Source of the DNA: Hormoscilla sp.
GTDB taxonomy: Bacteria > Cyanobacteriota > Cyanobacteriia > Cyanobacteriales > Desertifilaceae
Direction: 5' to 3'
Length of the DNA: 64,000 nucleotides
Assembly (NCBI GenBank): GCA_051439505.1
Contig: JBFRWI010000100.1
Coordinates: 69,424-133,423, forward strand
Part shown: piece by piece, positions 1-64,000 of the stretch
How the letters are laid out: each line of letters begins with the position of its first letter
Numbering within the stretch: position 1 is the stretch's first letter
Notes under the pieces: model-generated
What the model was told of the DNA's origin: nothing
Seen by the model: the letters and a program-made list of their open reading frames with translations, nothing else
Database searches by the model: none
Made by a program: the position numbers and the translations under genes

Positions 1-68
1 TGAGATAATTGTGATCTTCTACGTTATTTATGTTAAGATATTATATTAGACTGCCACTGACTTAAGGT

Positions 69-346
69 GTCATTGCGAGGGGGGAGACAAAAAAAAATTT
101 CCCGAGTAATACTAGCAAGCCCCCCTCGCAATGACAAATAGGATTTTGAGGGTGGTAGTCAGCGCTATTAGACTGCCACTGACTTAAGGTGTCATTGCGA
201 GGGGGGGGAATAAAAATAAATTTCCCGAGTAATGCTAGCAAGCCCCCCGAAGCAATCTCATGCCTAGTCGAAAACTGGAGATTGCTTCGGGGGCTTAACT
301 CATAGTCAGACATAAGTTAACTATTGGTAGCCCCCCTCGCAATGAC
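69..346. repeat. Two tandem copies (69-135, 191-346) of a palindromic MITE/REP-like element with GTCATTGCGAGGGGG...CCCCCTCGCAATGAC ends
   Basis: Terminal inverted repeats are visible. The longer copy has an inner GAAGCAATC/GATTGCTTC pair. The same family occurs at 18251-18433, 24731-24889 and as a half copy at 44960. Confidence 0.8.
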
Positions 347-445
347 AAATAGGATTTTGGGGGCGGTAGTCAGCGCTATTCGACGCGGATGTGGTATGTT
401 AAGATATCATATTAACGGCGACCCAGACCATCCAGAGGAACAGTC

Positions 446-2329
446 ATGATCTACTGTCTGAACCCGAACTGCTTAAATCCTCAAAATCCAGATAACCATC
501 GCTTTTGCCAGAGTTGCGGCGCGAAGTTAATCCCGCAATTGTTAAACCGCTTCGCTATTCTGGAAAGATTGGGGGAAGGAGGATTTGGCAAAACCTATCG
601 GGCCACTGACGGCCATCGGATGAAGGCCAATTCCGTGGTCAAGCAGTTCGCCCCGGCCCCCGAAATGCAGCAGGCGATGGGCAGCAACCCCCAACTGCGG
701 GACAAGATGCTGGAATTGTTTGCCCGGGAGGCAACTCAATTGTTAGAATTGGGGCAGCATCCCCAAATTCCGGCTTTGTTTGCTTACTTTCAAGCGGACT
801 TGCAATTGCCAGCAGGCACATATCCTTATTTATATCTCGCCCAGGAATATGTAGAAGGGGAGAACTTACTGCAAGCCTTGACACAGAAACAAGCTTTTGA
901 CGAAGCTGAGGTAAGGTCTATCTTAGCTGACTTGTTACCGATTCTGGACTTGATTCACAGTCGGGGAGTGATTCATCGGGATATAAAACCCGAGAATATC
1001 ATGCAGCGTCGGAGTGACAAGAGATTGGTGTTGATTGATTTCGGCGTTTCCAAGCAAGCAACGGGAACGAGTCTGCCACTCGGAAGTACCGTCGGCACTA
1101 TGGGAAGTGGCAAAACGACAGCGGGAACACTGGGATACGCGCCACCGGAACAAATGCTTTACGGTAAAGCTTATGCTGCTAGCGACCTTTATGCCCTGGG
1201 GGCAACTTGCATTCATTTACTGACGGGAGAAAATCCTTTCTTTCTGTTTGAACCGATGGATAGTCGGTGGTTGTGGCAAGAAAGCTTGCAAAGGCAAGGA
1301 AAATCTGTCAGTCCCCAGTTAACTCAGGTAATAGAGGGCCTGCTGCGGGAAAAACCGAAGGACCGCTATCAGTCAGCTACTGAGGTATTAGCAGCATTAA
1401 ACTCTAAGACAGGCCAGTCCGTTCCCTTATCAACTATTATTTCCATGCCCCGTAAAACGGGCGCTGCCCACCAGGCCAACCCTCAATCAAAGGCGAATAC
1501 CTTGCCAACCTTTGAATTTGAAGTAGTGATAATAGACAAGGGAGGCCGAGAAACCAGCGATCGCCGTTTGCGGGCCGAATTTTATCGGGAAGACTTGGGA
1601 AATGGCGTGATACTGGAAATGGTCTCTATTCCCGGGGGCAAGTTTACTATCGGTTCTCCCGAAAGCGAGGTGGGACGACAGAAAACTGAAGGTCCCCAGC
1701 GAGAAGTGACCATATCTCCTTTCTTTATGGGCAAGTTTCCCATCACTCAAGCCCAGTGGCAAGCGGTGATGGGCAATAACCCATCTAAATTTAAAGGAGC
1801 AAATCGACCCGTAGAAAATGTATCCTGGAATGATGCGGTAGAATTTTGTCAGCAACTTTCCCGCAAGACCGGGAAAACCTATCGCCTGCCCAGCGAGGCT
1901 CAATGGGAATATGCCTGTCGCGCTGGTACTACCACGCCCTTTCATTTTGGGGAGACAATTACTGCGGACCTGGCGAACTACAATGGTATGAACACCTATG
2001 GCCAAGAACCGAAAGGATCGTATCGCGAACAAACCACCCCCGTCGGTTATTTCCAAGTGGCGAACAACTTTGGGTTGTACGACATACACGGAAATGTCTG
2101 GGAATGGTGTGCCGACCCCTGGCACGAGACCTATCGCGGCATTCTTGCCGATGGCAGCATTTGGGAATTTGGCGGCGATGACTCATTCCGGATGCTGCGC
2201 GGCGGTAGCTGGGTCAACTATCCCGCGAATTGTCGCCGCGCCTATCGCGGTAGGAATTCTCCGGGCGACGGGAACACCTTCGTCGGTTTGCGGGTTGTTG
2301 TTGGGGGTGCTGTTGTGCGGACTCTTTAA
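446..2329 (+). CDS. Ser/Thr protein kinase with N-terminal 4-Cys finger and C-terminal formylglycine-generating-enzyme (SUMF1/FGE-sulfatase) domain
   Basis: CLNPNC..CQSCG prefix; kinase motifs LGEGGFG, HRDIKPEN, DFG; FGE motifs RLPSEAQWEYACR, GNVWEW, RGGSW. Confidence 0.92.
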   Translation: MIYCLNPNCLNPQNPDNHRFCQSCGAKLIPQLLNRFAILERLGEGGFGKTYRATDGHRMKANSVVKQFAPAPEMQQAMGSNPQLRDKMLELFAREATQLLELGQHPQIPALFAYFQADLQLPAGTYPYLYLAQEYVEGENLLQALTQKQAFDEAEVRSILADLLPILDLIHSRGVIHRDIKPENIMQRRSDKRLVLIDFGVSKQATGTSLPLGSTVGTMGSGKTTAGTLGYAPPEQMLYGKAYAASDLYALGATCIHLLTGENPFFLFEPMDSRWLWQESLQRQGKSVSPQLTQVIEGLLREKPKDRYQSATEVLAALNSKTGQSVPLSTIISMPRKTGAAHQANPQSKANTLPTFEFEVVIIDKGGRETSDRRLRAEFYREDLGNGVILEMVSIPGGKFTIGSPESEVGRQKTEGPQREVTISPFFMGKFPITQAQWQAVMGNNPSKFKGANRPVENVSWNDAVEFCQQLSRKTGKTYRLPSEAQWEYACRAGTTTPFHFGETITADLANYNGMNTYGQEPKGSYREQTTPVGYFQVANNFGLYDIHGNVWEWCADPWHETYRGILADGSIWEFGGDDSFRMLRGGSWVNYPANCRRAYRGRNSPGDGNTFVGLRVVVGGAVVRTL

Positions 2330-2467
2330 CCCCTTGGCTATGGGTGCCCTCTTGCCCTTTTCCCTCATCGCCGCAGCCCGATCGCATTTGTGCAGTAAAA
2401 TGTAGGCAAGCCGTAAAGTTGGTTACGTAGAACGGTGGTTGGGGGGCGATCGGCATTACCGTAAGGA

Positions 2468-2521
2468 ATGAAAGCAATGAAAATATTAACAGATTATCTG
2501 GAAGTATGGCCTCAAATGTAA
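2468..2521 (+). pseudogene. Probable internally deleted toxin gene (mini-ORF MKAMKILTDYLEVWPQM)
   Basis: Occupies the toxin position overlapping the DUF2283 start. Its two halves recur about 310 bp apart upstream of the second DUF2283 copy. Confidence 0.45.
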
Positions 2522-2724
2522 AAGTCTGGTATGACAAAGAAGGAGACTATCTGGAAGTGATATTTTCAGATAAACCCGGTTATATGCAGGAAACAAACAA
2601 CGATGCGGTGATGGAAATGGTGGATGAAGAAGGTAATATTTTAGGATTTTCGATCTTGGCGGTGAGTCGTCTGTCACAGTCAAAGCCATTAGTGGCTGAA
2701 TTAGCCGGTAAGGGAGAATTATAA
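2506..2724 (+). CDS. DUF2283 family putative antitoxin (copy 1)
   Basis: KVWYDKEGDYLEV...VDEEGNILGFSIL pattern; 72 aa. Confidence 0.8.
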   Translation: MASNVKVWYDKEGDYLEVIFSDKPGYMQETNNDAVMEMVDEEGNILGFSILAVSRLSQSKPLVAELAGKGEL

Positions 2725-2784
2725 TAGGAACATGCAGGCTTTCTGGGCCCCGAACTTCCGCGTAAGGACAATTTGGAGGATAGG

Positions 2785-3030
2785 ATGAAAGAAGTGACCT
2801 TGAATGAAATCCAAAACGATTTCCCCGGGTATCTAAAACTAGCCGAAGACGAGGAAATAGTCATTATGCAAGATGGCAAACCCGCCGGGATGCTGATTAA
2901 CTTTAACTCATCTGAAGATTGGTTTGATTATTGGTTGGAGGGGGATCCGCGCTTCCTGCGTCGCATTCAGTCTGCTAGAGAAAACATCCGAGCAGGACGA
3001 AGTGTTAAACTAGAAGATGTCGAGCTATAA
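2785..3030 (+). CDS. Phd/YefM-family type II antitoxin
   Basis: MKEVTLNEIQNDFPGYLKLAEDEEIVIMQDGKPAGML resembles the Phd N-terminal DNA-binding fold. Confidence 0.75.
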   Translation: MKEVTLNEIQNDFPGYLKLAEDEEIVIMQDGKPAGMLINFNSSEDWFDYWLEGDPRFLRRIQSARENIRAGRSVKLEDVEL

Positions 3031-3100
3031 AATCCCGATCGGATAGTTCCCTGTAGAAAGCAGGGAACGCGCTGCTTTTTATATGAGGAGGGTGGTGGAA

Positions 3101-3322
3101 ATGGAAATGTCCGATGAACTTCGTGCCGAGTACGATTTGCGGCGTTTGCGTGTCAGGAAAGTAGGTCCTGGAAGAAAAAGTTTGGGCGAGACGATAATTC
3201 ATCTAGAACCAGATGTAGCAGCAGTGTTTCCCAATTCAGGATCGGTGAATGAGGCGCTGAGGTTTTTGATTAGGATCGCTAAGGAGAACAAACAAGCAAT
3301 ATCTTCACAGTATCCAAGATGA
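3101..3322 (+). CDS. BrnA-like antitoxin / small RHH protein
   Basis: DELRAEYDL...LEPDVAAVFPNSGSVNEALR pattern of antitoxins usually found downstream of BrnT; start may be 3083. Confidence 0.6.
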   Translation: MEMSDELRAEYDLRRLRVRKVGPGRKSLGETIIHLEPDVAAVFPNSGSVNEALRFLIRIAKENKQAISSQYPR

Positions 3323-3799
3323 TGTATAATTTGTAAGCAGCTAGGTTGACGAGCGTTTGCAAAGAGGACGGCGATCGCAGTAGACCTTAAGAGTAAACGA
3401 GGGGTTGGGGGGCGGCGATCGCCCTGACTGCAAAGAGTGAAAGCAATAAAAATCAGAGCAGATTATCTGGTAATAACTAAGGGAAGTCGGTTGGGTATCA
3501 GAGGTTATGGATGCCGTGCCCCTACCGCAATGTGATGATTACGTCACATATCCCAAAAAAATGCGATCGCAAATGAACTGTAGGTGTACGGCATCAACAG
3601 ATTATCTAATGGATGAAAATGTCACTGCCGCCGTGCCCCGGCCCGATGTGATAACTGCCGAGGTACAAAAAATGCGAGCGCACCCGTTGTGCCCCGAAAA
3701 AATCCCATCCCACAGGCCGGGGCAGGACTTGCATGCGATCGCGCAGGCCGGGGCACGGCGTGACAAATATTTCGGTTGGGTATCAGACGATCTGGAAGT

Positions 3800-4015
3800 A
3801 TGGCATCAAATGTAAAAGTATGGTATGACAAGGAAGGGGACTATCTGGAAGTGATATTTTCAGATAAACCCGGTTATATGCAGGAAACAAACAACGATGC
3901 GGTGATGGAAATGGTAGATGAAGAAGGTAATATTTTAGGATTTTCGATCTTGGCGGTGAGTCGTCTGTCACGGTCAAAGCCATTAGTAGCTGAATTAGTC
4001 GGTAAGGGAGAATAG
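3800..4015 (+). CDS. DUF2283 family putative antitoxin (copy 2)
   Basis: Near-identical protein and DNA to 2506-2724. Confidence 0.8.
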   Translation: MASNVKVWYDKEGDYLEVIFSDKPGYMQETNNDAVMEMVDEEGNILGFSILAVSRLSRSKPLVAELVGKGE

Positions 4016-4084
4016 CAAAGCATAGTTCGTAGTAGGGACTTTAGTCCCGATATGGGCAAGGGGTGCATCCCAGTTTTGCAATAT

Positions 4085-4137
4085 AGCCCGCGCAGGCGGG
4101 CTTTGTATCTGTAGCCGGACCCTTTAGGGTTCGGGCG
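4085..4137. repeat. Dispersed ~53-bp double-hairpin repeat AGCCCGCGCAGGCGGGCT...GGACCCTTTAGGGTTC
   Basis: Near-identical copies at 14411-14463 and 21459-21512, all intergenic. Confidence 0.8.
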
Positions 4138-4188
4138 GTAACGCAAATGTGAGATGCTAAAGTCCTCACTACAAACATTACTATAAAG

Positions 4189-5244
4189 ATGAACAAGATG
4201 ATGGCAGAATTACAGGAGATCCAAGCAGCAGCAGGGGCAACCTTTGTAGATGGAGTTGCAGTTAGTTTCGGTAACGAACCGGCGGGAATAGCAGCTGCCC
4301 GATCGGGGGTAGCGCTGTGCGATCGCGCCCACTGGGGTCGCATCCAGCTTACAGGGGCCGATCGGGTGCGCTTTTTACACAACCAGACTACCAACGATTT
4401 TCAAATCCGCAAACCCGGACAGGGATGCGATACAGTATTCGTGACATCAACGGCCCGCACCATTGACCTAGCAACAGCTTACATTACCGAAGATGCTATA
4501 TTGTTGCTAGTCTCTCCCGGGCGCTGTCAGCAGTTAATGCAATTGATGGACCGCTATATCTTCCCGATGGATAAGGTAGAATTGCAGGATATTAGCGATC
4601 GCACTGCTTGTTTCAGCCTCCTAGGGCCCGAGAGTGATGCCTTGATGGAAAATATCTTGGGGACAAAAACCCTAATTGGTCAAGCCGAACATTCTCATGC
4701 TATCTTCCCATTAGAGGATATAGAAGTGCGAGTAGCTGTGGGGAATGGGTTAGGAATGCCCGGATACACCCTCATGGTTCCAGCCCCAGCAGCAGGGAAA
4801 TTATGGAGTAAGATCGCAGCAGCAGGGGCAGTACCCATGGGCGATCGGGGGTGGGAAGAACTGCGCATCCAGCAAGGACGCCCCCAACCAGACAGGGAAC
4901 TGACAGAAGATTATAATCCTCTAGAAGCAGGGTTGTGGCAAACTATTTCCTTTGAGAAAGGTTGCTATATCGGACAAGAGACGATCGCGCGCCTGAACAC
5001 CTACAAAGGAGTGAAGCAGCAACTCTGGGGAATAAAACTGCAAGGCCCCGCAGAACCGGGAACTGTAATAATGGTAGGAGAAGAAAAGGTGGGGAAACTG
5101 ACAAGTTACGCCCAAACAGACCGAGGAGACATTGGGTTAGGTTACATCAGGACTAAAGCAGGGGGTGCAGGACTGCAAGTGCAAGTAGGAGAAACCGCAG
5201 GAGAAGTGGTAGATGTCTCCTTCCTGACTCACGAGTACGTGTAA
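4189..5244 (+). CDS. ygfZ: YgfZ/GcvT-family folate-binding protein
   Basis: KGCYIGQE signature; GADRVRFLHNQTTND. Confidence 0.88.
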   Translation: MNKMMAELQEIQAAAGATFVDGVAVSFGNEPAGIAAARSGVALCDRAHWGRIQLTGADRVRFLHNQTTNDFQIRKPGQGCDTVFVTSTARTIDLATAYITEDAILLLVSPGRCQQLMQLMDRYIFPMDKVELQDISDRTACFSLLGPESDALMENILGTKTLIGQAEHSHAIFPLEDIEVRVAVGNGLGMPGYTLMVPAPAAGKLWSKIAAAGAVPMGDRGWEELRIQQGRPQPDRELTEDYNPLEAGLWQTISFEKGCYIGQETIARLNTYKGVKQQLWGIKLQGPAEPGTVIMVGEEKVGKLTSYAQTDRGDIGLGYIRTKAGGAGLQVQVGETAGEVVDVSFLTHEYV

Positions 5245-5267
5245 CTGTAGGTTGGGTTGAGGTACGA

Positions 5268-5357
5268 AACCCAACCCAAGCGCTAAAGCGCTTACTACAA
5301 ACGGGGCGTGGTCCCAAACCCAACCCAAGCGCTAAAGCGCTTACTACAAACGGGGCG
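5268..5357. repeat. Direct tandem duplication of AAACCCAACCCAAGCGCTAAAGCGCTTACTACAAACGGGGCG (REP-like hairpin)
   Basis: Two copies are visible. Related hairpins GGACTAAAGTCCTTACTACGAAC occur at ~26440, ~35610 and inverted at ~4025. Confidence 0.75.
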
Positions 5358-5385
5358 AAAATTTCCGGAAACAGACAATATTTTT

Positions 5386-5440
5386 AGTGGGTTTTAACCC
5401 ACTTAAGCTTTTAGCCGGGGGTTTGAACCCCCGGCGGGCC
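5386..5440. repeat. Double-hairpin repeat
   Basis: GTGGGTTTTAACCCAC and GCCGGGGGTTTGAACCCCCGGC hairpins; an inverted relative lies at ~29533-29587. Confidence 0.6.
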
Positions 5441-5493
5441 ATGAGACTCAGCGGGATAACTACGGATAACTACAAACCTGGCACCAATAATAA

Positions 5494-7314
5494 TCAAGCT
5501 GGAGATAATACTTCAGCATTTTCTTGATTCTGAAAGTACAGGGACCAAAATTTGGAATTGCGATCGTTGAGGAGCGCTTGATAGGTTCCTTCTTCAATAA
5601 TGCGCCCCCGCTCCATCACGTAGATGCGATCGACATTTTGCAGGGTTGAGACCCGATGGGCAATCATAATCATAGTTGTATCGGGTAGCTCAGCGTCAAG
5701 TTTTGCTTGAATTTTTTGCTCAGTTTGGCTGTCCAGAGAAGAGGTTGCTTCATCCAAAATCAGGATCTGGGGCTCCCGACAAAGCGCCCGGGCGATCGCG
5801 AGACGCTGACGTTCTCCTCCAGAAAGCCGATATCCCTTCTCTCCAATTAAGGTATCGATACCTTGGGGTAAGCGAGCAATAACTTCTTCCAGTTGAGCGA
5901 TCGCGATCGCCTTCTCCAAAAGTCCAGGAGAAACTTGACCCATCAGGGTCAAATTTTCCCGCAGAGTCATGTTAAACAACTCAGAGTCCTGGGGAACCAC
6001 AGACAAATACTGAGTTAGGCGATCGTGGTTAATGCTATTCAGTACCACATCATCGAATCTGATCTCCCCTGCGTCAGTAGGATAGAGTCCCAAGAGCAGT
6101 TGACTGAGAGTGCTCTTACCGCTACCGGAAGCCCCCACAATTCCCACGCGACTATTCCGGGGAATCGTCAGGGATATCTGTTCCAAGGCGAAAGACTGCT
6201 CGCGATTGGGAAACCCAAAAGTAACCCGATCGCAAACAATTTTATGCCATTCCTTGGGAAAATCATCCTGTCCCCGAACAATTGTTCCTTGCTCCTCAAA
6301 AATTGGCATCATCCGGGCAACAGTCGTCTTAGATTTGACAACCTTCTGGAGCAGATTATTGCTTTGTTGGGCGGCAATTATTAAATCATTAAAATAGGTA
6401 AAGTAAGGAATTAATACTCCCACTGTCATGATTCCCGCCAGGACTTTTGAGGATACCAGATACAGAAAAACGCCCATTGATACAGCATTCAGCAAGTGAA
6501 ATAGTATCCACATCAAAATAGACAAATCACGCACCAATAATTGCTGTTGTTGCACGGCCTGCTCGCGATTCGTTACTGTATTTTGGACTGATTCCGCCGC
6601 CCCGATACTTTTAACAGTAACCACATTGCTAGCACCCTCAAAATAAAACCCGCTGGAAGATTCTCGCAATTGATTCAACCGATACTGTTGTAATTCGAGC
6701 TGACGATAAAAGGTAGTTTGGACTGCAAAAAATATCCCCAGATGCGCGAAGCATAAAAGACAGAGGTCCCAATCCAACGCCATGAACGTTATGACAACCC
6801 CCACAAACTTGACCGCCACGGGCAAAACATCGTTATAAAGCAGCATGCTTGCTGCTGCTAAAGCACCAGCCCCCTCTTGAACTCTTGTTACTTTATTCCC
6901 CGTATTTTCCTGGTCGTGCCACATCAGAGAATTTTCCATCAGGCGTCCGAACCCCTTTACCCGAGCATTATAGTCGATAAAAATCTCGAAAGTTCGCAGG
7001 TATCTTTTACTCACAAGGCGTAACACAGAGACAACTCCCCAGGAAACTGTCAGCCCACCAATGTACCAGTATAAAAGTGAGCGGGAATCTCCATCTGTAT
7101 ATCCTGTTAGATAGTCTACAGTTTTGCCCAGAATCAATGGGGGAATCAGGAAATCGAAGAACGCGATGGAAATAACGGTAGTCCAAAACAGGCAAGGCCA
7201 GCGATTTTCTTCGAGAAAGTACCAAAACACTTTCGCCAAGTCAAACCAACTGAACGCTGGAGATAAATTATCCATCTGATGGGAATTGGGTTGTGCTGTT
7301 AAGTTATCGCTCAT
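5494..7314 (-). CDS. ABC exporter, fused permease/ATPase (ABCB/MsbA-like)
   Basis: TM N-terminal half; GASGSGKS Walker A; LSGGERQR signature; ILILDEATS. Confidence 0.92.
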   Translation of the reverse strand: MSDNLTAQPNSHQMDNLSPAFSWFDLAKVFWYFLEENRWPCLFWTTVISIAFFDFLIPPLILGKTVDYLTGYTDGDSRSLLYWYIGGLTVSWGVVSVLRLVSKRYLRTFEIFIDYNARVKGFGRLMENSLMWHDQENTGNKVTRVQEGAGALAAASMLLYNDVLPVAVKFVGVVITFMALDWDLCLLCFAHLGIFFAVQTTFYRQLELQQYRLNQLRESSSGFYFEGASNVVTVKSIGAAESVQNTVTNREQAVQQQQLLVRDLSILMWILFHLLNAVSMGVFLYLVSSKVLAGIMTVGVLIPYFTYFNDLIIAAQQSNNLLQKVVKSKTTVARMMPIFEEQGTIVRGQDDFPKEWHKIVCDRVTFGFPNREQSFALEQISLTIPRNSRVGIVGASGSGKSTLSQLLLGLYPTDAGEIRFDDVVLNSINHDRLTQYLSVVPQDSELFNMTLRENLTLMGQVSPGLLEKAIAIAQLEEVIARLPQGIDTLIGEKGYRLSGGERQRLAIARALCREPQILILDEATSSLDSQTEQKIQAKLDAELPDTTMIMIAHRVSTLQNVDRIYVMERGRIIEEGTYQALLNDRNSKFWSLYFQNQENAEVLSPA

Positions 7315-7341
7315 AGTGGTTAAATTGACAATTCAGCATGA

Positions 7342-9051
7342 TTACTTAGGAAATTCGTAGCTAGCAGCAGGCATTAGCCGCCAATCTCGATCGGGCGTTA
7401 TCTGTAAAACTTGCTGATGATACTTTACCAGAGAGGGACGGTGTCCTACACTCAGAAAAGTCGTGCTGGTTGCTTGCAAGCGTTGATAGAGAAGTTCCTC
7501 ATTTTCTACATCCAGGGCGCTAGTAGCTTCGTCGAGAATAGCATAATCAGGTTGACTCAGCAAGAGTCTGGCAAAAGCAAGGCGTTGTTGTTCCCCGAGG
7601 GAAAGCATGGCAGCAAAGTCAGTTTCCCGATCGAACCCGCCGACTCGTTCCGGTAAATTAGCAAGATTAACTGCTTGCAAAACTTGATGCAGTTCTGAGT
7701 CCGTAACATCCCGAATGGTGTGAGGATAGAGGAGTTGGTCCCGCAGACTGCCTAAAATCATGTAGGGACGCTGGGGTAAAAATAGCATTTCCGACAAATT
7801 GGGGCGTTCGATCTTCCCCGTGCCAGATGTCCACAAACCCGCGATCGCCCGTAACAGGGAACTCTTACCACAGCCACTATCTCCGACAACCAGTAAACTA
7901 CCTCTTGGCGGCAATTCCACCGACAGATCCCGAAATAGCGTCTGTTGATAGTTAGGCGTTTGCAATGTTAGATGGGACACTGCTAAAGCCTCTGTTTTCC
8001 GGAAATCGATCATGCGTCGAGCTTCAGGGGCGAATTCTTGCTTTTCCAACATTGTTTCTAAAGCCTCTAAACGCTCGACCGCCGCTGCAAACTTGCTGAT
8101 ATTGCCTAACTTCCGCAGTCCCAGAGACAAACTTTGCTGGAGTCGCACCATATTCGATCTTCCTTCAACGAACGCCCCCACCTCCAAATTTCCCGATAAA
8201 ACTCTGGGAGCCAAAACTAGGATATTCAATACTGTCGGCAGTCTCTGGAAAATATTATCAAATGTCCTTAAATACAACTGCTGCCAGTTGATGATTTTCC
8301 GATCGTTTTTGACGATCGTATGCAATCTCGTTTTAATCTCTTGAGTCTCCCGTTCTTCTCCCTGATAAAATGCGATCGATTCAGCATTTTCTCTAATCCT
8401 GATTAAGCCAAACCGAAAGTCAGCTTCTTTCTTAAATTTCAGGAAATTGAGCCTGGTTAATCTTCTCCCGAAAAATCCAAATCCAATTATATTACCAAGG
8501 ATGCCATAAATCAGAACCACAACCAACAATTCTTTGGAGATCAGCCAGATGGCTACACTTGTAGCCATCAATCCCGAGATTGTATCCAGCACCACAGTCA
8601 ATACAGTTAAAGACTCCGTTGTAAAAGTATCAATGTCTTGAGCAATTCGCTGGTCTGGGTTATCTATCTGAGAATTGGATCCGATGTTGTAGTAAGAGCG
8701 ATCGCTAAAATATTCCCCCAAAAAACGACGAGTCATCCACCTACGCCAGTAGAGTGCCAGTTGGTTGGGCAAATATTCTTTAGCTGCTGCTACTGGGATA
8801 TAGACTAACAGCACTCCCAAGAACGTCAGCACCGCTGGCACCAATTTATCGCTCGACTGGGCTGCTAGGGCTGAGGTCATGTTGCCAGACTGACGGTTGA
8901 GGGCGACATTCAAGGTTGAGAAGGCAAAGATTGTTGCCCATGATAATATTAACAGACTCCAAGCGCCAAATTTTTCTGGGGAAACCCAATAAGGTTTGGC
9001 GATCGCCCAACACCGGAGCAAAAATTTCCTGTTTGCCATTCTATTTGCCAT
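7342..9051 (-). CDS. ABCD-like (ABC_membrane_2/YddA-type) fused permease/ATPase
   Basis: DNPDQRI; EADFR..RIRENAESIAFY; GDSGCGKSS; LSLGEQQR. Confidence 0.92.
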   Translation of the reverse strand: MANRMANRKFLLRCWAIAKPYWVSPEKFGAWSLLILSWATIFAFSTLNVALNRQSGNMTSALAAQSSDKLVPAVLTFLGVLLVYIPVAAAKEYLPNQLALYWRRWMTRRFLGEYFSDRSYYNIGSNSQIDNPDQRIAQDIDTFTTESLTVLTVVLDTISGLMATSVAIWLISKELLVVVLIYGILGNIIGFGFFGRRLTRLNFLKFKKEADFRFGLIRIRENAESIAFYQGEERETQEIKTRLHTIVKNDRKIINWQQLYLRTFDNIFQRLPTVLNILVLAPRVLSGNLEVGAFVEGRSNMVRLQQSLSLGLRKLGNISKFAAAVERLEALETMLEKQEFAPEARRMIDFRKTEALAVSHLTLQTPNYQQTLFRDLSVELPPRGSLLVVGDSGCGKSSLLRAIAGLWTSGTGKIERPNLSEMLFLPQRPYMILGSLRDQLLYPHTIRDVTDSELHQVLQAVNLANLPERVGGFDRETDFAAMLSLGEQQRLAFARLLLSQPDYAILDEATSALDVENEELLYQRLQATSTTFLSVGHRPSLVKYHQQVLQITPDRDWRLMPAASYEFPK

Positions 9052-9078
9052 GTCGTCATTTGTCAGTTGTTGATCATT

Positions 9079-10794
9079 TTAGGTTTCCTGGTCATCCCTG
9101 TCAACAGAAGTTACCTGCCACTGTCGTTCGGCGGAGATTTTCAATACTTGTTGATGATACTTAACCAGAGAGGGGCGATGTCCGACACTCACAAAGGTCG
9201 TGTTTGTTGCTTGCAGGCGTTGATAAAGACGTTCCTCATTTGTTATATCTAGGGCGCTAGTGGCTTCATCCAATATAACGTAGGGGCGTTGGGAGAGCAG
9301 TACTCTAGCAAAGGCTAGACGTTGTTGTTCTCCGAGGGACAGCATCGATGTCCAGTCTGCTTCGGTATCCAATCCCCCAACTCGTGCGGGTAATTCTGCC
9401 AGATTTACTTCTGCCAAGACTTGATGCAGTTCGGCGTCAGTAACATCCTGACTGGTCTGGGGATAAAGCAGTTGGTCCCGCAGGGTACCTAATATCATAT
9501 AGGGACGCTGGGGTAAAAATAGCATTTCCGACAAATTGGGTCGTGAGATTAAACCAGTGCCAGACTTCCACAAGCCCGCGATCGCCCTCATCAAGGAACT
9601 CTTACCAAAGCCGCTAGGTCCCTGCACTAGCAACCCCGTTCCCTGGGGAATCTCTACTGATAAATCTGCCAACAAAGTCCGTTGATAGTCAGGAGTTTGT
9701 AATGTTATATCGGATAAATTTAATCTATCTTCTTCCCGGGTATCAATCCTACTTATTCCTTCTGGGTCCGGGCCTTGTGATTTTTCTAGAGTGCTCACTA
9801 AATATTCTATTCTTAACACCGCTGCCAAAATCTCACTTAAAATCGGCAAGACTCCCATATACAAACCAAAACCGTTGACTAAATATCGGATATTACCCGC
9901 CGCTTCGATAATTTTACCGACCTCTACCTCTCCTGATAAAATTGGAGCCGCTAAAATTATGACTGGCACCAAGTAAGGAACCCCTCTGAACAAATTCTCA
10001 AACATCTTGAGGTAATATTGCCACCGCAGGATTTTATTCTGATTAGCGAATGCCTGAACGAAGCGCATATCTGTCTGGTGAAACTCCCGGTCTTCTCCCT
10101 GGTAAAATGCGATCGCTTCAGCATTTTCGCGCACCCTGACTAAGCTAGAACGAAAATCCCCTTCTTTTCGCCGTTGCTGCAAGTTCAGTCTCGTCAATAC
10201 CTTGCCAAAAAAACCAAATAGTATCAGAGCGCTAATCAGGCCATAAATCAGTAAAACAATTACAAGTACTGGGGAAATTTCACCTAGGGCTATACTGTTG
10301 AACAGCACCAATGAAGGTCCTACTATCACCAATAAGGAGAACATCGCCAAAATCCCGCTCGTAAATGTCTGGATATCTTCAGCTAGCCGCTGGTCTGGGT
10401 TGTCGATGTCCGGCTGCCATGTTAACTTATAGTAGGCCCGATCGGCCATATATTTCCCCAGCAAACGCAATGTCAGCCAGCGCCGCCAGTATAGAGCCAA
10501 TAAATTGTAGGAATACAACCAGCAAACATTAGTGAGGGCCCAAAGCCCTATGCCACCAAAGAAGTTTAGCATCCCCTGCCACAATCTTACTTCATCCCCC
10601 GCTGCCATGGCTGAAGTCATACTCCCCAATTGACGGAATACGAACGGGCCCACCGCCGAGTGGCCTAGAGAACCTCCCACCATCAGTACGAAGAGACCCC
10701 AGGCCCTAAATTTTTCTTCGGAAACAAAATAGGGGTAGACAATGGCCAATATCCTGCGCAGCAGTTGCCAGTTAGATCGACGCGATGAATTCAT
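9079..10794 (-). CDS. ABCD-like fused permease/ATPase, paralogue of 7342-9051
   Basis: DNPDQRL; EGDFR..RVRENAEAIAFY; GPSGFGKSS; LSLGEQQR. Confidence 0.92.
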   Translation of the reverse strand: MNSSRRSNWQLLRRILAIVYPYFVSEEKFRAWGLFVLMVGGSLGHSAVGPFVFRQLGSMTSAMAAGDEVRLWQGMLNFFGGIGLWALTNVCWLYSYNLLALYWRRWLTLRLLGKYMADRAYYKLTWQPDIDNPDQRLAEDIQTFTSGILAMFSLLVIVGPSLVLFNSIALGEISPVLVIVLLIYGLISALILFGFFGKVLTRLNLQQRRKEGDFRSSLVRVRENAEAIAFYQGEDREFHQTDMRFVQAFANQNKILRWQYYLKMFENLFRGVPYLVPVIILAAPILSGEVEVGKIIEAAGNIRYLVNGFGLYMGVLPILSEILAAVLRIEYLVSTLEKSQGPDPEGISRIDTREEDRLNLSDITLQTPDYQRTLLADLSVEIPQGTGLLVQGPSGFGKSSLMRAIAGLWKSGTGLISRPNLSEMLFLPQRPYMILGTLRDQLLYPQTSQDVTDAELHQVLAEVNLAELPARVGGLDTEADWTSMLSLGEQQRLAFARVLLSQRPYVILDEATSALDITNEERLYQRLQATNTTFVSVGHRPSLVKYHQQVLKISAERQWQVTSVDRDDQET

Positions 10795-10822
10795 TTTTTC
10801 TCTCTACTGATGGATGTGAAAC

Positions 10823-11092
10823 CTATGATACATTACCACAGTCGCCGGATGGGAGCAGATGCCGTGGGATTATCCCTGGCACATCCCCAGGATGAACCCT
10901 ACTATACCAGACTTCCTCTGGCAACAGTAACACCATTGGGCCATTGCCGCATTTTCCCAAGCATCTGACGCCTTTGACATCTACTCCCTCGATGGGAGAG
11001 TCTTGAAAAGCAGCCAGTACCTTAGCTGCGCCGTACTTGCGACAGCTAGTATGCTGGCAAACCAGGACTATTTTAGTTTCTGTCTGAGCCAT
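10823..11092 (-). CDS. Thioredoxin-like [2Fe-2S] ferredoxin
   Basis: VLVCQHTSC...CLGKCGNGP motif; start reassigned to MAQTETK. Confidence 0.85.
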   Translation of the reverse strand: MAQTETKIVLVCQHTSCRKYGAAKVLAAFQDSPIEGVDVKGVRCLGKCGNGPMVLLLPEEVWYSRVHPGDVPGIIPRHLLPSGDCGNVS

Positions 11093-11260
11093 TGTCAATC
11101 CGGGGGGAAATTTTCCGGAAATGGTCGGGAACCTTTCGTACTCTACTAGATTCTCCACTGCTATCGCTTCGGTCCTCACCAGTTGGCGGCCAGGCGATCG
11201 CCGGCTGGACCAGACCCCGCGAGCATATCCATATCCTAGAGCAAAAGGAGAATAAAAGCA

Positions 11261-13183
11261 ATGAGCATCATCAAATTACTGGCAGTCGCCGCCGCTAGTG
11301 CCGCTATTTCCCTGACAGTAGTAGAAGCGAAGGCCGCATCGATCGCCCCTGTTGGATTTGAGATTACCGGAAATCTTGTCGCCCAACAGGGGAACAATTC
11401 CAGTTATCAAGGGAATGGCCAGCTAATTTGGAACCGCACTCTTGACCCGCGCCACGATCTTATTAACGAAGTCACTCTCATCAAGGGCCGGTCTCCCCAA
11501 GTCACCCTGGTTTTAGAGACAACCAATAATCTCGAATACCGTATTGATGGTAGCATAGGTCTGGCCGGGAATCAAGGTTTTCAAATGGACTTGATTCAGG
11601 TAAACGACCTCCCAGCGGAAGGGGTGTTATTCGTAGGAGAAAATGGCGAACTTCGGGCGATGTCACCGCTAGCAGCAGGATTTGACTTCCAAGAGTTATC
11701 AGTAGATTTCCAAGCAAAACAGCATTCTCAGACCGAGATCCTGATGGATATCTTCGCGACGGGAAGCGGTCAATTCTCGATCGCGGGTACGCCAACGGAG
11801 TCCCTGAGTCGGGCCACCGTTGTCGTTACGAAAGAAAATTATGTCGCCATGTCTTTTCGGGGTAAAGACAACCGTCTGATGCGTTTTGCCGGTCAACTGG
11901 TGCGCCGAGATGCTAACAGTCTGACTATTAACTTTACTAACTATGGCAAGGCCAAAGCAACGGGGACTCTCAACGTACAGTACGGTCCTAACAACTCTAT
12001 TTCTGCCCTCAATGGTAACGGCACCATTGAAGGTCAGCGCTTCTCAATCAATTTTAACAACTCCCAATCTCAGGCACAACAGAATCAGGCACAACAGAAT
12101 CAGGGACAACAGAATCTCAATCTATCCCAAAATGGACGGGGTCGGTTCTCTTTTGCAGGTGAAAATAGAGTGCTACAAACTGCCACAGTTGTTGCTAATG
12201 CTAACGGGGATGTGAAGATCTCGCTGCGCGATCGGCAAAATCAGGCGATCGCCTTCAGGGGTAAAGTGATGCGCCGCACCGCCAACAGTCTGCTGGTTAA
12301 CCTGACAGACTCCGGCAGTTTCCAGTCCGTTCAAGGAAGACTCGGCATTGTCTATAACGCTAATGACAATTCTATCTCCTCCCTGAAAGGGAACGGCATG
12401 GTTGACGGTCAGGAATTCTCCCTCAATTTTAATAACTCTCAAGCTACTGGAGAAACTCCCCAGTTACCAGCAAATATTAATCTCTCCCAGTCAGGACGGG
12501 GTCGGTTCTCTTGGGCCGGTGAAAATCAAGTCCTACAAACTGCCACAGTTGTTGCTAACCGTAACGGAAATGTGAATATCAACCTGCGCGATCGGCAAAA
12601 TCAAGTTATCTCCTTGGCAGGCCAACTGCTGCGCCAAAATGCCGACACCCTGCTGGTCAACCTCACTAACTTTAGTAGTTTCTCCTCGGTAGAAGGTCAA
12701 GTCAGGATCTCTTACAGCGCCGACAAGAATGAAATATCCTCGATCGCGGGGAAAGGAAATCTTGACGGTCGGGAATTCTCTCTCAATTTTAGCAACTCTC
12801 AAACTACGGGACAAACTCCTCAGCTACAAGAGAAGATTAATCTCTCTGGAAACGGACGGGGTCGGTTAGCTTTGGCAGGTGAAAATCAAGTCCTACAAAC
12901 TGCCACAGTTGTTGCTAACACTAACGGCGATGTCAGTATCTCTTTGCGCGATCGGGAAAATCAAGCGATCTCCTTGGGCGGTCAACTGCTGCGCCAAAAT
13001 GCCGACACCCTGTTAGTTAACCTGACTAACTCTGGCAGTTTTGAGTCCGTAGAAGGTCGAGTCAGGATCGAGTACAGCGCTGACAACAATTCTATCTCCT
13101 CCATCAGAGGGAAAGGAACCATTGACGGTCAGGAATTCTCTCTCGGGTTTAATAACTCTCAAACCACCGGACAAAATCCCTAG
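11261..13183 (+). CDS. Secreted protein with four tandem ~120-aa beta-rich repeats, function unknown
   Basis: Sec signal peptide (…VEAKA); repeats NLSxxGRGRFSxAGENxVLQTATVVAN...DGxEFSLNFxNSQ. Confidence 0.8.
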   Translation: MSIIKLLAVAAASAAISLTVVEAKAASIAPVGFEITGNLVAQQGNNSSYQGNGQLIWNRTLDPRHDLINEVTLIKGRSPQVTLVLETTNNLEYRIDGSIGLAGNQGFQMDLIQVNDLPAEGVLFVGENGELRAMSPLAAGFDFQELSVDFQAKQHSQTEILMDIFATGSGQFSIAGTPTESLSRATVVVTKENYVAMSFRGKDNRLMRFAGQLVRRDANSLTINFTNYGKAKATGTLNVQYGPNNSISALNGNGTIEGQRFSINFNNSQSQAQQNQAQQNQGQQNLNLSQNGRGRFSFAGENRVLQTATVVANANGDVKISLRDRQNQAIAFRGKVMRRTANSLLVNLTDSGSFQSVQGRLGIVYNANDNSISSLKGNGMVDGQEFSLNFNNSQATGETPQLPANINLSQSGRGRFSWAGENQVLQTATVVANRNGNVNINLRDRQNQVISLAGQLLRQNADTLLVNLTNFSSFSSVEGQVRISYSADKNEISSIAGKGNLDGREFSLNFSNSQTTGQTPQLQEKINLSGNGRGRLALAGENQVLQTATVVANTNGDVSISLRDRENQAISLGGQLLRQNADTLLVNLTNSGSFESVEGRVRIEYSADNNSISSIRGKGTIDGQEFSLGFNNSQTTGQNP

Positions 13184-13274
13184 GGATAAAATAATATAAA
13201 TTTGTTAATTGCGAATTGCTAATGGAAAAGAATCCCTTCACCATTAACAATTCGCAATTCACTATTAGCAATTA

Positions 13275-14249
13275 TCAATCTGCCGAGAGTCCCTTGGATG
13301 CTAACCATTCGCGATTATAAAGTCGTGATTGATAACGGGCCCCACCATCGCAAAGTACAGTCACGATCGTATGACCCGGTCCCATCTGCTTAGCCAAGGC
13401 CACAGCAGCACCAACATTAATGCCCACGGAACCTCCCATAAATAGCCCATCTTTCCGCAGCAACTGATATATTACCCGCACGCATTCCGGATCGTCAATC
13501 TGGATCGCATCATCGATCGGGACATCTTGCATATTTCCCGTGATGCGAGAATTACCAATGCCTTCAGTAATCGATCGGCCCTCAGCTTTCGGTTCCCCGG
13601 TCTTCACATAACTATACAGCCCACTGCCCATGGGGTCTGCCAAGACATTTTGAACTTTAGCATTCTTTTCTTTCAGATACATCGCCACCCCGGCAAAGGT
13701 GCCACCCGTACCCGTTGAGGCCACCCAGCCATCAACTTTACCATCGGTTTGGGCCCAAATTTCCGGACCAGTAGTTTCATAATGGGCCCGTCGGTTAGCT
13801 AGATTATCAAACTGATTGGCCCAGATCGCATTTTCCATCTCAGCGGCGATTCTGCCAGACAGCTTGACATAATTGTTAGGGTCTTTGTACGGTACCGCCG
13901 GGACCGTTTGCACGTCGGCACCCAAGGTGCGCAAGGCATCTATCTTCTCTTGGGATTGGGTTTCGGGAATGATAATCTTGCACTTATAGCCTTTAGCATT
14001 GCAAATATGGGCTAAACCAATCCCCGTATTGCCAGCAGTGCCCTCAACTACCGTGCCACCGGGTTTAAGTAAACCTTTTTCTTCAGCATCTTGAATAATG
14101 TAAAGTGCGGCCCGGTCCTTCACGGAACCCCCCGGATTGAGAAATTCAGCCTTTCCCAGGATTTCGCAACCCGTTTCCTCGCTGAAGCTGTTGATGCGGA
14201 TTAAGGGCGTGTTCCCCACGGTGCCGACGAAGCCTGCTTTTATATCCAT
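13275..14249 (-). CDS. cysK: Cysteine synthase
   Basis: KAEFLNPGGSVKDR PLP motif; GTGGT. Confidence 0.9.
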   Translation of the reverse strand: MDIKAGFVGTVGNTPLIRINSFSEETGCEILGKAEFLNPGGSVKDRAALYIIQDAEEKGLLKPGGTVVEGTAGNTGIGLAHICNAKGYKCKIIIPETQSQEKIDALRTLGADVQTVPAVPYKDPNNYVKLSGRIAAEMENAIWANQFDNLANRRAHYETTGPEIWAQTDGKVDGWVASTGTGGTFAGVAMYLKEKNAKVQNVLADPMGSGLYSYVKTGEPKAEGRSITEGIGNSRITGNMQDVPIDDAIQIDDPECVRVIYQLLRKDGLFMGGSVGINVGAAVALAKQMGPGHTIVTVLCDGGARYQSRLYNREWLASKGLSAD

Positions 14250-14479
14250 ATGTTCTTCCAGTTCTAAGTGTCTCAGATATTGTATACCTTAAACTGGAGG
14301 CAGAGCCTCGACGAGGGCGTTCCCAGTCTCCGGCTGGGAACGAGAGGGTAAAAATGGGTGCGATCGCAAGTAGTTGATAGTCATATCTGGTATATCTGGT
14401 GATACATTATAGCCCGCGCAGGCGGGCTTTGTACCTGTAGCCGGACCCTTTAGGGTTCGGGCGCGATGTCCAGAAACTT

Positions 14480-15118
14480 TTACTTATTCGGTTGAGGGGT
14501 CATCCGCAGGTAGGGCTTGACTTCGGTGTAACCTTTGGGGAATTTTTCCTTCAGGACTTCTGGGTCTTTCAGGGAGGGGACGATCACGCAGTCGCCGCCA
14601 TCTTTCCAGTTGACTGGGGTAGCGACGCTGTGGTTGTCTGTCAACTGCAAGGAGTCGATCACCCGCAAGATTTCGTCGAAGTTGCGTCCGGTACTGGCGG
14701 GGTAGGTGAGGGTGAGGCGGAGTTTCTTGTTGGAGTCGATGATGAAGACAGAACGCACCGTCAAGGTATTGCTGGCGCGAGGGTGGATCATGTCGTAGAG
14801 GTCCGAGACCTTCTTGTCGGGATCCGCTAAGATGGGATAGTTGACGGTGGTCTTCTGGGTTTCGTTGATATCCCCGATCCAGCCTTTGTGAGACTCGACG
14901 CTATCGACGCTGAGGGCGATCGGCTTGACGTTACGCTTGTCAAATTCCGGTTTCAGGCGGGCGACTTCCCCCAGTTCGGTAGTGCAAACGGGGGTATAGT
15001 CGGCGGGGTGGGAGAATAGGATCACCCAGCTATCCCCTGCCCAGGTGTAAAAGTCGATTTCACCTTCAGAGGACGCTTGGGTGAAGTTGGGGACATAGTC
15101 CCCTAGTCTGAGAGTCAT
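14480..15118 (-). CDS. 1-Cys peroxiredoxin (Prx6)
   Basis: FSHPADYTPVCTTE; GRNFDEILR. Confidence 0.95.
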   Translation of the reverse strand: MTLRLGDYVPNFTQASSEGEIDFYTWAGDSWVILFSHPADYTPVCTTELGEVARLKPEFDKRNVKPIALSVDSVESHKGWIGDINETQKTTVNYPILADPDKKVSDLYDMIHPRASNTLTVRSVFIIDSNKKLRLTLTYPASTGRNFDEILRVIDSLQLTDNHSVATPVNWKDGGDCVIVPSLKDPEVLKEKFPKGYTEVKPYLRMTPQPNK

Positions 15119-15291
15119 AACCTAGTTCCTGTGGTTTGCTACTAAAATTGTTTCCAACTTTACATTTTCCCACATCACCTTGATGCTGCTCTCAGATAAT
15201 TTTCGATTTTCCTCAGAAAAGCCATTGCATTTGCTGATGGACTGTATTAAGTTTAGTGATATGTTATCTTCGCCCTTAAATAGGATTGCCT

Positions 15292-15594
15292 ATGTTCCAG
15301 TTCCTGTATTTTATACTACATGCCCTCGATCCGTTTCTGGTGCCGATTTGCTTTGTCTGTGCCTGGATGTTAGTGCTGATGGTAGGTTGGAGTCTCTGGG
15401 GGGCCCTGCGATCGGGCCTTGCGAGGGCCCAGCTGATGCACCAGATCCCCTGTACCGGCTGTGAGTTTTTCACCAATGATTACCGGCTCAAATGTACGGT
15501 GCGGCCTCAAATTGCCAATACGGAGAAGGCGATCGCCTGTTCTGACTATTGTGCGAAAAAAAATCCTTTCAGTATAGCTAGCCAAGATGAGTAA
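15292..15594 (+). CDS. Conserved cyanobacterial small membrane protein with Cys motif
   Basis: TM helix followed by HQIPCTGCEFF..LKCTVRP..CSDY. Confidence 0.7.
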   Translation: MFQFLYFILHALDPFLVPICFVCAWMLVLMVGWSLWGALRSGLARAQLMHQIPCTGCEFFTNDYRLKCTVRPQIANTEKAIACSDYCAKKNPFSIASQDE

Positions 15595-15611
15595 ATTTAT
15601 CTGGGAATATC

Positions 15612-16073
15612 GTGGTAGACTATAGCAAGTTAAGGGCTTTACTAGCGGAAAAAAACTGGCAAGGAGCCGACGTAGAAACGAGAAGATTGATGTTGTCTAT
15701 TGCGGGGGCAGATAGGCGATCGGATCTTTTGCTAACGGCAACAGATATTCAGGAATTTCCCTGTACTGAACTGCGGACTATTGACAAGGTTTGGGTAGAG
15801 TACAGTGAAGGACATTTTGGTTTTTCTGTCATCAAAGGCATTTATGCAGAAGTGGGAAAAGATTACTCCCAGTTAGCGGAACGGGTAGGTTGGCGGGCCG
15901 GGGAAAAATGGATAAAATACCAGGAAGTAAATTTTACAGGTAATGCCCCTGTAGGACATTTACCCATTACGTGGTTAGTCCCGAGTTCTTTTTGGATGTA
16001 TTGGCTAGCACGTTTTGCTAGCGCGGGTTGGAGGTTACTATTAGAACGGGCCGAAGCTTGTCAATTATCGTAG
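15612..16073 (+). CDS. GUN4 domain protein
   Basis: DYSKLRALLAEKNWQGADVET; FPCTELRTIDKVW..SEGHFGFS; APVGHLP. Confidence 0.88.
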   Translation: MVDYSKLRALLAEKNWQGADVETRRLMLSIAGADRRSDLLLTATDIQEFPCTELRTIDKVWVEYSEGHFGFSVIKGIYAEVGKDYSQLAERVGWRAGEKWIKYQEVNFTGNAPVGHLPITWLVPSSFWMYWLARFASAGWRLLLERAEACQLS

Positions 16074-16092
16074 CAATAAATCGGCTTGTGAC

Positions 16093-16159
16093 AAGAAACC
16101 GGGTTTCTGCGATATCCTCTGGTATGTACCCAGGGTTGAACAGAGAAACCCGGTTTCTG
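16093..16159. repeat. AGAAACC(C/G)GGTTTCT palindrome pair
   Basis: Similar pairs at ~16972-17040, ~24484-24510 and ~38229-38293. Confidence 0.7.
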
Positions 16160-16257
16160 ACCGGGGTTTCCGGATGTGTCTAGTGCAGCCAAAAGGGTAG
16201 TGGTAAAGATGTAATGATTTGGCTACGGCAGAGTGAGGCTAGAAGCCTCTAAAATCA

Positions 16258-16617
16258 TTAGTTGAAAACGGGCGACACGTTAAGGAGAACCCTTCCGATG
16301 TTCTCTATCCGGACGAAATCTCTTGCAACTGCGCCAGGAGGATAAATGCTGTCAATAGCTCCTGGCGAACCGCAGGGGACAAAATTAGGCTGGGTGAGTG
16401 GCATGGGGCTACTGGAAACGGTGAAAGAGTATACGCCGACTTCTGGCGGTTCGCAAGAGACTGCCGATATTTCAAATTGGGGGACGAGGGGACCCTCGAA
16501 CGTCTCCCCTGGCACGATGATGTCAGCGTTTGCGGGAAGAACGATGGTCCCGACGAGGGCGATCGCAACGGCCACCGCTGCGAACCACCTGGTAATCAGA
16601 CTTAAGTACTGTTTCAT
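16258..16617 (-). CDS. Small secreted protein, function unknown
   Basis: Signal peptide ending in PANA; RBS-like AAGG upstream. Confidence 0.65.
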   Translation of the reverse strand: MKQYLSLITRWFAAVAVAIALVGTIVLPANADIIVPGETFEGPLVPQFEISAVSCEPPEVGVYSFTVSSSPMPLTQPNFVPCGSPGAIDSIYPPGAVARDFVRIENIGRVLLNVSPVFN

Positions 16618-17109
16618 TGAGTTTTACCTTTTTAGATATACGTTGTTTAGTCAATAGCAGTCGCCAAGGTAGTTAGGACAAAAGTCAGCCTTCTGCCCTC
16701 AGCTTTCTGCCTTTTGCGATCGTAACCCAGAAGTACACAACTCGGTTGAGAGGGTCTCTAGGATGGTTGCCGATGCCTCCGAACGCAAGTGATTGACCTG
16801 CATCATTTAATGACAATACACCTTTATCCACCTTTTTGCAAAAAAACATCCACGCCCGAGAGTAACTGTCGAACTGAGGCATCACAAGAGCGCTATCTAC
16901 TGTCCCCTTTTTCCCTTTAAACGCAGTGTAGGTGCCGGTGGTCACGGGGGCGATCGTCTCTCGGGTGTGGCAAGAAACCGGGTTTGGGGCGACAACCTCA
17001 GGGTCTTTGCCCGGGGTGGAAAAGAGAAACCCGGTTTCTGACCTCGGGTGGGGGGCGCGATGCCCGATCGGGAGGCGAGTCCCACAACCGGGAAGTTCTT
17101 CGCCTGATT

Positions 17110-18147
17110 TCAGCTTTGCACTTGAAATTCCTCTGGAGAGATTCCCCAATTTACCCAGCGAATTGCCTCCTGTGCTGATTCTACATCAGGAGGCACCCGC
17201 AAGGCATGAATGAATCCGGTGCTGGGGCAGGTCATTTTCAATAAATAAATTGGTTCGACATCTACATCTGCATCGATTTTCAATAAAGTATATTTCTGCC
17301 AAGTATCTAGGGCGATCGCCTGCAACTCTTGCAGCATTTTCTCATAACCAATTCCCTGAATTAAGACCCGCCGCAGTTCGGCATTTTCCTCTGTTAAAAT
17401 CCACTGTGATCGCCACTGATGGGGGTGTAGTTTACCGTACTTTTCAGGTAATATAACTCCTTGACTTGCATAAACACTCAAACCATCTGCATATTGAATC
17501 GCCGGTGCCCCTTCTGCATGGAGACGTTGTTGGTCGTCCAGGGAAAGAATGCTAGGGCGCGAGCAAACAATACAAGTCTTTTCAAAGGGAAAAATCCAAC
17601 CTGCGTTTTTCATCAATAGCTGATATATATCCCACATTGGTTGATGAGGTTGACAATTCAATTCGGAAATACAATAATCTAACAAACTGCCATTACTAAC
17701 AAAATTTTCTGTCCCCATGCTATAAAACTGATCTATCTCAATGCCGATTTTGTTGTAAATCATTTCGGCGATCGCACTTATTTCCGTTCTAATTATTTCT
17801 TCTCTTTCTTTAAGATATTTAAATAAATCATGATGCATCTGGGAACCAATTTTTACTTTCAGCTTAATTATCATTTCTTGGTTTAATTCCTTGACAATAT
17901 CGGTCAGTTCTGTCCTATAGGGCGAGAGATTCATAAAAATATGTTGGCAAGCATAAGCTGGACCGTCCGCAAAAATTATTTCTGGTTCCTTTTTGCATAT
18001 TAAGGCATAGGCAGCTTGGACCGCTTCTCTTGCCTTGCTTGGATCTAGGGATGCAGTTGATGTCGCAATTTTCCACCATTTTTCCTCGTAGACTGACATC
18101 ATAGCTTCTTGTGCTGGCGTCAGTCCCTCGATTAAAGTTTGCGACAT
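17110..18147 (-). CDS. DUF6745-like domain protein
   Basis: GWIFPFEKTCIVCSRP..RLHAEGAPAIQYADG..NAELRRV..LKMTCPSTG..LRVPP. Confidence 0.75.
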   Translation of the reverse strand: MSQTLIEGLTPAQEAMMSVYEEKWWKIATSTASLDPSKAREAVQAAYALICKKEPEIIFADGPAYACQHIFMNLSPYRTELTDIVKELNQEMIIKLKVKIGSQMHHDLFKYLKEREEIIRTEISAIAEMIYNKIGIEIDQFYSMGTENFVSNGSLLDYCISELNCQPHQPMWDIYQLLMKNAGWIFPFEKTCIVCSRPSILSLDDQQRLHAEGAPAIQYADGLSVYASQGVILPEKYGKLHPHQWRSQWILTEENAELRRVLIQGIGYEKMLQELQAIALDTWQKYTLLKIDADVDVEPIYLLKMTCPSTGFIHALRVPPDVESAQEAIRWVNWGISPEEFQVQS

Positions 18148-18250
18148 CGGTATCCTCCTGATTTTACCTTGTTTGCTAATTATACATCGAAATGCACCCC
18201 CATGAGAAGCATTTCATATTTCGATACTTCGTAGGTTTTGAATATAGGTT

Positions 18251-18433
18251 GTCATTGCGAGGGGGGACTCCGCGATTAGCTTATGCTTTCATCATCGTTA
18301 ACCCCCCCCCGAAGCAATCCCCCGCCCCATATGAGATGAAGATCACTGCGGCGTTGTCGGTGAGATTGCTTCGGGGGGATCATCATCACTTGGATCCCTA
18401 AAATGTCGATTTGGGTTTCCCCCTCGCAATGAC
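18251..18433. repeat. Palindromic MITE/REP-like element (GTCATTGCGAG family)
   Basis: Terminal inverted repeats plus inner GAAGCAATC/GATTGCTTC pair. Confidence 0.8.
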
Positions 18434-18481
18434 ATCCCTTGAAGTATTGTCTTATATTTACTAGCATACCACGAGCCGCCA

Positions 18482-19192
18482 TTAATGAGATGAGCCCGTT
18501 TCTTGAATATAGAGCGATCGCCCGATCGGGGTAGCCAAGTCCGGTCGGCCAACTTCGCACAGGGCCCGATCGCGAATACGGCAAGAGTCGCAGAGACCAC
18601 AGGGAGTTTCTCCGCCCTGATAGCAAGAGTAAGTCTCCTGAATGGGAACCCCTAGCTGCAAGGCGCGACGGACGATATCCGCTTTAGAATCTTTAACTAA
18701 GGGGGCGACCAATTGAGGGGCCTTACCTTCCAGTCCCACTTTCGATGATAAATTAGCCAACTGTTGAAAAGCAGCCAAATATTCAGGGCGACAGTCAGGA
18801 TAGCCCGAATAGTCTACCGCATTAATGCCCAGATAGATAGCAGACGCCCCCTTTGCTTCCGCCAGGGAAAGGGCGATCGCGATAAAGACAGTATTGCGTC
18901 CGGGCACATAGGTAACAGGAATTATCCCCGGTTTTACGCCCTCGGTAGGTACGGAAACATTTAGGTCAGTGAGGGCCGAACCTCCCCACTGGGATAAATT
19001 AACATCGATGATATAATGTTCGGCCAGGTGCAACTTTTGGGCAATAGTTTGGGCAGCGAATATTTCCCGATCGTGCCGTTGGCCGTAACGAAAGGATAGG
19101 GCGATAGTTTGGTAGCCATCGGCAACAGCTTGGGCGGCGGTAGTAGAGGAGTCCAGTCCCCCAGACAGGAGGGCGATCGCCATTTCAGTCAT
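18482..19192 (-). CDS. queC: 7-cyano-7-deazaguanine synthase
   Basis: SGGLDS; TYVPGRN; YPDCRP; SCY..CGLCDSC. Confidence 0.95.
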
Positions 19193-19193
19193 T

Positions 19194-19796
19194 TTATTTT
19201 ATCTCCAAAAACTTGTGAGTTTGTAAACTAAAGCGCCAGGACGGGTGCTGCAAGATGTAGGCAAAAACGAGGCGACGACTATAGGAAGTATTCCACTCAG
19301 GTTGCAGGTACATCATCGCAGAATCTTTCACCTTCAGGGCCTCTTGATCTGCCCATTCTAGATCCTGGGGGTGGGCAACGACAACCTTCAGTTCATCAGC
19401 ATGAGGATAGACAGAGGGGTGAGGAGGCTGAAAAGTTTTGGGAGAAAGGGTTACCCAGTCAAAACTGCCAGTGAAAGGATGAGCACCAGAAGTTTCTAAA
19501 TGGACTCGCAGGTGAGACTTTCGGAGTGCATCAGAGAGGGGAGTAAGGTCATGCATCAAAGGTTCTCCGCCAGTAACGACCACAATAGCAGGAGAAGCAG
19601 CAACAGCTTCTGCCACCAGATCGGGAACAGTCCGCTGGGGATGAAGCTGTGGGTTCCAAGACTCCTTGGTATCGCACCAAGAACAATGGACATCGCAACC
19701 CCCCAAGCGGATAAAGAAGGCGCTGACACCAGTCCAGGCACCTTCTCCCTGGAGGGAGTGAAAGGTTTCTACTACGGGGTAAGTGACTTGAGTCAT
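19194..19796 (-). CDS. queE: 7-carboxy-7-deazaguanine synthase (radical SAM)
   Basis: [31 protein letters not shown]; adjacent to queC. Confidence 0.93.
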
Positions 19797-19840
19797 ACTC
19801 GGATCTCGGGCTACAAACCAGTATAGGGGCGAACTGTCCC

Positions 19841-19869
19841 TTGACAATTATAATTTCACATTCTATCAT
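19841..19869 (+). promoter_or_regulatory. Sigma70-like promoter TTGACA-N17-TATCAT inside a CCTTGACAA...TTGTCAAGG inverted repeat
   Basis: Direct motif match in the divergent intergenic region. Confidence 0.45.
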
Positions 19870-19944
19870 CCTTGTCAAGGAACTGGACTTTGTGCTATCC
19901 TGAGAAGGTAGTAATTTTCGTCATTATCGATCAGTAGCAGTTTA

Positions 19945-20214
19945 ATGAGTGATGAGTCAGTGGGGGATGGGGCCCTAGCAAAAGATCGAATAATCGCCTA
20001 TGAACTAGCTGTTTCCCAGCAGCAAGCAAAGGAGTTAGCAGGAGACTTACAGCAATTTGAAGCCCAGTATAAAATGTCATCATCTGATTTTGCACGGCGC
20101 TTCCAAGCAGGAGAATTAGGGGATGATGTTGATTTTGTCGAGTGGAATGCCTTTTATCAAATGTGGTGTTCTGTACAAAAACGCCTGCCGATTCTGGAAT
20201 CTGAGCTAGACTGA
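19945..20214 (+). CDS. Small acidic protein, putative antitoxin
   Basis: LQQFEAQYKMSSSDFARRFQAGELGDDVDFVEW pattern; no partner ORF follows. Confidence 0.6.
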   Translation: MSDESVGDGALAKDRIIAYELAVSQQQAKELAGDLQQFEAQYKMSSSDFARRFQAGELGDDVDFVEWNAFYQMWCSVQKRLPILESELD

Positions 20215-20624
20215 TGCTGTCAGTTTGCCATCAACCTGGTTTCTTATCCAAAAGTGAGATACTCCTTTTGCCTGAAATAGGGGCGATCGCCTTTACCGGG
20301 ACGACGGGACTAGGGGCGATCGCCTGACATTCATTCTTCTGACAGACTCAACGGCAGCATTGCGTTTTTCTATCTCCTCTTGAGAACAGCGGGGCCGATC
20401 GCTCAACAATGGCATACCTCTTGGCACCCGCCTACGAGTTTTCTGAATCATCGAAACCAACTCCATTCTTCATTCTTTCACATTAGTTTAGCATCCAATG
20501 GGCTGCGATCGCCATCTGCTGCCCGGCGATCTGACTACTTTCACAATAACCCCCGATCGCGTCATGTGATATCATATCATAATCAGGGGAAATCTTGGTG
20601 GGCGGTGCCCACCCTACAAAACAA

Positions 20625-20730
20625 TTAGCCATTAGCAATTAGCAATTAACAATTAGCAATTAACAATTAACAATTAGCCATTAGCAATTAGCAATTAGCA
20701 ATTAGCAATTAGCCATTAGCCATTAACAAT
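20625..20730. repeat. STRR-like heptamer array TTA(G/A)C(A/C)A, about 15 units
   Basis: Seen directly; shorter arrays at ~30270, ~41527 and ~43720. Confidence 0.9.
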
Positions 20731-20732
20731 CT

Positions 20733-21368
20733 TCAATAGATCTGCTCTAAGCGACGAAACTCTCTTTCCACTTCCTCCCACAGAGAACGGTTATGGGGGT
20801 CGGTTTTCAGAGCCTTTTTCAGATAAACTCTCGCCTTATTCACCTGCTTTTTATCGATCAGATGACTGCCCCAAAGTTGATAGACGATCGCCTGCCACTG
20901 ACGCACCTCCCGGTCCTGAGGAAAGCGCCCCGCCAGTGCTTCCACAAGGGCGATCGCCCGTGGTAATTTCCGTGCAATAAACAATTCTTGCAACTGTTTA
21001 TAGGAACTATCTTTCAGCTTCTGGTCAGCTTCTGACAGCGGTTTTACATATTCATATTTTTGCTCTTTTTGCTCTTTTTGCTCTGTTTCATTTTTTGAAC
21101 TCTTGGTCTTTACCTTCACCTTCACCGTTGTCTGAGGTGGCTCCTGTTTTCTCTCACTTCCCTGGGGCGCTTTAGTATCTGACGATACAACGCCCAGGAG
21201 AAACTTGTAAGCGTCCGTCAATTGGATAAACTTCTGGGAGGCAAGCTTATCAGTAGAATTGACATCAGGATGATACTGGCGTGCCAACCGGCGGTAAGAA
21301 GACTTGATCTCCGCCAAAGACGCCCCAGGTCTTAACCCCAACAGTCGATAGCACTCGGGAATATCCAT
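20733..21368 (-). CDS. DnaJ (J-domain) protein with C-terminal TPR-like helices
   Basis: YRRLARQYHPD motif. Confidence 0.9.
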   Translation of the reverse strand: MDIPECYRLLGLRPGASLAEIKSSYRRLARQYHPDVNSTDKLASQKFIQLTDAYKFLLGVVSSDTKAPQGSERKQEPPQTTVKVKVKTKSSKNETEQKEQKEQKYEYVKPLSEADQKLKDSSYKQLQELFIARKLPRAIALVEALAGRFPQDREVRQWQAIVYQLWGSHLIDKKQVNKARVYLKKALKTDPHNRSLWEEVEREFRRLEQIY

Positions 21369-21528
21369 AATCAAAAATGGCAGAATTTTTTCAATTCTGC
21401 CATTTTGTAAGCTAGATTAACAAATGGGAAACGGGTGCATCTGGTATGCAAGTAATCTAGCCCGCGCAGGCGGGCGCAAGTTCAGTGTAGCCGGGCCCTT
21501 TAGGGTTCGGGCACCTGGGAAACGAAAA

Positions 21529-22137
21529 TCATTGCCTTGCTACATCCCGGTCCTGGATCACCCGGTCAATCAGACCGTACTCCTGGGCCTCTTCAGCAGA
21601 CATGAAATAATCGCGATCGGTATCCTTTTGAATTTTTTCGATTGATTGACCCGTGTGCTTGACTAACAGCTCGTTTAGCTGCTCGCGAGTCCGGAGAATC
21701 TGCTTCGCTTCGATCTGGATATCAGTCGCTTGTCGGCGTCCAATCCCGCCGAGGGGTTGATGGATCATAATCCGCGAATTAGGCAATGCCAACCGCTTAC
21801 CCTTGCTTCCTGCTGCCAACAGGAAAGCACCCATACTAGCAGCGAGACCGACACAAATCGTTACCACCTCACACTTGATATGCTGCATGGTATCGTAAAT
21901 CGCCATGCCCGCAGTCACCGAGCCACCTGGAGAGTTGATGTAGACATAAATCGGTTTGCTCGGATCGTCAGAGTCCAGGTAGAGCATCACTGCTACAATT
22001 GAATTAGCCAGGGAATCTGTAACTTCCCGACCGAGAAAGATAATCCGCTCCTGATAGAGACGATCGTAAATACTAATCCACCGCTCGTAGGGACTACCAG
22101 GCATGCGGTAAGGAACACTGGGAACACCGATAGGCAT
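21529..22137 (-). CDS. clpP: ATP-dependent Clp protease proteolytic subunit (ClpP3-type)
   Basis: YINSPGG; AASMG (Ser); RIMIHQP (His); DRD (Asp). Confidence 0.95.
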
Positions 22138-22178
22138 AGGACAACTCTACTCTTTATCAAAATTGAATGAAATAGGAA

Positions 22179-22865
22179 CTAAGTCAAGGCAGGTACGGGT
22201 TGAGGCAGTTCTTTGGTACTTTCCAAGACCTTGTCGATCAGGCCATATTCTTTTGCCTCTTCGGGGGTCAGATAGAACATCCGGTCCATATCCTGGGCAA
22301 TCTTCTCTACTGGTTGACCCGTATTTTGGGAGAAGATACTCAGCATGGTTGCCTTATTGTCTAGAACTTCCTTGGCCCGGATTTGAATATCCGTAGCTTG
22401 ACCCTGAGTTCCGGTCCTCGGCTGGTTGAGGACAATTGTAGCATGGCCCAGACTGGCTCTGGACCCCTTGGTGCCCGCTGAGAGAATCATCGCCGCTGTC
22501 CCCATCGCTTGACCGATGCAGATCGTATTTACAGGGGGCTTGATGTACTTCAGGGTATCGCAGATGGCAAAGGCTTCGGTTTCAAAGCCGATCGCCTCTC
22601 CACCATACCAAGAGGTGCCTGTCGAGTTAATGTAAAAGTAGATCGGCTTCTCTGGGTTATCAAATTCTAGGTAAAGCAATTGAGCGACGATCAGTTCTGT
22701 TACGTCTATGCCGACTCTCTGCTTGAGATCGTCGTCGGAAAATAAGGGCAAACCCAGATAGACAATGCGTTCCTTCAGCAATAAGGAAGCTAAATCTGGG
22801 GGTGGTGTCCGATAATATGCATCTCCGTAGTATGCAGATTGAGCAGCCCGAATCGGTGAGTTCAT
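22179..22865 (-). CDS. clpR: ClpR, non-catalytic Clp subunit
   Basis: RTPPPDLASLLLKERI; no catalytic Ser/His (GQAMGTA, VLNQP); upstream of clpP. Confidence 0.88.
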   Translation of the reverse strand: MNSPIRAAQSAYYGDAYYRTPPPDLASLLLKERIVYLGLPLFSDDDLKQRVGIDVTELIVAQLLYLEFDNPEKPIYFYINSTGTSWYGGEAIGFETEAFAICDTLKYIKPPVNTICIGQAMGTAAMILSAGTKGSRASLGHATIVLNQPRTGTQGQATDIQIRAKEVLDNKATMLSIFSQNTGQPVEKIAQDMDRMFYLTPEEAKEYGLIDKVLESTKELPQPVPALT

Positions 22866-23212
22866 TTTGCGTTACGGCCTAAACCACTGTCGTTTTACTT
22901 ATGGTAGCTTGGAACTGCCTACTATTGGTGATTGCCGATGGCGGATTGCCGAATCGGCTCAAAATGTGCGAGCACCGGTACTCTGATATAACTGTGAGAT
23001 AACCGGTGAGTCTGGAACAATATACAGATAACTGACAACTAACGGACAGGGAAGACTACGCTGGACGGGATAGGGGAGACTCAGGGGAGACTACGCCGGA
23101 TGTGACAAGGGATGGCTTATGCTGGTGAATGCCAGGTTGGGCTCCGAAGCGGTTGCCTCAGTGCAGTTATCTGGAGTGTTATCATATTATGGGAAATCGG
23201 GAGTTTTGTGTT

Positions 23213-24460
23213 ATGAGAGTTGGTCTAAAAGCTGCCTTGAGTGATGCCAATATTGATGAGCGATCGCCTTCTAATCAGCGTCAGCTAGCGATTTCCACTG
23301 AAGCGATCGCCTCCACTGACTTGTCCGGGTCCAGGTCCGTGCCCCTGAATTTGTGCCTCATTCTGGACCACAGCGGTTCCATGGGTGGGCGTCCTCTGAA
23401 AACGGTTAAACAGGCAGCCCAGCAGCTTGTAGACCGGCTGAACCCAGGCGATCGCCTCTCGGTAGTAGTCTTCGATCATAGGGCGAAAGTGATAGTCCCC
23501 AACGGCGAGATCTCCGACCCGCGCAGCATTAAGCGTCAGATCGACAAGCTGCGTGCAGATGGGGGAACTGCCATTGACGAGGGGTTGCGGTTGGGAATTG
23601 AAGAACTAGGAAAAGGTAAAAAAGATACAGTCTCCCAAGCATTTTTGCTAACAGATGGCGAAAACGAGCATGGGTCTAATGATAAATGCCTCAAATTTGC
23701 CAAGTTGGCAACGGAGTATAATTTAACATTGAATACCCTGGGATTTGGGGCCCACTGGAACCAGGATATTTTAGAAGCCATTGCCGATGCTGGGGGCGGT
23801 ACGATGGCTTATATTGAGCGCCCCGAACAGGCAGTAGATGAATTTGGACGCCTGTTTAATCGCATTCAGTCTGTGGGGTTAACCAATGCCTACCTGCGCC
23901 TATCTCTGATGCCCAAGGTCCGTCTCGCGGAACTCAAACCTATTGCCCAGGTGTCCCCGGATGCGATCGAACTGCCAGTACAACCGGAAGGGGATGCCTT
24001 CGTGGTGCGTCTGGGAGACTTGATGACGGGGGATCCGCGAGTAGTGCTAGCAAATCTTTACATCGGTCAGTTGTCCCTGGGAAGTCAGGCGATCGCCCAA
24101 GTGCAAATACAATACGATGACCCATCTGTCGGTCAAGAGGGTTTGCGATCGGAAAATCTCCGAGTTGAGGCCAATGTGGTCAGCGCTTACCAACCAGCTA
24201 TCAACCCAGAGGTGCAACCCCACGTGCTAGCTTTGGCTAAATATCGGCAAACTAAGATAGCGGAAACTAGACTGCAACAGGGCGATCGATCGGGGGCTGC
24301 GACCTTACTGCAAACTGCCGCCAAAACCGCCTTGCAAATGGGTGACAAAGGCGCTGCTACAGTCCTGCAAGAGAATGCCACCCGTTTGCAATCAGGAGAA
24401 GAACTCTCCGATGAGGATAAAAAGAAAACCCGCATTGTCTCTAAGACGATTTTGCAGTAG
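23213..24460 (+). CDS. von Willebrand factor A domain protein (YfbK-like)
   Basis: MIDAS DHSGSM; GGT; LLTDG. Confidence 0.9.
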   Translation: MRVGLKAALSDANIDERSPSNQRQLAISTEAIASTDLSGSRSVPLNLCLILDHSGSMGGRPLKTVKQAAQQLVDRLNPGDRLSVVVFDHRAKVIVPNGEISDPRSIKRQIDKLRADGGTAIDEGLRLGIEELGKGKKDTVSQAFLLTDGENEHGSNDKCLKFAKLATEYNLTLNTLGFGAHWNQDILEAIADAGGGTMAYIERPEQAVDEFGRLFNRIQSVGLTNAYLRLSLMPKVRLAELKPIAQVSPDAIELPVQPEGDAFVVRLGDLMTGDPRVVLANLYIGQLSLGSQAIAQVQIQYDDPSVGQEGLRSENLRVEANVVSAYQPAINPEVQPHVLALAKYRQTKIAETRLQQGDRSGAATLLQTAAKTALQMGDKGAATVLQENATRLQSGEELSDEDKKKTRIVSKTILQ

Positions 24461-24730
24461 TTTTTGCCCGCTAGTGAATGGGCGAAACCCGGTTCAAAAA
24501 CCGGGTTTCTGGGCTACTCCTGAAACCGTCCCTCCAGCAAGGAACGATCGCGTTCGCGGGAATCACGCTTCGTGATTACTACAAACAGGTAAATACGAGA
24601 ACAAATCGATACCCTTCATATCAATGGCAAAAACTTCAAACCGGGATTAAAAACCCTTTGCCGTTTTGTTCTCGTGTCAAGGGTAAGGTGGGCACCGCCC
24701 ACCTTACTTAGAATGGCACTGAAATAAGCT

Positions 24731-24889
24731 GTCATTGCGAGGGGGGATCGCTTCGAGGGGCAATTATCGGGACATCGGACTGCCCCCCGAAGCAATCTCC
24801 TACCCGCCAAATAAGCGAGGAGATTGCTTCGGGGGGAGTTAACTTATAAGCAGCACAAGTTAACCCCTCTAAGCCCCCCTCGCAATGAC
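24731..24889. repeat. Palindromic MITE/REP-like element (GTCATTGCGAG family)
   Basis: Same terminal and inner inverted repeats as 191-346. Confidence 0.8.
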
Positions 24890-24932
24890 AAATTAGGATA
24901 TTTTGGTTTAAGTCAGTGCTATTCCACATTAT

Positions 24933-26012
24933 TTAGGCGATCGCCTCAGCCTGTGGACGGGCAAAGACCATCCGACCAGCTGAAGTTTGCAGGGCCCCAG
25001 TCACAACTACTCGGACTTCGGTACCAATATGCTTTCCTGCTTCTTCGACCACCACCATCGTGCCATCATCCAGATAACCAACACCTTGCTGGGGTTCTCT
25101 CCCTTGCTTGACAATTTTCAAATTGATGTGGTCTCCCGGGAGATAGGCCGGACGAATTGCTTGGGCCAAGTCGTTAACATTTAATACGGGCACCTTTTGC
25201 AAGCTAGCAACTTTGTTTAAGTTGTAGTCATTGGTCAAGAGGGTGGCGTTTATTTCTTGGGCTAAATGCACTAACTTGGCATCGACTGTGTGAATCTCTT
25301 CATAGTCAGCGGGGTGGATAACTACCCTTTCTGAGTAAGCTTCTTTCAGTCGGTTCAGAATATCCAAACCTCGCCGTCCCCGGATTCGTTTTTGATCGTT
25401 GGCCGAATCTGCTATTATTTGCAACTCTTGTAAGACGAAATGGGGCACCAGAATTTGTCCTTCGATAAATCCAGTGGCGAATAGTTCCTCAATGCGACCG
25501 TCGATAATGCAACTGGTATCCAGAATCTTGCTAGTTGCTGGCTTCAGGGTGCCTTCTGCTAGCAACATGGTTTCCACGCTGTTGGGATTAATCAGTCTCA
25601 AGAAGGACCGACCGTGGGTATCTGCCAGTCCCATGCCGGAGACGGCAAAAATGATACTGACTAAGACTGCTGCCAAGGGTTTAATGAAGCTAAATTCCTT
25701 GGGAATCGGCAACAGGAAAATCGGTGCTAGCATTAAGTTTGCTACTAATAGCCCCATCACTAGGCCAGTGGTACGGGTCAGCAGCACTTCTACCGACATC
25801 TGCCGGACTTGGTTTTCTAGACGGCGGTAGGAGGTTTGGGCGAGTAATCCTACGGCACCGCCAATTATGGCACTAAAACCAGCAGTTACCGATCGCAAGC
25901 CTTCTTGATTGCTGACTTGTGCTAGTGTATGGTGGGGTAGCAACTCAATCCCGTAGAAACCGATACCCACTCCTGTGAGGATGAATGAAATTATAATGAT
26001 TGCATCAAGCAT
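24933..26012 (-). CDS. Membrane PIN/TRAM domain protein (YacL-like)
   Basis: ILDTSCIIDGRI; RGRRGLDIL; TNDYNLNKVA; GYLDDGTMVVVE. Confidence 0.92.
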   Translation of the reverse strand: MLDAIIIISFILTGVGIGFYGIELLPHHTLAQVSNQEGLRSVTAGFSAIIGGAVGLLAQTSYRRLENQVRQMSVEVLLTRTTGLVMGLLVANLMLAPIFLLPIPKEFSFIKPLAAVLVSIIFAVSGMGLADTHGRSFLRLINPNSVETMLLAEGTLKPATSKILDTSCIIDGRIEELFATGFIEGQILVPHFVLQELQIIADSANDQKRIRGRRGLDILNRLKEAYSERVVIHPADYEEIHTVDAKLVHLAQEINATLLTNDYNLNKVASLQKVPVLNVNDLAQAIRPAYLPGDHINLKIVKQGREPQQGVGYLDDGTMVVVEEAGKHIGTEVRVVVTGALQTSAGRMVFARPQAEAIA

Positions 26013-26478
26013 AGTTATATACCTTGAGTTGGGTTTTCCGATCGTCTGGCCTGTGTATCCTGGGATCGCTAGTCGCGCTGCCCAGGATGGGCGGGAAACT
26101 CTCTTACAGCTCACAAGCTTTATCTTTATTATATCGGAGGAGTTGATAGAGATGTTTATTTCCCACTTTCTGATAATGAACTTATTGTACGATATTTATG
26201 CATCGTCGGAGAAGAAATTTAATTAATTTTTTGTAATTGGACCTTGCCCCCGTGCTCGGAATTGCCACCGCTCTCACCCTGTGGGCCGATCGGTCGGCTG
26301 CCCGATCGGGCGGGAGGCACTCGGACTGACAGTATTGATTATCCTAATTTTTGGCAGCGGTAGTGGTGAGGAAGCTCGCAAATACTTTATGATTTTATAA
26401 TGATTGTCTTGAGAATTTGTCAGTCGGCCCCACCCACCAAGGACTAAAGTCCTTACTACGAACCTAATAGATTCTGCC

Positions 26479-27636
26479 ATGCCTCCATCGGCTTATCTAC
26501 ATATTCCTTTCTGCCGCCGTCGGTGCTATTACTGTGATTTTCCGGTGTCGGTGGTGGGCGACCGCACTTGGGGAGAGGGCTCGGGTACGATAATTAAATA
26601 TGTTCGGAAGCTGTGTGAGGAAATAAAAGTAACTTCGGTGTGGGATCGGCCCCTGGAAACGATTTTCTTCGGCGGGGGGACGCCCTCTTTGCTGTCGGTA
26701 GGGCAGTTGGCAGAAATTTTACGGGTGCTCGATCGCCATTTGGGCATTGCTGCTGGTGCGGAGATTTCTATGGAAATGGACCCCGGCACTTTCTCGCGGG
26801 GACAGCTGCAAGGATACACTGTTGCGGGGGTCAATCGCGTCAGTCTGGGGGTGCAGGCTTTTCAAGCAGAACTGCTGCACTTGAGCGGGCGATCGCACTC
26901 AGTGACGGACATTTACGCAGCTGTGGACTGTCTCGCTGATGTGGGGGTAGAGAACTTCAGTCTGGACTTAATATCCGGTTTGCCCCACCAGACGATGGCC
27001 CAATGGCAGGAGTCTCTGGAAAAAGCTGTGGCCATCGGACCCACTCACATCTCCACTTACGACTTGGTGGTGGAGCCAGTTACGGCCTTTGGCCGCCGGT
27101 ACGAACCGGGAGTAGCACCCTTGCCCCCAGAGGAGACCACTGCCCAAATGTATCGCCTCGCCCGGCAAGTGCTGACGGACGCTGGTTACCAGCATTATGA
27201 AATTTCTAACTACGCCAGGCCCGGTTATCAATGTCGTCACAATCGGGTTTACTGGGAAAATCGCCCTTACTATGGTTTTGGCATGGGGGCGGCAAGTTAT
27301 GTTAACCGGGTGCGCTTTACCCGACCCCGCAAGCGATCGGAATATTATCAATGGATCGCAACCGGATGTGTAATTGATGATACTGCCCTATCGGACCAGG
27401 ATCTGTTACTGGAAACTCTGATGCTGGAGTTGCGCTTGGCAGAGGGTTTGAGTCTGGAGAGTTTGCGTCAGAGATTTGGGGAAGCAACTTTGGCACGAAT
27501 TGGCACTTGCTTGGAGCCCTACGTTCGGAAAGGGTGGGTGGAAGTTGTCCGGCAAGAATATCTGCGGTTGAGTTCGCCAGAAGGTTTTTTGTTCTCTAAT
27601 ACCGTGCTAGCGGACTTATTTAGTCAGTTGTCTTAG
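26479..27636 (+). CDS. hemW: Radical SAM heme chaperone
   Basis: YLHIPFCRRRCYYCDF; GGGTPS; YEISN; HNRVYW. Confidence 0.9.
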   Translation: MPPSAYLHIPFCRRRCYYCDFPVSVVGDRTWGEGSGTIIKYVRKLCEEIKVTSVWDRPLETIFFGGGTPSLLSVGQLAEILRVLDRHLGIAAGAEISMEMDPGTFSRGQLQGYTVAGVNRVSLGVQAFQAELLHLSGRSHSVTDIYAAVDCLADVGVENFSLDLISGLPHQTMAQWQESLEKAVAIGPTHISTYDLVVEPVTAFGRRYEPGVAPLPPEETTAQMYRLARQVLTDAGYQHYEISNYARPGYQCRHNRVYWENRPYYGFGMGAASYVNRVRFTRPRKRSEYYQWIATGCVIDDTALSDQDLLLETLMLELRLAEGLSLESLRQRFGEATLARIGTCLEPYVRKGWVEVVRQEYLRLSSPEGFLFSNTVLADLFSQLS

Positions 27637-27824
27637 TATAGTTCAGATAGGCTACATCAATTGGTCCGGATATTTTGCGATCGCATATAGTCAGCTAGCG
27701 CCCTCGTTGTGATATATTTAAAATCACCGCAAAAGTCCCGCCAGATGGCCAAAAATATCTGGTTGGAAGTTGTTGCGAATATAACCAACTAGAGATAAAA
27801 TACTTAATGGGTGATTAAAGCAAC

Positions 27825-28424
27825 ATGATATCAGGAGCAACCATGTTGATGTCCGTAAATATTCCGTCAACAGTAAATCTGAAAGTGAGTCACTCCCAAG
27901 TGGTTCAGTTAGCTAGGGCGAACAGAGATTTGCGGTTAGAAAGAACTGCTACAGGAGATTTAATAGTTATGCCGCCTACGGGAAGCGAAACAGGGAAACG
28001 TAATTTGGAAATAGAAGGACAACTTTGGCAATGGAACCGACAGACTCAGTTAGGCCAGGCATTTAATTCATCTACTGGATTTCATTTACCCAATGGTGCA
28101 GATCGGTCCCCGGATGCGGCCTGGGTCAGTCAAGCAAAATGGGATGCGCTCACTCCGGCAGAACGAGAAGGTTTTGCGCCAATTTGTCCGGACTTCGTTG
28201 TCGAATTACGGTCTAAATCCGATACGATCGAACATCTGCGTAGGAAAATGAGGGAGTATCTGGAAAACCAGGCGCGTTTAGGATGGCTAATTGACAGGCA
28301 AAATAGGCGGGTGGAAATCTACCGGCAAGGTCAGGAGGTAGAAGTGTTGGAAAATCCGGGCAATTTGTCCGGTGAAGATGTGCTGCCCGGTTTTGTGTTA
28401 GATTTAACCTTTGTTTGGGATTGA
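27825..28424 (+). CDS. Uma2 family endonuclease
   Basis: RSPDAAW; PDFVVELRS; KMREY..GWLID; LSGEDVLPGF. Confidence 0.92.
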   Translation: MISGATMLMSVNIPSTVNLKVSHSQVVQLARANRDLRLERTATGDLIVMPPTGSETGKRNLEIEGQLWQWNRQTQLGQAFNSSTGFHLPNGADRSPDAAWVSQAKWDALTPAEREGFAPICPDFVVELRSKSDTIEHLRRKMREYLENQARLGWLIDRQNRRVEIYRQGQEVEVLENPGNLSGEDVLPGFVLDLTFVWD

Positions 28425-28463
28425 GGGCATCGCCAGGGAGCAAATAGATCGCACTATCAGATT

Positions 28464-29372
28464 ATGGCAAGCTGGTGTACTCAGAGGCGATCGCGCCTAA
28501 TTTCTCTGTTCTTGATTATCATAGGGTTGCCGCTGCTGTGGTATGGGGGACTGCTGCTGCTGCGCCCCCCCAGAACCAACCAGGAACGGGTGTTGTTTCG
28601 GGGCATTACCTACAAGCGGTTAGCCCGTTCTGTGCCCCGTCCGCTAATGATCCATATCGTCACTATTGACTTAACTGCCCCCGGGATTAATGTCTTTGTG
28701 ACCCCAGGCAGTCCAGGACCCGATCGCGCGGAAATTCCGGCCCGAACTACATCCGAATTTGTCCGCGAGTTTCAGGTGCAATTCGCTGTCAATGGCAGTT
28801 TCTTTTACCCATTCTATACTAAGACCCCCTGGGATTATTATCCCCGATCGGGCGATCGGGTGGATGTCAAAGGAAAAGCTATTGCCAATGGAGTAGAATA
28901 TTCCCAGGGGGATCCCGGATGGTTTGCCTTATGTTTCTCAGCAGAGGGTCGGGCGCAAATTACCGGCCACCATCAATGTCCTGAGGGTACAATGGAAGCA
29001 GTAGCGGGGGGAACGATTTTAGTTTGGCATGGCAAGCAAACGCGATTAGGCAAAGGTGGGATATATGATGGACTGTATCCGCGCACGGCAGTAGGAATTG
29101 ACAAAAAGGGTGAGAAAATCTGGATAATTGCGATCGACGGTCGTCAAGCTTATTATAGTGAGGGTGTTTCCTTACCAGAACTAGCTGATATCTTGATAGA
29201 ATTAGGTGTGGAAACAGCCCTGAACTTGGATGGAGGCGGTTCGACAACCTTAGTCCTAGGAGATCCCAAACCCAGAGTATTAAATGCACCAATTCATACT
29301 CGCATTCCCATGCGCCAGCGCCCCGTTGCCAATCATTTGGGCTTCTATGCGATCGGGAACGAGCAACTATGA
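28464..29372 (+). CDS. Phosphodiester glycosidase (NAGPA) family protein
   Basis: VNGSFF; PRTAVG; DGRQ; LNLDGGGS. Confidence 0.88.
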   Translation: MASWCTQRRSRLISLFLIIIGLPLLWYGGLLLLRPPRTNQERVLFRGITYKRLARSVPRPLMIHIVTIDLTAPGINVFVTPGSPGPDRAEIPARTTSEFVREFQVQFAVNGSFFYPFYTKTPWDYYPRSGDRVDVKGKAIANGVEYSQGDPGWFALCFSAEGRAQITGHHQCPEGTMEAVAGGTILVWHGKQTRLGKGGIYDGLYPRTAVGIDKKGEKIWIIAIDGRQAYYSEGVSLPELADILIELGVETALNLDGGGSTTLVLGDPKPRVLNAPIHTRIPMRQRPVANHLGFYAIGNEQL

Positions 29373-29380
29373 TACTAAAT

Positions 29381-29401
29381 GTAGGGTGGGCACCGCCCAC
29401 C
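29381..29401. repeat. GTAG-type REP hairpin GTAGGGTGGGC-N3-GCCCACC
   Basis: Copies at 20597-20617 (inverted), 34179-34199 (inverted), 35546-35566, 38137, 38188, 44840-44860 and 45030-45050 (inverted). Confidence 0.8.
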
Positions 29402-29711
29402 AGAAGCTAAATGTAGGCATCGCCCACCAGAAGCTACATAGAGAATATATGAAATCCAATGGTATGGAAAATGGCTGAAGTTATTACCCTGGAACTCCCG
29501 GAACCCCTTGTACTTTTCTGACTTCGCTGTCAGCCCGCCGTGGGTTAAAACCCACGGCTAATAGCTAAAGTCGGTTAAAACCGACTAATAGGATAATAAT
29601 AAACTAATTCTAGCAGTTTTTTTTCAAAATGGTATTACCCATGCAAAGTTTCTCCGGGATGAGGTTTCCGATCGCGATCGGGTTACTGATGAAGGATTGT
29701 CCAGTACAGTA

Positions 29712-30188
29712 TCAGTAAAGGTTTTTTCGTACTTGGTGGAAGGTGACAACGACGCTATCGTCTACTCGATCGCAGTTTACTTGAAAGCAGCGTTGGGGAT
29801 ACAGTTGTTGCAGACGACTTTGCCACATTTGGGCGATCGCCTTTCCCAGATAAAGTATATTTTCCGTACCTACGTCCTGGGATCCTGGGAGAAGATCGTC
29901 TATGTGTTGATGGTTGATTACCTGCTCAATTGAGGTAATGTCGTTTCCTAGGGTTGCTTTCCACTGCTCGTAGTTCTGGCGCTCGAACGCTTCTGATAAA
30001 AATATACCACCTTCATGCTCGATCGCATCTGGCCAAAATAGTTTAGTGAAAGCTATCGCCATTTCCACGCTAGCGACTCCAAATAGATAGTCCCAGAGGG
30101 AAAAGTCATCATTGTTAACTTTTTGCCACTGCTGGAAGTCGGGAAGCTGGTCTGCGTTCAATATAGTTCTTGGTTTGACGATCGTCAT
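29712..30188 (-). CDS. Hypothetical protein, possible orphan immunity-type protein
   Basis: Clean ORF with LFWPD.IEH.G.IF...IEQVINH.HI.D..MW..RL...YP pattern; function inferred only. Confidence 0.55.
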   Translation of the reverse strand: MTIVKPRTILNADQLPDFQQWQKVNNDDFSLWDYLFGVASVEMAIAFTKLFWPDAIEHEGGIFLSEAFERQNYEQWKATLGNDITSIEQVINHQHIDDLLPGSQDVGTENILYLGKAIAQMWQSRLQQLYPQRCFQVNCDRVDDSVVVTFHQVRKNLY

Positions 30189-30301
30189 TTCTAAGTTACC
30201 TCATCTACTCTTGCTGGTCTAACTTTTTTCTCCGCTTGTACGAAGATGTTTCCCGTAAGTCCTGACACAATTAGCAATTAGCAATGAACAATTAGCAACA
30301 A

Positions 30302-33028
30302 TTACAAACCATGACCGATGAGAATGAACGGTGCCCAGTAATAGGGGTGTTCGAGGTTTTGCTCGATGCCTGGAGTTTGACCTGTAATCAGAGCAATTTG
30401 CGCTTGACGTAACGCCTCGGTTTTGCTAAGATTGTCATTAAGCTGCTGATAAAATGTATCCATCAGGACGTGGGTGCCCAAATCGTCAACTTTCCATAGA
30501 GAGGCGATCGCGGCTTTAGCCCCAGTGCGTTGAATTTGATAGCCAAAGCCCAAAATTTCGTGGCCGTTTCCCTGGATACCGCCCACCGCAGTCTCGCAGG
30601 CACTGAACACGACTAAGTCTACATCGGGTAAGGACCAGTTTTCAATATCGTGCAGGGAAACCCGATCGCCATTGCCAAACAAGATAAAGGACTCTTCGGG
30701 ATGACCCTTGACAAAAGCGGCATGGGTGGCAAAATGGATAATATGGAACTTATTCAGGTGGGGAACCGTCGCCTCTGGACTGAATTCTTCGTCTACCAAT
30801 TTTGTGGTATTTTCAATTGTGTTGGCCAAGGTTTCCACCTCCAGTCCCGCAAAGGGTAATCCGGAAAATTCAAAGGCGCGATCGCGGACTTGGAAGCTAT
30901 GATTACCCTCTGCGAATGCAGCTGCTAACACTTGTGGTTCGTCCGCATGTTGGCTATCGAAATTAGTGAGGCTGACAGCGGTGATATTATTAATACCGAA
31001 GCGTTCGATCAGCCATTTATTCCCATCATACAGGGCCGCCAGGGGAATATATCGGAGTTGACCGTCCGCAGCATAAATGATAGTTTGAGCCTCAGCTTCC
31101 TGGAGATCCCGTTCGATGGGTTTTATTAACCAGTCATAGAACTGTTTCGCCGGAGACTGAACGAAAGGAACTGGTTTGCGGCGGGTCATCAAATTCCGCC
31201 GAAATTTCCCGATCGCCCGCTGGAAGTCTTGCTGGTTAACAGCAACAGTGCGACGGATGGGCGGCCCGTAACGGGTAACCAGAATCAACTCCAGTCGGTC
31301 TGGTAAAATCAAGGGATGGAGAATGACGGCATTTTCTTCCAGTCCATCCAGATAAGTATGCAACCTGTCGAGTCCTGTCAAATTGAGACTTTCTCCCCCC
31401 GTCCTTTCGTTAAGTTGTGCCGCCAGGGAGACAACCTCCCGAGATTTAATAAATTGGTTAAATTGCTTGGCGATCGCCCCTTGGGCCTGCTGCAACTCGA
31501 CGATCCGCTGTTGCTGGGCCCTTGTCCGTCGGGAGACGGGAATCTGTTGTAAGGAGGCCAGTTCTTTACCCAGTGCGACAGCTTCTGCTTGAATGCTACC
31601 ATGATTATCTAAGACTTCTTGTTCCGAGCCATGTAAATGCACCCCTTGGGCGGTTTGGGCGTTTCCCTCCATTTTCTGGAAATACTGGTGCAGTTCTTGC
31701 ACCTTGAGTAGATCGAGGATGTGGTGCGCTTCGGTCACCCGGTCTTGCTGTAGCAACAGACCTGCTAAATGGCGATAGGTATCGGCAACAGTTCCAGTGT
31801 AAGATTGCTGCTGTTGCAGGGATAGCACCTGCAAATCTTTGCGAATGGCTTCGGTGATGTTAACGGCTTGTTTGTAAAAGGCTATGGCTAATTCTAGCTG
31901 GTTTTGCTTCTCTAGAATCTCACCCATGTTGCCGAGGGCCACCACTTCTCCGGGCCGATCGCCCACTTCTTTGAGAATCACCAATGCTTGGTGATATAGT
32001 TCTAAAGCTTTGTCATACTCCCCCATACTTTTGTAAACTGTACCCAGGCTATCCAGGGTATTCCCAGTCCCGGCCCGATCGCCTATTTCTTGAAAAATTC
32101 CCAAAGCTTCATTTAGCACTTCTAGGGCTTTATCCTGCTGACCCAGGCGATCGTAAGTAAAGCCAATGTTATTGAGAGTGTTTCCCGTGGCCGGGCGATC
32201 GCCGAGTTCCTGAAAAATCTCCAAAGCTTGCTGATAAAAGTCCAAAGCTTTGTCATGCTGTTCTAAAGCAGTGTAAGCGAAACCCATGTTATGGAGGATT
32301 TTGCCTTCATTAGCGCGATCGCCCCTTTTGCGAATCAGATCCAGGGCCTGCTGATAGGAGTCCTGGGCTTCGGAATACTCGCCCAGGCGATGGTGAACGA
32401 CGCCGATATGATTGAGCAGCACCCCCTCGCCCTTGGGATTACCTAAATCTTGAAAAATAGTTAATGCTTGCTCGTATAACTCTCGTGCTGTGGGATATCG
32501 GCCCTGATTTTCGTATATTAATCCTAGATTATTCAGGGTACGTGCTGCACCGGGTTTGTCTCCTACTAGCTTGCGCAGGGTCAGGGCTTGTCGATATAAT
32601 AGTAAAGCCCGATCGTAATTACCCTGCTGTTGATAAACTCCCCCCATGCTATTGAGAGTGCTACCCGTCCCCCGGCGATCGCCTATTTCCTGACGAATAG
32701 CTAAAGCTTGGCTAAAGGACTCCAGGGCCCGATCGTACTCCCCCAATTTATAATATACTGCGCCAAGTTTGTGCAGGGTATTGCCAATTCTCGGGCGATC
32801 GCCCTGGTTGCGGCGCATTTCCAGAACCTGTCTATAATTTTGCAATGCTTCTCGATACTCGCCCCTGCCATACAGTTGGTTTCCCTCCAAGTATAGGCGA
32901 TCGGCTGCAGTTTTTGTCGGTGCTTGGGCAACAGTTGCTGCGATCTGAGTCACCCCCGGGAATGCAGGACTCAAGCATAGCAGTAGGGTAGCAGCAATTA
33001 GGCTCACATGGTTAAGACGGGGTTGCAT
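30302..33028 (-). CDS. Exported TPR + CHAT (caspase-like) protease
   Basis: Signal peptide from MQPRL; about nine TPR repeats; catalytic HFATHA and FSACETA; ASLWKVDD; HPYYWAPF. Confidence 0.93.
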   Translation of the reverse strand: MQPRLNHVSLIAATLLLCLSPAFPGVTQIAATVAQAPTKTAADRLYLEGNQLYGRGEYREALQNYRQVLEMRRNQGDRPRIGNTLHKLGAVYYKLGEYDRALESFSQALAIRQEIGDRRGTGSTLNSMGGVYQQQGNYDRALLLYRQALTLRKLVGDKPGAARTLNNLGLIYENQGRYPTARELYEQALTIFQDLGNPKGEGVLLNHIGVVHHRLGEYSEAQDSYQQALDLIRKRGDRANEGKILHNMGFAYTALEQHDKALDFYQQALEIFQELGDRPATGNTLNNIGFTYDRLGQQDKALEVLNEALGIFQEIGDRAGTGNTLDSLGTVYKSMGEYDKALELYHQALVILKEVGDRPGEVVALGNMGEILEKQNQLELAIAFYKQAVNITEAIRKDLQVLSLQQQQSYTGTVADTYRHLAGLLLQQDRVTEAHHILDLLKVQELHQYFQKMEGNAQTAQGVHLHGSEQEVLDNHGSIQAEAVALGKELASLQQIPVSRRTRAQQQRIVELQQAQGAIAKQFNQFIKSREVVSLAAQLNERTGGESLNLTGLDRLHTYLDGLEENAVILHPLILPDRLELILVTRYGPPIRRTVAVNQQDFQRAIGKFRRNLMTRRKPVPFVQSPAKQFYDWLIKPIERDLQEAEAQTIIYAADGQLRYIPLAALYDGNKWLIERFGINNITAVSLTNFDSQHADEPQVLAAAFAEGNHSFQVRDRAFEFSGLPFAGLEVETLANTIENTTKLVDEEFSPEATVPHLNKFHIIHFATHAAFVKGHPEESFILFGNGDRVSLHDIENWSLPDVDLVVFSACETAVGGIQGNGHEILGFGYQIQRTGAKAAIASLWKVDDLGTHVLMDTFYQQLNDNLSKTEALRQAQIALITGQTPGIEQNLEHPYYWAPFILIGHGL

Positions 33029-33239
33029 AATTAGTTCTCCACAAATATGAATAATTTTTCGTGCAAAATTATTTTTCTTTCGACCAAGGCAGGGAGCGAT
33101 CGCAAATATGTTAACCATACTTACGTCTCTCTACTATTAAAGCTAAAGCTAAAAAGTAAAGATCTCGGGTAGAAACCCAGGGTAAACGCACGCTTCGCTA
33201 AATTTGTATCTATAGCGAACCTCAATCATCAGTCAAGAC

Positions 33240-33452
33240 TTAGTTAACCTTGTTCGGATCTTCTTTTTCCTCCTCGGGCGCGATCGCCTCTTGGGGTTCT
33301 GGCGCTGGTGTCGGATCTTCATCATCATCGTCCAGCATTATCGTCTCTTGGTCCATAATCATCTCTGCTGGTTCCTGACAACTCGATACAGTTAAACACA
33401 AAAGTAGGATGCTAGCTCCTATGGGGACAATATATTTTATACGCGATCGCAT
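33240..33452 (-). CDS. Small acidic lipoprotein A (TIMLDDDDEDP motif)
   Basis: RBS GGAGGAAG; lipobox LTVSSC; paralogue at 33510-33704. Confidence 0.8.
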   Translation of the reverse strand: MRSRIKYIVPIGASILLLCLTVSSCQEPAEMIMDQETIMLDDDDEDPTPAPEPQEAIAPEEEKEDPNKVN

Positions 33453-33509
33453 TTTATCTTCCTCCGAACATGCTAACTGTTCGTAATCATATCATAACCT
33501 CGTCTATCT

Positions 33510-34119
<610 letters not shown>

Positions 34120-34195
34120 TTTTATCTTCCTCCCTGTGGTCTTGCACCAGTTGGTATGTGAATATTATACCCGCTCATGGTGGGCGGTGCCCACC

Positions 34196-34777
34196 CTACG
34201 ACTCTTCCTCCTCGAAATCATCATCGAAGAGAATAGTTACTTGACCCACTGCTAAGCAACCCGGAAGATTCGGTCCCGTAGGACAGGGAGTTAATAATTC
34301 CAGATTATCCCTAGTTTTTTCGACATTTCTCATGTCGTTAATTTCCTGAAAAATGGCTTGAGATTGCTGCACTAATTCGATCGCTCTATCTTTTTCTTTT
34401 AATTTATCGTAAACTAACCCCATATTGTTCAGAGTCTTAGCTTCCCCCGCCTTGTCCCCAATTTGCCTGCGTATTTCTAATGATTTCTGAAATGATGCTA
34501 ACGCCTGCTGATAATTTCCCTGCTGGTAATAAACGCCCCCCATGCTGTTCAGAGTCCGGCCAACCATTGCGATCGGGCCCGTTTCTCTGTAAATTGCTAA
34601 TGCTTGTTCCAATGTTGCCACAGTTGCATCCAGATCGGAGTTACGATAAGAAATAACTGCCTCTTGATAAATTCGATCGGGTTCTGCTTGGGTTGGTGCT
34701 GGTTCAGAGCAAGATGTCGTCAAGCAGAGTAGGGCCGTGGCCATAATTACGAGCCGGCGGTTAACAGGCGATCGCAT
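34196..34777 (-). CDS. TPR lipoprotein with C-terminal Cys pair and TILFDDDFEEEES tail
   Basis: MRS start; lipobox LTTSC; three TPRs; CPTGPNLPGC. Confidence 0.85.
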   Translation of the reverse strand: MRSPVNRRLVIMATALLCLTTSCSEPAPTQAEPDRIYQEAVISYRNSDLDATVATLEQALAIYRETGPIAMVGRTLNSMGGVYYQQGNYQQALASFQKSLEIRRQIGDKAGEAKTLNNMGLVYDKLKEKDRAIELVQQSQAIFQEINDMRNVEKTRDNLELLTPCPTGPNLPGCLAVGQVTILFDDDFEEEES

Positions 34778-34841
34778 AGTTATCTGATTCTCCCAATATA
34801 CTATACTAGATCCTGGCGGGCTTAACAATTGCTACAGTCAA

Positions 34842-35549
34842 ATGATACCGATTAGATCCAACATTACCACTTATCGCCAACCCATTAGTTGCTACCTGCT
34901 CATCGGTATCAATATTGCCCTATTCTGTTGGTTCGTAAAACTAGAGTTTGCCGGTAACTTGACCGATGTTGTCCGTAACTGGGGCGTACTCCCCGATCGC
35001 ATTAGCGCCGTAGCAGCAGACGCCTTTGGTTCGGACAACCCCGCAGTCTGGTTCGCACTCTTGCTAGTTTCCAGTTCGATTATACCAGCAATATTTCTCC
35101 ACGGCAGCTACGGTCAAATTCTCGGCAATACCATCTTCCTGTTCGTCTTTGGCCCCAAGCTTGAAGAAATGCTCGGCTCTTGGCGGTTTGTCCTCTTCTA
35201 TCTCACCTGTGGTATCCTCACTAGCGTGGTGCAAATTCTCGTCGAACCTACCCTGGCAGTGCCTTCGATCGGATCTAATGGGGCGATCGCCTCCCTACTA
35301 GGGGCCTACGTAACCAGCTTTCCCAAAGCCAAAATTGACAGCATCCTGCCCCTAGTAATAGTCTTCATCCCCATCGAATTACCAGCAACATTTTATCTGT
35401 TCTGGTGGTTCGTCCAGCAGGGGTTTTATGCCGTGGGACAGTTGGCGATCGCAGGAGGAGTCAATGCTTTCAGTCTGGGCTACTTAGCCCATGGCATGGG
35501 AATATTCATCGGTGCAGTTTTAATACGACTGATGGTCAAACGTTCGTAG
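34842..35549 (+). CDS. Rhomboid-family membrane protein, probably non-catalytic
   Basis: FLHG..ILGN..FG..LE; GSNG in place of GASG; LAHG. Confidence 0.85.
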   Translation: MIPIRSNITTYRQPISCYLLIGINIALFCWFVKLEFAGNLTDVVRNWGVLPDRISAVAADAFGSDNPAVWFALLLVSSSIIPAIFLHGSYGQILGNTIFLFVFGPKLEEMLGSWRFVLFYLTCGILTSVVQILVEPTLAVPSIGSNGAIASLLGAYVTSFPKAKIDSILPLVIVFIPIELPATFYLFWWFVQQGFYAVGQLAIAGGVNAFSLGYLAHGMGIFIGAVLIRLMVKRS

Positions 35550-35637
35550 GGTGGGTATTGCCCACCTTATCAATTGCGGGTTGTTGGTTGTCAGTTGCTA
35601 TCGCCGATAAGGACTAAAGTCCTTACTACGAACCTAT

Positions 35638-35877
35638 CTATAGTCCAAGTCCCAATTCCCAAGCCTGAGTCACCAGACTACTCAGCCAGCATCGGCTAGC
35701 CGGTTCTAGCAGACCGTCATCAGCTAACACCTCCGCTATCAACTGTTCTAAAGAACGCCCTTGGGAACGGGATACCTTGATCACCCCCGCGATCGCCGTT
35801 GCGACCAGTTCTTCATCCACCTGCTTTTCTTTGAGGGCGACAATTTCTTGAGTATTGCTGGGAATTTCATAATTCAT
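35638..35877 (-). CDS. Conserved cyanobacterial hypothetical protein
   Basis: VDEELVATAIAGVI..RSQGRSLEQLIAEVLADD pattern. Confidence 0.75.
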   Translation of the reverse strand: MNYEIPSNTQEIVALKEKQVDEELVATAIAGVIKVSRSQGRSLEQLIAEVLADDGLLEPASRCWLSSLVTQAWELGLGL

Positions 35878-36136
35878 GGCTGCTTATCCCTATTCATAAA
35901 AGTATGCTACAGATAAAGATGGCGAAAGCATCTACCCTAGCTAGTTTGGCAATCGTCCATTACCTATTCCAAATCGGAAATTGCTATCACAGAGTTTTTC
36001 ACTCCCTAGTCCAACGTACACTTCGTCCCGCAAAATGAGAGGAATGTAAAGTTTCTTAACATTATTTTCATCTGGGATTCTGTATTATAGCTTAATTTGT
36101 ACCCTTGTCAAGTCCGTTTCAAACAATTTTATGCCC

Positions 36137-38140
36137 ATGAAGGAATTACTTTATCTGGAAGTTCCCACCCCCGATCGGGCGGCGGTAACGGCCTGGTTAC
36201 AGCAGGAATACGATCCGGGGATGGGGGCCAAGCAGGTGGCCGCCGATGGCATCAGGCTGGAATTTGCTCAAAAAAGTTCCCAACCCGCAGCAGAAATCTC
36301 GATATTTGTCTGGTCGGTGCAGCGAACGACATACTTGAAGGCATTTCGCTGGTCAGACAGACCTCTCCAGCAGGAAAAACAGTTAATTGCTAAACTTCGT
36401 GCCGATCTCAGAAACAAGTTTCCCTATCAATATCCCGAACCGCCAGCAATTAACCTCTCCCAGCAAACCATATTTGACGCCCTGGTTGGCCAGTACCCCC
36501 TGACAGTCAAGTACTTTCAGAAAATGCCCAGGGGCGATTATCATCTCCAGCGGGTATATTGGTGGGAGCAGCGTTGGCGTCAAAGCGTCCGCAACCCCCA
36601 GAAACCTCAACAAGTAGTTTTTCCCCAGCAGCAAACAGCACCCAACACAGAGTACGACCTGATCTATATTGGGGGGGCTTTAGGGGTCATTCATGCAGCC
36701 AGAATGGCCCGGTTGGGCTATCGGGTGCTGCTGATCGAACGCTTACCCTTCGGACGGATGAACCGAGAGTGGAATATTTCTCGGGATGAGTTTCAAAGAA
36801 TCATTGACCTGGGTTTGTTTACTCCACAGGAATTTGAGCAGATCATTGCCCGGGAGTATATTGATGGATTTAATAAGTTCTTTGATTGTAACAACCCCAG
36901 TCACCTGAAAGCCAAAGTTTTACATACTCCAACTGTGCTGAATGTGGCCTTAGACTCGGAGAAGTTTTTGGACCTCTGCGGGCAAAAGCTGCGGGATGCT
37001 GGGGGTGTTATCTGGGATGAAACTGAGTTTATCCGGGCGGATGTTTCTCAAAATAATGTCCTAGTTCATCTGCAACATCTGCCCACGGGGGAACAACGTC
37101 AAGCAACCGGACGCCTGCTGGTGGATGCCATGGGCACCGCTTCCCCGATCGCCTGGCAGATGAACGGCGGACGTGCCTTCGATAGCGTTTGTCCTACCGT
37201 CGGAGGGGCGATCGCCAGTGGATTTGAACCGGGAGTCTGGGATTCTGATTACGGGGACGTACTCAACTCCCATGGAGACATTTCCCGGGGACGACAGTTA
37301 ATTTGGGAGTTATTTCCCGGCGCGGGAGAGGAACTGACGATTTATCTGTTCCATTACCATCAGGTCCATCCCGATAATCCCGGTTCTTTATTAGAAATGT
37401 ATGAAGATTTCTTTACAATTCTCCCGGAGTATCGTCGCTGCGATATGGACGAGTTGGTCTGGAAGAAACCCACTTTCGGATATATTCCCGGTCACTTTTC
37501 TGCCAGCAGTCGCGATCGCGCGATCGCCTACGATCGGATCCTGGCCATCGGCGACGCCGCCTCACTCCAGTCACCCCTAGTCTTCACCGGTTTTGGCTCC
37601 CTGGTCAGGAACCTGCCCCGTCTGACTGCACTTTTAGATACAGCCCTCAAGCATGACCTCTTGTCAGCCCAACATTTAAATCAAATCCGGGCTTACCAAA
37701 GCAACGTGGCCGTCACCTGGCTATTTTCCAAAGGGATGATGGTGCCCACAGGTCGCCACTTGCCCCCCGAACGGATCAATTCCATGCTGAATACCTTCTT
37801 TGGCCTGCTAGCAGAGGAACCGCCAGAAGTAGCAGATACCTTCATTAAAGACCGTACAGACTGGCTGACCTTCAATCGACTGGCCCTAAAAGCAGCTTTC
37901 ATGAATCCGGCCCTGTTATTATGGATTTGGGAAATGGCAGGTGCCAAGGATATGCTGCGTTGGTTAGGCAGCTACTTCAGCTTCACCGGAAGTGCCTTCG
38001 TCAACTTGTTGCTAGCAGGTTGGTTTCCCAGCTTCACCCGCTGGTGCCAACCTTGGTTAGAACGGAAGTATCCTGAACTGTGGCTGCGAATGCTGACTGT
38101 CAGCTACGGGCTGACTACGATGATGAAACGTCCGCTGTAG
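36137..38140 (+). CDS. cruA: Flavin-dependent lycopene cyclase, CruA-type
   Basis: YDLIYIGGALG; MNREWNISR; IGDAASLQSPLVFTGFG; ~667 aa with N-terminal extension, longer than CruP as I recall it. Confidence 0.7.
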   Translation: MKELLYLEVPTPDRAAVTAWLQQEYDPGMGAKQVAADGIRLEFAQKSSQPAAEISIFVWSVQRTTYLKAFRWSDRPLQQEKQLIAKLRADLRNKFPYQYPEPPAINLSQQTIFDALVGQYPLTVKYFQKMPRGDYHLQRVYWWEQRWRQSVRNPQKPQQVVFPQQQTAPNTEYDLIYIGGALGVIHAARMARLGYRVLLIERLPFGRMNREWNISRDEFQRIIDLGLFTPQEFEQIIAREYIDGFNKFFDCNNPSHLKAKVLHTPTVLNVALDSEKFLDLCGQKLRDAGGVIWDETEFIRADVSQNNVLVHLQHLPTGEQRQATGRLLVDAMGTASPIAWQMNGGRAFDSVCPTVGGAIASGFEPGVWDSDYGDVLNSHGDISRGRQLIWELFPGAGEELTIYLFHYHQVHPDNPGSLLEMYEDFFTILPEYRRCDMDELVWKKPTFGYIPGHFSASSRDRAIAYDRILAIGDAASLQSPLVFTGFGSLVRNLPRLTALLDTALKHDLLSAQHLNQIRAYQSNVAVTWLFSKGMMVPTGRHLPPERINSMLNTFFGLLAEEPPEVADTFIKDRTDWLTFNRLALKAAFMNPALLLWIWEMAGAKDMLRWLGSYFSFTGSAFVNLLLAGWFPSFTRWCQPWLERKYPELWLRMLTVSYGLTTMMKRPL

Positions 38141-38218
38141 GGTGGGCATCGCCCACCATCGGTCGCGACGATGATGAAACGTCCGCTGTAGGGTGGGCAT
38201 CGCCCACCATCAGTCGCG
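38117..38218. repeat. 51-bp tandem duplication of the cruA 3' end plus a REP hairpin
   Basis: ACGATGATGAAACGTCCGCTGTAGGGTGGGCATCGCCCACCATC appears twice. Confidence 0.85.
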
Positions 38219-38306
38219 ACGATAAGGCCAGAAACCGGGTTTCTATACTCCTTTTCCCATCCCCACCGAGATAGTTAAAGAAACCCGGTTTCTTTCTTCT
38301 ACGAAC

Positions 38307-41300
38307 TTAGAACACTTCCAAATCGAAGTGTACGAAACTGCCGTTCAACTCATCGGGTGCTGTCCGGTTAACCATGCCTAAGATCAGATTAGAGTCGGCA
38401 ATCCTGATAATACTATTGGTGCCCAATGATTCCAGAATTATATCATCTGTAGTTAATCCATCCGTGAGCCCGATCGCATCTTCTCCAACCCGAAAGTCCA
38501 CGAGGACATCAGCTTGGTTTCTGTTAACCACTGCTGTCTCAGGAGAGAGGACGAAAACATCACGGCCAGGACCGCCCAGGAGAATATCTTGACCAGATTC
38601 CCCACTTATCGTATCATCTCCTGCCCCGCCTTGGATTAGGTCATTCCCTCGACCTCCAAATAGCAAGTCATTCCCCATACCGCCAGTAACATTATCGGCA
38701 CCGGGACCAGCAAAGATAATATCATCTCCCGACATGCCGTTGATGCGATCGTCCCCACCGAAGGAAAGAATTAGATCCGCAGTCTGAGTGCCCATCAGCA
38801 TATCGTCCCCTGGGTTACCCCGGATGAGATTTACAAACTGGGGTGGCGGCGGATCGGCAGTGACTGTCACGCTGACTGTCGCCGTGTCAGTATTTCCCTC
38901 TCCGTCAGTGACAGTATACTCGAAGCTATCCATCCCCGTAAACTCTGGGTCTGGTTCGTATAGCAAATTCCCATTATCCTCAAGGATAATCGCGCCCCCG
39001 CCTGCCGTGCTGCTGCTAAAGTCAGCAATTTCCAGAGGGTCGTCAAGAGGATCCGAGTCGTTTTCCAGGACATTAATAGTAACGGGAGTAGCTTGGGGAG
39101 TGACTATGCGATCGTCCGATGCCACAGGGCGAGCAATTTCCGCTGCTAAAACCCCTGCATAAATCTCATGGCCCTTGGTCGTGGGATGGATATTGTCCCA
39201 GAAGAAAAAATCCTCTACATTTGCCGTCTCATCTACGATCTCCCCGTTGAGGACAAAGGGGTCGGTGATGTTAAAGAACCCAAATTCCTGGGGATTTGCT
39301 GCCACTTCGGAGCTGATGGCAAATAAATCCACTAAGATGACATCAACATCTTCGATATCCTCTTCCAGACTCGTCATGGTTTCTGATAACTCGGCATTGA
39401 ATGCCAGGCTGATATCGGCAAGTACCTCCACATCACCAGAGAAGTTCGCCAAAGGTGTTCTGTTCATAGGAGCCAAAAGAGGCACCACGATCGTTTCCGC
39501 GCCCAAATCAGCCAAAGTCGTCACAGCGGTAGCAATATTAGTCACCGCGTTTGTCACCGCCACCTCTGGATCTGCGGGGACTTCAGCGCCTAAGGCTGGA
39601 ATGAAATCATTGCCGCCAGCCCAAACCACGTATAATGCTTCGGAGTCTGCACCAACTGAATCAATAGCTTCAGCAAAGGTATCAATTTGGTCTAGTAATC
39701 CGGGGAATTCTAAGCCCAGGTCGGGGTCATCTAAGGTATTATCCCGTCCCGTTTTCGCCCCGCCCCAGGCAAAATTGCTATCCAGGTTGAAGCTTAAATC
39801 CAATTGGTCCGCCATAATTTCCACAGCCACTGGACCATTAGAAAGCCGCCCCTCGAAGTAGGGAGGACTGGGAGGAATTGGATTTCCGATGGTGCTAGTC
39901 AAGTTAAACAGATTACCCGTGTCCGATAAGCTGTCCCCAAACACGAACAAGGTTTTGCTTGACTCCGACTCACCACCAGAGATGAAGAATTGGGCCTGTT
40001 CCCAAACCGCCTCACCCACTTTGCGTCCGAGGATTAACCCCTCTTCGTTCCCAGGCTGATTATGAATTCCACCGTACAGGCGAGAGATTCCCGACTCATC
40101 TGCTGCTTCTGTAAAGGTATCCCAAGTCAGGGTCACTGGTTCTACGGGGATGAACCCCGGTTCAAACAGAGACTCTCCAGGGGGTGCCGTCACCGAGGCC
40201 CCAAATTCATCGCTACCTGTAAACAGCTGGAGAACTTCTGCTGCGGCAGCGCTGAAGGTGCTGTGTCCCGATACATATTCAGCGAAGGGAGGAGTGGGTC
40301 TTTCAAAGCTCTGGTAAGGGATAAATTCCGATCCATCAAGTTCGACAGTGCCCTGTTCCGGACCGCCCCAAGCTTCGATGGTTTCACCGCCAAACAGAGC
40401 CTCGATCGCCGTGATCGGACGCACGTAATCATAGAATACTTTGGATTCCCAGGCCGCAATCCCCGCATCCATGACAGCGTTGCCCAAGATGAAGAACATC
40501 TGGGCATCTTCATCGAGGGTGTTATCGTCCCGTTCGGAAACGAACTGACCAAAAGCCATCCATCTGCCGGGAGGAAAGGATGTTCCCGCGTCATCTTCCC
40601 AGAACTCGGCAATAATTTTTTGCTCGTCGGTGAGGTTGGCGTTGATCTCGATAACTTCCTGATGCATTCTCAGGTACTCCTCACTGCCAAACTCCGGCGG
40701 TGCTGGGGGTCGGAATTGGTCCCCTGATTCTAATCCAAAGGGAGTCACTAAGCCCCACTGAGGCGTGAGGGACTGTTGGACTACGCCATCTGGGTCTCGC
40801 AAAGGTACTAGCAGGGGTTGCCAGCGGTTCGGATCGACGATCTCCTCTCCCTGGGGAGGATTTACTGGCTCGTAACCTGTATAGTCGGAGTAGGGCAGAC
40901 CATCATTTAGATCCCCTAACTGGTTGGAACCGTCGTTGCGGCGAAAGTCGAGTAATGCCTGGGCCGAGACATTGCCAATGCCTGCGGGGGTAGTGGTATC
41001 GGTAGAGTCGTTCTCCGGGTCTAGGCCCAGTTGCTCCATGACGCTATTGAACAGATCTACCTCTGTGGGAAACAGGTCTTCCAGCACCCGATAGGCCGCA
41101 TAACTCATGGCCTCGGTTTTGTTTTCCGGGGTATTTTCCTCGGCGGGCCGTTGCAGGTCGTCACCCAACTGGGTGCCGAGGGCCTCTGGGTCGTAAGCTG
41201 CCCAGGCATCGAAGCTCGCCGTATGTACCATCGCGTAGGCGCGGGAGGCGATCGTCGGTCCTACAACTTTGCGGACTGTTTCGTGGACGGCCTCATCCCA

Positions 41301-41471
41301 CAAAACGGAGGGCGTCACCTCTTCGGTCGCATCAGTCAGGGTCCCGTCGGGGTTGAGGAAAAAAATCCCTACCGGTTCCCCGTCCACTTCGCCGAAGGAG
41401 ACGGGACTGATCTCAGGACTGTCTCTCCATCCTAGAGTGTCATCAGTCAGTTCTATTTCTATCGGATCCAT
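38307..41471 (-). CDS. Vanadium-haloperoxidase-family protein fused to SGNH/GDSL hydrolase, cadherin/Ig-like domain and RTX Ca-binding repeats
   Basis: KVFYDYVRP, YVSGHS, SRLYGGIH; FGDSLSDTG...WDNIHPT; INVLENDSDP..DSFEYTVTDG; GGxGxD nonapeptides. Confidence 0.88.
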   Translation of the reverse strand: MDPIEIELTDDTLGWRDSPEISPVSFGEVDGEPVGIFFLNPDGTLTDATEEVTPSVLWDEAVHETVRKVVGPTIASRAYAMVHTASFDAWAAYDPEALGTQLGDDLQRPAEENTPENKTEAMSYAAYRVLEDLFPTEVDLFNSVMEQLGLDPENDSTDTTTPAGIGNVSAQALLDFRRNDGSNQLGDLNDGLPYSDYTGYEPVNPPQGEEIVDPNRWQPLLVPLRDPDGVVQQSLTPQWGLVTPFGLESGDQFRPPAPPEFGSEEYLRMHQEVIEINANLTDEQKIIAEFWEDDAGTSFPPGRWMAFGQFVSERDDNTLDEDAQMFFILGNAVMDAGIAAWESKVFYDYVRPITAIEALFGGETIEAWGGPEQGTVELDGSEFIPYQSFERPTPPFAEYVSGHSTFSAAAAEVLQLFTGSDEFGASVTAPPGESLFEPGFIPVEPVTLTWDTFTEAADESGISRLYGGIHNQPGNEEGLILGRKVGEAVWEQAQFFISGGESESSKTLFVFGDSLSDTGNLFNLTSTIGNPIPPSPPYFEGRLSNGPVAVEIMADQLDLSFNLDSNFAWGGAKTGRDNTLDDPDLGLEFPGLLDQIDTFAEAIDSVGADSEALYVVWAGGNDFIPALGAEVPADPEVAVTNAVTNIATAVTTLADLGAETIVVPLLAPMNRTPLANFSGDVEVLADISLAFNAELSETMTSLEEDIEDVDVILVDLFAISSEVAANPQEFGFFNITDPFVLNGEIVDETANVEDFFFWDNIHPTTKGHEIYAGVLAAEIARPVASDDRIVTPQATPVTINVLENDSDPLDDPLEIADFSSSTAGGGAIILEDNGNLLYEPDPEFTGMDSFEYTVTDGEGNTDTATVSVTVTADPPPPQFVNLIRGNPGDDMLMGTQTADLILSFGGDDRINGMSGDDIIFAGPGADNVTGGMGNDLLFGGRGNDLIQGGAGDDTISGESGQDILLGGPGRDVFVLSPETAVVNRNQADVLVDFRVGEDAIGLTDGLTTDDIILESLGTNSIIRIADSNLILGMVNRTAPDELNGSFVHFDLEVF

Positions 41472-41554
41472 AATTTTCTGCTTGCTAATTGTTCATTGAG
41501 AATTGTTGATTGCCATCATAAGTAGTTTAGCCATTAGCCATTAGCCATTAGCCA

Positions 41555-41581
41555 TTAACTTCCAATGGTCAAAATGCGGCG
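41555..41581 (-). pseudogene. Duplicated last 8 codons plus stop of the TIGR03032-like gene
   Basis: RRILTIGS* matches 43748-43774. Confidence 0.8.
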
Positions 41582-41612
41582 CCATTTATTTTTTGCAGTT
41601 CCCTTAGCAGCA

Positions 41613-43664
41613 TTAGAACACTTCTCGATCGAAGGGTACGAAACTGCCATTCAAATCATCGGGTGTCATCCGGTTAACGATGCCTAAGATCCTATTATCG
41701 GAGGCAAGTCTGATGACGGTATTGGTGCCCAAGGACTCCAGCATCAAGTCAGAAGCAGTTAACCCATCTGTTAGCCCGATCGTATCAGCACCCGAGTCGA
41801 AGTCCACCAGAACATCAGCTTGGGTTCTGTTCATCACTGCTGCTAATGGGGACAGGACGAAAATATCGCTGCCCGGACCGCCCAGGAGAAGATCTCGACC
41901 AGGTCCGCCATTGATAATATCGTCTCCTGCACCTCCTTGGATGAAGTCATTTCCTCGACCTCCAAGGAGTTCGTCATTGCCCATACCGCCAGTCAGGTTG
42001 TCGGCACCGGGACCGGCAAAGATAATATCATCTCCCGACATGCTATTGATGCGATCGTCCCCGCCGAAAGAAATAATCAGATCCTTGTCAGGGGTGCCCA
42101 TCAGCATATCATCCCCTGGGTTACCCCGAATCAGATTTACAGACTGCGGTGGCGGTTCTACATCACCACCAGAAATGAAGAATTGGGCCTCTTCCCAAAC
42201 CGCCTCACCCACATTGCGTCCGAGGATTAACCCCTCTTCGTTTCCAGCAGCATTATGTATCCCACCGTACAGGCGAGAGATGCCCGAACTATTGGCTGCA
42301 TCTGTAAAGGTATCCCAAGTCAGGCTCACTGGTTCGGCAGGCGTGATACCCCGTTCAAACAGAGACTCTCCAGCGGGTGCCGTCACCGAGGCCCCAAATT
42401 CATCGCTACCCGTAAATCGCTGGAGAACTTCTGCTGCGGCAGCGCTGAAGGTGCTGTGTCCCGATACATATTCACCAAAGGGAGGAGTGGGCATCTCTAA
42501 CCGCTGGTAAGGGATGAATTGAGATCCATCTAGTTCGACAGTACCCTGTCCCGGACCGCCCCAACCTTGGATGGTTTGGCCGCCAAACAAAACTTCGATC
42601 GCCGATATCGGGCGAATATAATCGTAGAACTGTTTAGAATCCCAGGCCGCAATCCCTGCATCCATGACTGCATTCCCCAGCAGGAAGAACATCTGGACGT
42701 CTTCATCGAGGGTATTGTCGTCCCGTTCGGAAACGAACTGACCAAAACTCATCCAGCTGCCGGGAGGAAAGGATGTTCCCGGTCCATCTTCCCAGAACTC
42801 AGCAATAATTTTTTGCTCGTCGGTGAGGTTGGCGCCGATCTCGACAACTTCGGAATGCATTCTCCGGTACTCCTCGCTGCCAAACTCCGGCGGTACTGGA
42901 GGTCGGAATTGGTCCCCTGATTCTAGTGCAAAGGGAGTCACTAAGCCCCAGTGAGCCCCTAAGAACTCTTGGACTGTGCCATTGGGGTCTCGCAGAGGTT
43001 CCAGCAGCGGTTGCCAGCGGTTCGGATCGAGGATCTCTTCTCCCTGGGGAGGATTTACTGGCTCGTAACCGGTATAGTCAGAGTAGGGCAGACCATCATT
43101 GAGATCGCCTAACTGGTTGGAACCGTCCTGGTGGCGAAAGTCGAGTAATGCCTGGGCTGAGACATTGCCAATGCCTGCGGGGGTAGTAGTATCGGTAGAG
43201 TTGTCCGCAGGATCGTAGCCCAGTTGATCCATGACGCTATCGAACAAATCTACCTCTGTGGGAAACAGGTCTTCCAGTACCCGATAGGCGGCATAACTCA
43301 TCGCCTCGGTTTTGTTTTCCAGGGTATTTTCCTGGGCGGGCTGTTGCAGGTCGTCACCCAACTGAGTGGCGATCGCCTCTGGGTCGTAAGCTGTCCAGGC
43401 ATCGAAGATCGCCGTATGCATCATCCCGTAGGCGCGGGAGGAGATCGTCGGTCCTACAGCTAAATTCCGGACTGCTTGCTGGGCTGTTTCATCCCACAAA
43501 ACGGAGGGCGTCACCTCTTCGGTAGCATCAGTCAGCGTCCCGTCGGGGTTGATGTAAAAAATCCCTAGGGGTTCTCCGTTCTCAACACCTACCCAGACTG
43601 GACTAATACCAACACCGTTTATCCATCCTAGGTCGTCATTGGTGATTTCTATTATCGGATCCAT
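41613..43664 (-). CDS. Vanadium-haloperoxidase-family protein with RTX repeats
   Basis: KQFYDYIRP, YVSGHS, SRLYGGIH; RTX tail; close paralogue of 38307-41471. Confidence 0.88.
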   Translation of the reverse strand: MDPIIEITNDDLGWINGVGISPVWVGVENGEPLGIFYINPDGTLTDATEEVTPSVLWDETAQQAVRNLAVGPTISSRAYGMMHTAIFDAWTAYDPEAIATQLGDDLQQPAQENTLENKTEAMSYAAYRVLEDLFPTEVDLFDSVMDQLGYDPADNSTDTTTPAGIGNVSAQALLDFRHQDGSNQLGDLNDGLPYSDYTGYEPVNPPQGEEILDPNRWQPLLEPLRDPNGTVQEFLGAHWGLVTPFALESGDQFRPPVPPEFGSEEYRRMHSEVVEIGANLTDEQKIIAEFWEDGPGTSFPPGSWMSFGQFVSERDDNTLDEDVQMFFLLGNAVMDAGIAAWDSKQFYDYIRPISAIEVLFGGQTIQGWGGPGQGTVELDGSQFIPYQRLEMPTPPFGEYVSGHSTFSAAAAEVLQRFTGSDEFGASVTAPAGESLFERGITPAEPVSLTWDTFTDAANSSGISRLYGGIHNAAGNEEGLILGRNVGEAVWEEAQFFISGGDVEPPPQSVNLIRGNPGDDMLMGTPDKDLIISFGGDDRINSMSGDDIIFAGPGADNLTGGMGNDELLGGRGNDFIQGGAGDDIINGGPGRDLLLGGPGSDIFVLSPLAAVMNRTQADVLVDFDSGADTIGLTDGLTASDLMLESLGTNTVIRLASDNRILGIVNRMTPDDLNGSFVPFDREVF

Positions 43665-43747
43665 ACTTTTCTGCTTGCAAATAATTCATTGATAATTGTC
43701 AATTGCCATCATAAGTAGTTTAGCCATTAGCCATTAACCATTAGCCA

Positions 43748-44818
43748 TTAACTTCCGATGGTCAAAATGCGGCGAATTTCATCTGTTTTGAAGCCGATCG
43801 CCATTGGCCGACGCACTTCTGGCAGGATTACCACGTCATACAATTCTTCCACTATACCTTCAATGCGCAACCAATGTACTATATCCCCTGTGCGCAGGTC
43901 AATAACTAACAGTCCGCAGCGGGGTTCGGCATCTCTAGCAGAGAGGTTCTCGTCTAAAGGCAAGCCCGAAAAAGTCTTGTTATTTCTCGGTTTAGATATG
44001 CCTACCACTGCAAAGTTACCGCTAAAGGCACAGCCCCGCAAGTATCCCGGACAGAATGTCACTTGTTCAAAGGCACCACGTTTGAGGTCTGCATAACCAA
44101 AGAAACCCGTACCCGAGTTTAAAAGCCAGAGTTTCTGCTGATGCCAGCGGGGCGAGTGGGGCATGGAAAGCCCCGTCAGGATGATATCATTGCTGCTGAT
44201 ATCTATTACGCAGCCCCCGGAAATCCGGCGATCGCGCCATCCATCAGCCACATCACTTTGACTGACAGCAGTAACATATTTGGCCTGACCATTTTGCATC
44301 CCTAGACCATTCAGATGACATCTATCTTCCGCAGCAAGTCGGGAAATAAAAGGAGGTCGCCAGAGGGGAATAAAACTATGTTCTTCGCTTACGGTTGCCA
44401 GGCAGCCAAATAAAGTATTGACAAATATAATCTTTCCTGTTTTATCTACAGCCACATCATGAACATCCAAGTCCCCAGTAATGTAACCTACTTGGGGCAC
44501 GAGTAAGCAGTCATAACCATTATGACTTTGTCCGGGTTGGAGAGCATTTTGAAATCGCCACAGTTGATATAATGTACTCAGGTAAAGGCTGGATCTATTT
44601 GCCCATAAGCCCATGCACCGCTCGAATGTGCGCTCGAATACCGATAGTCGCCCGTCTGGTTGTAACCCGATCGCAAACAGTTTGCCTGCTTGATAGGTAG
44701 TGAAGGCCAGACTGAGGTTTTGCTCACCTAACCAGGCGGTAAACTGGCGGGAACAGTTAATCTCTAGGGATGGAGTTGAGGTTGCTTGTGTCACTTCAGT
44801 TGCTTTATGTGCTACCAA
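43748..44818 (-). CDS. TIGR03032/DUF4915 family protein
   Basis: LAFTTYQAGKL; AEDRCHLNG; GLSMPHSPRW; CPGYLRG. Confidence 0.85.
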   Translation of the reverse strand: MVAHKATEVTQATSTPSLEINCSRQFTAWLGEQNLSLAFTTYQAGKLFAIGLQPDGRLSVFERTFERCMGLWANRSSLYLSTLYQLWRFQNALQPGQSHNGYDCLLVPQVGYITGDLDVHDVAVDKTGKIIFVNTLFGCLATVSEEHSFIPLWRPPFISRLAAEDRCHLNGLGMQNGQAKYVTAVSQSDVADGWRDRRISGGCVIDISSNDIILTGLSMPHSPRWHQQKLWLLNSGTGFFGYADLKRGAFEQVTFCPGYLRGCAFSGNFAVVGISKPRNNKTFSGLPLDENLSARDAEPRCGLLVIDLRTGDIVHWLRIEGIVEELYDVVILPEVRRPMAIGFKTDEIRRILTIGS

Positions 44819-45426
44819 GGATTATTATTATCAATCTTCGTAGGGTGGGCGGTGCCCACCGCCGCGAGTTCCGCCGACTGCCGAATGTGTCAAATTTGGC
44901 TTTACCTACTTAAATATAGCGTTTCTCAAATTGATGTGGTACAGAATTATCGCCTACTTGTCATTGCGAGGGGGGGATATTAGCGCTTCACTTATGTTTG
45001 CTATAGATGCACGTTGAGGAAAAATCGGAGGTGGGCGGTGCCCACCCTACACCCCGCGCTAAATTATCTTATAGGCTGAGGATTTTTCGCCAAATCTTTT
45101 TTTTTTAGTATAAATACAGTTGACAAAGTAGTCAGTAAATGTGTAAGATAAGGGTGGATGGGTGGGGGCTAGGGGATGGTAAATGTTTTTCATTTTAAAA
45201 AAAATTTATAAAAATTTATATTTCTTGCATATTATTTGTAAATTAATTTGAATCGAGCGCAGAGGGGGGGGTTAGCCGTTGCCAACAACTGCGAGACCAC
45301 ACCCAGTCATACCATGGGGATTTACTAGCGTCAAGGTTTTTATGACTCACACCCACTGTTGGCGCATAATGACGATCTGATTTTGATGAACTGTCAGATC
45401 GCTCGATCGCATCACCAGACCGATGA

Positions 45427-45936
45427 CTAATTCTCCTGGGCGGGCAATAGATAGATAGCACCAGAAATCAAGGTGAGGACGACAGCAACCCAGAAAATTA
45501 TCTCCAGAGGAATTTCCCAGCTATCGGGAGTGGGAGCAATCAGAAGGGCGATCGCCCCTATTTGACTGACTGTTTTCAGCTTACCCCAGATATTCGCCCC
45601 AGAGATTTGAGCTTGATTGACCCGCCAACCCGCGATCGCCAACTCGCGTGCTAAAATCGCAAACACGCCCCAAGCTGGAACCTGTCCCAAAGCAATCAAA
45701 GAAAGCAAAGGTGCAAGCACTAGCAACTTATCTACCAAGGGGTCGAGAAACTTGCCCAAATCTGTAACTTGATTCAATTTTCTGGCCAAATAGCCATCTA
45801 ACCAATCCGTCCCAGCTGCCACCAGAAAGATGGCCAAAGATATCCAGCGCTGGGTGGGAGTAGGTGCGGTTAAAAGGTAGAGGATAAAAGGTATCCCCAG
45901 CAAGCGAGAAAAAGTAATCCAGGTTGGCAGATTCAT
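45427..45936 (-). CDS. pgsA: CDP-diacylglycerol--glycerol-3-phosphate 3-phosphatidyltransferase
   Basis: TDWLDGYLAR..GKFLDPLVDK motif. Confidence 0.93.
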   Translation of the reverse strand: MNLPTWITFSRLLGIPFILYLLTAPTPTQRWISLAIFLVAAGTDWLDGYLARKLNQVTDLGKFLDPLVDKLLVLAPLLSLIALGQVPAWGVFAILARELAIAGWRVNQAQISGANIWGKLKTVSQIGAIALLIAPTPDSWEIPLEIIFWVAVVLTLISGAIYLLPAQEN

Positions 45937-45976
45937 AATATGTTCAATTTTCAATTCTCCATTCCCAACCCGAGCT

Positions 45977-46348
45977 TTATCTGCCAAGATCTTCTAAAGC
46001 TTTAAGTTGAGCATCCACAACACTTAAGTAATTCCGGTCATCGACAGCTGCTGCCTCAATGAGGTTAGCTTTCACAGCCGCCGCCACCACATCTTTAGCA
46101 GTAATTGTCCGCCTCTTATAATAGAGGCTGAGGGTCTGGTAACTAGGAATGCCTTGGTCCTTTAAGGCCCCGCGATAGGCTCGATTGACTAAATCCACTG
46201 CTGAAATTTGATACTGCATGTTCTGTAACTGCTTGTTTTCTAAAGTTTCCGAATTGATAATAGCATCAGAACGGGATAGTGGAGCTGTAGCTGCTAAAGT
46301 GAGAATGGTTATAGCAACTATAGCTAGACTGCCGATAGTTGATTTCAT
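45977..46348 (-). CDS. Secreted hypothetical protein (cyanobacterial family)
   Basis: Signal peptide; DLVNRAYRGALKDQGIPSY..ITAKDVVAAAV..YLSVV. Confidence 0.7.
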   Translation of the reverse strand: MKSTIGSLAIVAITILTLAATAPLSRSDAIINSETLENKQLQNMQYQISAVDLVNRAYRGALKDQGIPSYQTLSLYYKRRTITAKDVVAAAVKANLIEAAAVDDRNYLSVVDAQLKALEDLGR

Positions 46349-46635
46349 CGCTTTTCTCCCTTTTGATTTCCTCTTGCTTGACGATTGGATTTTTCCGTTG
46401 CTCCCCAATTTTTGAGCCCACGGGCTATACTAGGGTCATCCCCAGCCAGAGAATCTGTGGTCCGAAGGCTGGCGATCGCGACAATTTCATCTTACCATAC
46501 TAGCCCGGCCACCTGTCAAGGATTGAGGTTGCTGCGGCTGTGGGGAGATAATGGCAGAATAATGCTTCCCGGCCTGGGAGTACCGGTGAAATCCCGTAGG
46601 CCATGTCAGGGAACGGACTTCATATTCCTTAATAC

Positions 46636-46666
46636 TTGACAAGTACGGGGAGAGTAGGGCTATAAT
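46636..46666 (+). promoter_or_regulatory. Perfect TTGACA/TATAAT hexamers with a 19-bp spacer upstream of the PstS-like gene
   Basis: Direct motif match; RBS GAGGAGG at ~46687. Confidence 0.45.
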
Positions 46667-46696
46667 GGAAGAGCATATAGCCAACAGAGGAGGAAA

Positions 46697-47812
46697 ATGG
46701 GAAAGATGGTAGTGAAAGCAAGGGGTTGGCGTAAAGCATTAACAGCAACAGGCATGGCGATCGGGTTTTCCTTAAGTGCGGTAAATGCAGCGCTAGCGCA
46801 AACCATCAGGGGTGTGGTGACAAGTTTTGGTCTGCCAGCTTACCAGCGTTATTTTGCCGAATACGAGGAAGAAACCGGTGTAAAAATAAATTACGTAGTC
46901 AGGAGTAGCGCCGGTAGTATAGAGAGATTGCAGGATGAGGAGGGGTTAGTAGACTTCATAGCCAGCGATGCACCGCCAACACGTGCAGAAAGAGAACAGG
47001 TGGGTCGGGGCGTGCTATTGCTGTCCACGGTAGGCAACGGGGTGGCAGTGATCTACAATCTCAGAGAGGCACGCCCGGATATAAAGATATCTCGGGAGAC
47101 CCTAGTGAAAATATTCACAGGTCAAATAGGAAATTGGAATCAGGTGAGTCCGACGTTGCCAAGCAAAAAAATTCAGGTGGTTGTCCACGACGATGGCAGC
47201 GGTACGAACTTTATTTTCACCCGTCACTTGAGTGCCCTGACAGATGGAGAGATCGAGGCGACTAAAGACCCAGAGTGGGGTTTCGACGTATTTGCGAGTC
47301 GTGATGGGGATGCAGGCGTGGCTTCGACGGTGTCCCTAAATGATGGGGCGATCGGGTTTGTCGAGGCCAATTATGCCCTCAGTAACAACTTATCGACAGC
47401 CAGACTGCAAAATAAGAAGGGAGAATATGTCCGACCGACAGTGGACCAGTCACATAAAGCGCTGTTAACAACAGAGTGGGACGAAAATTACTCACTCTTA
47501 AAAATAGATGACCCCGATGAGGGCTATCCGATCATTGGTACGAGCATGCTGATATTTTACCAACAGTATCCCAATGCCGAGATCGCTCAAGCAATAAAAG
47601 ACTTCGTCAGTTGGGTGACGAGTAGGGGTCCAGAAATTAACGCGCAACTATTTTACGTAGCCCTTTCTCCTTCTGAGCGTCCGAAGCTGCGGGATTACAT
47701 CCATAACAATATCACAGTGGAAGAAGGACTCTCAGGGCAGGGAACAGGGATATTAAATCGGGGAACAGAGATATTAGATCGGGGCACAGAGATATTAGAT
47801 CGGGGGGAGTAA
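46697..47812 (+). CDS. Divergent PstS-like periplasmic binding protein
   Basis: Signal peptide; DFIASD; IFTGQIGNWN; DGSGT; GAIGFVE; YPIIG; no pstCAB adjacent. Confidence 0.8.
   Translation: MGKMVVKARGWRKALTATGMAIGFSLSAVNAALAQTIRGVVTSFGLPAYQRYFAEYEEETGVKINYVVRSSAGSIERLQDEEGLVDFIASDAPPTRAEREQVGRGVLLLSTVGNGVAVIYNLREARPDIKISRETLVKIFTGQIGNWNQVSPTLPSKKIQVVVHDDGSGTNFIFTRHLSALTDGEIEATKDPEWGFDVFASRDGDAGVASTVSLNDGAIGFVEANYALSNNLSTARLQNKKGEYVRPTVDQSHKALLTTEWDENYSLLKIDDPDEGYPIIGTSMLIFYQQYPNAEIAQAIKDFVSWVTSRGPEINAQLFYVALSPSERPKLRDYIHNNITVEEGLSGQGTGILNRGTEILDRGTEILDRGE
47740..47802 (+). repeat. 3 x 21-bp in-frame repeat encoding GT(G/E)IL(N/D)R
   Basis: Seen directly at the C-terminus of the PstS-like gene. 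Confidence 0.9.
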
Positions 47813-48133
47813 AAAAAGCAGACTCCTAAAGGTGGAGAATTGATTTTTGGCAGTTACCCTATGAGGGTCAGTTAGTTTGATAACAGGTAATTCGGTTGGA
47901 GGAGATCCTCCCTTCCCAGAAACCGGGTTCTCGGTTGAGGGTGGGAGGATCTGACTTTTGCTGGGGCCAAAGCGCAAGCATCAGCCCTAACCGAACGGTT
48001 TTGACAAAAAACCAGGTTTGGAGAAGGCAATATTGAGATGCTCCCAGGACAGAACCCTGGGAACAGCATATCTTGACATGGAGTGATTGATATGGTATCA
48101 CCAGAAATCGAGAGATGTGTTGTGTGAGGAGAA

Positions 48134-49648
48134 TTGACGGTGAAAAAATGTCTATTGCCGATCGCGTCGGCAATACTAGGATCGAGCTTGACGATCTCCG
48201 ATATGAGTCTGGCCCAGACTTATGGCAGCTTGGGGAGTCCCTTCACCTCGGTGGAAGAATTATCAACTGAAGTGAATGCTGCGGACTCCCAGGGGCGATC
48301 GCAGACAACCTCGGTGTCTCAACTATCTGATATCGAACCAACAGATTGGGCATACCAAGCATTACAATCTTTGATAGAACGCTACGGTTGTGTCGCCGGT
48401 TATCCCGATGGCAGCTATCGGGGGAATAGGGCCTTAACGAGATATGAGTTTGCGGCGGGATTGAATGCCTGTTTAGACAGGATCAATGAACTGATAGCCA
48501 GTGCGACAAGCAATGTATTGGCCAGAGAAGATATAAATAGATTGCTGCGGCTGCAAGACGAGTATGCCCCAGAACTGGCGACTCTGCGGGGTAGGATAGA
48601 TGCCCTGGAGGCCCTGACGGCGGAACTGGAAGCGAATCAGTTCTCGACGACGGCGAAGCTATTTGGGTTCGCTAGCTTCACTTTTACCGAAAGCTGGGGC
48701 AAAGATCCAGAGGAAAATCCCATATTTGAAAGTTCGGCAACTCTCAACTTTGACACCAGTTTCACCGGTAGAGACCTGCTGCGAGCTGGGCTCACTGGCA
48801 GTGATGGAGGTGTGATCGAATGGGGCTCGGTGTACTATCGATTTCCCCTGGGTTTTCGTGGTCAATTCTATTTGGTGGCTACGGGTCAGTCGGCAACAAG
48901 CGTGGTACCCTCATTAAATCCGGTCGCCCGCAGCCCCATCTACGGGCTCAGTTCTGGTGGTGGGGTGGGGATAAACTATCAATTAAATGATTGGCTGGAA
49001 ATTGGGGCCACTTATTTCGGTTCGGATGATAGTATATCGGATCCGAGTGAGGGGAAAGGGCTTTTTAACGGTCAATTTGGAGCTTTAGCTCAGGTGACCT
49101 TGACACCGAACAATCGCCTGGGGATCGGTCTGACCTATGCGCGCTACTACGCTCCTGATAGCCCTGAGGTTGGGAGTGGTGGCAGCAGCTTTGCCGAAGC
49201 ACCTTTTGGAGAAGATACCGCAACTTCAGCAAATGCTTATGGCCTAGCAGCTAACTATCGGTTCAGCGATAGCCTAATCGCTGGCGCTTGGGTGGGCTAT
49301 ACTGAGGCGAAGGCAGAAAGTTCTCCTGGCTCTAAGGGAATCTTTGAAGATTCCAGAGGTGCTGAAGCAGAGCTTTGGTACTGGGGGCTCGGACTGGCTT
49401 TTCCAGACGTAGGGAAACTAGGGTCTCAGTTGAGTTTCCTGTTCAGAATGGAACCGAAGGTGACCGAAAATGACCTTGACGAACGAATAGATCCCGATAC
49501 TGGGTTTACAATTTTAGGATCCTATAGCTATCCTTTGACTGACAGGATTAGATGGACTTCTAATTTGTCCGTACAGATTAACCCAGAAAGCGACAGCGAC
49601 AATGACAGCATCTGGGAGGGAAGCATGAGATTTTCTTTTTCCTTCTAA
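48134..49648 (+). CDS. SLH-domain outer membrane porin (OprB/iron-uptake porin family)
   Basis: TSVSQLSDIEPTDWAYQALQSLIERYGC; FSTTAKL; C-terminal F. Confidence 0.9.
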   Translation: MTVKKCLLPIASAILGSSLTISDMSLAQTYGSLGSPFTSVEELSTEVNAADSQGRSQTTSVSQLSDIEPTDWAYQALQSLIERYGCVAGYPDGSYRGNRALTRYEFAAGLNACLDRINELIASATSNVLAREDINRLLRLQDEYAPELATLRGRIDALEALTAELEANQFSTTAKLFGFASFTFTESWGKDPEENPIFESSATLNFDTSFTGRDLLRAGLTGSDGGVIEWGSVYYRFPLGFRGQFYLVATGQSATSVVPSLNPVARSPIYGLSSGGGVGINYQLNDWLEIGATYFGSDDSISDPSEGKGLFNGQFGALAQVTLTPNNRLGIGLTYARYYAPDSPEVGSGGSSFAEAPFGEDTATSANAYGLAANYRFSDSLIAGAWVGYTEAKAESSPGSKGIFEDSRGAEAELWYWGLGLAFPDVGKLGSQLSFLFRMEPKVTENDLDERIDPDTGFTILGSYSYPLTDRIRWTSNLSVQINPESDSDNDSIWEGSMRFSFSF

Positions 49649-49649
49649 G

Positions 49650-50951
49650 TTAAGGCTCGGGGCTGACAGGCTCGGTAATTAATTGATTAGTCACTGCCAT
49701 CACTGCGGGCGGGAGGGCGAACCCGCCTTCAGTTTTCTCCAGGAGCGATCGCCCGATCAGGGAGCTTAAGGCCCGGAGCAAGTCCTGGGGAGATGTTTCC
49801 GATAAGCTTTCCTGTAAGGCAGGCAGCTTGACGGGGCCTTCACTGAGGGCAATATGGGAGAGGATCTGCTTTTCGAGACCGGATAGGCGATCGAACAGCT
49901 CTCCAATCAAGTTACTAATATCATGAGTGAACAAAGTGGTGGCTAAAAAGTCAGTGACGTTGCCGTCAAAAACCTCTTTAATGGTGATGGCAACAAGCTT
50001 GAGCATCAAGGGATTGCCACGATAACCTTGAATTAATTTTCCCCAATTTTTCTGGCCGGACAAACCTTTTTCTTTTAAGATCGATCGGGCATCATCTGCC
50101 AAACCCTCTAATGTGAAAGAACGGACCGGGGAGGTTTCCCCTTCTAGTAAGGAAATTTGACTGAGTTTCTCCTGAGAGACGATTAACAAGCAGCTTTCAT
50201 GGGGTTCGGTGCCGATGCGTTGGAGAAATTCGCCATATTTTTCATACCCTTCTCGGTAGACCCCAGCAAGTTCACCCCTTTGCAGGAGGGACTCGGCGCG
50301 ATCGAGGATAATCAAACAGCGGCGTTGGCGGAAAAAGTCCATCAGCCAGGCCATCTGTTCCTCTACCGTTTCGGGTAATTCCGTTTCTAGCTGGCCCGAC
50401 AAGGCTGGGATTAGTAGGGCCAAAAGCTCCTCCAGAGTCGGACCGTGACGGAGCGATCGCCAGACCACATGCTGGAAGTGAGGCTGGATCTGTTGAGCTA
50501 GCTTCACAGATAGGGTGCTTTTGCCTATACCTGTCATACCCAGCAGTCCGATGAGGCGACAGCGGTCAGCAACAATCCAACTTGACAGCTGGGTCAGTTC
50601 TGCCGTGCGACCGTAGAAAACCGAGACATCCGGGGCTTTCCCCCAATCTATGCCAGTAGGGATGGGGGATGCTATATTGCTGGTGACATCAGATAGAGAG
50701 GAAGCTTGTTCTTGGTAGCGAGAGACCAGCAGCTGTTGCAGTTTTGTCAGCTTCACCGGTCCCTTGCCCTCAATCTGGAATTTTTGGTACACTTCACTCA
50801 GTCTTTTTCTGACCGCATCCGCGCTAATGTTTAGCTGTTCGGCGATCGCGGCGGTCCCTTCACCGTCCATTGCCAGAGACAGGGCCTCCAGTTCGGCGGC
50901 AGTCAGACCATGTTCGGTAGCTAAAGCTTTGAGAAACTCCTGGGAAATCAC
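49650..50951 (-). CDS. LuxR-like HTH + NB-ARC (STAND) ATPase with no C-terminal repeats
   Basis: IAEQLNISADAVRKRLSEVY; DWGKAPDVSVFYGR; GMTGIGKS; YRGNPLMLK. Confidence 0.85.
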   Translation of the reverse strand: MISQEFLKALATEHGLTAAELEALSLAMDGEGTAAIAEQLNISADAVRKRLSEVYQKFQIEGKGPVKLTKLQQLLVSRYQEQASSLSDVTSNIASPIPTGIDWGKAPDVSVFYGRTAELTQLSSWIVADRCRLIGLLGMTGIGKSTLSVKLAQQIQPHFQHVVWRSLRHGPTLEELLALLIPALSGQLETELPETVEEQMAWLMDFFRQRRCLIILDRAESLLQRGELAGVYREGYEKYGEFLQRIGTEPHESCLLIVSQEKLSQISLLEGETSPVRSFTLEGLADDARSILKEKGLSGQKNWGKLIQGYRGNPLMLKLVAITIKEVFDGNVTDFLATTLFTHDISNLIGELFDRLSGLEKQILSHIALSEGPVKLPALQESLSETSPQDLLRALSSLIGRSLLEKTEGGFALPPAVMAVTNQLITEPVSPEP

Positions 50952-51222
50952 AGTGCCACACACTCATATATACCTAATACTCCATCTTACCTCATAATCA
51001 TGAGATATTGTTGGTTCTGTCCACATTTATCTGATACTTAGGGCCCTGGGTTCATCAGTAGTTTGGCATAGTATGAGATTTTAGGGTTATTTATGGGGAT
51101 GGGTCGTGAAAAATAACTCCTCGCTCATGTGAGCTGCGTCGGATCCTTGACAAGAGCGTGCATCACCAGATGCAGCTATCAACTACTTGTGACCACACCC
51201 ATTTACGTGCCAAATGCAGATT

Positions 51223-52087
51223 TTAATAATCTTTTTTAGATAAATTATTTTTCATCAGTAAATAAGATTTTTCTGCTTGTCTTTGTCTCTCCAGTGTCAA
51301 GTCCTTCATCCTATAATTCGGTCCTTGCAATTCAGGGTTTGGGTAAATTCCAGCCGGAATAGTTTGACTATCGGCTAATATCTCTTGAGCAGTTTTTACA
51401 TAGAGATCGAACTCAAGTAAATAACTGTAGGCTTTCAAATCCCAAATCGAGTCAAATTGAAACGGATCGATGATTCTTTGGGATCTAATAATTGGTCCTG
51501 TATCGACACCTTCATCGATGTAATGGATGGTTATCCCCACAGCTTCCCTAAATTTCTTGACATCCTCGAAAATGGCAATATTTTCTATTGAATACATTCC
51601 ACGACCATAGGGTAGAATAGCAGAATGACAATTGAACAGTTGGGATTGTGTCATTTCTATCCACCACGGTTTGAGCATTTGAGTTACGCAAACAAAAATC
51701 AAAGGTGGAGAATCTTTTGGATGCTTCTATGAGCCATTCTTTTGCAGAGATGCCATTCAAATTATCTCCAATAAATATGGTTTGAGAATATCCAGTACTC
51801 GAATACGGCGCTATGCCATCACGTTCGATCATCGCCCGATCGGTCGGCTCGATGTTGGGATATAATTCTCTCAAGGCTTGATTAATTTCATCTGTAAAAT
51901 GTTTTTGACCAGAATACTGAGCGTGGAAAGCATTTCTGGCTTGAAGCACCGTTTCTGGTTGAACTTTTTCCTTGACGATCACTCCCTGGAAGTCGGGCAA
52001 ATCTCCAAACGCTTCAATCCATTTTGATACCAAATAAGAGCAAAGAATATTATAATCTACCAATAAGTAAAATTTCTTATGATTCAT
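51223..52087 (-). pseudogene. Formyltransferase-family gene split by a +1 frameshift
   Basis: NCHSAILPYGRG and GITIHYIDEGVDTGPII in the 3' ORF; removing one T at 51715-51718 fuses the two ORFs (EASK-DSPPLIFVC). Confidence 0.75.
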
Positions 52088-52289
52088 GGATGGACCTCAC
52101 TGATTTGGGATTTAAGCTGACTCTAAAAAAGCTGAATGGCGGTTCTAGAGACTAGATTTATTCATTTTAGCTTCTATGTCGCTCACAAAATCAGTCTTAG
52201 GGGATATTTTTCCTAGGTAGCAACTTGGGTTAATTATACGACTTCTACCGACTTCCCACCGAACCCGCCTGGGAACCGGCGGGGTAACT

Positions 52290-52437
52290 TTGGCACAGGC
52301 CCCTTCTGAAGATACCATGGAAGTCCCGATCGGGGTTTCGGGGGTGCAAGTGCAAGCGGTCCCGAAAACCTTGCATTGCCAGGGTTTTCGGGACGCCTTT
52401 AAGGATTTCTCCCCATTGACAAGCGGCAGCATCTGAT
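52290..52437 (-). pseudogene. hypD: hypD C-terminal fragment
   Basis: [23 protein letters not shown](TC)[18 protein letters not shown]; frameshifted, with apparent Cys substitutions and a 6-bp duplication. Confidence 0.8.
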
Positions 52438-52586
52438 ATTTTTTGGTTAGGGATGCTAAATTTGGTAGTGAGTCACTTGTAGTGATGGAGTATGTTCTCC
52501 GGACGCCAGATCCAGCAATTCACCCATGACAATTGACAATTGTCAATTATATTCTAAAGCAACTAATAATTACTCAGGCTCCTGCA

Positions 52587-53639
52587 ATGGCAATTGACGT
52601 GCAAATCCCCAACTGGTCCAATTTACTACAACAACTCCTAGATAAGCGATCGCTCTCACGGGCCCAAGCAGAGTCCTTAATGGAGGGATGGTTAAGCGAG
52701 ACAATTCCTCAGGTACTCTCAGGAGCGATCTTAGCGGCCATCCAAGCTAAAGGTGTAGAAGCAGCAGAACTGGCGGGCATGGCCTCGGTATTGCAATCTC
52801 AATCGAAATCATACCAGACAAGTCCAAGTCCGCATTCGACCCCTGTAATAGATACCTGCGGAACGGGTGGGGATGGTGCTTCCACCTTTAATATCTCTAC
52901 AGCTGTTGCCTTTGTGGCCGCAGCAGCAGGGGTGAAAGTGGCCAAACATGGCAATCGTTCGGCATCTAGTAAGGTGGGTTCGGCGGATGTGTTGGAAGGT
53001 TTGGGGGTAAACTTGAATGCACCCACTGAGAAGGTTGTCTCCGCCCTGGATGAAGTAGGAATCACGTTTCTATTTGCCCCCGGTTGGCATCCGGCGATGA
53101 AGGCGGTAGTTCCTCTGCGGAAAACTCTGAAGGTGCGAACTGTCTTTAATCTCTTGGGTCCGCTGGTCAATCCCTTGCGCCCTACAGGTCAGGCGATCGG
53201 GGTATTCGATGGGGCGCTGGTGGAAACGATCGCCCAAGCATTGCAGCAGCTAGGAACCCAGAAGGCGATCGTCCTCCACGGACGGGAAAAACTAGATGAG
53301 GCGGGGTTAGGAGATTTAACAGATGTGGCCATATTGTCCGACGGTCGGGTACAGATAACCGCAGTCAATCCCCAGGAACTGGGTTTAACAGCAGCAAGGG
53401 TCGATGCCTTGCGAGGGGGCGAAATTAAAGACAATGTTGAGATTATGTGCAATGTGCTGCAAGGCAAGGGTACGGCGGCCCAGCAGGATGTGGTGGCATT
53501 GAATGCATCTTTGGCCCTTCAGGTGGGTGAAGTTGTGCCACTTCAGGCTCATGCAGAGGGTGTTAAGGTGGCCAAGGATATCCTATCCAGTGGTGCGGCG
53601 TGGACCAAGTTGTCCCAGTTGGTGCAGTTTCTCCAGTAA
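52587..53639 (+). CDS. trpD: Anthranilate phosphoribosyltransferase
   Basis: [37 protein letters not shown]. Confidence 0.95.
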
Positions 53640-53850
53640 GTACCAAAGATCCTAAAATATGATACGTCCCAGACAGCCATTTTTGACCACTATATCCGCT
53701 AAAATGCTATATTGGGGTAAATCGCCAGGCGATTTTGGCCGTTTGGGGCGCTTGGCCATGTGTTGAGGTACTATAGGTAGCGACTGTTGTTCGCGGAATC
53801 GAGACAGACGGTAACAAAAGGACTTCAGACAATTATAAACAGAAAAAAAC

Positions 53851-54495
53851 ATGAGTCAAGATCCTCAGAGTATTAGTTCAAACTGGGCGCACCGTCCTCC
53901 TCAGGAGGCATCAAAAGTTGAGGCAGATTACGATTTTCTGGCAGATGATTATGACAATTTGATCGAGAAGTGGGCTTATAAGGGCCATGAATTTGGGGCA
54001 GAACTTGCCAAGCGTTTTTTATCACCTGAAGATTTGATTCTAGACGCGGGTTGCGGCACAGGTCTGACTGGAGAAGTTCTGTTTGAAGGAGGGTTTAAAA
54101 ATATAGTTGGTGTTGATATATCCCAAAAATCTCTCGACAAAGCTGCACAGCGCCAGGTATATCGCGAACTTATTAAAGGTAACCTTCAAGATCCTCTTTC
54201 CTGGGATGACAACCGGTTTGATGCCGCCTACTGCATCGGTGTTCTCACCTATTTCCCAGATAGTTTTCCTTTAGGGGAATTTTGCCGCGTGACGCGCCCG
54301 GATGGATGGATTATTTTTTCCCAACGGGTTGATTTATTTGAAGAAGGCGGTCACGGAAAGCAATATGATTCAATGGAGTCCGAAGGTCTCTGGGAGAAAA
54401 AATATATGTCCCAGCCAATGCCTTACCTTCCCGGGCACTCAGAATACGGCGAGCAAATTCTAGTGTATTATCTTGTCTATCAAGTAAATCAATGA
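53851..54495 (+). CDS. Class I SAM-dependent methyltransferase
   Basis: ILDAGCGTG; GVDIS; first gene of the NRPS/PKS cluster. Confidence 0.9.
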   Translation: MSQDPQSISSNWAHRPPQEASKVEADYDFLADDYDNLIEKWAYKGHEFGAELAKRFLSPEDLILDAGCGTGLTGEVLFEGGFKNIVGVDISQKSLDKAAQRQVYRELIKGNLQDPLSWDDNRFDAAYCIGVLTYFPDSFPLGEFCRVTRPDGWIIFSQRVDLFEEGGHGKQYDSMESEGLWEKKYMSQPMPYLPGHSEYGEQILVYYLVYQVNQ

Positions 54496-54534
54496 TTTTG
54501 CCATCGCCGGACAAAATTTAGAAAGGACTCATTT

Positions 54535-57500
54535 ATGTCTGTATCAAACCTCATTATTAATGAAGTCAGGGTGCCTTGCCTCTCAGGTGATTTTCTACCC
54601 GAGAAAAACACAACTACATCACAGCTGTTCGATCGGCAAGCAGAACGAAGGCCGAATGCCACCGCCATCTGTATGGGCGACGCTGAGTTGAGCTATGGGG
54701 AACTGCGGGAACGATCGAACCGTCTGGCTCGCTTTTTGCAGTCGAGGGGATTCGGTTCCGGTCAGTTCGTGGGAATTTGCATAGATCGCAGCTGGGAAAT
54801 GGCCATCGGATTGCTCGGCATCATGAAATCTGGAGCCGCCTACGTTCCCCTAGATCCTCGCTTCCCACCGGAACGCTTGAAATTCACGATCGCCGATGCA
54901 GGGATTAAATGTATTATTTCCACAACAGATTGTGCGTCGGCAATTCCGGACTGCGATGTTGAAATTCATCAGTTAGATGCTTTAAGCGATCGCCTCGCCT
55001 CTATCGAGCGCGATACACCAGAAGTCACATTATCACCGAGTTCGCCCGCTTATCTGATCTATACCTCGGGATCGACTGGAAAACCTAAAGGCGTGATGGT
55101 ACCTCATGAAGCCTTGGTCAACTTCTTGCGATCGATGCAAATTTCTCCGGGTATTACCGAAGGCGATCGACTGCTCGCCGTCACTACCATTTCCTTCGAT
55201 ATATCCGGTCTCGAACTTTATCTGCCTTTAATCTCGGGTGCTAGCCTGCGATTGCTAAAGGATCGGGAAGCTCGAAATAGCAGCATCCTGAATCACTTCA
55301 CCGAAAGTGGCGAGATCTCGATTATGCAGGCGACGCCGACCACCTGGCAAATGATGCTAAATGGCGGTTGGAAAGGACATCGGCAGCTCAAAGCACTCGT
55401 AGGCGGGGAGGCATTTCCACCAGCTCTGGCTAAAAGAATGCTCGGGAAGTGTGGGGAAATTTGGAATATGTACGGCCCCACCGAAACCACAATTTGGTCG
55501 GCACATGCTCGGGTTACGGATACCCAAATCTCTCTGGGAACCCCCATTCACAATACCCGCATCTACGTGATGGAAGATGGGGAGATTTGTATTGGCGGAA
55601 AGGGGCTGGCATTGGGTTACAAAGACCGACCGGAATTAAATGCCGAAAAATTCCTGTATTCTCAGGTCGCAGGAGAACGCATTTATCGCACTGGCGATCT
55701 GGGTCGGATCGACGAGGGGGGCAGACTTCATTTTCTCGGTCGCATCGACCATCAGGTTAAAGTCAACGGGTACCGCATCGAAACCGGTGAAATAGAAGCG
55801 CTGATCGATGAAGATGATGGCGTTCGGCAATCTGTAGTGACCGTCAAATCCTACGGAGCGAACGATTCCAGATTGGTCGCTTATGTCATGCCAGAATTGC
55901 AAAGCACTGCAGACATGGGGGAAACGGCTGAAGGTCCCGATCGAGTCGCCCTTTGGGAAACCATTTGGAGCAACGCTCACGGCCAGGATTCCGCAGTTTA
56001 CGATCCAACTTTCAATTACGCTGGGTACAACAACAGCTTTACTGGCAAGCCCATGCCCGAAGAGCAAATGCGGGAATGGGGTCGAAATACAATTGCTCGG
56101 ATCCGAGAGCTGAATCCCAAAAACGTCTTAGAAATTGGATGTGGAACGGGGATATTGCTGTTTGCGATCGCGCCAGACACCGATCGTTACGTGGGAACAG
56201 ACATTTCTACATCTGCTCTATCCCACGTACAAGCACAGGTTGAAAAAAATCCCGAACTAGCATCGAAGGTGGCATTACATCACCGGCCCGCCCACGCTCT
56301 ACCGGATCTAGAGCCCGGAACCTTCGATACCATTATCTTGAATTCCGTCGTGCAATATTTTCCGGGGGCGGATTATCTCGAAGGAGTCATCAAAAAACTC
56401 GTCCCCTTGCTCCGGCCCGACGGCTCAATTTTTATTGGGGACGTGCGGAACCTCCTGCTCCTCGAAGCGTTCCACAAAAAGCTGTTGCAGGCCGTTACCT
56501 CCCAAGAACCGAGCCACCAGCAGGTACGGCAGTCGGTCAGAAAAGAAGAAGAACTCGTGCTGGCCCCGGAGTGGTTTTTAGCCCTGAAAAGCAAGATTCC
56601 GGCGGTTAGAGATGTCACGATCGCACCCAAGGAAGGACGCTTTGAAAACGAGTTCAACTGTTTTCGCTACGATACGACGATCTCGATCGCGCCCCCTGTA
56701 ACGGCAGAAGTAGAGTGGCATCATTGGACGCGGGAAAACTGGACGAAAACCAGATTGAGTGAGGTTCTAGAGTCCGGACCGTCAGTGCTAGCCCTGGAAG
56801 GGGTTCGCAATGCCATGCTCTCAGAATCGAGGGGCGATGCTGCTGCTTCGCCACGGCTACGCCTACGCGATCGGGCGATCGCTCCTGGGGGCTGTGTGGA
56901 TTTGGGCGCACGATACAACTACAATGTTCGTACCAGTTGGGCAAATAGCGATCGAACCGGCGCGTTCGATGTTGTTTTTCTCCAGAACGAAAACATAGTG
57001 CCTGCATTTGGACCAACCGAACTAGACTCGTCGTCCCAGAAAACGACCAATTACCCGATGTTACCCAGTTTGGCGCGACAGCTAGAGCCGCGCTTGAGGA
57101 AGCGACTGGGAGAATTCCTACCGGACTACGAGCTGCCGAAGGCATACGTGTTTCTAGACAGTTTCCCCCAGACACTCAATGGTAAAGTCGATCGGAAAAA
57201 CCTTCCCGAACCCAATCTCGGGCGACCGGTACTGGCCAACAGCTTTCAAAAGCCGCAAACGGATGAAGAGCGCCTGTTGGCTGAAATTTGGGCCGAGACG
57301 CTTCAAATCGAGGAGGTGGGAGCCACAGACAACTTTTTCGACTTAGGTGGCAGTTCGATTTTGCTCACTCAGATGCATGGTAAGATCGCAGGGCATTTTC
57401 CGGGTACCAGCATAATCGACCTATTAGAGCATCCCACCATTCGCACCCTGGCAGAGTCCTTGGCTTCCCTAGGCCATGCCAGCCCATCTCAAGGCAACGA

Positions 57501-57606
57501 TCGGATGGAAAAACGCATGACGCGAGGCAGACCAGTACAAGCCCGCCGCAACCTGCGCAAAAGTCTAAAAAATCAATTTACCGACGATGGAGATGAACGA
57601 GCATAA
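54535..57606 (+). CDS. NRPS initiation module A(Gly)-N-methyltransferase-T
   Basis: YTSGSTGKPKG; YGPTE; YRTGD; embedded LEIGCGTG/LNSVVQYFP; NGKVDR; FFDLGGSS; code read by eye DILQLGMIWK. Confidence 0.9.
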   Translation: MSVSNLIINEVRVPCLSGDFLPEKNTTTSQLFDRQAERRPNATAICMGDAELSYGELRERSNRLARFLQSRGFGSGQFVGICIDRSWEMAIGLLGIMKSGAAYVPLDPRFPPERLKFTIADAGIKCIISTTDCASAIPDCDVEIHQLDALSDRLASIERDTPEVTLSPSSPAYLIYTSGSTGKPKGVMVPHEALVNFLRSMQISPGITEGDRLLAVTTISFDISGLELYLPLISGASLRLLKDREARNSSILNHFTESGEISIMQATPTTWQMMLNGGWKGHRQLKALVGGEAFPPALAKRMLGKCGEIWNMYGPTETTIWSAHARVTDTQISLGTPIHNTRIYVMEDGEICIGGKGLALGYKDRPELNAEKFLYSQVAGERIYRTGDLGRIDEGGRLHFLGRIDHQVKVNGYRIETGEIEALIDEDDGVRQSVVTVKSYGANDSRLVAYVMPELQSTADMGETAEGPDRVALWETIWSNAHGQDSAVYDPTFNYAGYNNSFTGKPMPEEQMREWGRNTIARIRELNPKNVLEIGCGTGILLFAIAPDTDRYVGTDISTSALSHVQAQVEKNPELASKVALHHRPAHALPDLEPGTFDTIILNSVVQYFPGADYLEGVIKKLVPLLRPDGSIFIGDVRNLLLLEAFHKKLLQAVTSQEPSHQQVRQSVRKEEELVLAPEWFLALKSKIPAVRDVTIAPKEGRFENEFNCFRYDTTISIAPPVTAEVEWHHWTRENWTKTRLSEVLESGPSVLALEGVRNAMLSESRGDAAASPRLRLRDRAIAPGGCVDLGARYNYNVRTSWANSDRTGAFDVVFLQNENIVPAFGPTELDSSSQKTTNYPMLPSLARQLEPRLRKRLGEFLPDYELPKAYVFLDSFPQTLNGKVDRKNLPEPNLGRPVLANSFQKPQTDEERLLAEIWAETLQIEEVGATDNFFDLGGSSILLTQMHGKIAGHFPGTSIIDLLEHPTIRTLAESLASLGHASPSQGNDRMEKRMTRGRPVQARRNLRKSLKNQFTDDGDERA
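56831..56877. mobile_element. HIP1-associated small dispersed repeat inserted in frame (33 bp including duplicated GCGAT)
   Basis: 47-bp exact inverted match to 60277-60323. Confidence 0.75.
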
Positions 57607-60600
57607 CACGAGCAGCCAAATCGCCGAAACCGACATTGCTGTTATTGGCATGAGCTGCCGATTTCCAGCTGCAGAGGATCCAGAGGAATTTTGGGAAAAC
57701 TTGCGCGACGGCATCGAGTCGGTGACGTTTTTCCGCGACGAAGATCTGCTAGCCAATGGGGTCGATCCCGAACTATTGCGCCATCGGAACTACGTCAAAG
57801 CCAATCCGATCCTGAAAAATCCCCTGGAATTCGATGCTGGTTTCTTCGGGATTCCCCCCTTGGAAGCCGAAATGCTCGATCCCCAACAACGCATCTTCCT
57901 AGAATGTGCCTGGGAAGCGCTAGAAAGTGCGGGAACGATTCCAGGGGAAACCGATGGGATTGTGGGCATATTTGCAGGAGCGGGTATCAGCTCCTACTTG
58001 CATCGGATTTTGCCCAACAACGGCAACTTCTTTGAATCCGTTGCTAATTTTCAGATGATGCTTGGCAACGATAAGGATTATTTGCCCACGCGGGTCTCCT
58101 ATCGGCTTAACCTGACTGGACCGAGCGTCAACGTCCAAACGGCCTGTTCCACCTCCCTAGTTGCCCTGCACCTGGCTTGCCAAAGCATTCTCAACGGCGA
58201 TTGCGATGTTGCCCTAGCTGGTGGCGCATCTGTATTTCTTCCCCAGCATTGCGGGTACCTGTTCCAGTCGGGGATGATTTTCTCCCCCGACGGACATTGC
58301 CGCCCCTTTGATGCCAATGCAAAAGGCACCACCTTTGGCAGCGGGGTGGGAGTTGTGGCGTTGAAACTGCTCTCTCAGGCTTTGGAAGAAGGGGATCCCA
58401 TTCGAGCAGTAGTTAAAGGCTCGGCGATTAATAACGATGGCTCTCTGAAGGTGGGTTTTACCGCTCCTTCCGTCAGCGGTCAAGCCTCGGTAATTGCGGA
58501 GGCTATGGGCATGGCGGGAGTTTCCCCCGAATCTATTTCCTACCTGCAAGCCCACGGAACTGCTACAGAGTTAGGGGACCCGATCGAAATTAGAGCTCTG
58601 ACCCAGGCTTTTCGTACCCAGACCGATAAGAAGGGCTACTGCGCGATCGGCTCGGTGAAGAGTAATTTCGGACATCTGATTTCAGCATCTGGGGTGGCCG
58701 GGGCGATCGCCACCATCTTGGCGCTCGAAAACCAGCAAATTCCACCCAGCCTTCATTTTGAATCCCCCAACCCGACGATCGACTTTGAAAACAGTCCCTT
58801 TTTTGTCAATACCGAACTGAAAAATTGGACCACGGATGGGGGTCCGCGAATTGCTGGCGTTTCTTCTTTTGGATTGGGAGGAACCAATGCCCATGCTATC
58901 ATTGCCGAAGCACCGGCAGTTGGGAAAGAAATAGGCCGGAGCAGCAGACCGCGAGTATTGCTGACCCTTTCGGGGGAATCGGATCTAGCGGTTGTAGAAC
59001 TAGCTGCCAAGTACGCCCGCTTTTTCCAAAAACACCCCCAGGTCTCCCTACCAGATGCAGCCTATACCACACATGTAGGCAGAAAACATTTTCCGGTTCG
59101 TGCCGCCTATTCTGCCGCAGATGTCGGCGAATTGATTGGCTCCCTTGAAAGCAATAGCGCGATCGCCCTTAGCTCCAATGGGTCTGCCCAACTGGCTTTT
59201 CTATTTACCGGACAAGGAGCCCAAGAAGCGGGTATGGGCAAAAGACTGTACGAAACGGAACCCGTGTTTGAGGAGGTTTTAACTCGCTGCGACGAGGCTT
59301 TTCGCAGCAAGCGAGGTCGGTCTCTTATTGACATTATCTTTGCTGAAGACGGGAACGATTCGATCCACGCCACGGAGTTCGCTCAGCCGGGAATTTACGC
59401 GATCGAATGCGCCATTGCCGCACTGTTTATGTCTTGGGGAATTCAACCTTCTTCTGTTGCGGGTCACAGCATCGGTGAATTTGCAGCTGCCTGGACTGCT
59501 GGGGTGTTTGAGTTGGAAGAAGGTTTGAGTCTGGTTGCCGAACGGGGGCGCTTGATGCAAGAACTCCCGGTATCGGGGGGCATGGTCTGCGTTTTCGCCC
59601 CACGGGAGGTGGTCGAGGATTACTTAATTGACGGTCTTTCCATTGCCGTTGAAAACGCTCCCGATGCAGTGGTGGTATCGGGGCCGTCCGCAGCTCTAGA
59701 GGCAATGGTCCAGCAGCTTCAGGGGGATAATGTCCGTTGCAAAGAATTACAAGTTTCCCATGGCTTTCATTCCCCGCTGATGGAACCCATGCTGGCAGAA
59801 TACGAACGGTTTGCCTCACAGTTTGTCTTCCAACAGCCAGAGATACCCTTCATTTCCAACCTAACGGGTGACTTTCTGAGTTTCGATCGGCCCTTGGATG
59901 CCAGTTATTGGACGGAACATATCCGCTCGACGGTTCGGTTTCGCGAGGGGCTAAACGCCCTGGTCAGTTCGGGAGTCCAGCTGTTCCTGGAAATAGGTCC
60001 CAAACCGATTCTCTGCGGGATCGGACAAAAACAGTTTCCTGCCCTGACTTGGATACCCTCCCTGCAAAAAGGTTTGGGAAATACGGGGGATGTTTTAGAC
60101 GGTCTCGGCCAGCTCTATACCTGCGGGGTTGCCATCGACTGGAATGCCTTTCATGCTAGCGAAAACAGACTGAAAATCCCCCTGCCCACCTATGCTTTCC
60201 AACGCCAAATTTACCAGCCGGAAAAAACGATGATGCCTATAACGAGTTCTCAAGTCGATGGCAACGGCCAGACTACCGCCCGATCGCGTAGGCGTAGCCG
60301 TGGCGAAGCAGCAGCATCGCCCCATGGGGAGAAGATCGAGCGGGAATTGACGGAGACGATCGCGAAAATGATGCGCCTGGATGGCGACCAAATCGATCGC
60401 GAAGCATCCTTTATGGCCCTGGGGCTGGACTCCCTGACATTGCTCAATGTTATTTCCAGCATCGAGAAAAAATATGGTGTCACCCTTGAGGTATACCAAT
60501 TCTTTGATGAGTTGACAAACTTACAACAACTCACTGATTTCCTGATCGAAGAAGTGTCTCAACATCCATTAGAAGAATCTGTCTCGACAGCCGCAGCCGC

Positions 60601-63514
60601 ACCACCACCTATCCCGACTGCCAATGGGACCCGCGCGATCGCATCTGAACCCGTTTCCCTTCCCACAGGCTCCGAATCTACCTCACTGGAACGCATCATC
60701 GAGCAGCAACTGAGCTTGATGGCGAAGCAATTAGAGGCCATGCAGGGAAAATCAGATGCTACGACCATCCCGGCTGTCACTCTTGCTCCCAACCAAAAGC
60801 AGAACAATAGGGTTGAGAAAACAAACAAAGCAACGTCAGGCTCGTTCTCGTTTTCTGGTGGTGGTGGAAAAGGCAAAGGAAAACCACCGACGGCAACACA
60901 GCAGGCTTTTATCGATAACCTAGTGCAAGCATACTGCGATCGCACCCAGGGGTCTAAGGAGATAGCAGCGACCTACCGGAATTGCTTCGCCGATCGCCGA
61001 TCGCTGATCCGAGGTCTGCGTCCCGAACTGAAAGAACTGTTCTATCCCATTGCTGCCGAGAAAGCGAAAGGCTCCCGTATCTGGGATATTGACGGTAATG
61101 AATACATCGATATCACCATGGGATTTGGCGTTCACCTATTCGGCCACAATCGAGATTTCATTATGGATCCGATTCGCGATCGAGTGGCAACTGGAGTGCA
61201 AGTCGGCCCTCAAATGCCCCTGGCCGGAGAGGTGGCCAAATTGTTCGCCGAGGTAACGGGAAAAGAACGGGTTACTTTTTGCAACTCCGGCACGGAAGCG
61301 GTGATGACAGCCCTGCGGATCGCCCGTGCGGCCTCGGGCAAACATAAAATTGTGAAGTTTAAAGGGGCCTATCACGGTCATTTTGATGGAACTCTGGCCA
61401 TTCCCGCTGACGGTGATGAAACATTTGCCAGCCAACCGATGTTTCCAGGTACTTCCCCCAAGATGGTGGAAGACGTCATTGTGCTGGACTACGGGAAGCC
61501 AGAAAGTCTCCATGCGATCGCACAACACAAACATGAATTGGCAGCGGTCCTTGTAGAACCAGTCCAAAGTCGATTGCTGAGCCTGGCCCCCAAAGAATTT
61601 TTGCAGGAACTGCGGGTTCTGACCCATACTGAAGGCATCGCGCTGATCTTCGATGAAGTGATTCTGGGATTGAGAGCTGCTCCGGGCGGCGCACAGGAAT
61701 ACTTCGGCATTGAAGCGGATATCGCGACCTACGGGAAAGCCTTGGGCGGTGGCATGCCCATCGGAGTCATTGCTGGGAAAGCAAAATTCATGGATCGCAT
61801 CGACGGTGGCAGTTGGAAGTTCGGCGATAAATCTTTCCCGGAAACCGAACCCACCTTTTTTGCCGGCACCTTTTGCAAGCACCCCCTAGCCATGACGGCA
61901 GCAAAAGCCGTTCTGCTTCATATCAAGGAGCGAGGTGGAGCACTGCAAGGGCAACTCAACGAGTCTACGGCTCGTTTGGTTGGGGAGTTGAATCGCTATT
62001 TTCAAGCGGAAGAACTCATGCTTCGTGCCGATCGCTTCGCTTCTGTGTTCAGAATTGAATACCAAAGCGCCTTCACCGAGCTGTATCTTCCCATAGAAAT
62101 GGATCTCTTGTTCTACCTGCTCATCCACAAGGGTGTTTATATTTGGGAAGGCCGCGTCTGCTTCCTCTCTACCGCACATACCGATCGGGACATAGACGAC
62201 ATCGTGAGGCTTGTGAAAGAAAGCGTGGAAGAACTGCGTGCGGTTGGTTTTTTTTCGCAGCCCAAAAAGGCACAAAAAAAAAACCATTACTATCCGCTAA
62301 CTGAAGAGCAGCAACGCCTACTCCAGATCGCAGGAGACGAAAAAGGCTCTACCGCCTATAACGAGTCGATCTCTTTTGAGTTACAGGGACATCTCGATCT
62401 CGATCGTTTGCGTTACGCCGTCCAGACAGTAGTCGATCGGCACGATGCCCTGAGAACTTACTTTTCTGCCGATGGCTCGAACCAGATTATCGCTCCTGCG
62501 ATCGACATGGAAGTCCCATTGCGGGATTTTTCTGAAGAGGAGCCAGATGTTGCTCTGAAACAGTGGCTGGTAGCTGAAAGTCAACTCCCTTTCGATCTTT
62601 ATCGAGGGCCCCTCATCCGGGTGGCAGTTGCCAAGCTGGGAATAGAGCGCCATGTATTGAATGTCTGTACTCACCACGGGATCTCCGATGGTTGGTCTCT
62701 AGTTGTCATTTTGGAGGAAATCTGCAAAATCTATTCAGGTTCCGCCGATATCCCACCCATTCAACAATTCGCCGACTACCTCCAATGGTACGATCGCGAA
62801 TCGGTGAGCGATTCTTTTCAGGCTTCGGAAATGTTTTGGAGCGAATATCTCAACAAGGTTTCTCCCATGCACCTACCCTTTGACGGCATGGCCCCCGCAG
62901 GACCAACCTATAAGGGCGCCAGGGTATCGATGAGGGTTGAACCCGAGTTAGTCATCCCACTCAAAGAACGTGGGATGGCATGGAATGCAACCTTGTTCCA
63001 GACGATGTTGGCAGTTTACGCTCGCCAGATGCAAATATTCTGCAAGCAAGACACCGTCACCATGGGAATTTCAGTCAGCGGACGACCTGCTTCTCTGAGC
63101 GAACACTTGGTAGGTTATTGCGCGCACTTCATTCCCCTGTGCCTCGCAGAGGGTGAGAATTTAACCTGGAAAACCCAAGTGCAAAAAACCAAAACCGCAC
63201 TCATTGAGGTATTTAAGCATCAGAACGTGCCCTTGGCTCGGATCTTGAACCAACGGCCTCAATGGCAACGACAAAATCTCGTACAAGTCACATTCAATCT
63301 CGATATCGATATGGCACTTCCCGAACTGACGGGTCTGCAAACTCGGATTATTCCTCAACCCGTTACCTCAGCTCGATATGCGATCGGTCTGAATGTTCTC
63401 CCTGAAGGCGATCGCCTTCATCTCGATCTCGATTACAATGCAGATATTTTCCAAGCAGAAACTATGAAAGGGTTTCTTGCCGACTTCATGGAACTGCTTG
63501 CATCGCTGATTTAG
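57587..63514 (+). CDS. Hybrid PKS/NRPS: KS-AT-ACP-aminotransferase-condensation
   Basis: KS TACSTS/HGTAT/GHL; AT GHSIG and HGFH; ACP LGLDSL; AMT FDEV..TYGKALGGG; C HHGISDG. Confidence 0.92.
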   Translation: MEMNEHNTSSQIAETDIAVIGMSCRFPAAEDPEEFWENLRDGIESVTFFRDEDLLANGVDPELLRHRNYVKANPILKNPLEFDAGFFGIPPLEAEMLDPQQRIFLECAWEALESAGTIPGETDGIVGIFAGAGISSYLHRILPNNGNFFESVANFQMMLGNDKDYLPTRVSYRLNLTGPSVNVQTACSTSLVALHLACQSILNGDCDVALAGGASVFLPQHCGYLFQSGMIFSPDGHCRPFDANAKGTTFGSGVGVVALKLLSQALEEGDPIRAVVKGSAINNDGSLKVGFTAPSVSGQASVIAEAMGMAGVSPESISYLQAHGTATELGDPIEIRALTQAFRTQTDKKGYCAIGSVKSNFGHLISASGVAGAIATILALENQQIPPSLHFESPNPTIDFENSPFFVNTELKNWTTDGGPRIAGVSSFGLGGTNAHAIIAEAPAVGKEIGRSSRPRVLLTLSGESDLAVVELAAKYARFFQKHPQVSLPDAAYTTHVGRKHFPVRAAYSAADVGELIGSLESNSAIALSSNGSAQLAFLFTGQGAQEAGMGKRLYETEPVFEEVLTRCDEAFRSKRGRSLIDIIFAEDGNDSIHATEFAQPGIYAIECAIAALFMSWGIQPSSVAGHSIGEFAAAWTAGVFELEEGLSLVAERGRLMQELPVSGGMVCVFAPREVVEDYLIDGLSIAVENAPDAVVVSGPSAALEAMVQQLQGDNVRCKELQVSHGFHSPLMEPMLAEYERFASQFVFQQPEIPFISNLTGDFLSFDRPLDASYWTEHIRSTVRFREGLNALVSSGVQLFLEIGPKPILCGIGQKQFPALTWIPSLQKGLGNTGDVLDGLGQLYTCGVAIDWNAFHASENRLKIPLPTYAFQRQIYQPEKTMMPITSSQVDGNGQTTARSRRRSRGEAAASPHGEKIERELTETIAKMMRLDGDQIDREASFMALGLDSLTLLNVISSIEKKYGVTLEVYQFFDELTNLQQLTDFLIEEVSQHPLEESVSTAAAAPPPIPTANGTRAIASEPVSLPTGSESTSLERIIEQQLSLMAKQLEAMQGKSDATTIPAVTLAPNQKQNNRVEKTNKATSGSFSFSGGGGKGKGKPPTATQQAFIDNLVQAYCDRTQGSKEIAATYRNCFADRRSLIRGLRPELKELFYPIAAEKAKGSRIWDIDGNEYIDITMGFGVHLFGHNRDFIMDPIRDRVATGVQVGPQMPLAGEVAKLFAEVTGKERVTFCNSGTEAVMTALRIARAASGKHKIVKFKGAYHGHFDGTLAIPADGDETFASQPMFPGTSPKMVEDVIVLDYGKPESLHAIAQHKHELAAVLVEPVQSRLLSLAPKEFLQELRVLTHTEGIALIFDEVILGLRAAPGGAQEYFGIEADIATYGKALGGGMPIGVIAGKAKFMDRIDGGSWKFGDKSFPETEPTFFAGTFCKHPLAMTAAKAVLLHIKERGGALQGQLNESTARLVGELNRYFQAEELMLRADRFASVFRIEYQSAFTELYLPIEMDLLFYLLIHKGVYIWEGRVCFLSTAHTDRDIDDIVRLVKESVEELRAVGFFSQPKKAQKKNHYYPLTEEQQRLLQIAGDEKGSTAYNESISFELQGHLDLDRLRYAVQTVVDRHDALRTYFSADGSNQIIAPAIDMEVPLRDFSEEEPDVALKQWLVAESQLPFDLYRGPLIRVAVAKLGIERHVLNVCTHHGISDGWSLVVILEEICKIYSGSADIPPIQQFADYLQWYDRESVSDSFQASEMFWSEYLNKVSPMHLPFDGMAPAGPTYKGARVSMRVEPELVIPLKERGMAWNATLFQTMLAVYARQMQIFCKQDTVTMGISVSGRPASLSEHLVGYCAHFIPLCLAEGENLTWKTQVQKTKTALIEVFKHQNVPLARILNQRPQWQRQNLVQVTFNLDIDMALPELTGLQTRIIPQPVTSARYAIGLNVLPEGDRLHLDLDYNADIFQAETMKGFLADFMELLASLI
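60277..60323. mobile_element. Second, inverted copy of the HIP1-associated small repeat, in frame in the AT-ACP linker
   Basis: Encodes part of ARSRRRSRGEAAASP. Confidence 0.75.
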
Positions 63515-64000
63515 GGCTAATGCTAGTGCTCTGTCCATGTTAAAATGAGAGATAAATATAGAGTGAAAGTATGGCTCTCATGATTTTACCCAAAATCTGT
63601 TCTCAACTGGACGAGTATCTGCCATATAGAGTTGATAAATATAGCATCAACTCTGTTGATGCTAATCTTTGCTTGATGTCTGCAAAATTATGAAAGTAGC
63701 TCGCTACTTTTATAATTTTGTATTAAGCTGTTGCGCCTCGAAAATGCATATTTTACTATCGGATCAAATCGTGGTAACTCTCGTTAAATAAGCGTTTCCC
63801 AGAGAATAAAAGTTTTCAAAGATGCAAGTTGAATGCATCTCAGATAAGCTGATATACACCAATAAAAAAAATGAGGGCGTTGCACATTTTTGGGATGATA
63901 GCAGCCAATTTTTCAACTTTGCTAATGGCTAATTGCTAATTGAAAAGAGTAAAGCTATCTATTCATGACTATAAATGACGCTCTCAATTAACCATTGACA

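Follow-up and report, generated by a model that had tools for sequence, protein, structure and literature searches.

Background

The described modules that come closest to the locus reported here are those of MycA (mycosubtilin) and McyE/NdaF, which share with it a class III PLP aminotransferase (AMT) placed after the ACP and a C domain of the post-AMT clade; the terminal C domain of McyE reportedly condenses onto the A-MT-T module of McyA. Systems of the MgiJ (malyngamide), oxazolomycin and colibactin types likewise resemble it in having Gly/N-MT modules that feed a hybrid KS; there the nitrogen of glycine receives an acyl or formyl group. MgiJ itself presumably provides N-methyl-glycine. Two product lengths arising from an A9-11 run near a stop codon by transcriptional slippage are described for Thermus dnaX, Shigella mxiE and Citrobacter tssM1 in the accessible parts of two papers (PMC1088944, PMC4256274). 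METTL27 is described in the accessible text of PMC9240639 as an animal enzyme whose substrate is not known. Emeriamine is equated with aminocarnitine in the accessible part of PMC11154567, and our literature search returned no paper joining aminocarnitine to a biosynthetic gene cluster.

We analysed a 64,000 nucleotide stretch of Hormoscilla sp. DNA (the window) that ends in a small NRPS/PKS cassette. Our main reading, to which we give a probability of roughly 0.4, is that the cassette makes an N-methylated 3,4-diaminobutyrate released by its C domain, with a run of nine or ten A residues giving rise to the enzyme both with and without that domain.

A three-gene cassette in several marine cyanobacteria

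The initial annotation had described a unit of MT, A-MT-T and KS-AT-ACP-AMT-C without KR, TE or reductase, and both the ORFs and the Pfam assignments bear this out. Three co-oriented ORFs on the forward strand have intact catalytic motifs and match, in order, a class I MT, AMP-binding with an embedded MT and PP-binding, and KS, AT, PP-binding, Aminotran_3 and Condensation, with no Pfam match to KR, TE or reductase families in the three-gene unit. The first (53851-54495, 214 aa) encodes a stand-alone class I SAM methyltransferase that resembles METTL27/WBSCR27 in sequence, profile and fold. The second (54535-57606, 1023 aa) is a starter NRPS, recognised by Pfam, pocket reading and a match to 5wmm, and comprises an A domain (about 54628-55899), an inserted TioS-type N-MT (about 55912-57084) and a T domain (about 57274-57456). 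It overlaps the third (57587-63514, 1975 aa), assigned from Pfam, motifs and structure matches, in which we located KS (about 57629-58906), AT (about 59198-60130), ACP (about 60344-60544), AMT (about 60899-62236) and C (about 62285-63508). As had been noted, no separate ORF of at least 100 aa follows the PKS gene. A perfect 10-pair inverted repeat 128 nt past its stop (63642-63664) is a possible terminator, the number of such sites across the region being equal to chance, with promoter and terminator counts likewise at chance level. On the left the cassette is flanked by trpD (anthranilate phosphoribosyltransferase, 52533-53639, forward strand), which is kept in congeners that lack the cassette.

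The gene order is kept amid different neighbours in six other genomes (G041, G043, G042, G515, G543 and, in decayed form, G536), which gives seven copies with the window, and the flanking genes are unrelated between genomes; the carriers are mutually related, and each genome is either a draft or a MAG. The unit spans less than 10 kb and occurs in named Okeania, Dapis and Hydrocoleum genomes, where the A-nMT-T is fused to the KS. Within the family of G042 the C domain was found at 60% or above in 6 of 144 genomes. Orthologues were absent from 40 relatives of the window's genome (best full-length match 42%), and 400 other genomes of the order held nothing above 41% to the free MT. A metagenome scan gave 19 loci, none of them full-length or a close relative, a plasmid collection gave 161 records, all under 60%, and among the best 150 matches of a representative-protein search with the C domain there were only the query and multi-module NRPSs. 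On this sampling the cassette is patchily distributed and carried by several marine cyanobacteria. Two neighbouring features were set aside as members: an EamA transporter adjoins the cassette only at L011 and L013, and upstream formyltransferase-like ORFs, considered as a starter-masking enzyme, do not adjoin any of the other six cassettes.

Predicted starter, extension and amination

The A-domain pocket reads DILQLGMIWK and among solved pockets is nearest to those of AB3403 and DhbF (4zxh, 5u89), which we take to be Gly-specific, in line with the glycine code proposed earlier; a Gly-activating domain is thus supported by the pocket DILQLG.IWK. Inserted before the A9 motif is an N-MT of about 390 aa, as in a TioS-type interrupted A domain (5wmm, E 3e-40). 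In the PKS protein the KS (VQTACSTS, QAHGT, KSNFGHL), AT (GHSIG, HGFHS), ACP (LGLDSL) and AMT (IFDEV, ATYGK) motifs are intact. The KS retains its Cys-His-His triad and carries the signature GNDKD/VQTACSTS; its identity is 59% to a KS following a T domain and about 40-45% to the majority of KSs from other AMT modules; those checked have DTACSSS. A KS motif of the DTACSSS type denotes priming by a fatty-acyl or polyketide chain. The top KS matches include 4oqj, 4wky, ClbC and ClbK, presumably all NRPS-fed. These comparisons support a KS of the NRPS-fed hybrid type and not an acyl-primed one, and together with the fused T-KS of the relatives they support a chain that would run from T to KS. The AMT, a class III PLP enzyme directly after the ACP with its catalytic Asp and Lys present, has MycA (6kfm, E 2e-134) as its best PDB match, as the initial annotation had anticipated.

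Taken together the Gly pocket, the hybrid KS and the MycA-type AMT support a predicted N-methylated 3,4-diaminobutanoyl unit tethered to the enzyme. Glycine would very likely be loaded and methylated on the T domain and, almost as likely, would then be transferred to the hybrid KS and extended with malonyl, with PLP-dependent amination of the beta-keto group on the ACP.

The stand-alone MT lies directly upstream in all seven cassette copies, to which the window's enzyme is 71-79% identical (46% at most beyond them), and its dN/dS between cassette copies is 0.08-0.15. By sequence, profile and fold its best match is 7qcb, with 26% identity in the fold match, and its wider family adjoins small-molecule genes, a setting that is at most suggestive of its reaction. 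The fold scores of RebM, UbiG and MitM against it are similar to that of PE N-methyltransferase, so that N- and O-methyltransferases score alike. Tentatively, the embedded and free MTs together may bring the glycyl nitrogen to the di- or trimethyl state; this would make the C domain necessary because such methylation would block spontaneous gamma-lactam formation. An aminocarnitine-type acid is then the likeliest single candidate for the final product, although at less than even odds.

Embedded backbone N-MTs usually methylate once, which favours a lactam. After a single methylation the amino-thioester would cyclise, spontaneously or via the C domain, to 4-amino-1-methylpyrrolidin-2-one, and the free MT could decorate the 4-amino group. 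Gamma-amino thioesters cyclise readily, the unit has no TE, cyclisation does not require the acceptor patch, and without recoding the Okeania/Dapis gene encodes a C-less enzyme. Spontaneous release should however let the C domain decay, and purifying selection on it is equal in and out of frame; the chain might also leak by cyclisation at the beta-keto stage, ahead of amination. As the final product we rate the lactam slightly below the aminocarnitine-type acid.

A conserved poly-A run at the AMT-C junction

While the domain anatomy given in the initial annotation stood, it had overlooked a conserved poly-A site and the -1 frame in which the C domain lies in relatives, which together argue for a different likely expression of the system. 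In the window an A10 run in the AMT-C linker (62274-62283, forward strand), 7 nt before the C1 motif, forms a candidate slippage or frameshift site. An A9-10 run lies 6-7 nt ahead of C1 in all seven cassette copies, in each case the only run of at least nine A in the cassette region, and no such run is found at control AMT ends, where the longest A run is 7 or less in 28 of 28 scorable cases. The 2,701 long ORFs of the window's genome hold just two A10 runs, this one included, against 13 expected, and A9 runs are similarly under-represented there (8 observed, 38 expected).

In the window copy the C domain is in frame with the rest of the PKS gene, so that slippage there would only truncate the protein. 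Four Okeania/Dapis genomes have it in the -1 frame, which is the frame seen in the relatives G042, G515 and G543, and 13 of 13 Okeania, Dapis and Hydrocoleum protein records spanning the junction end at the same place. The first ATG, GTG or TTG of this frame in Okeania/Dapis occurs at codon 31 or 77, after C1. For pairs among the relatives' copies, the C domain has dN/dS values of 0.26, 0.20 and 0.24 out of frame versus 0.22 for the in-frame pair; it evolves faster than the AMT (0.06-0.09) and the KS (0.11-0.15). Over its first 27 codons the values are 0.37, 0.15 and 0.64, which are noisy at 6-9 differences per pair. We rejected a pseudogene in Okeania/Dapis on these ratios, with the decayed copy of G536 as the exception. 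An out-of-frame, start-less domain under purifying selection argues for slippage that yields two enzyme lengths.

The slippery heptamers A_AAA_AAA and A_AAA_AAC are present at the run and are listed as frameshift sites in the accessible text of PMC3711429. A search downstream of the run for a stimulatory hairpin gave none beyond the level of shuffled sequence, with z between -0.7 and +1.0 in all four cases. Recoding at the run, by slippage or -1 frameshifting, is likely to yield two enzyme lengths; that both of them matter we would put a little short of an even bet. The C-bearing form would predominate in the window strain and the C-less form in Okeania/Dapis, and the C domain would likely be shared within KS/AMT dimers.

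Alternatively, the run could be a tolerated accident, or a phase-variation site prone to replication slippage, in place of a site of programmed expression. Three Lys codons are enough to give a run of this kind without much difficulty, hypermutability is a further property of poly-A tracts according to the accessible portions of PMC1088944 and PMC3711429, and the window copy is in frame. Against this, the out-of-frame state is identical in 13 of 13 Okeania/Dapis/Hydrocoleum records, no indel is recorded at the run for the four runs compared, the rest of the genome is purged of runs of this kind, and a permanently silent C domain would not hold dN/dS near 0.2; we regard this explanation of the run as improbable.

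Probable release by the terminal C domain

The C motif, HHGISDG in the window and reported intact in the initial annotation, is indeed so, HHxxxDG being intact in all eight cassette sequences checked. In the phylogeny that had been called for, the cassette C domains form their own clade (support 1.0) inside the post-AMT C domains, with which they share VGYCxH. Two positions differ from the controls: Leu replaces the Trp found in 94 of 115, and Gln or Glu replaces the hydrophobic residue found in 92 of 115. By motif we mapped these positions onto W2579/L2580 of FscG C3, residues that contact the acceptor PCP according to the accessible text of PMC8097023. Every aligned cassette copy has other residues at the helix-1 acceptor-carrier positions. 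This partial loss of the acceptor-carrier patch suggests that the C domain releases its product, probably without a carrier-bound acceptor. The docking-patch argument is weak, since the Trp is missing from about 18% of the control post-AMT C domains as well.

Terminal C domains that accept free amines exist, and one alternative is that the C domain joins the diaminobutanoyl unit to a free amine or alcohol such as a polyamine, an amino acid or a lipid head group. The intact HHxxxDG, the descent from an amide-forming post-AMT C domain and the altered carrier-docking residues all agree with such a conjugate, which we nevertheless think quite improbable, as none of the seven loci shows a conserved neighbouring gene that would supply an acceptor. 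Following the McyE-McyA model, the C domain might instead condense the ACP-bound unit onto a second sarcosyl-T to give a cyclic dipeptide (diazepanedione) or a cationic oligomer. It does belong to an elongating post-AMT clade and the A-nMT-T is the sole aminoacyl carrier of the cassette, but replacement of the helix-1 residues in every copy aligned, and the want of a release enzyme for an oligomer, make re-use of the starter very unlikely.

Completeness of the unit

The window ends at the end of contig C100, and its final ~135 bp (63867-64000, in the right flank outside the cassette) are a repeat dispersed genome-wide. Congeners have a restriction-modification pair in the cassette slot followed by a sensor gene, and this sensor gene starts contig C20 in G000. 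The end of C20 overlaps the window end by 50 nt, but 10 contigs overlap it through the dispersed repeat, so the join is not unique. Synteny nonetheless points to C20 as the next contig, and C20 has no NRPS/PKS match. A downstream module or an A-T acceptor module after C is absent at all seven loci. The unit is thus, as the initial annotation had supposed, minimal and complete in spite of the contig break, a conclusion supported by the copies in six other genomes and by the synteny beyond 64 kb. The contig break and the ambiguous join might suggest that the cassette is one piece of a larger cluster or serves a distant NRPS in trans. We consider this extremely improbable given those six copies, the synteny to C20 and, in G041, a total of three C domains, only two of them outside the cassette; a partner acting in trans found no support.

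Implications and comparison with known systems

The cluster had not been recognised on first inspection, and a literature search of mostly open text gave no described match, nor did the accessible parts of PMC7825088 and PMC12184294 contain this cluster. A case of slippage in an NRPS/PKS was likewise not found in the accessible text of PMC8092579, PMC1088944, PMC3711429 and PMC5009743 or in the wider, mostly open-text literature search. A bolder and rather unlikely reading makes the cassette a bacterial aminocarnitine route in which a METTL27-like enzyme prepares the betaine starter of a two-module NRPS/PKS and programmed poly-A slippage determines the share of megasynthase chains bearing the release domain. 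If true, this would be the first NRPS/PKS controlled by recoding and would assign a class of substrates to the orphan METTL27 family for the first time; aminocarnitine is a fatty-acid-oxidation inhibitor. Being a small polar cation, the predicted product would probably escape routine reversed-phase screening for natural products. As the cassette is short, complete and present in named genomes, every step is directly testable. If the A run is confirmed, the Okeania/Dapis gene annotation omits the full-length enzyme, and recoding may keep functional those NRPS/PKS genes whose annotation shows a frameshift or a split at a poly-A site.

The dnaX/mxiE/tssM1 family, in the accessible descriptions, includes both truncating and frame-restoring arrangements; here however the run sits in a gene for an NRPS/PKS megasynthase, and what would be switched is a catalytic domain. 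Whereas the KSs of MycA, McyE and NdaF are acyl-fed, that of the cassette is predicted to be fed by an amino-acid T domain, and while the MycA/McyE modules continue to A-T, nothing follows the C domain here and the whole pathway would comprise two modules. MgiJ has a near-identical pocket, the same N-MT insertion and 41% identity to the starter, but unlike the Gly modules of the MgiJ, oxazolomycin and colibactin types the cassette starter has no C or formyl domain. METTL27/WBSCR27 is the best match of the cassette MT in sequence, profile and fold. The animal METTL27 has no known substrate, whereas the cassette MT is locked to a defined small-molecule pathway, and the cassette thereby ties this orphan family to a defined, if predicted, pathway. 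Emeriamine and the emericedins, which we take to be fungal, have the same skeleton as the predicted product would have if its nitrogen were trimethylated.

Integrity and genomic setting of the cassette

The three co-oriented ORFs of the cassette (53851-63514) were recovered at the positions given in the initial annotation, and a domain scan returned the same domain set, namely a free methyltransferase (MT), A-nMT-T and KS-AT-ACP-AMT-C (AMT, aminotransferase), with KR, TE and reductase absent from the cassette. The catalytic motifs of KS, AT, ACP, AMT and C are all intact, the genome, cyanobacterial to judge by the genes around the cassette, encodes a PPTase-family gene, and read depth is alike over trpD and the cassette in runs X1 and X2, which may derive from the source sample. 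The window ends with contig C100, inside a dispersed repeat of ~135 bp (63867-64000) that has dozens of copies, many of them where a contig terminates, and a read depth far higher than single copy. The end of contig C20 shares a 50-nt overlap with the window end, but nine other contigs overlap it too via the repeat, and C20 was therefore chosen as the next contig by synteny. In four congeners (L136-L139, in G002, G004, G003 and G001 respectively) trpD is followed by a putative endonuclease and C5 DNA methyltransferase, a restriction-modification pair identified by eye that fills the slot of the cassette; a sensor gene follows the pair in three of the four and starts 526 nt into C20 in the genome of the window. 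Past 64 kb, where the initial annotation had wanted the sequence inspected, no NRPS/PKS match was found on C20 as joined by synteny.

In protein searches the A-nMT-T orthologs are 64-67% identical, after which near-full-length matches drop to ~43% or less, and orthologs of the AMT-C region are 68-71% identical. Our genome scan for the cassette returned 18 loci, three of them true, and the C domain was present at an identity of at least 60% in 6 of 144 genomes of the family of the Dapis genome; one carrier, G041, has three C domains in total. The cassette was absent from all 40 relatives searched. All six other copies share the gene order MT, A-nMT-T, KS-AT-ACP-AMT, C, and their neighbours, named by eye, differ (a desuccinylase-like gene with EamA, glutamate synthase or the atp operon). 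This shared order amid unrelated neighbours, the congener slot and the lack of NRPS/PKS matches on C20 together identify the cassette as an insertion ending at the C domain; it is complete, real and orphan. The literature searched, which took in few subscription journals and not MIBiG, held no description of the cluster.

The copy in G536 (L097) is decaying: parts of A-nMT-T and of the PKS are broken or absent, and the C domain is interrupted by a transposase-like ORF. It still keeps its A10 run. The assembly of L013 is broken by N gaps and tandem short repeats within and around the PKS gene.

Upstream on the minus strand, a formyltransferase-like gene (51223-52087) consists of two overlapping ORFs with a Pfam match on the second. 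Contigs of run X1 are one base short at 51719 and a 216-nt skip (51789-52006) occurs in X1 and X3, so the gene is variable or mis-assembled; it is missing from the corresponding place in congeners. A protein with LuxR-type HTH and NB-ARC (49650-50963, minus) is unmatched at the corresponding locus of the four congeners. By eye, two similar tandem proteins (38307-43664, minus) look like vanadium haloperoxidase/PAP2 enzymes that carry glycine-rich calcium-binding repeats; the longer one also seems to have a GDSL-like part.

Predicted chemistry of the tethered unit

The A-domain pocket DILQLGMIWK is conserved among copies, except for M/F-adjacent variation in one, and its best matches are AB3403 and DhbF, both of which activate glycine. 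The embedded MT matches TioS (5wmm). Because A-nMT-T and the KS are one fused protein in Okeania, Dapis and Hydrocoleum, transfer must run from T to KS. The KS (motifs GNDKD/VQTACSTS) is 59% identical to a KS behind a T domain, whereas its identity to most KSs from other AMT modules is ~40-45%, and its top PDB matches include KSs of the NRPS-fed type. The AT motif HGFH/HAFH points to malonyl loading, and the AMT matches MycA. A Gly/N-MT starter would feed a MycA/McyE-like amine-transfer module, and we infer that the carrier-bound product would be an N-methylated 3,4-diaminobutanoyl unit. Another NRPS of this genome, at C198:7714-14742, also starts with A-nMT-T; no C-bearing NRPS gene lies upstream among the ORFs listed.

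A conserved A run ahead of the C domain

An A9-10 run lies between AMT and C, just ahead of the C1 motif. At four Okeania/Dapis loci the AMT frame ends a few codons past an A10 run and C goes on in the -1 frame from the run; the earliest ATG/GTG/TTG in the C frame is codon 31 or 77, downstream of the conserved C1 motif, and all 13 junction-spanning protein records from Okeania, Dapis and Hydrocoleum terminate at the junction. The dN/dS of the out-of-frame C domains is 0.26, 0.20 and 0.24, that of the in-frame pair L011/L013 is 0.22, and the first 72 codons of C give 0.17-0.29, the first 27 being too few to judge. In-frame copies retain the run: it is A10 at positions 62274-62283 of the window, A10 again in L013 and A9 in L011. 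In each of seven cassette regions the AMT-C run is the only one of at least nine A. Such runs are depleted in the genome of the window, with 8 A9 observed vs 38 expected and 2 A10 vs 13, the second A10 at codon 3 of another gene (2,701 ORFs of at least 250 aa; synonymous shuffling). The longest A run at control AMT ends is 7 (28 scorable, 4 of 32 not located, C domain next in only some), and unrelated AMT-C proteins, inspected by eye, have no Lys run ahead of C1 (107 of 120 located).

The A run is probably a recoding site. Adding one A to the run opens the Dapis frame and, in the window, closes it; phase variation or accident is an unlikely account of the run. No hairpin above shuffles was found 3' of it, a slight point in favour of polymerase slippage over ribosomal shifting. 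Slippage has precedents in dnaX and mxiE (PMC1088944) and in tssM1, which needs both of its length variants (PMC4256274); in literature with few subscription journals in scope, no case of slippage was found in any NRPS/PKS.

The free methyltransferase, the terminal C domain and release

The free MT resembles METTL27 in sequence, profile and fold. Its copies in the cassettes share 71-79% identity, against no more than 46% elsewhere; it is conserved (dN/dS 0.08-0.15), and N-MTs and O-MTs score alike against it. No substrate is known for the animal METTL27 (PMC9240639). Cyanobacterial METTL27-like MTs (L049-L077; 55 of 78 neighbour ORFs scanned) adjoin CDP-alcohol phosphatidyltransferase/NTP transferase, EgtB-like, TauD, PhyH, alanine dehydrogenase and PKS genes, with a fusion to alanine dehydrogenase at L059, and these neighbourhoods offer a lead to small-molecule substrates of the family.

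The C-domain phylogeny suggested in the initial annotation, built on 78 of 132 sequences, places the cassette C domains in a long-branch clade (support 1.0) nested inside post-AMT C domains. The cassette C domain has Leu where 94 of 115 controls have Trp, and Gln/Glu where 92 of 115 have a hydrophobic residue. Matched by motif, these correspond to W2579/L2580 of FscG C3, which touch the acceptor carrier (PMC8097023), and the changes weakly favour a C domain that would release the product over one that elongates. A 1989-aa KS-AT-ACP-AMT-C protein, P0237, has a hybrid KS and a terminal C with HQ instead of HH that falls close to the cassette clade in the tree; it is a possible distant analogue.

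The predicted product that we favour, at a probability of about 0.35, is an aminocarnitine-type acid formed after di- or trimethylation and release, because this would explain both the obligatory second MT and selection on C. A lactam, one of the outcomes that the initial annotation had proposed, is only a little less probable; a self-cyclising monomethyl intermediate would hardly require a second MT or a selected C, which counts for the acid. A conjugate is improbable as the product, and re-use of the starter by the cassette very improbable.

Comparison with known systems

Two traits of the MycA/McyE family, an acyl-primed KS and a downstream A-T, are not seen in the cassette, which resembles the MycA/McyE amine-transfer module in its predicted working but would be fed by a Gly/N-MT starter.
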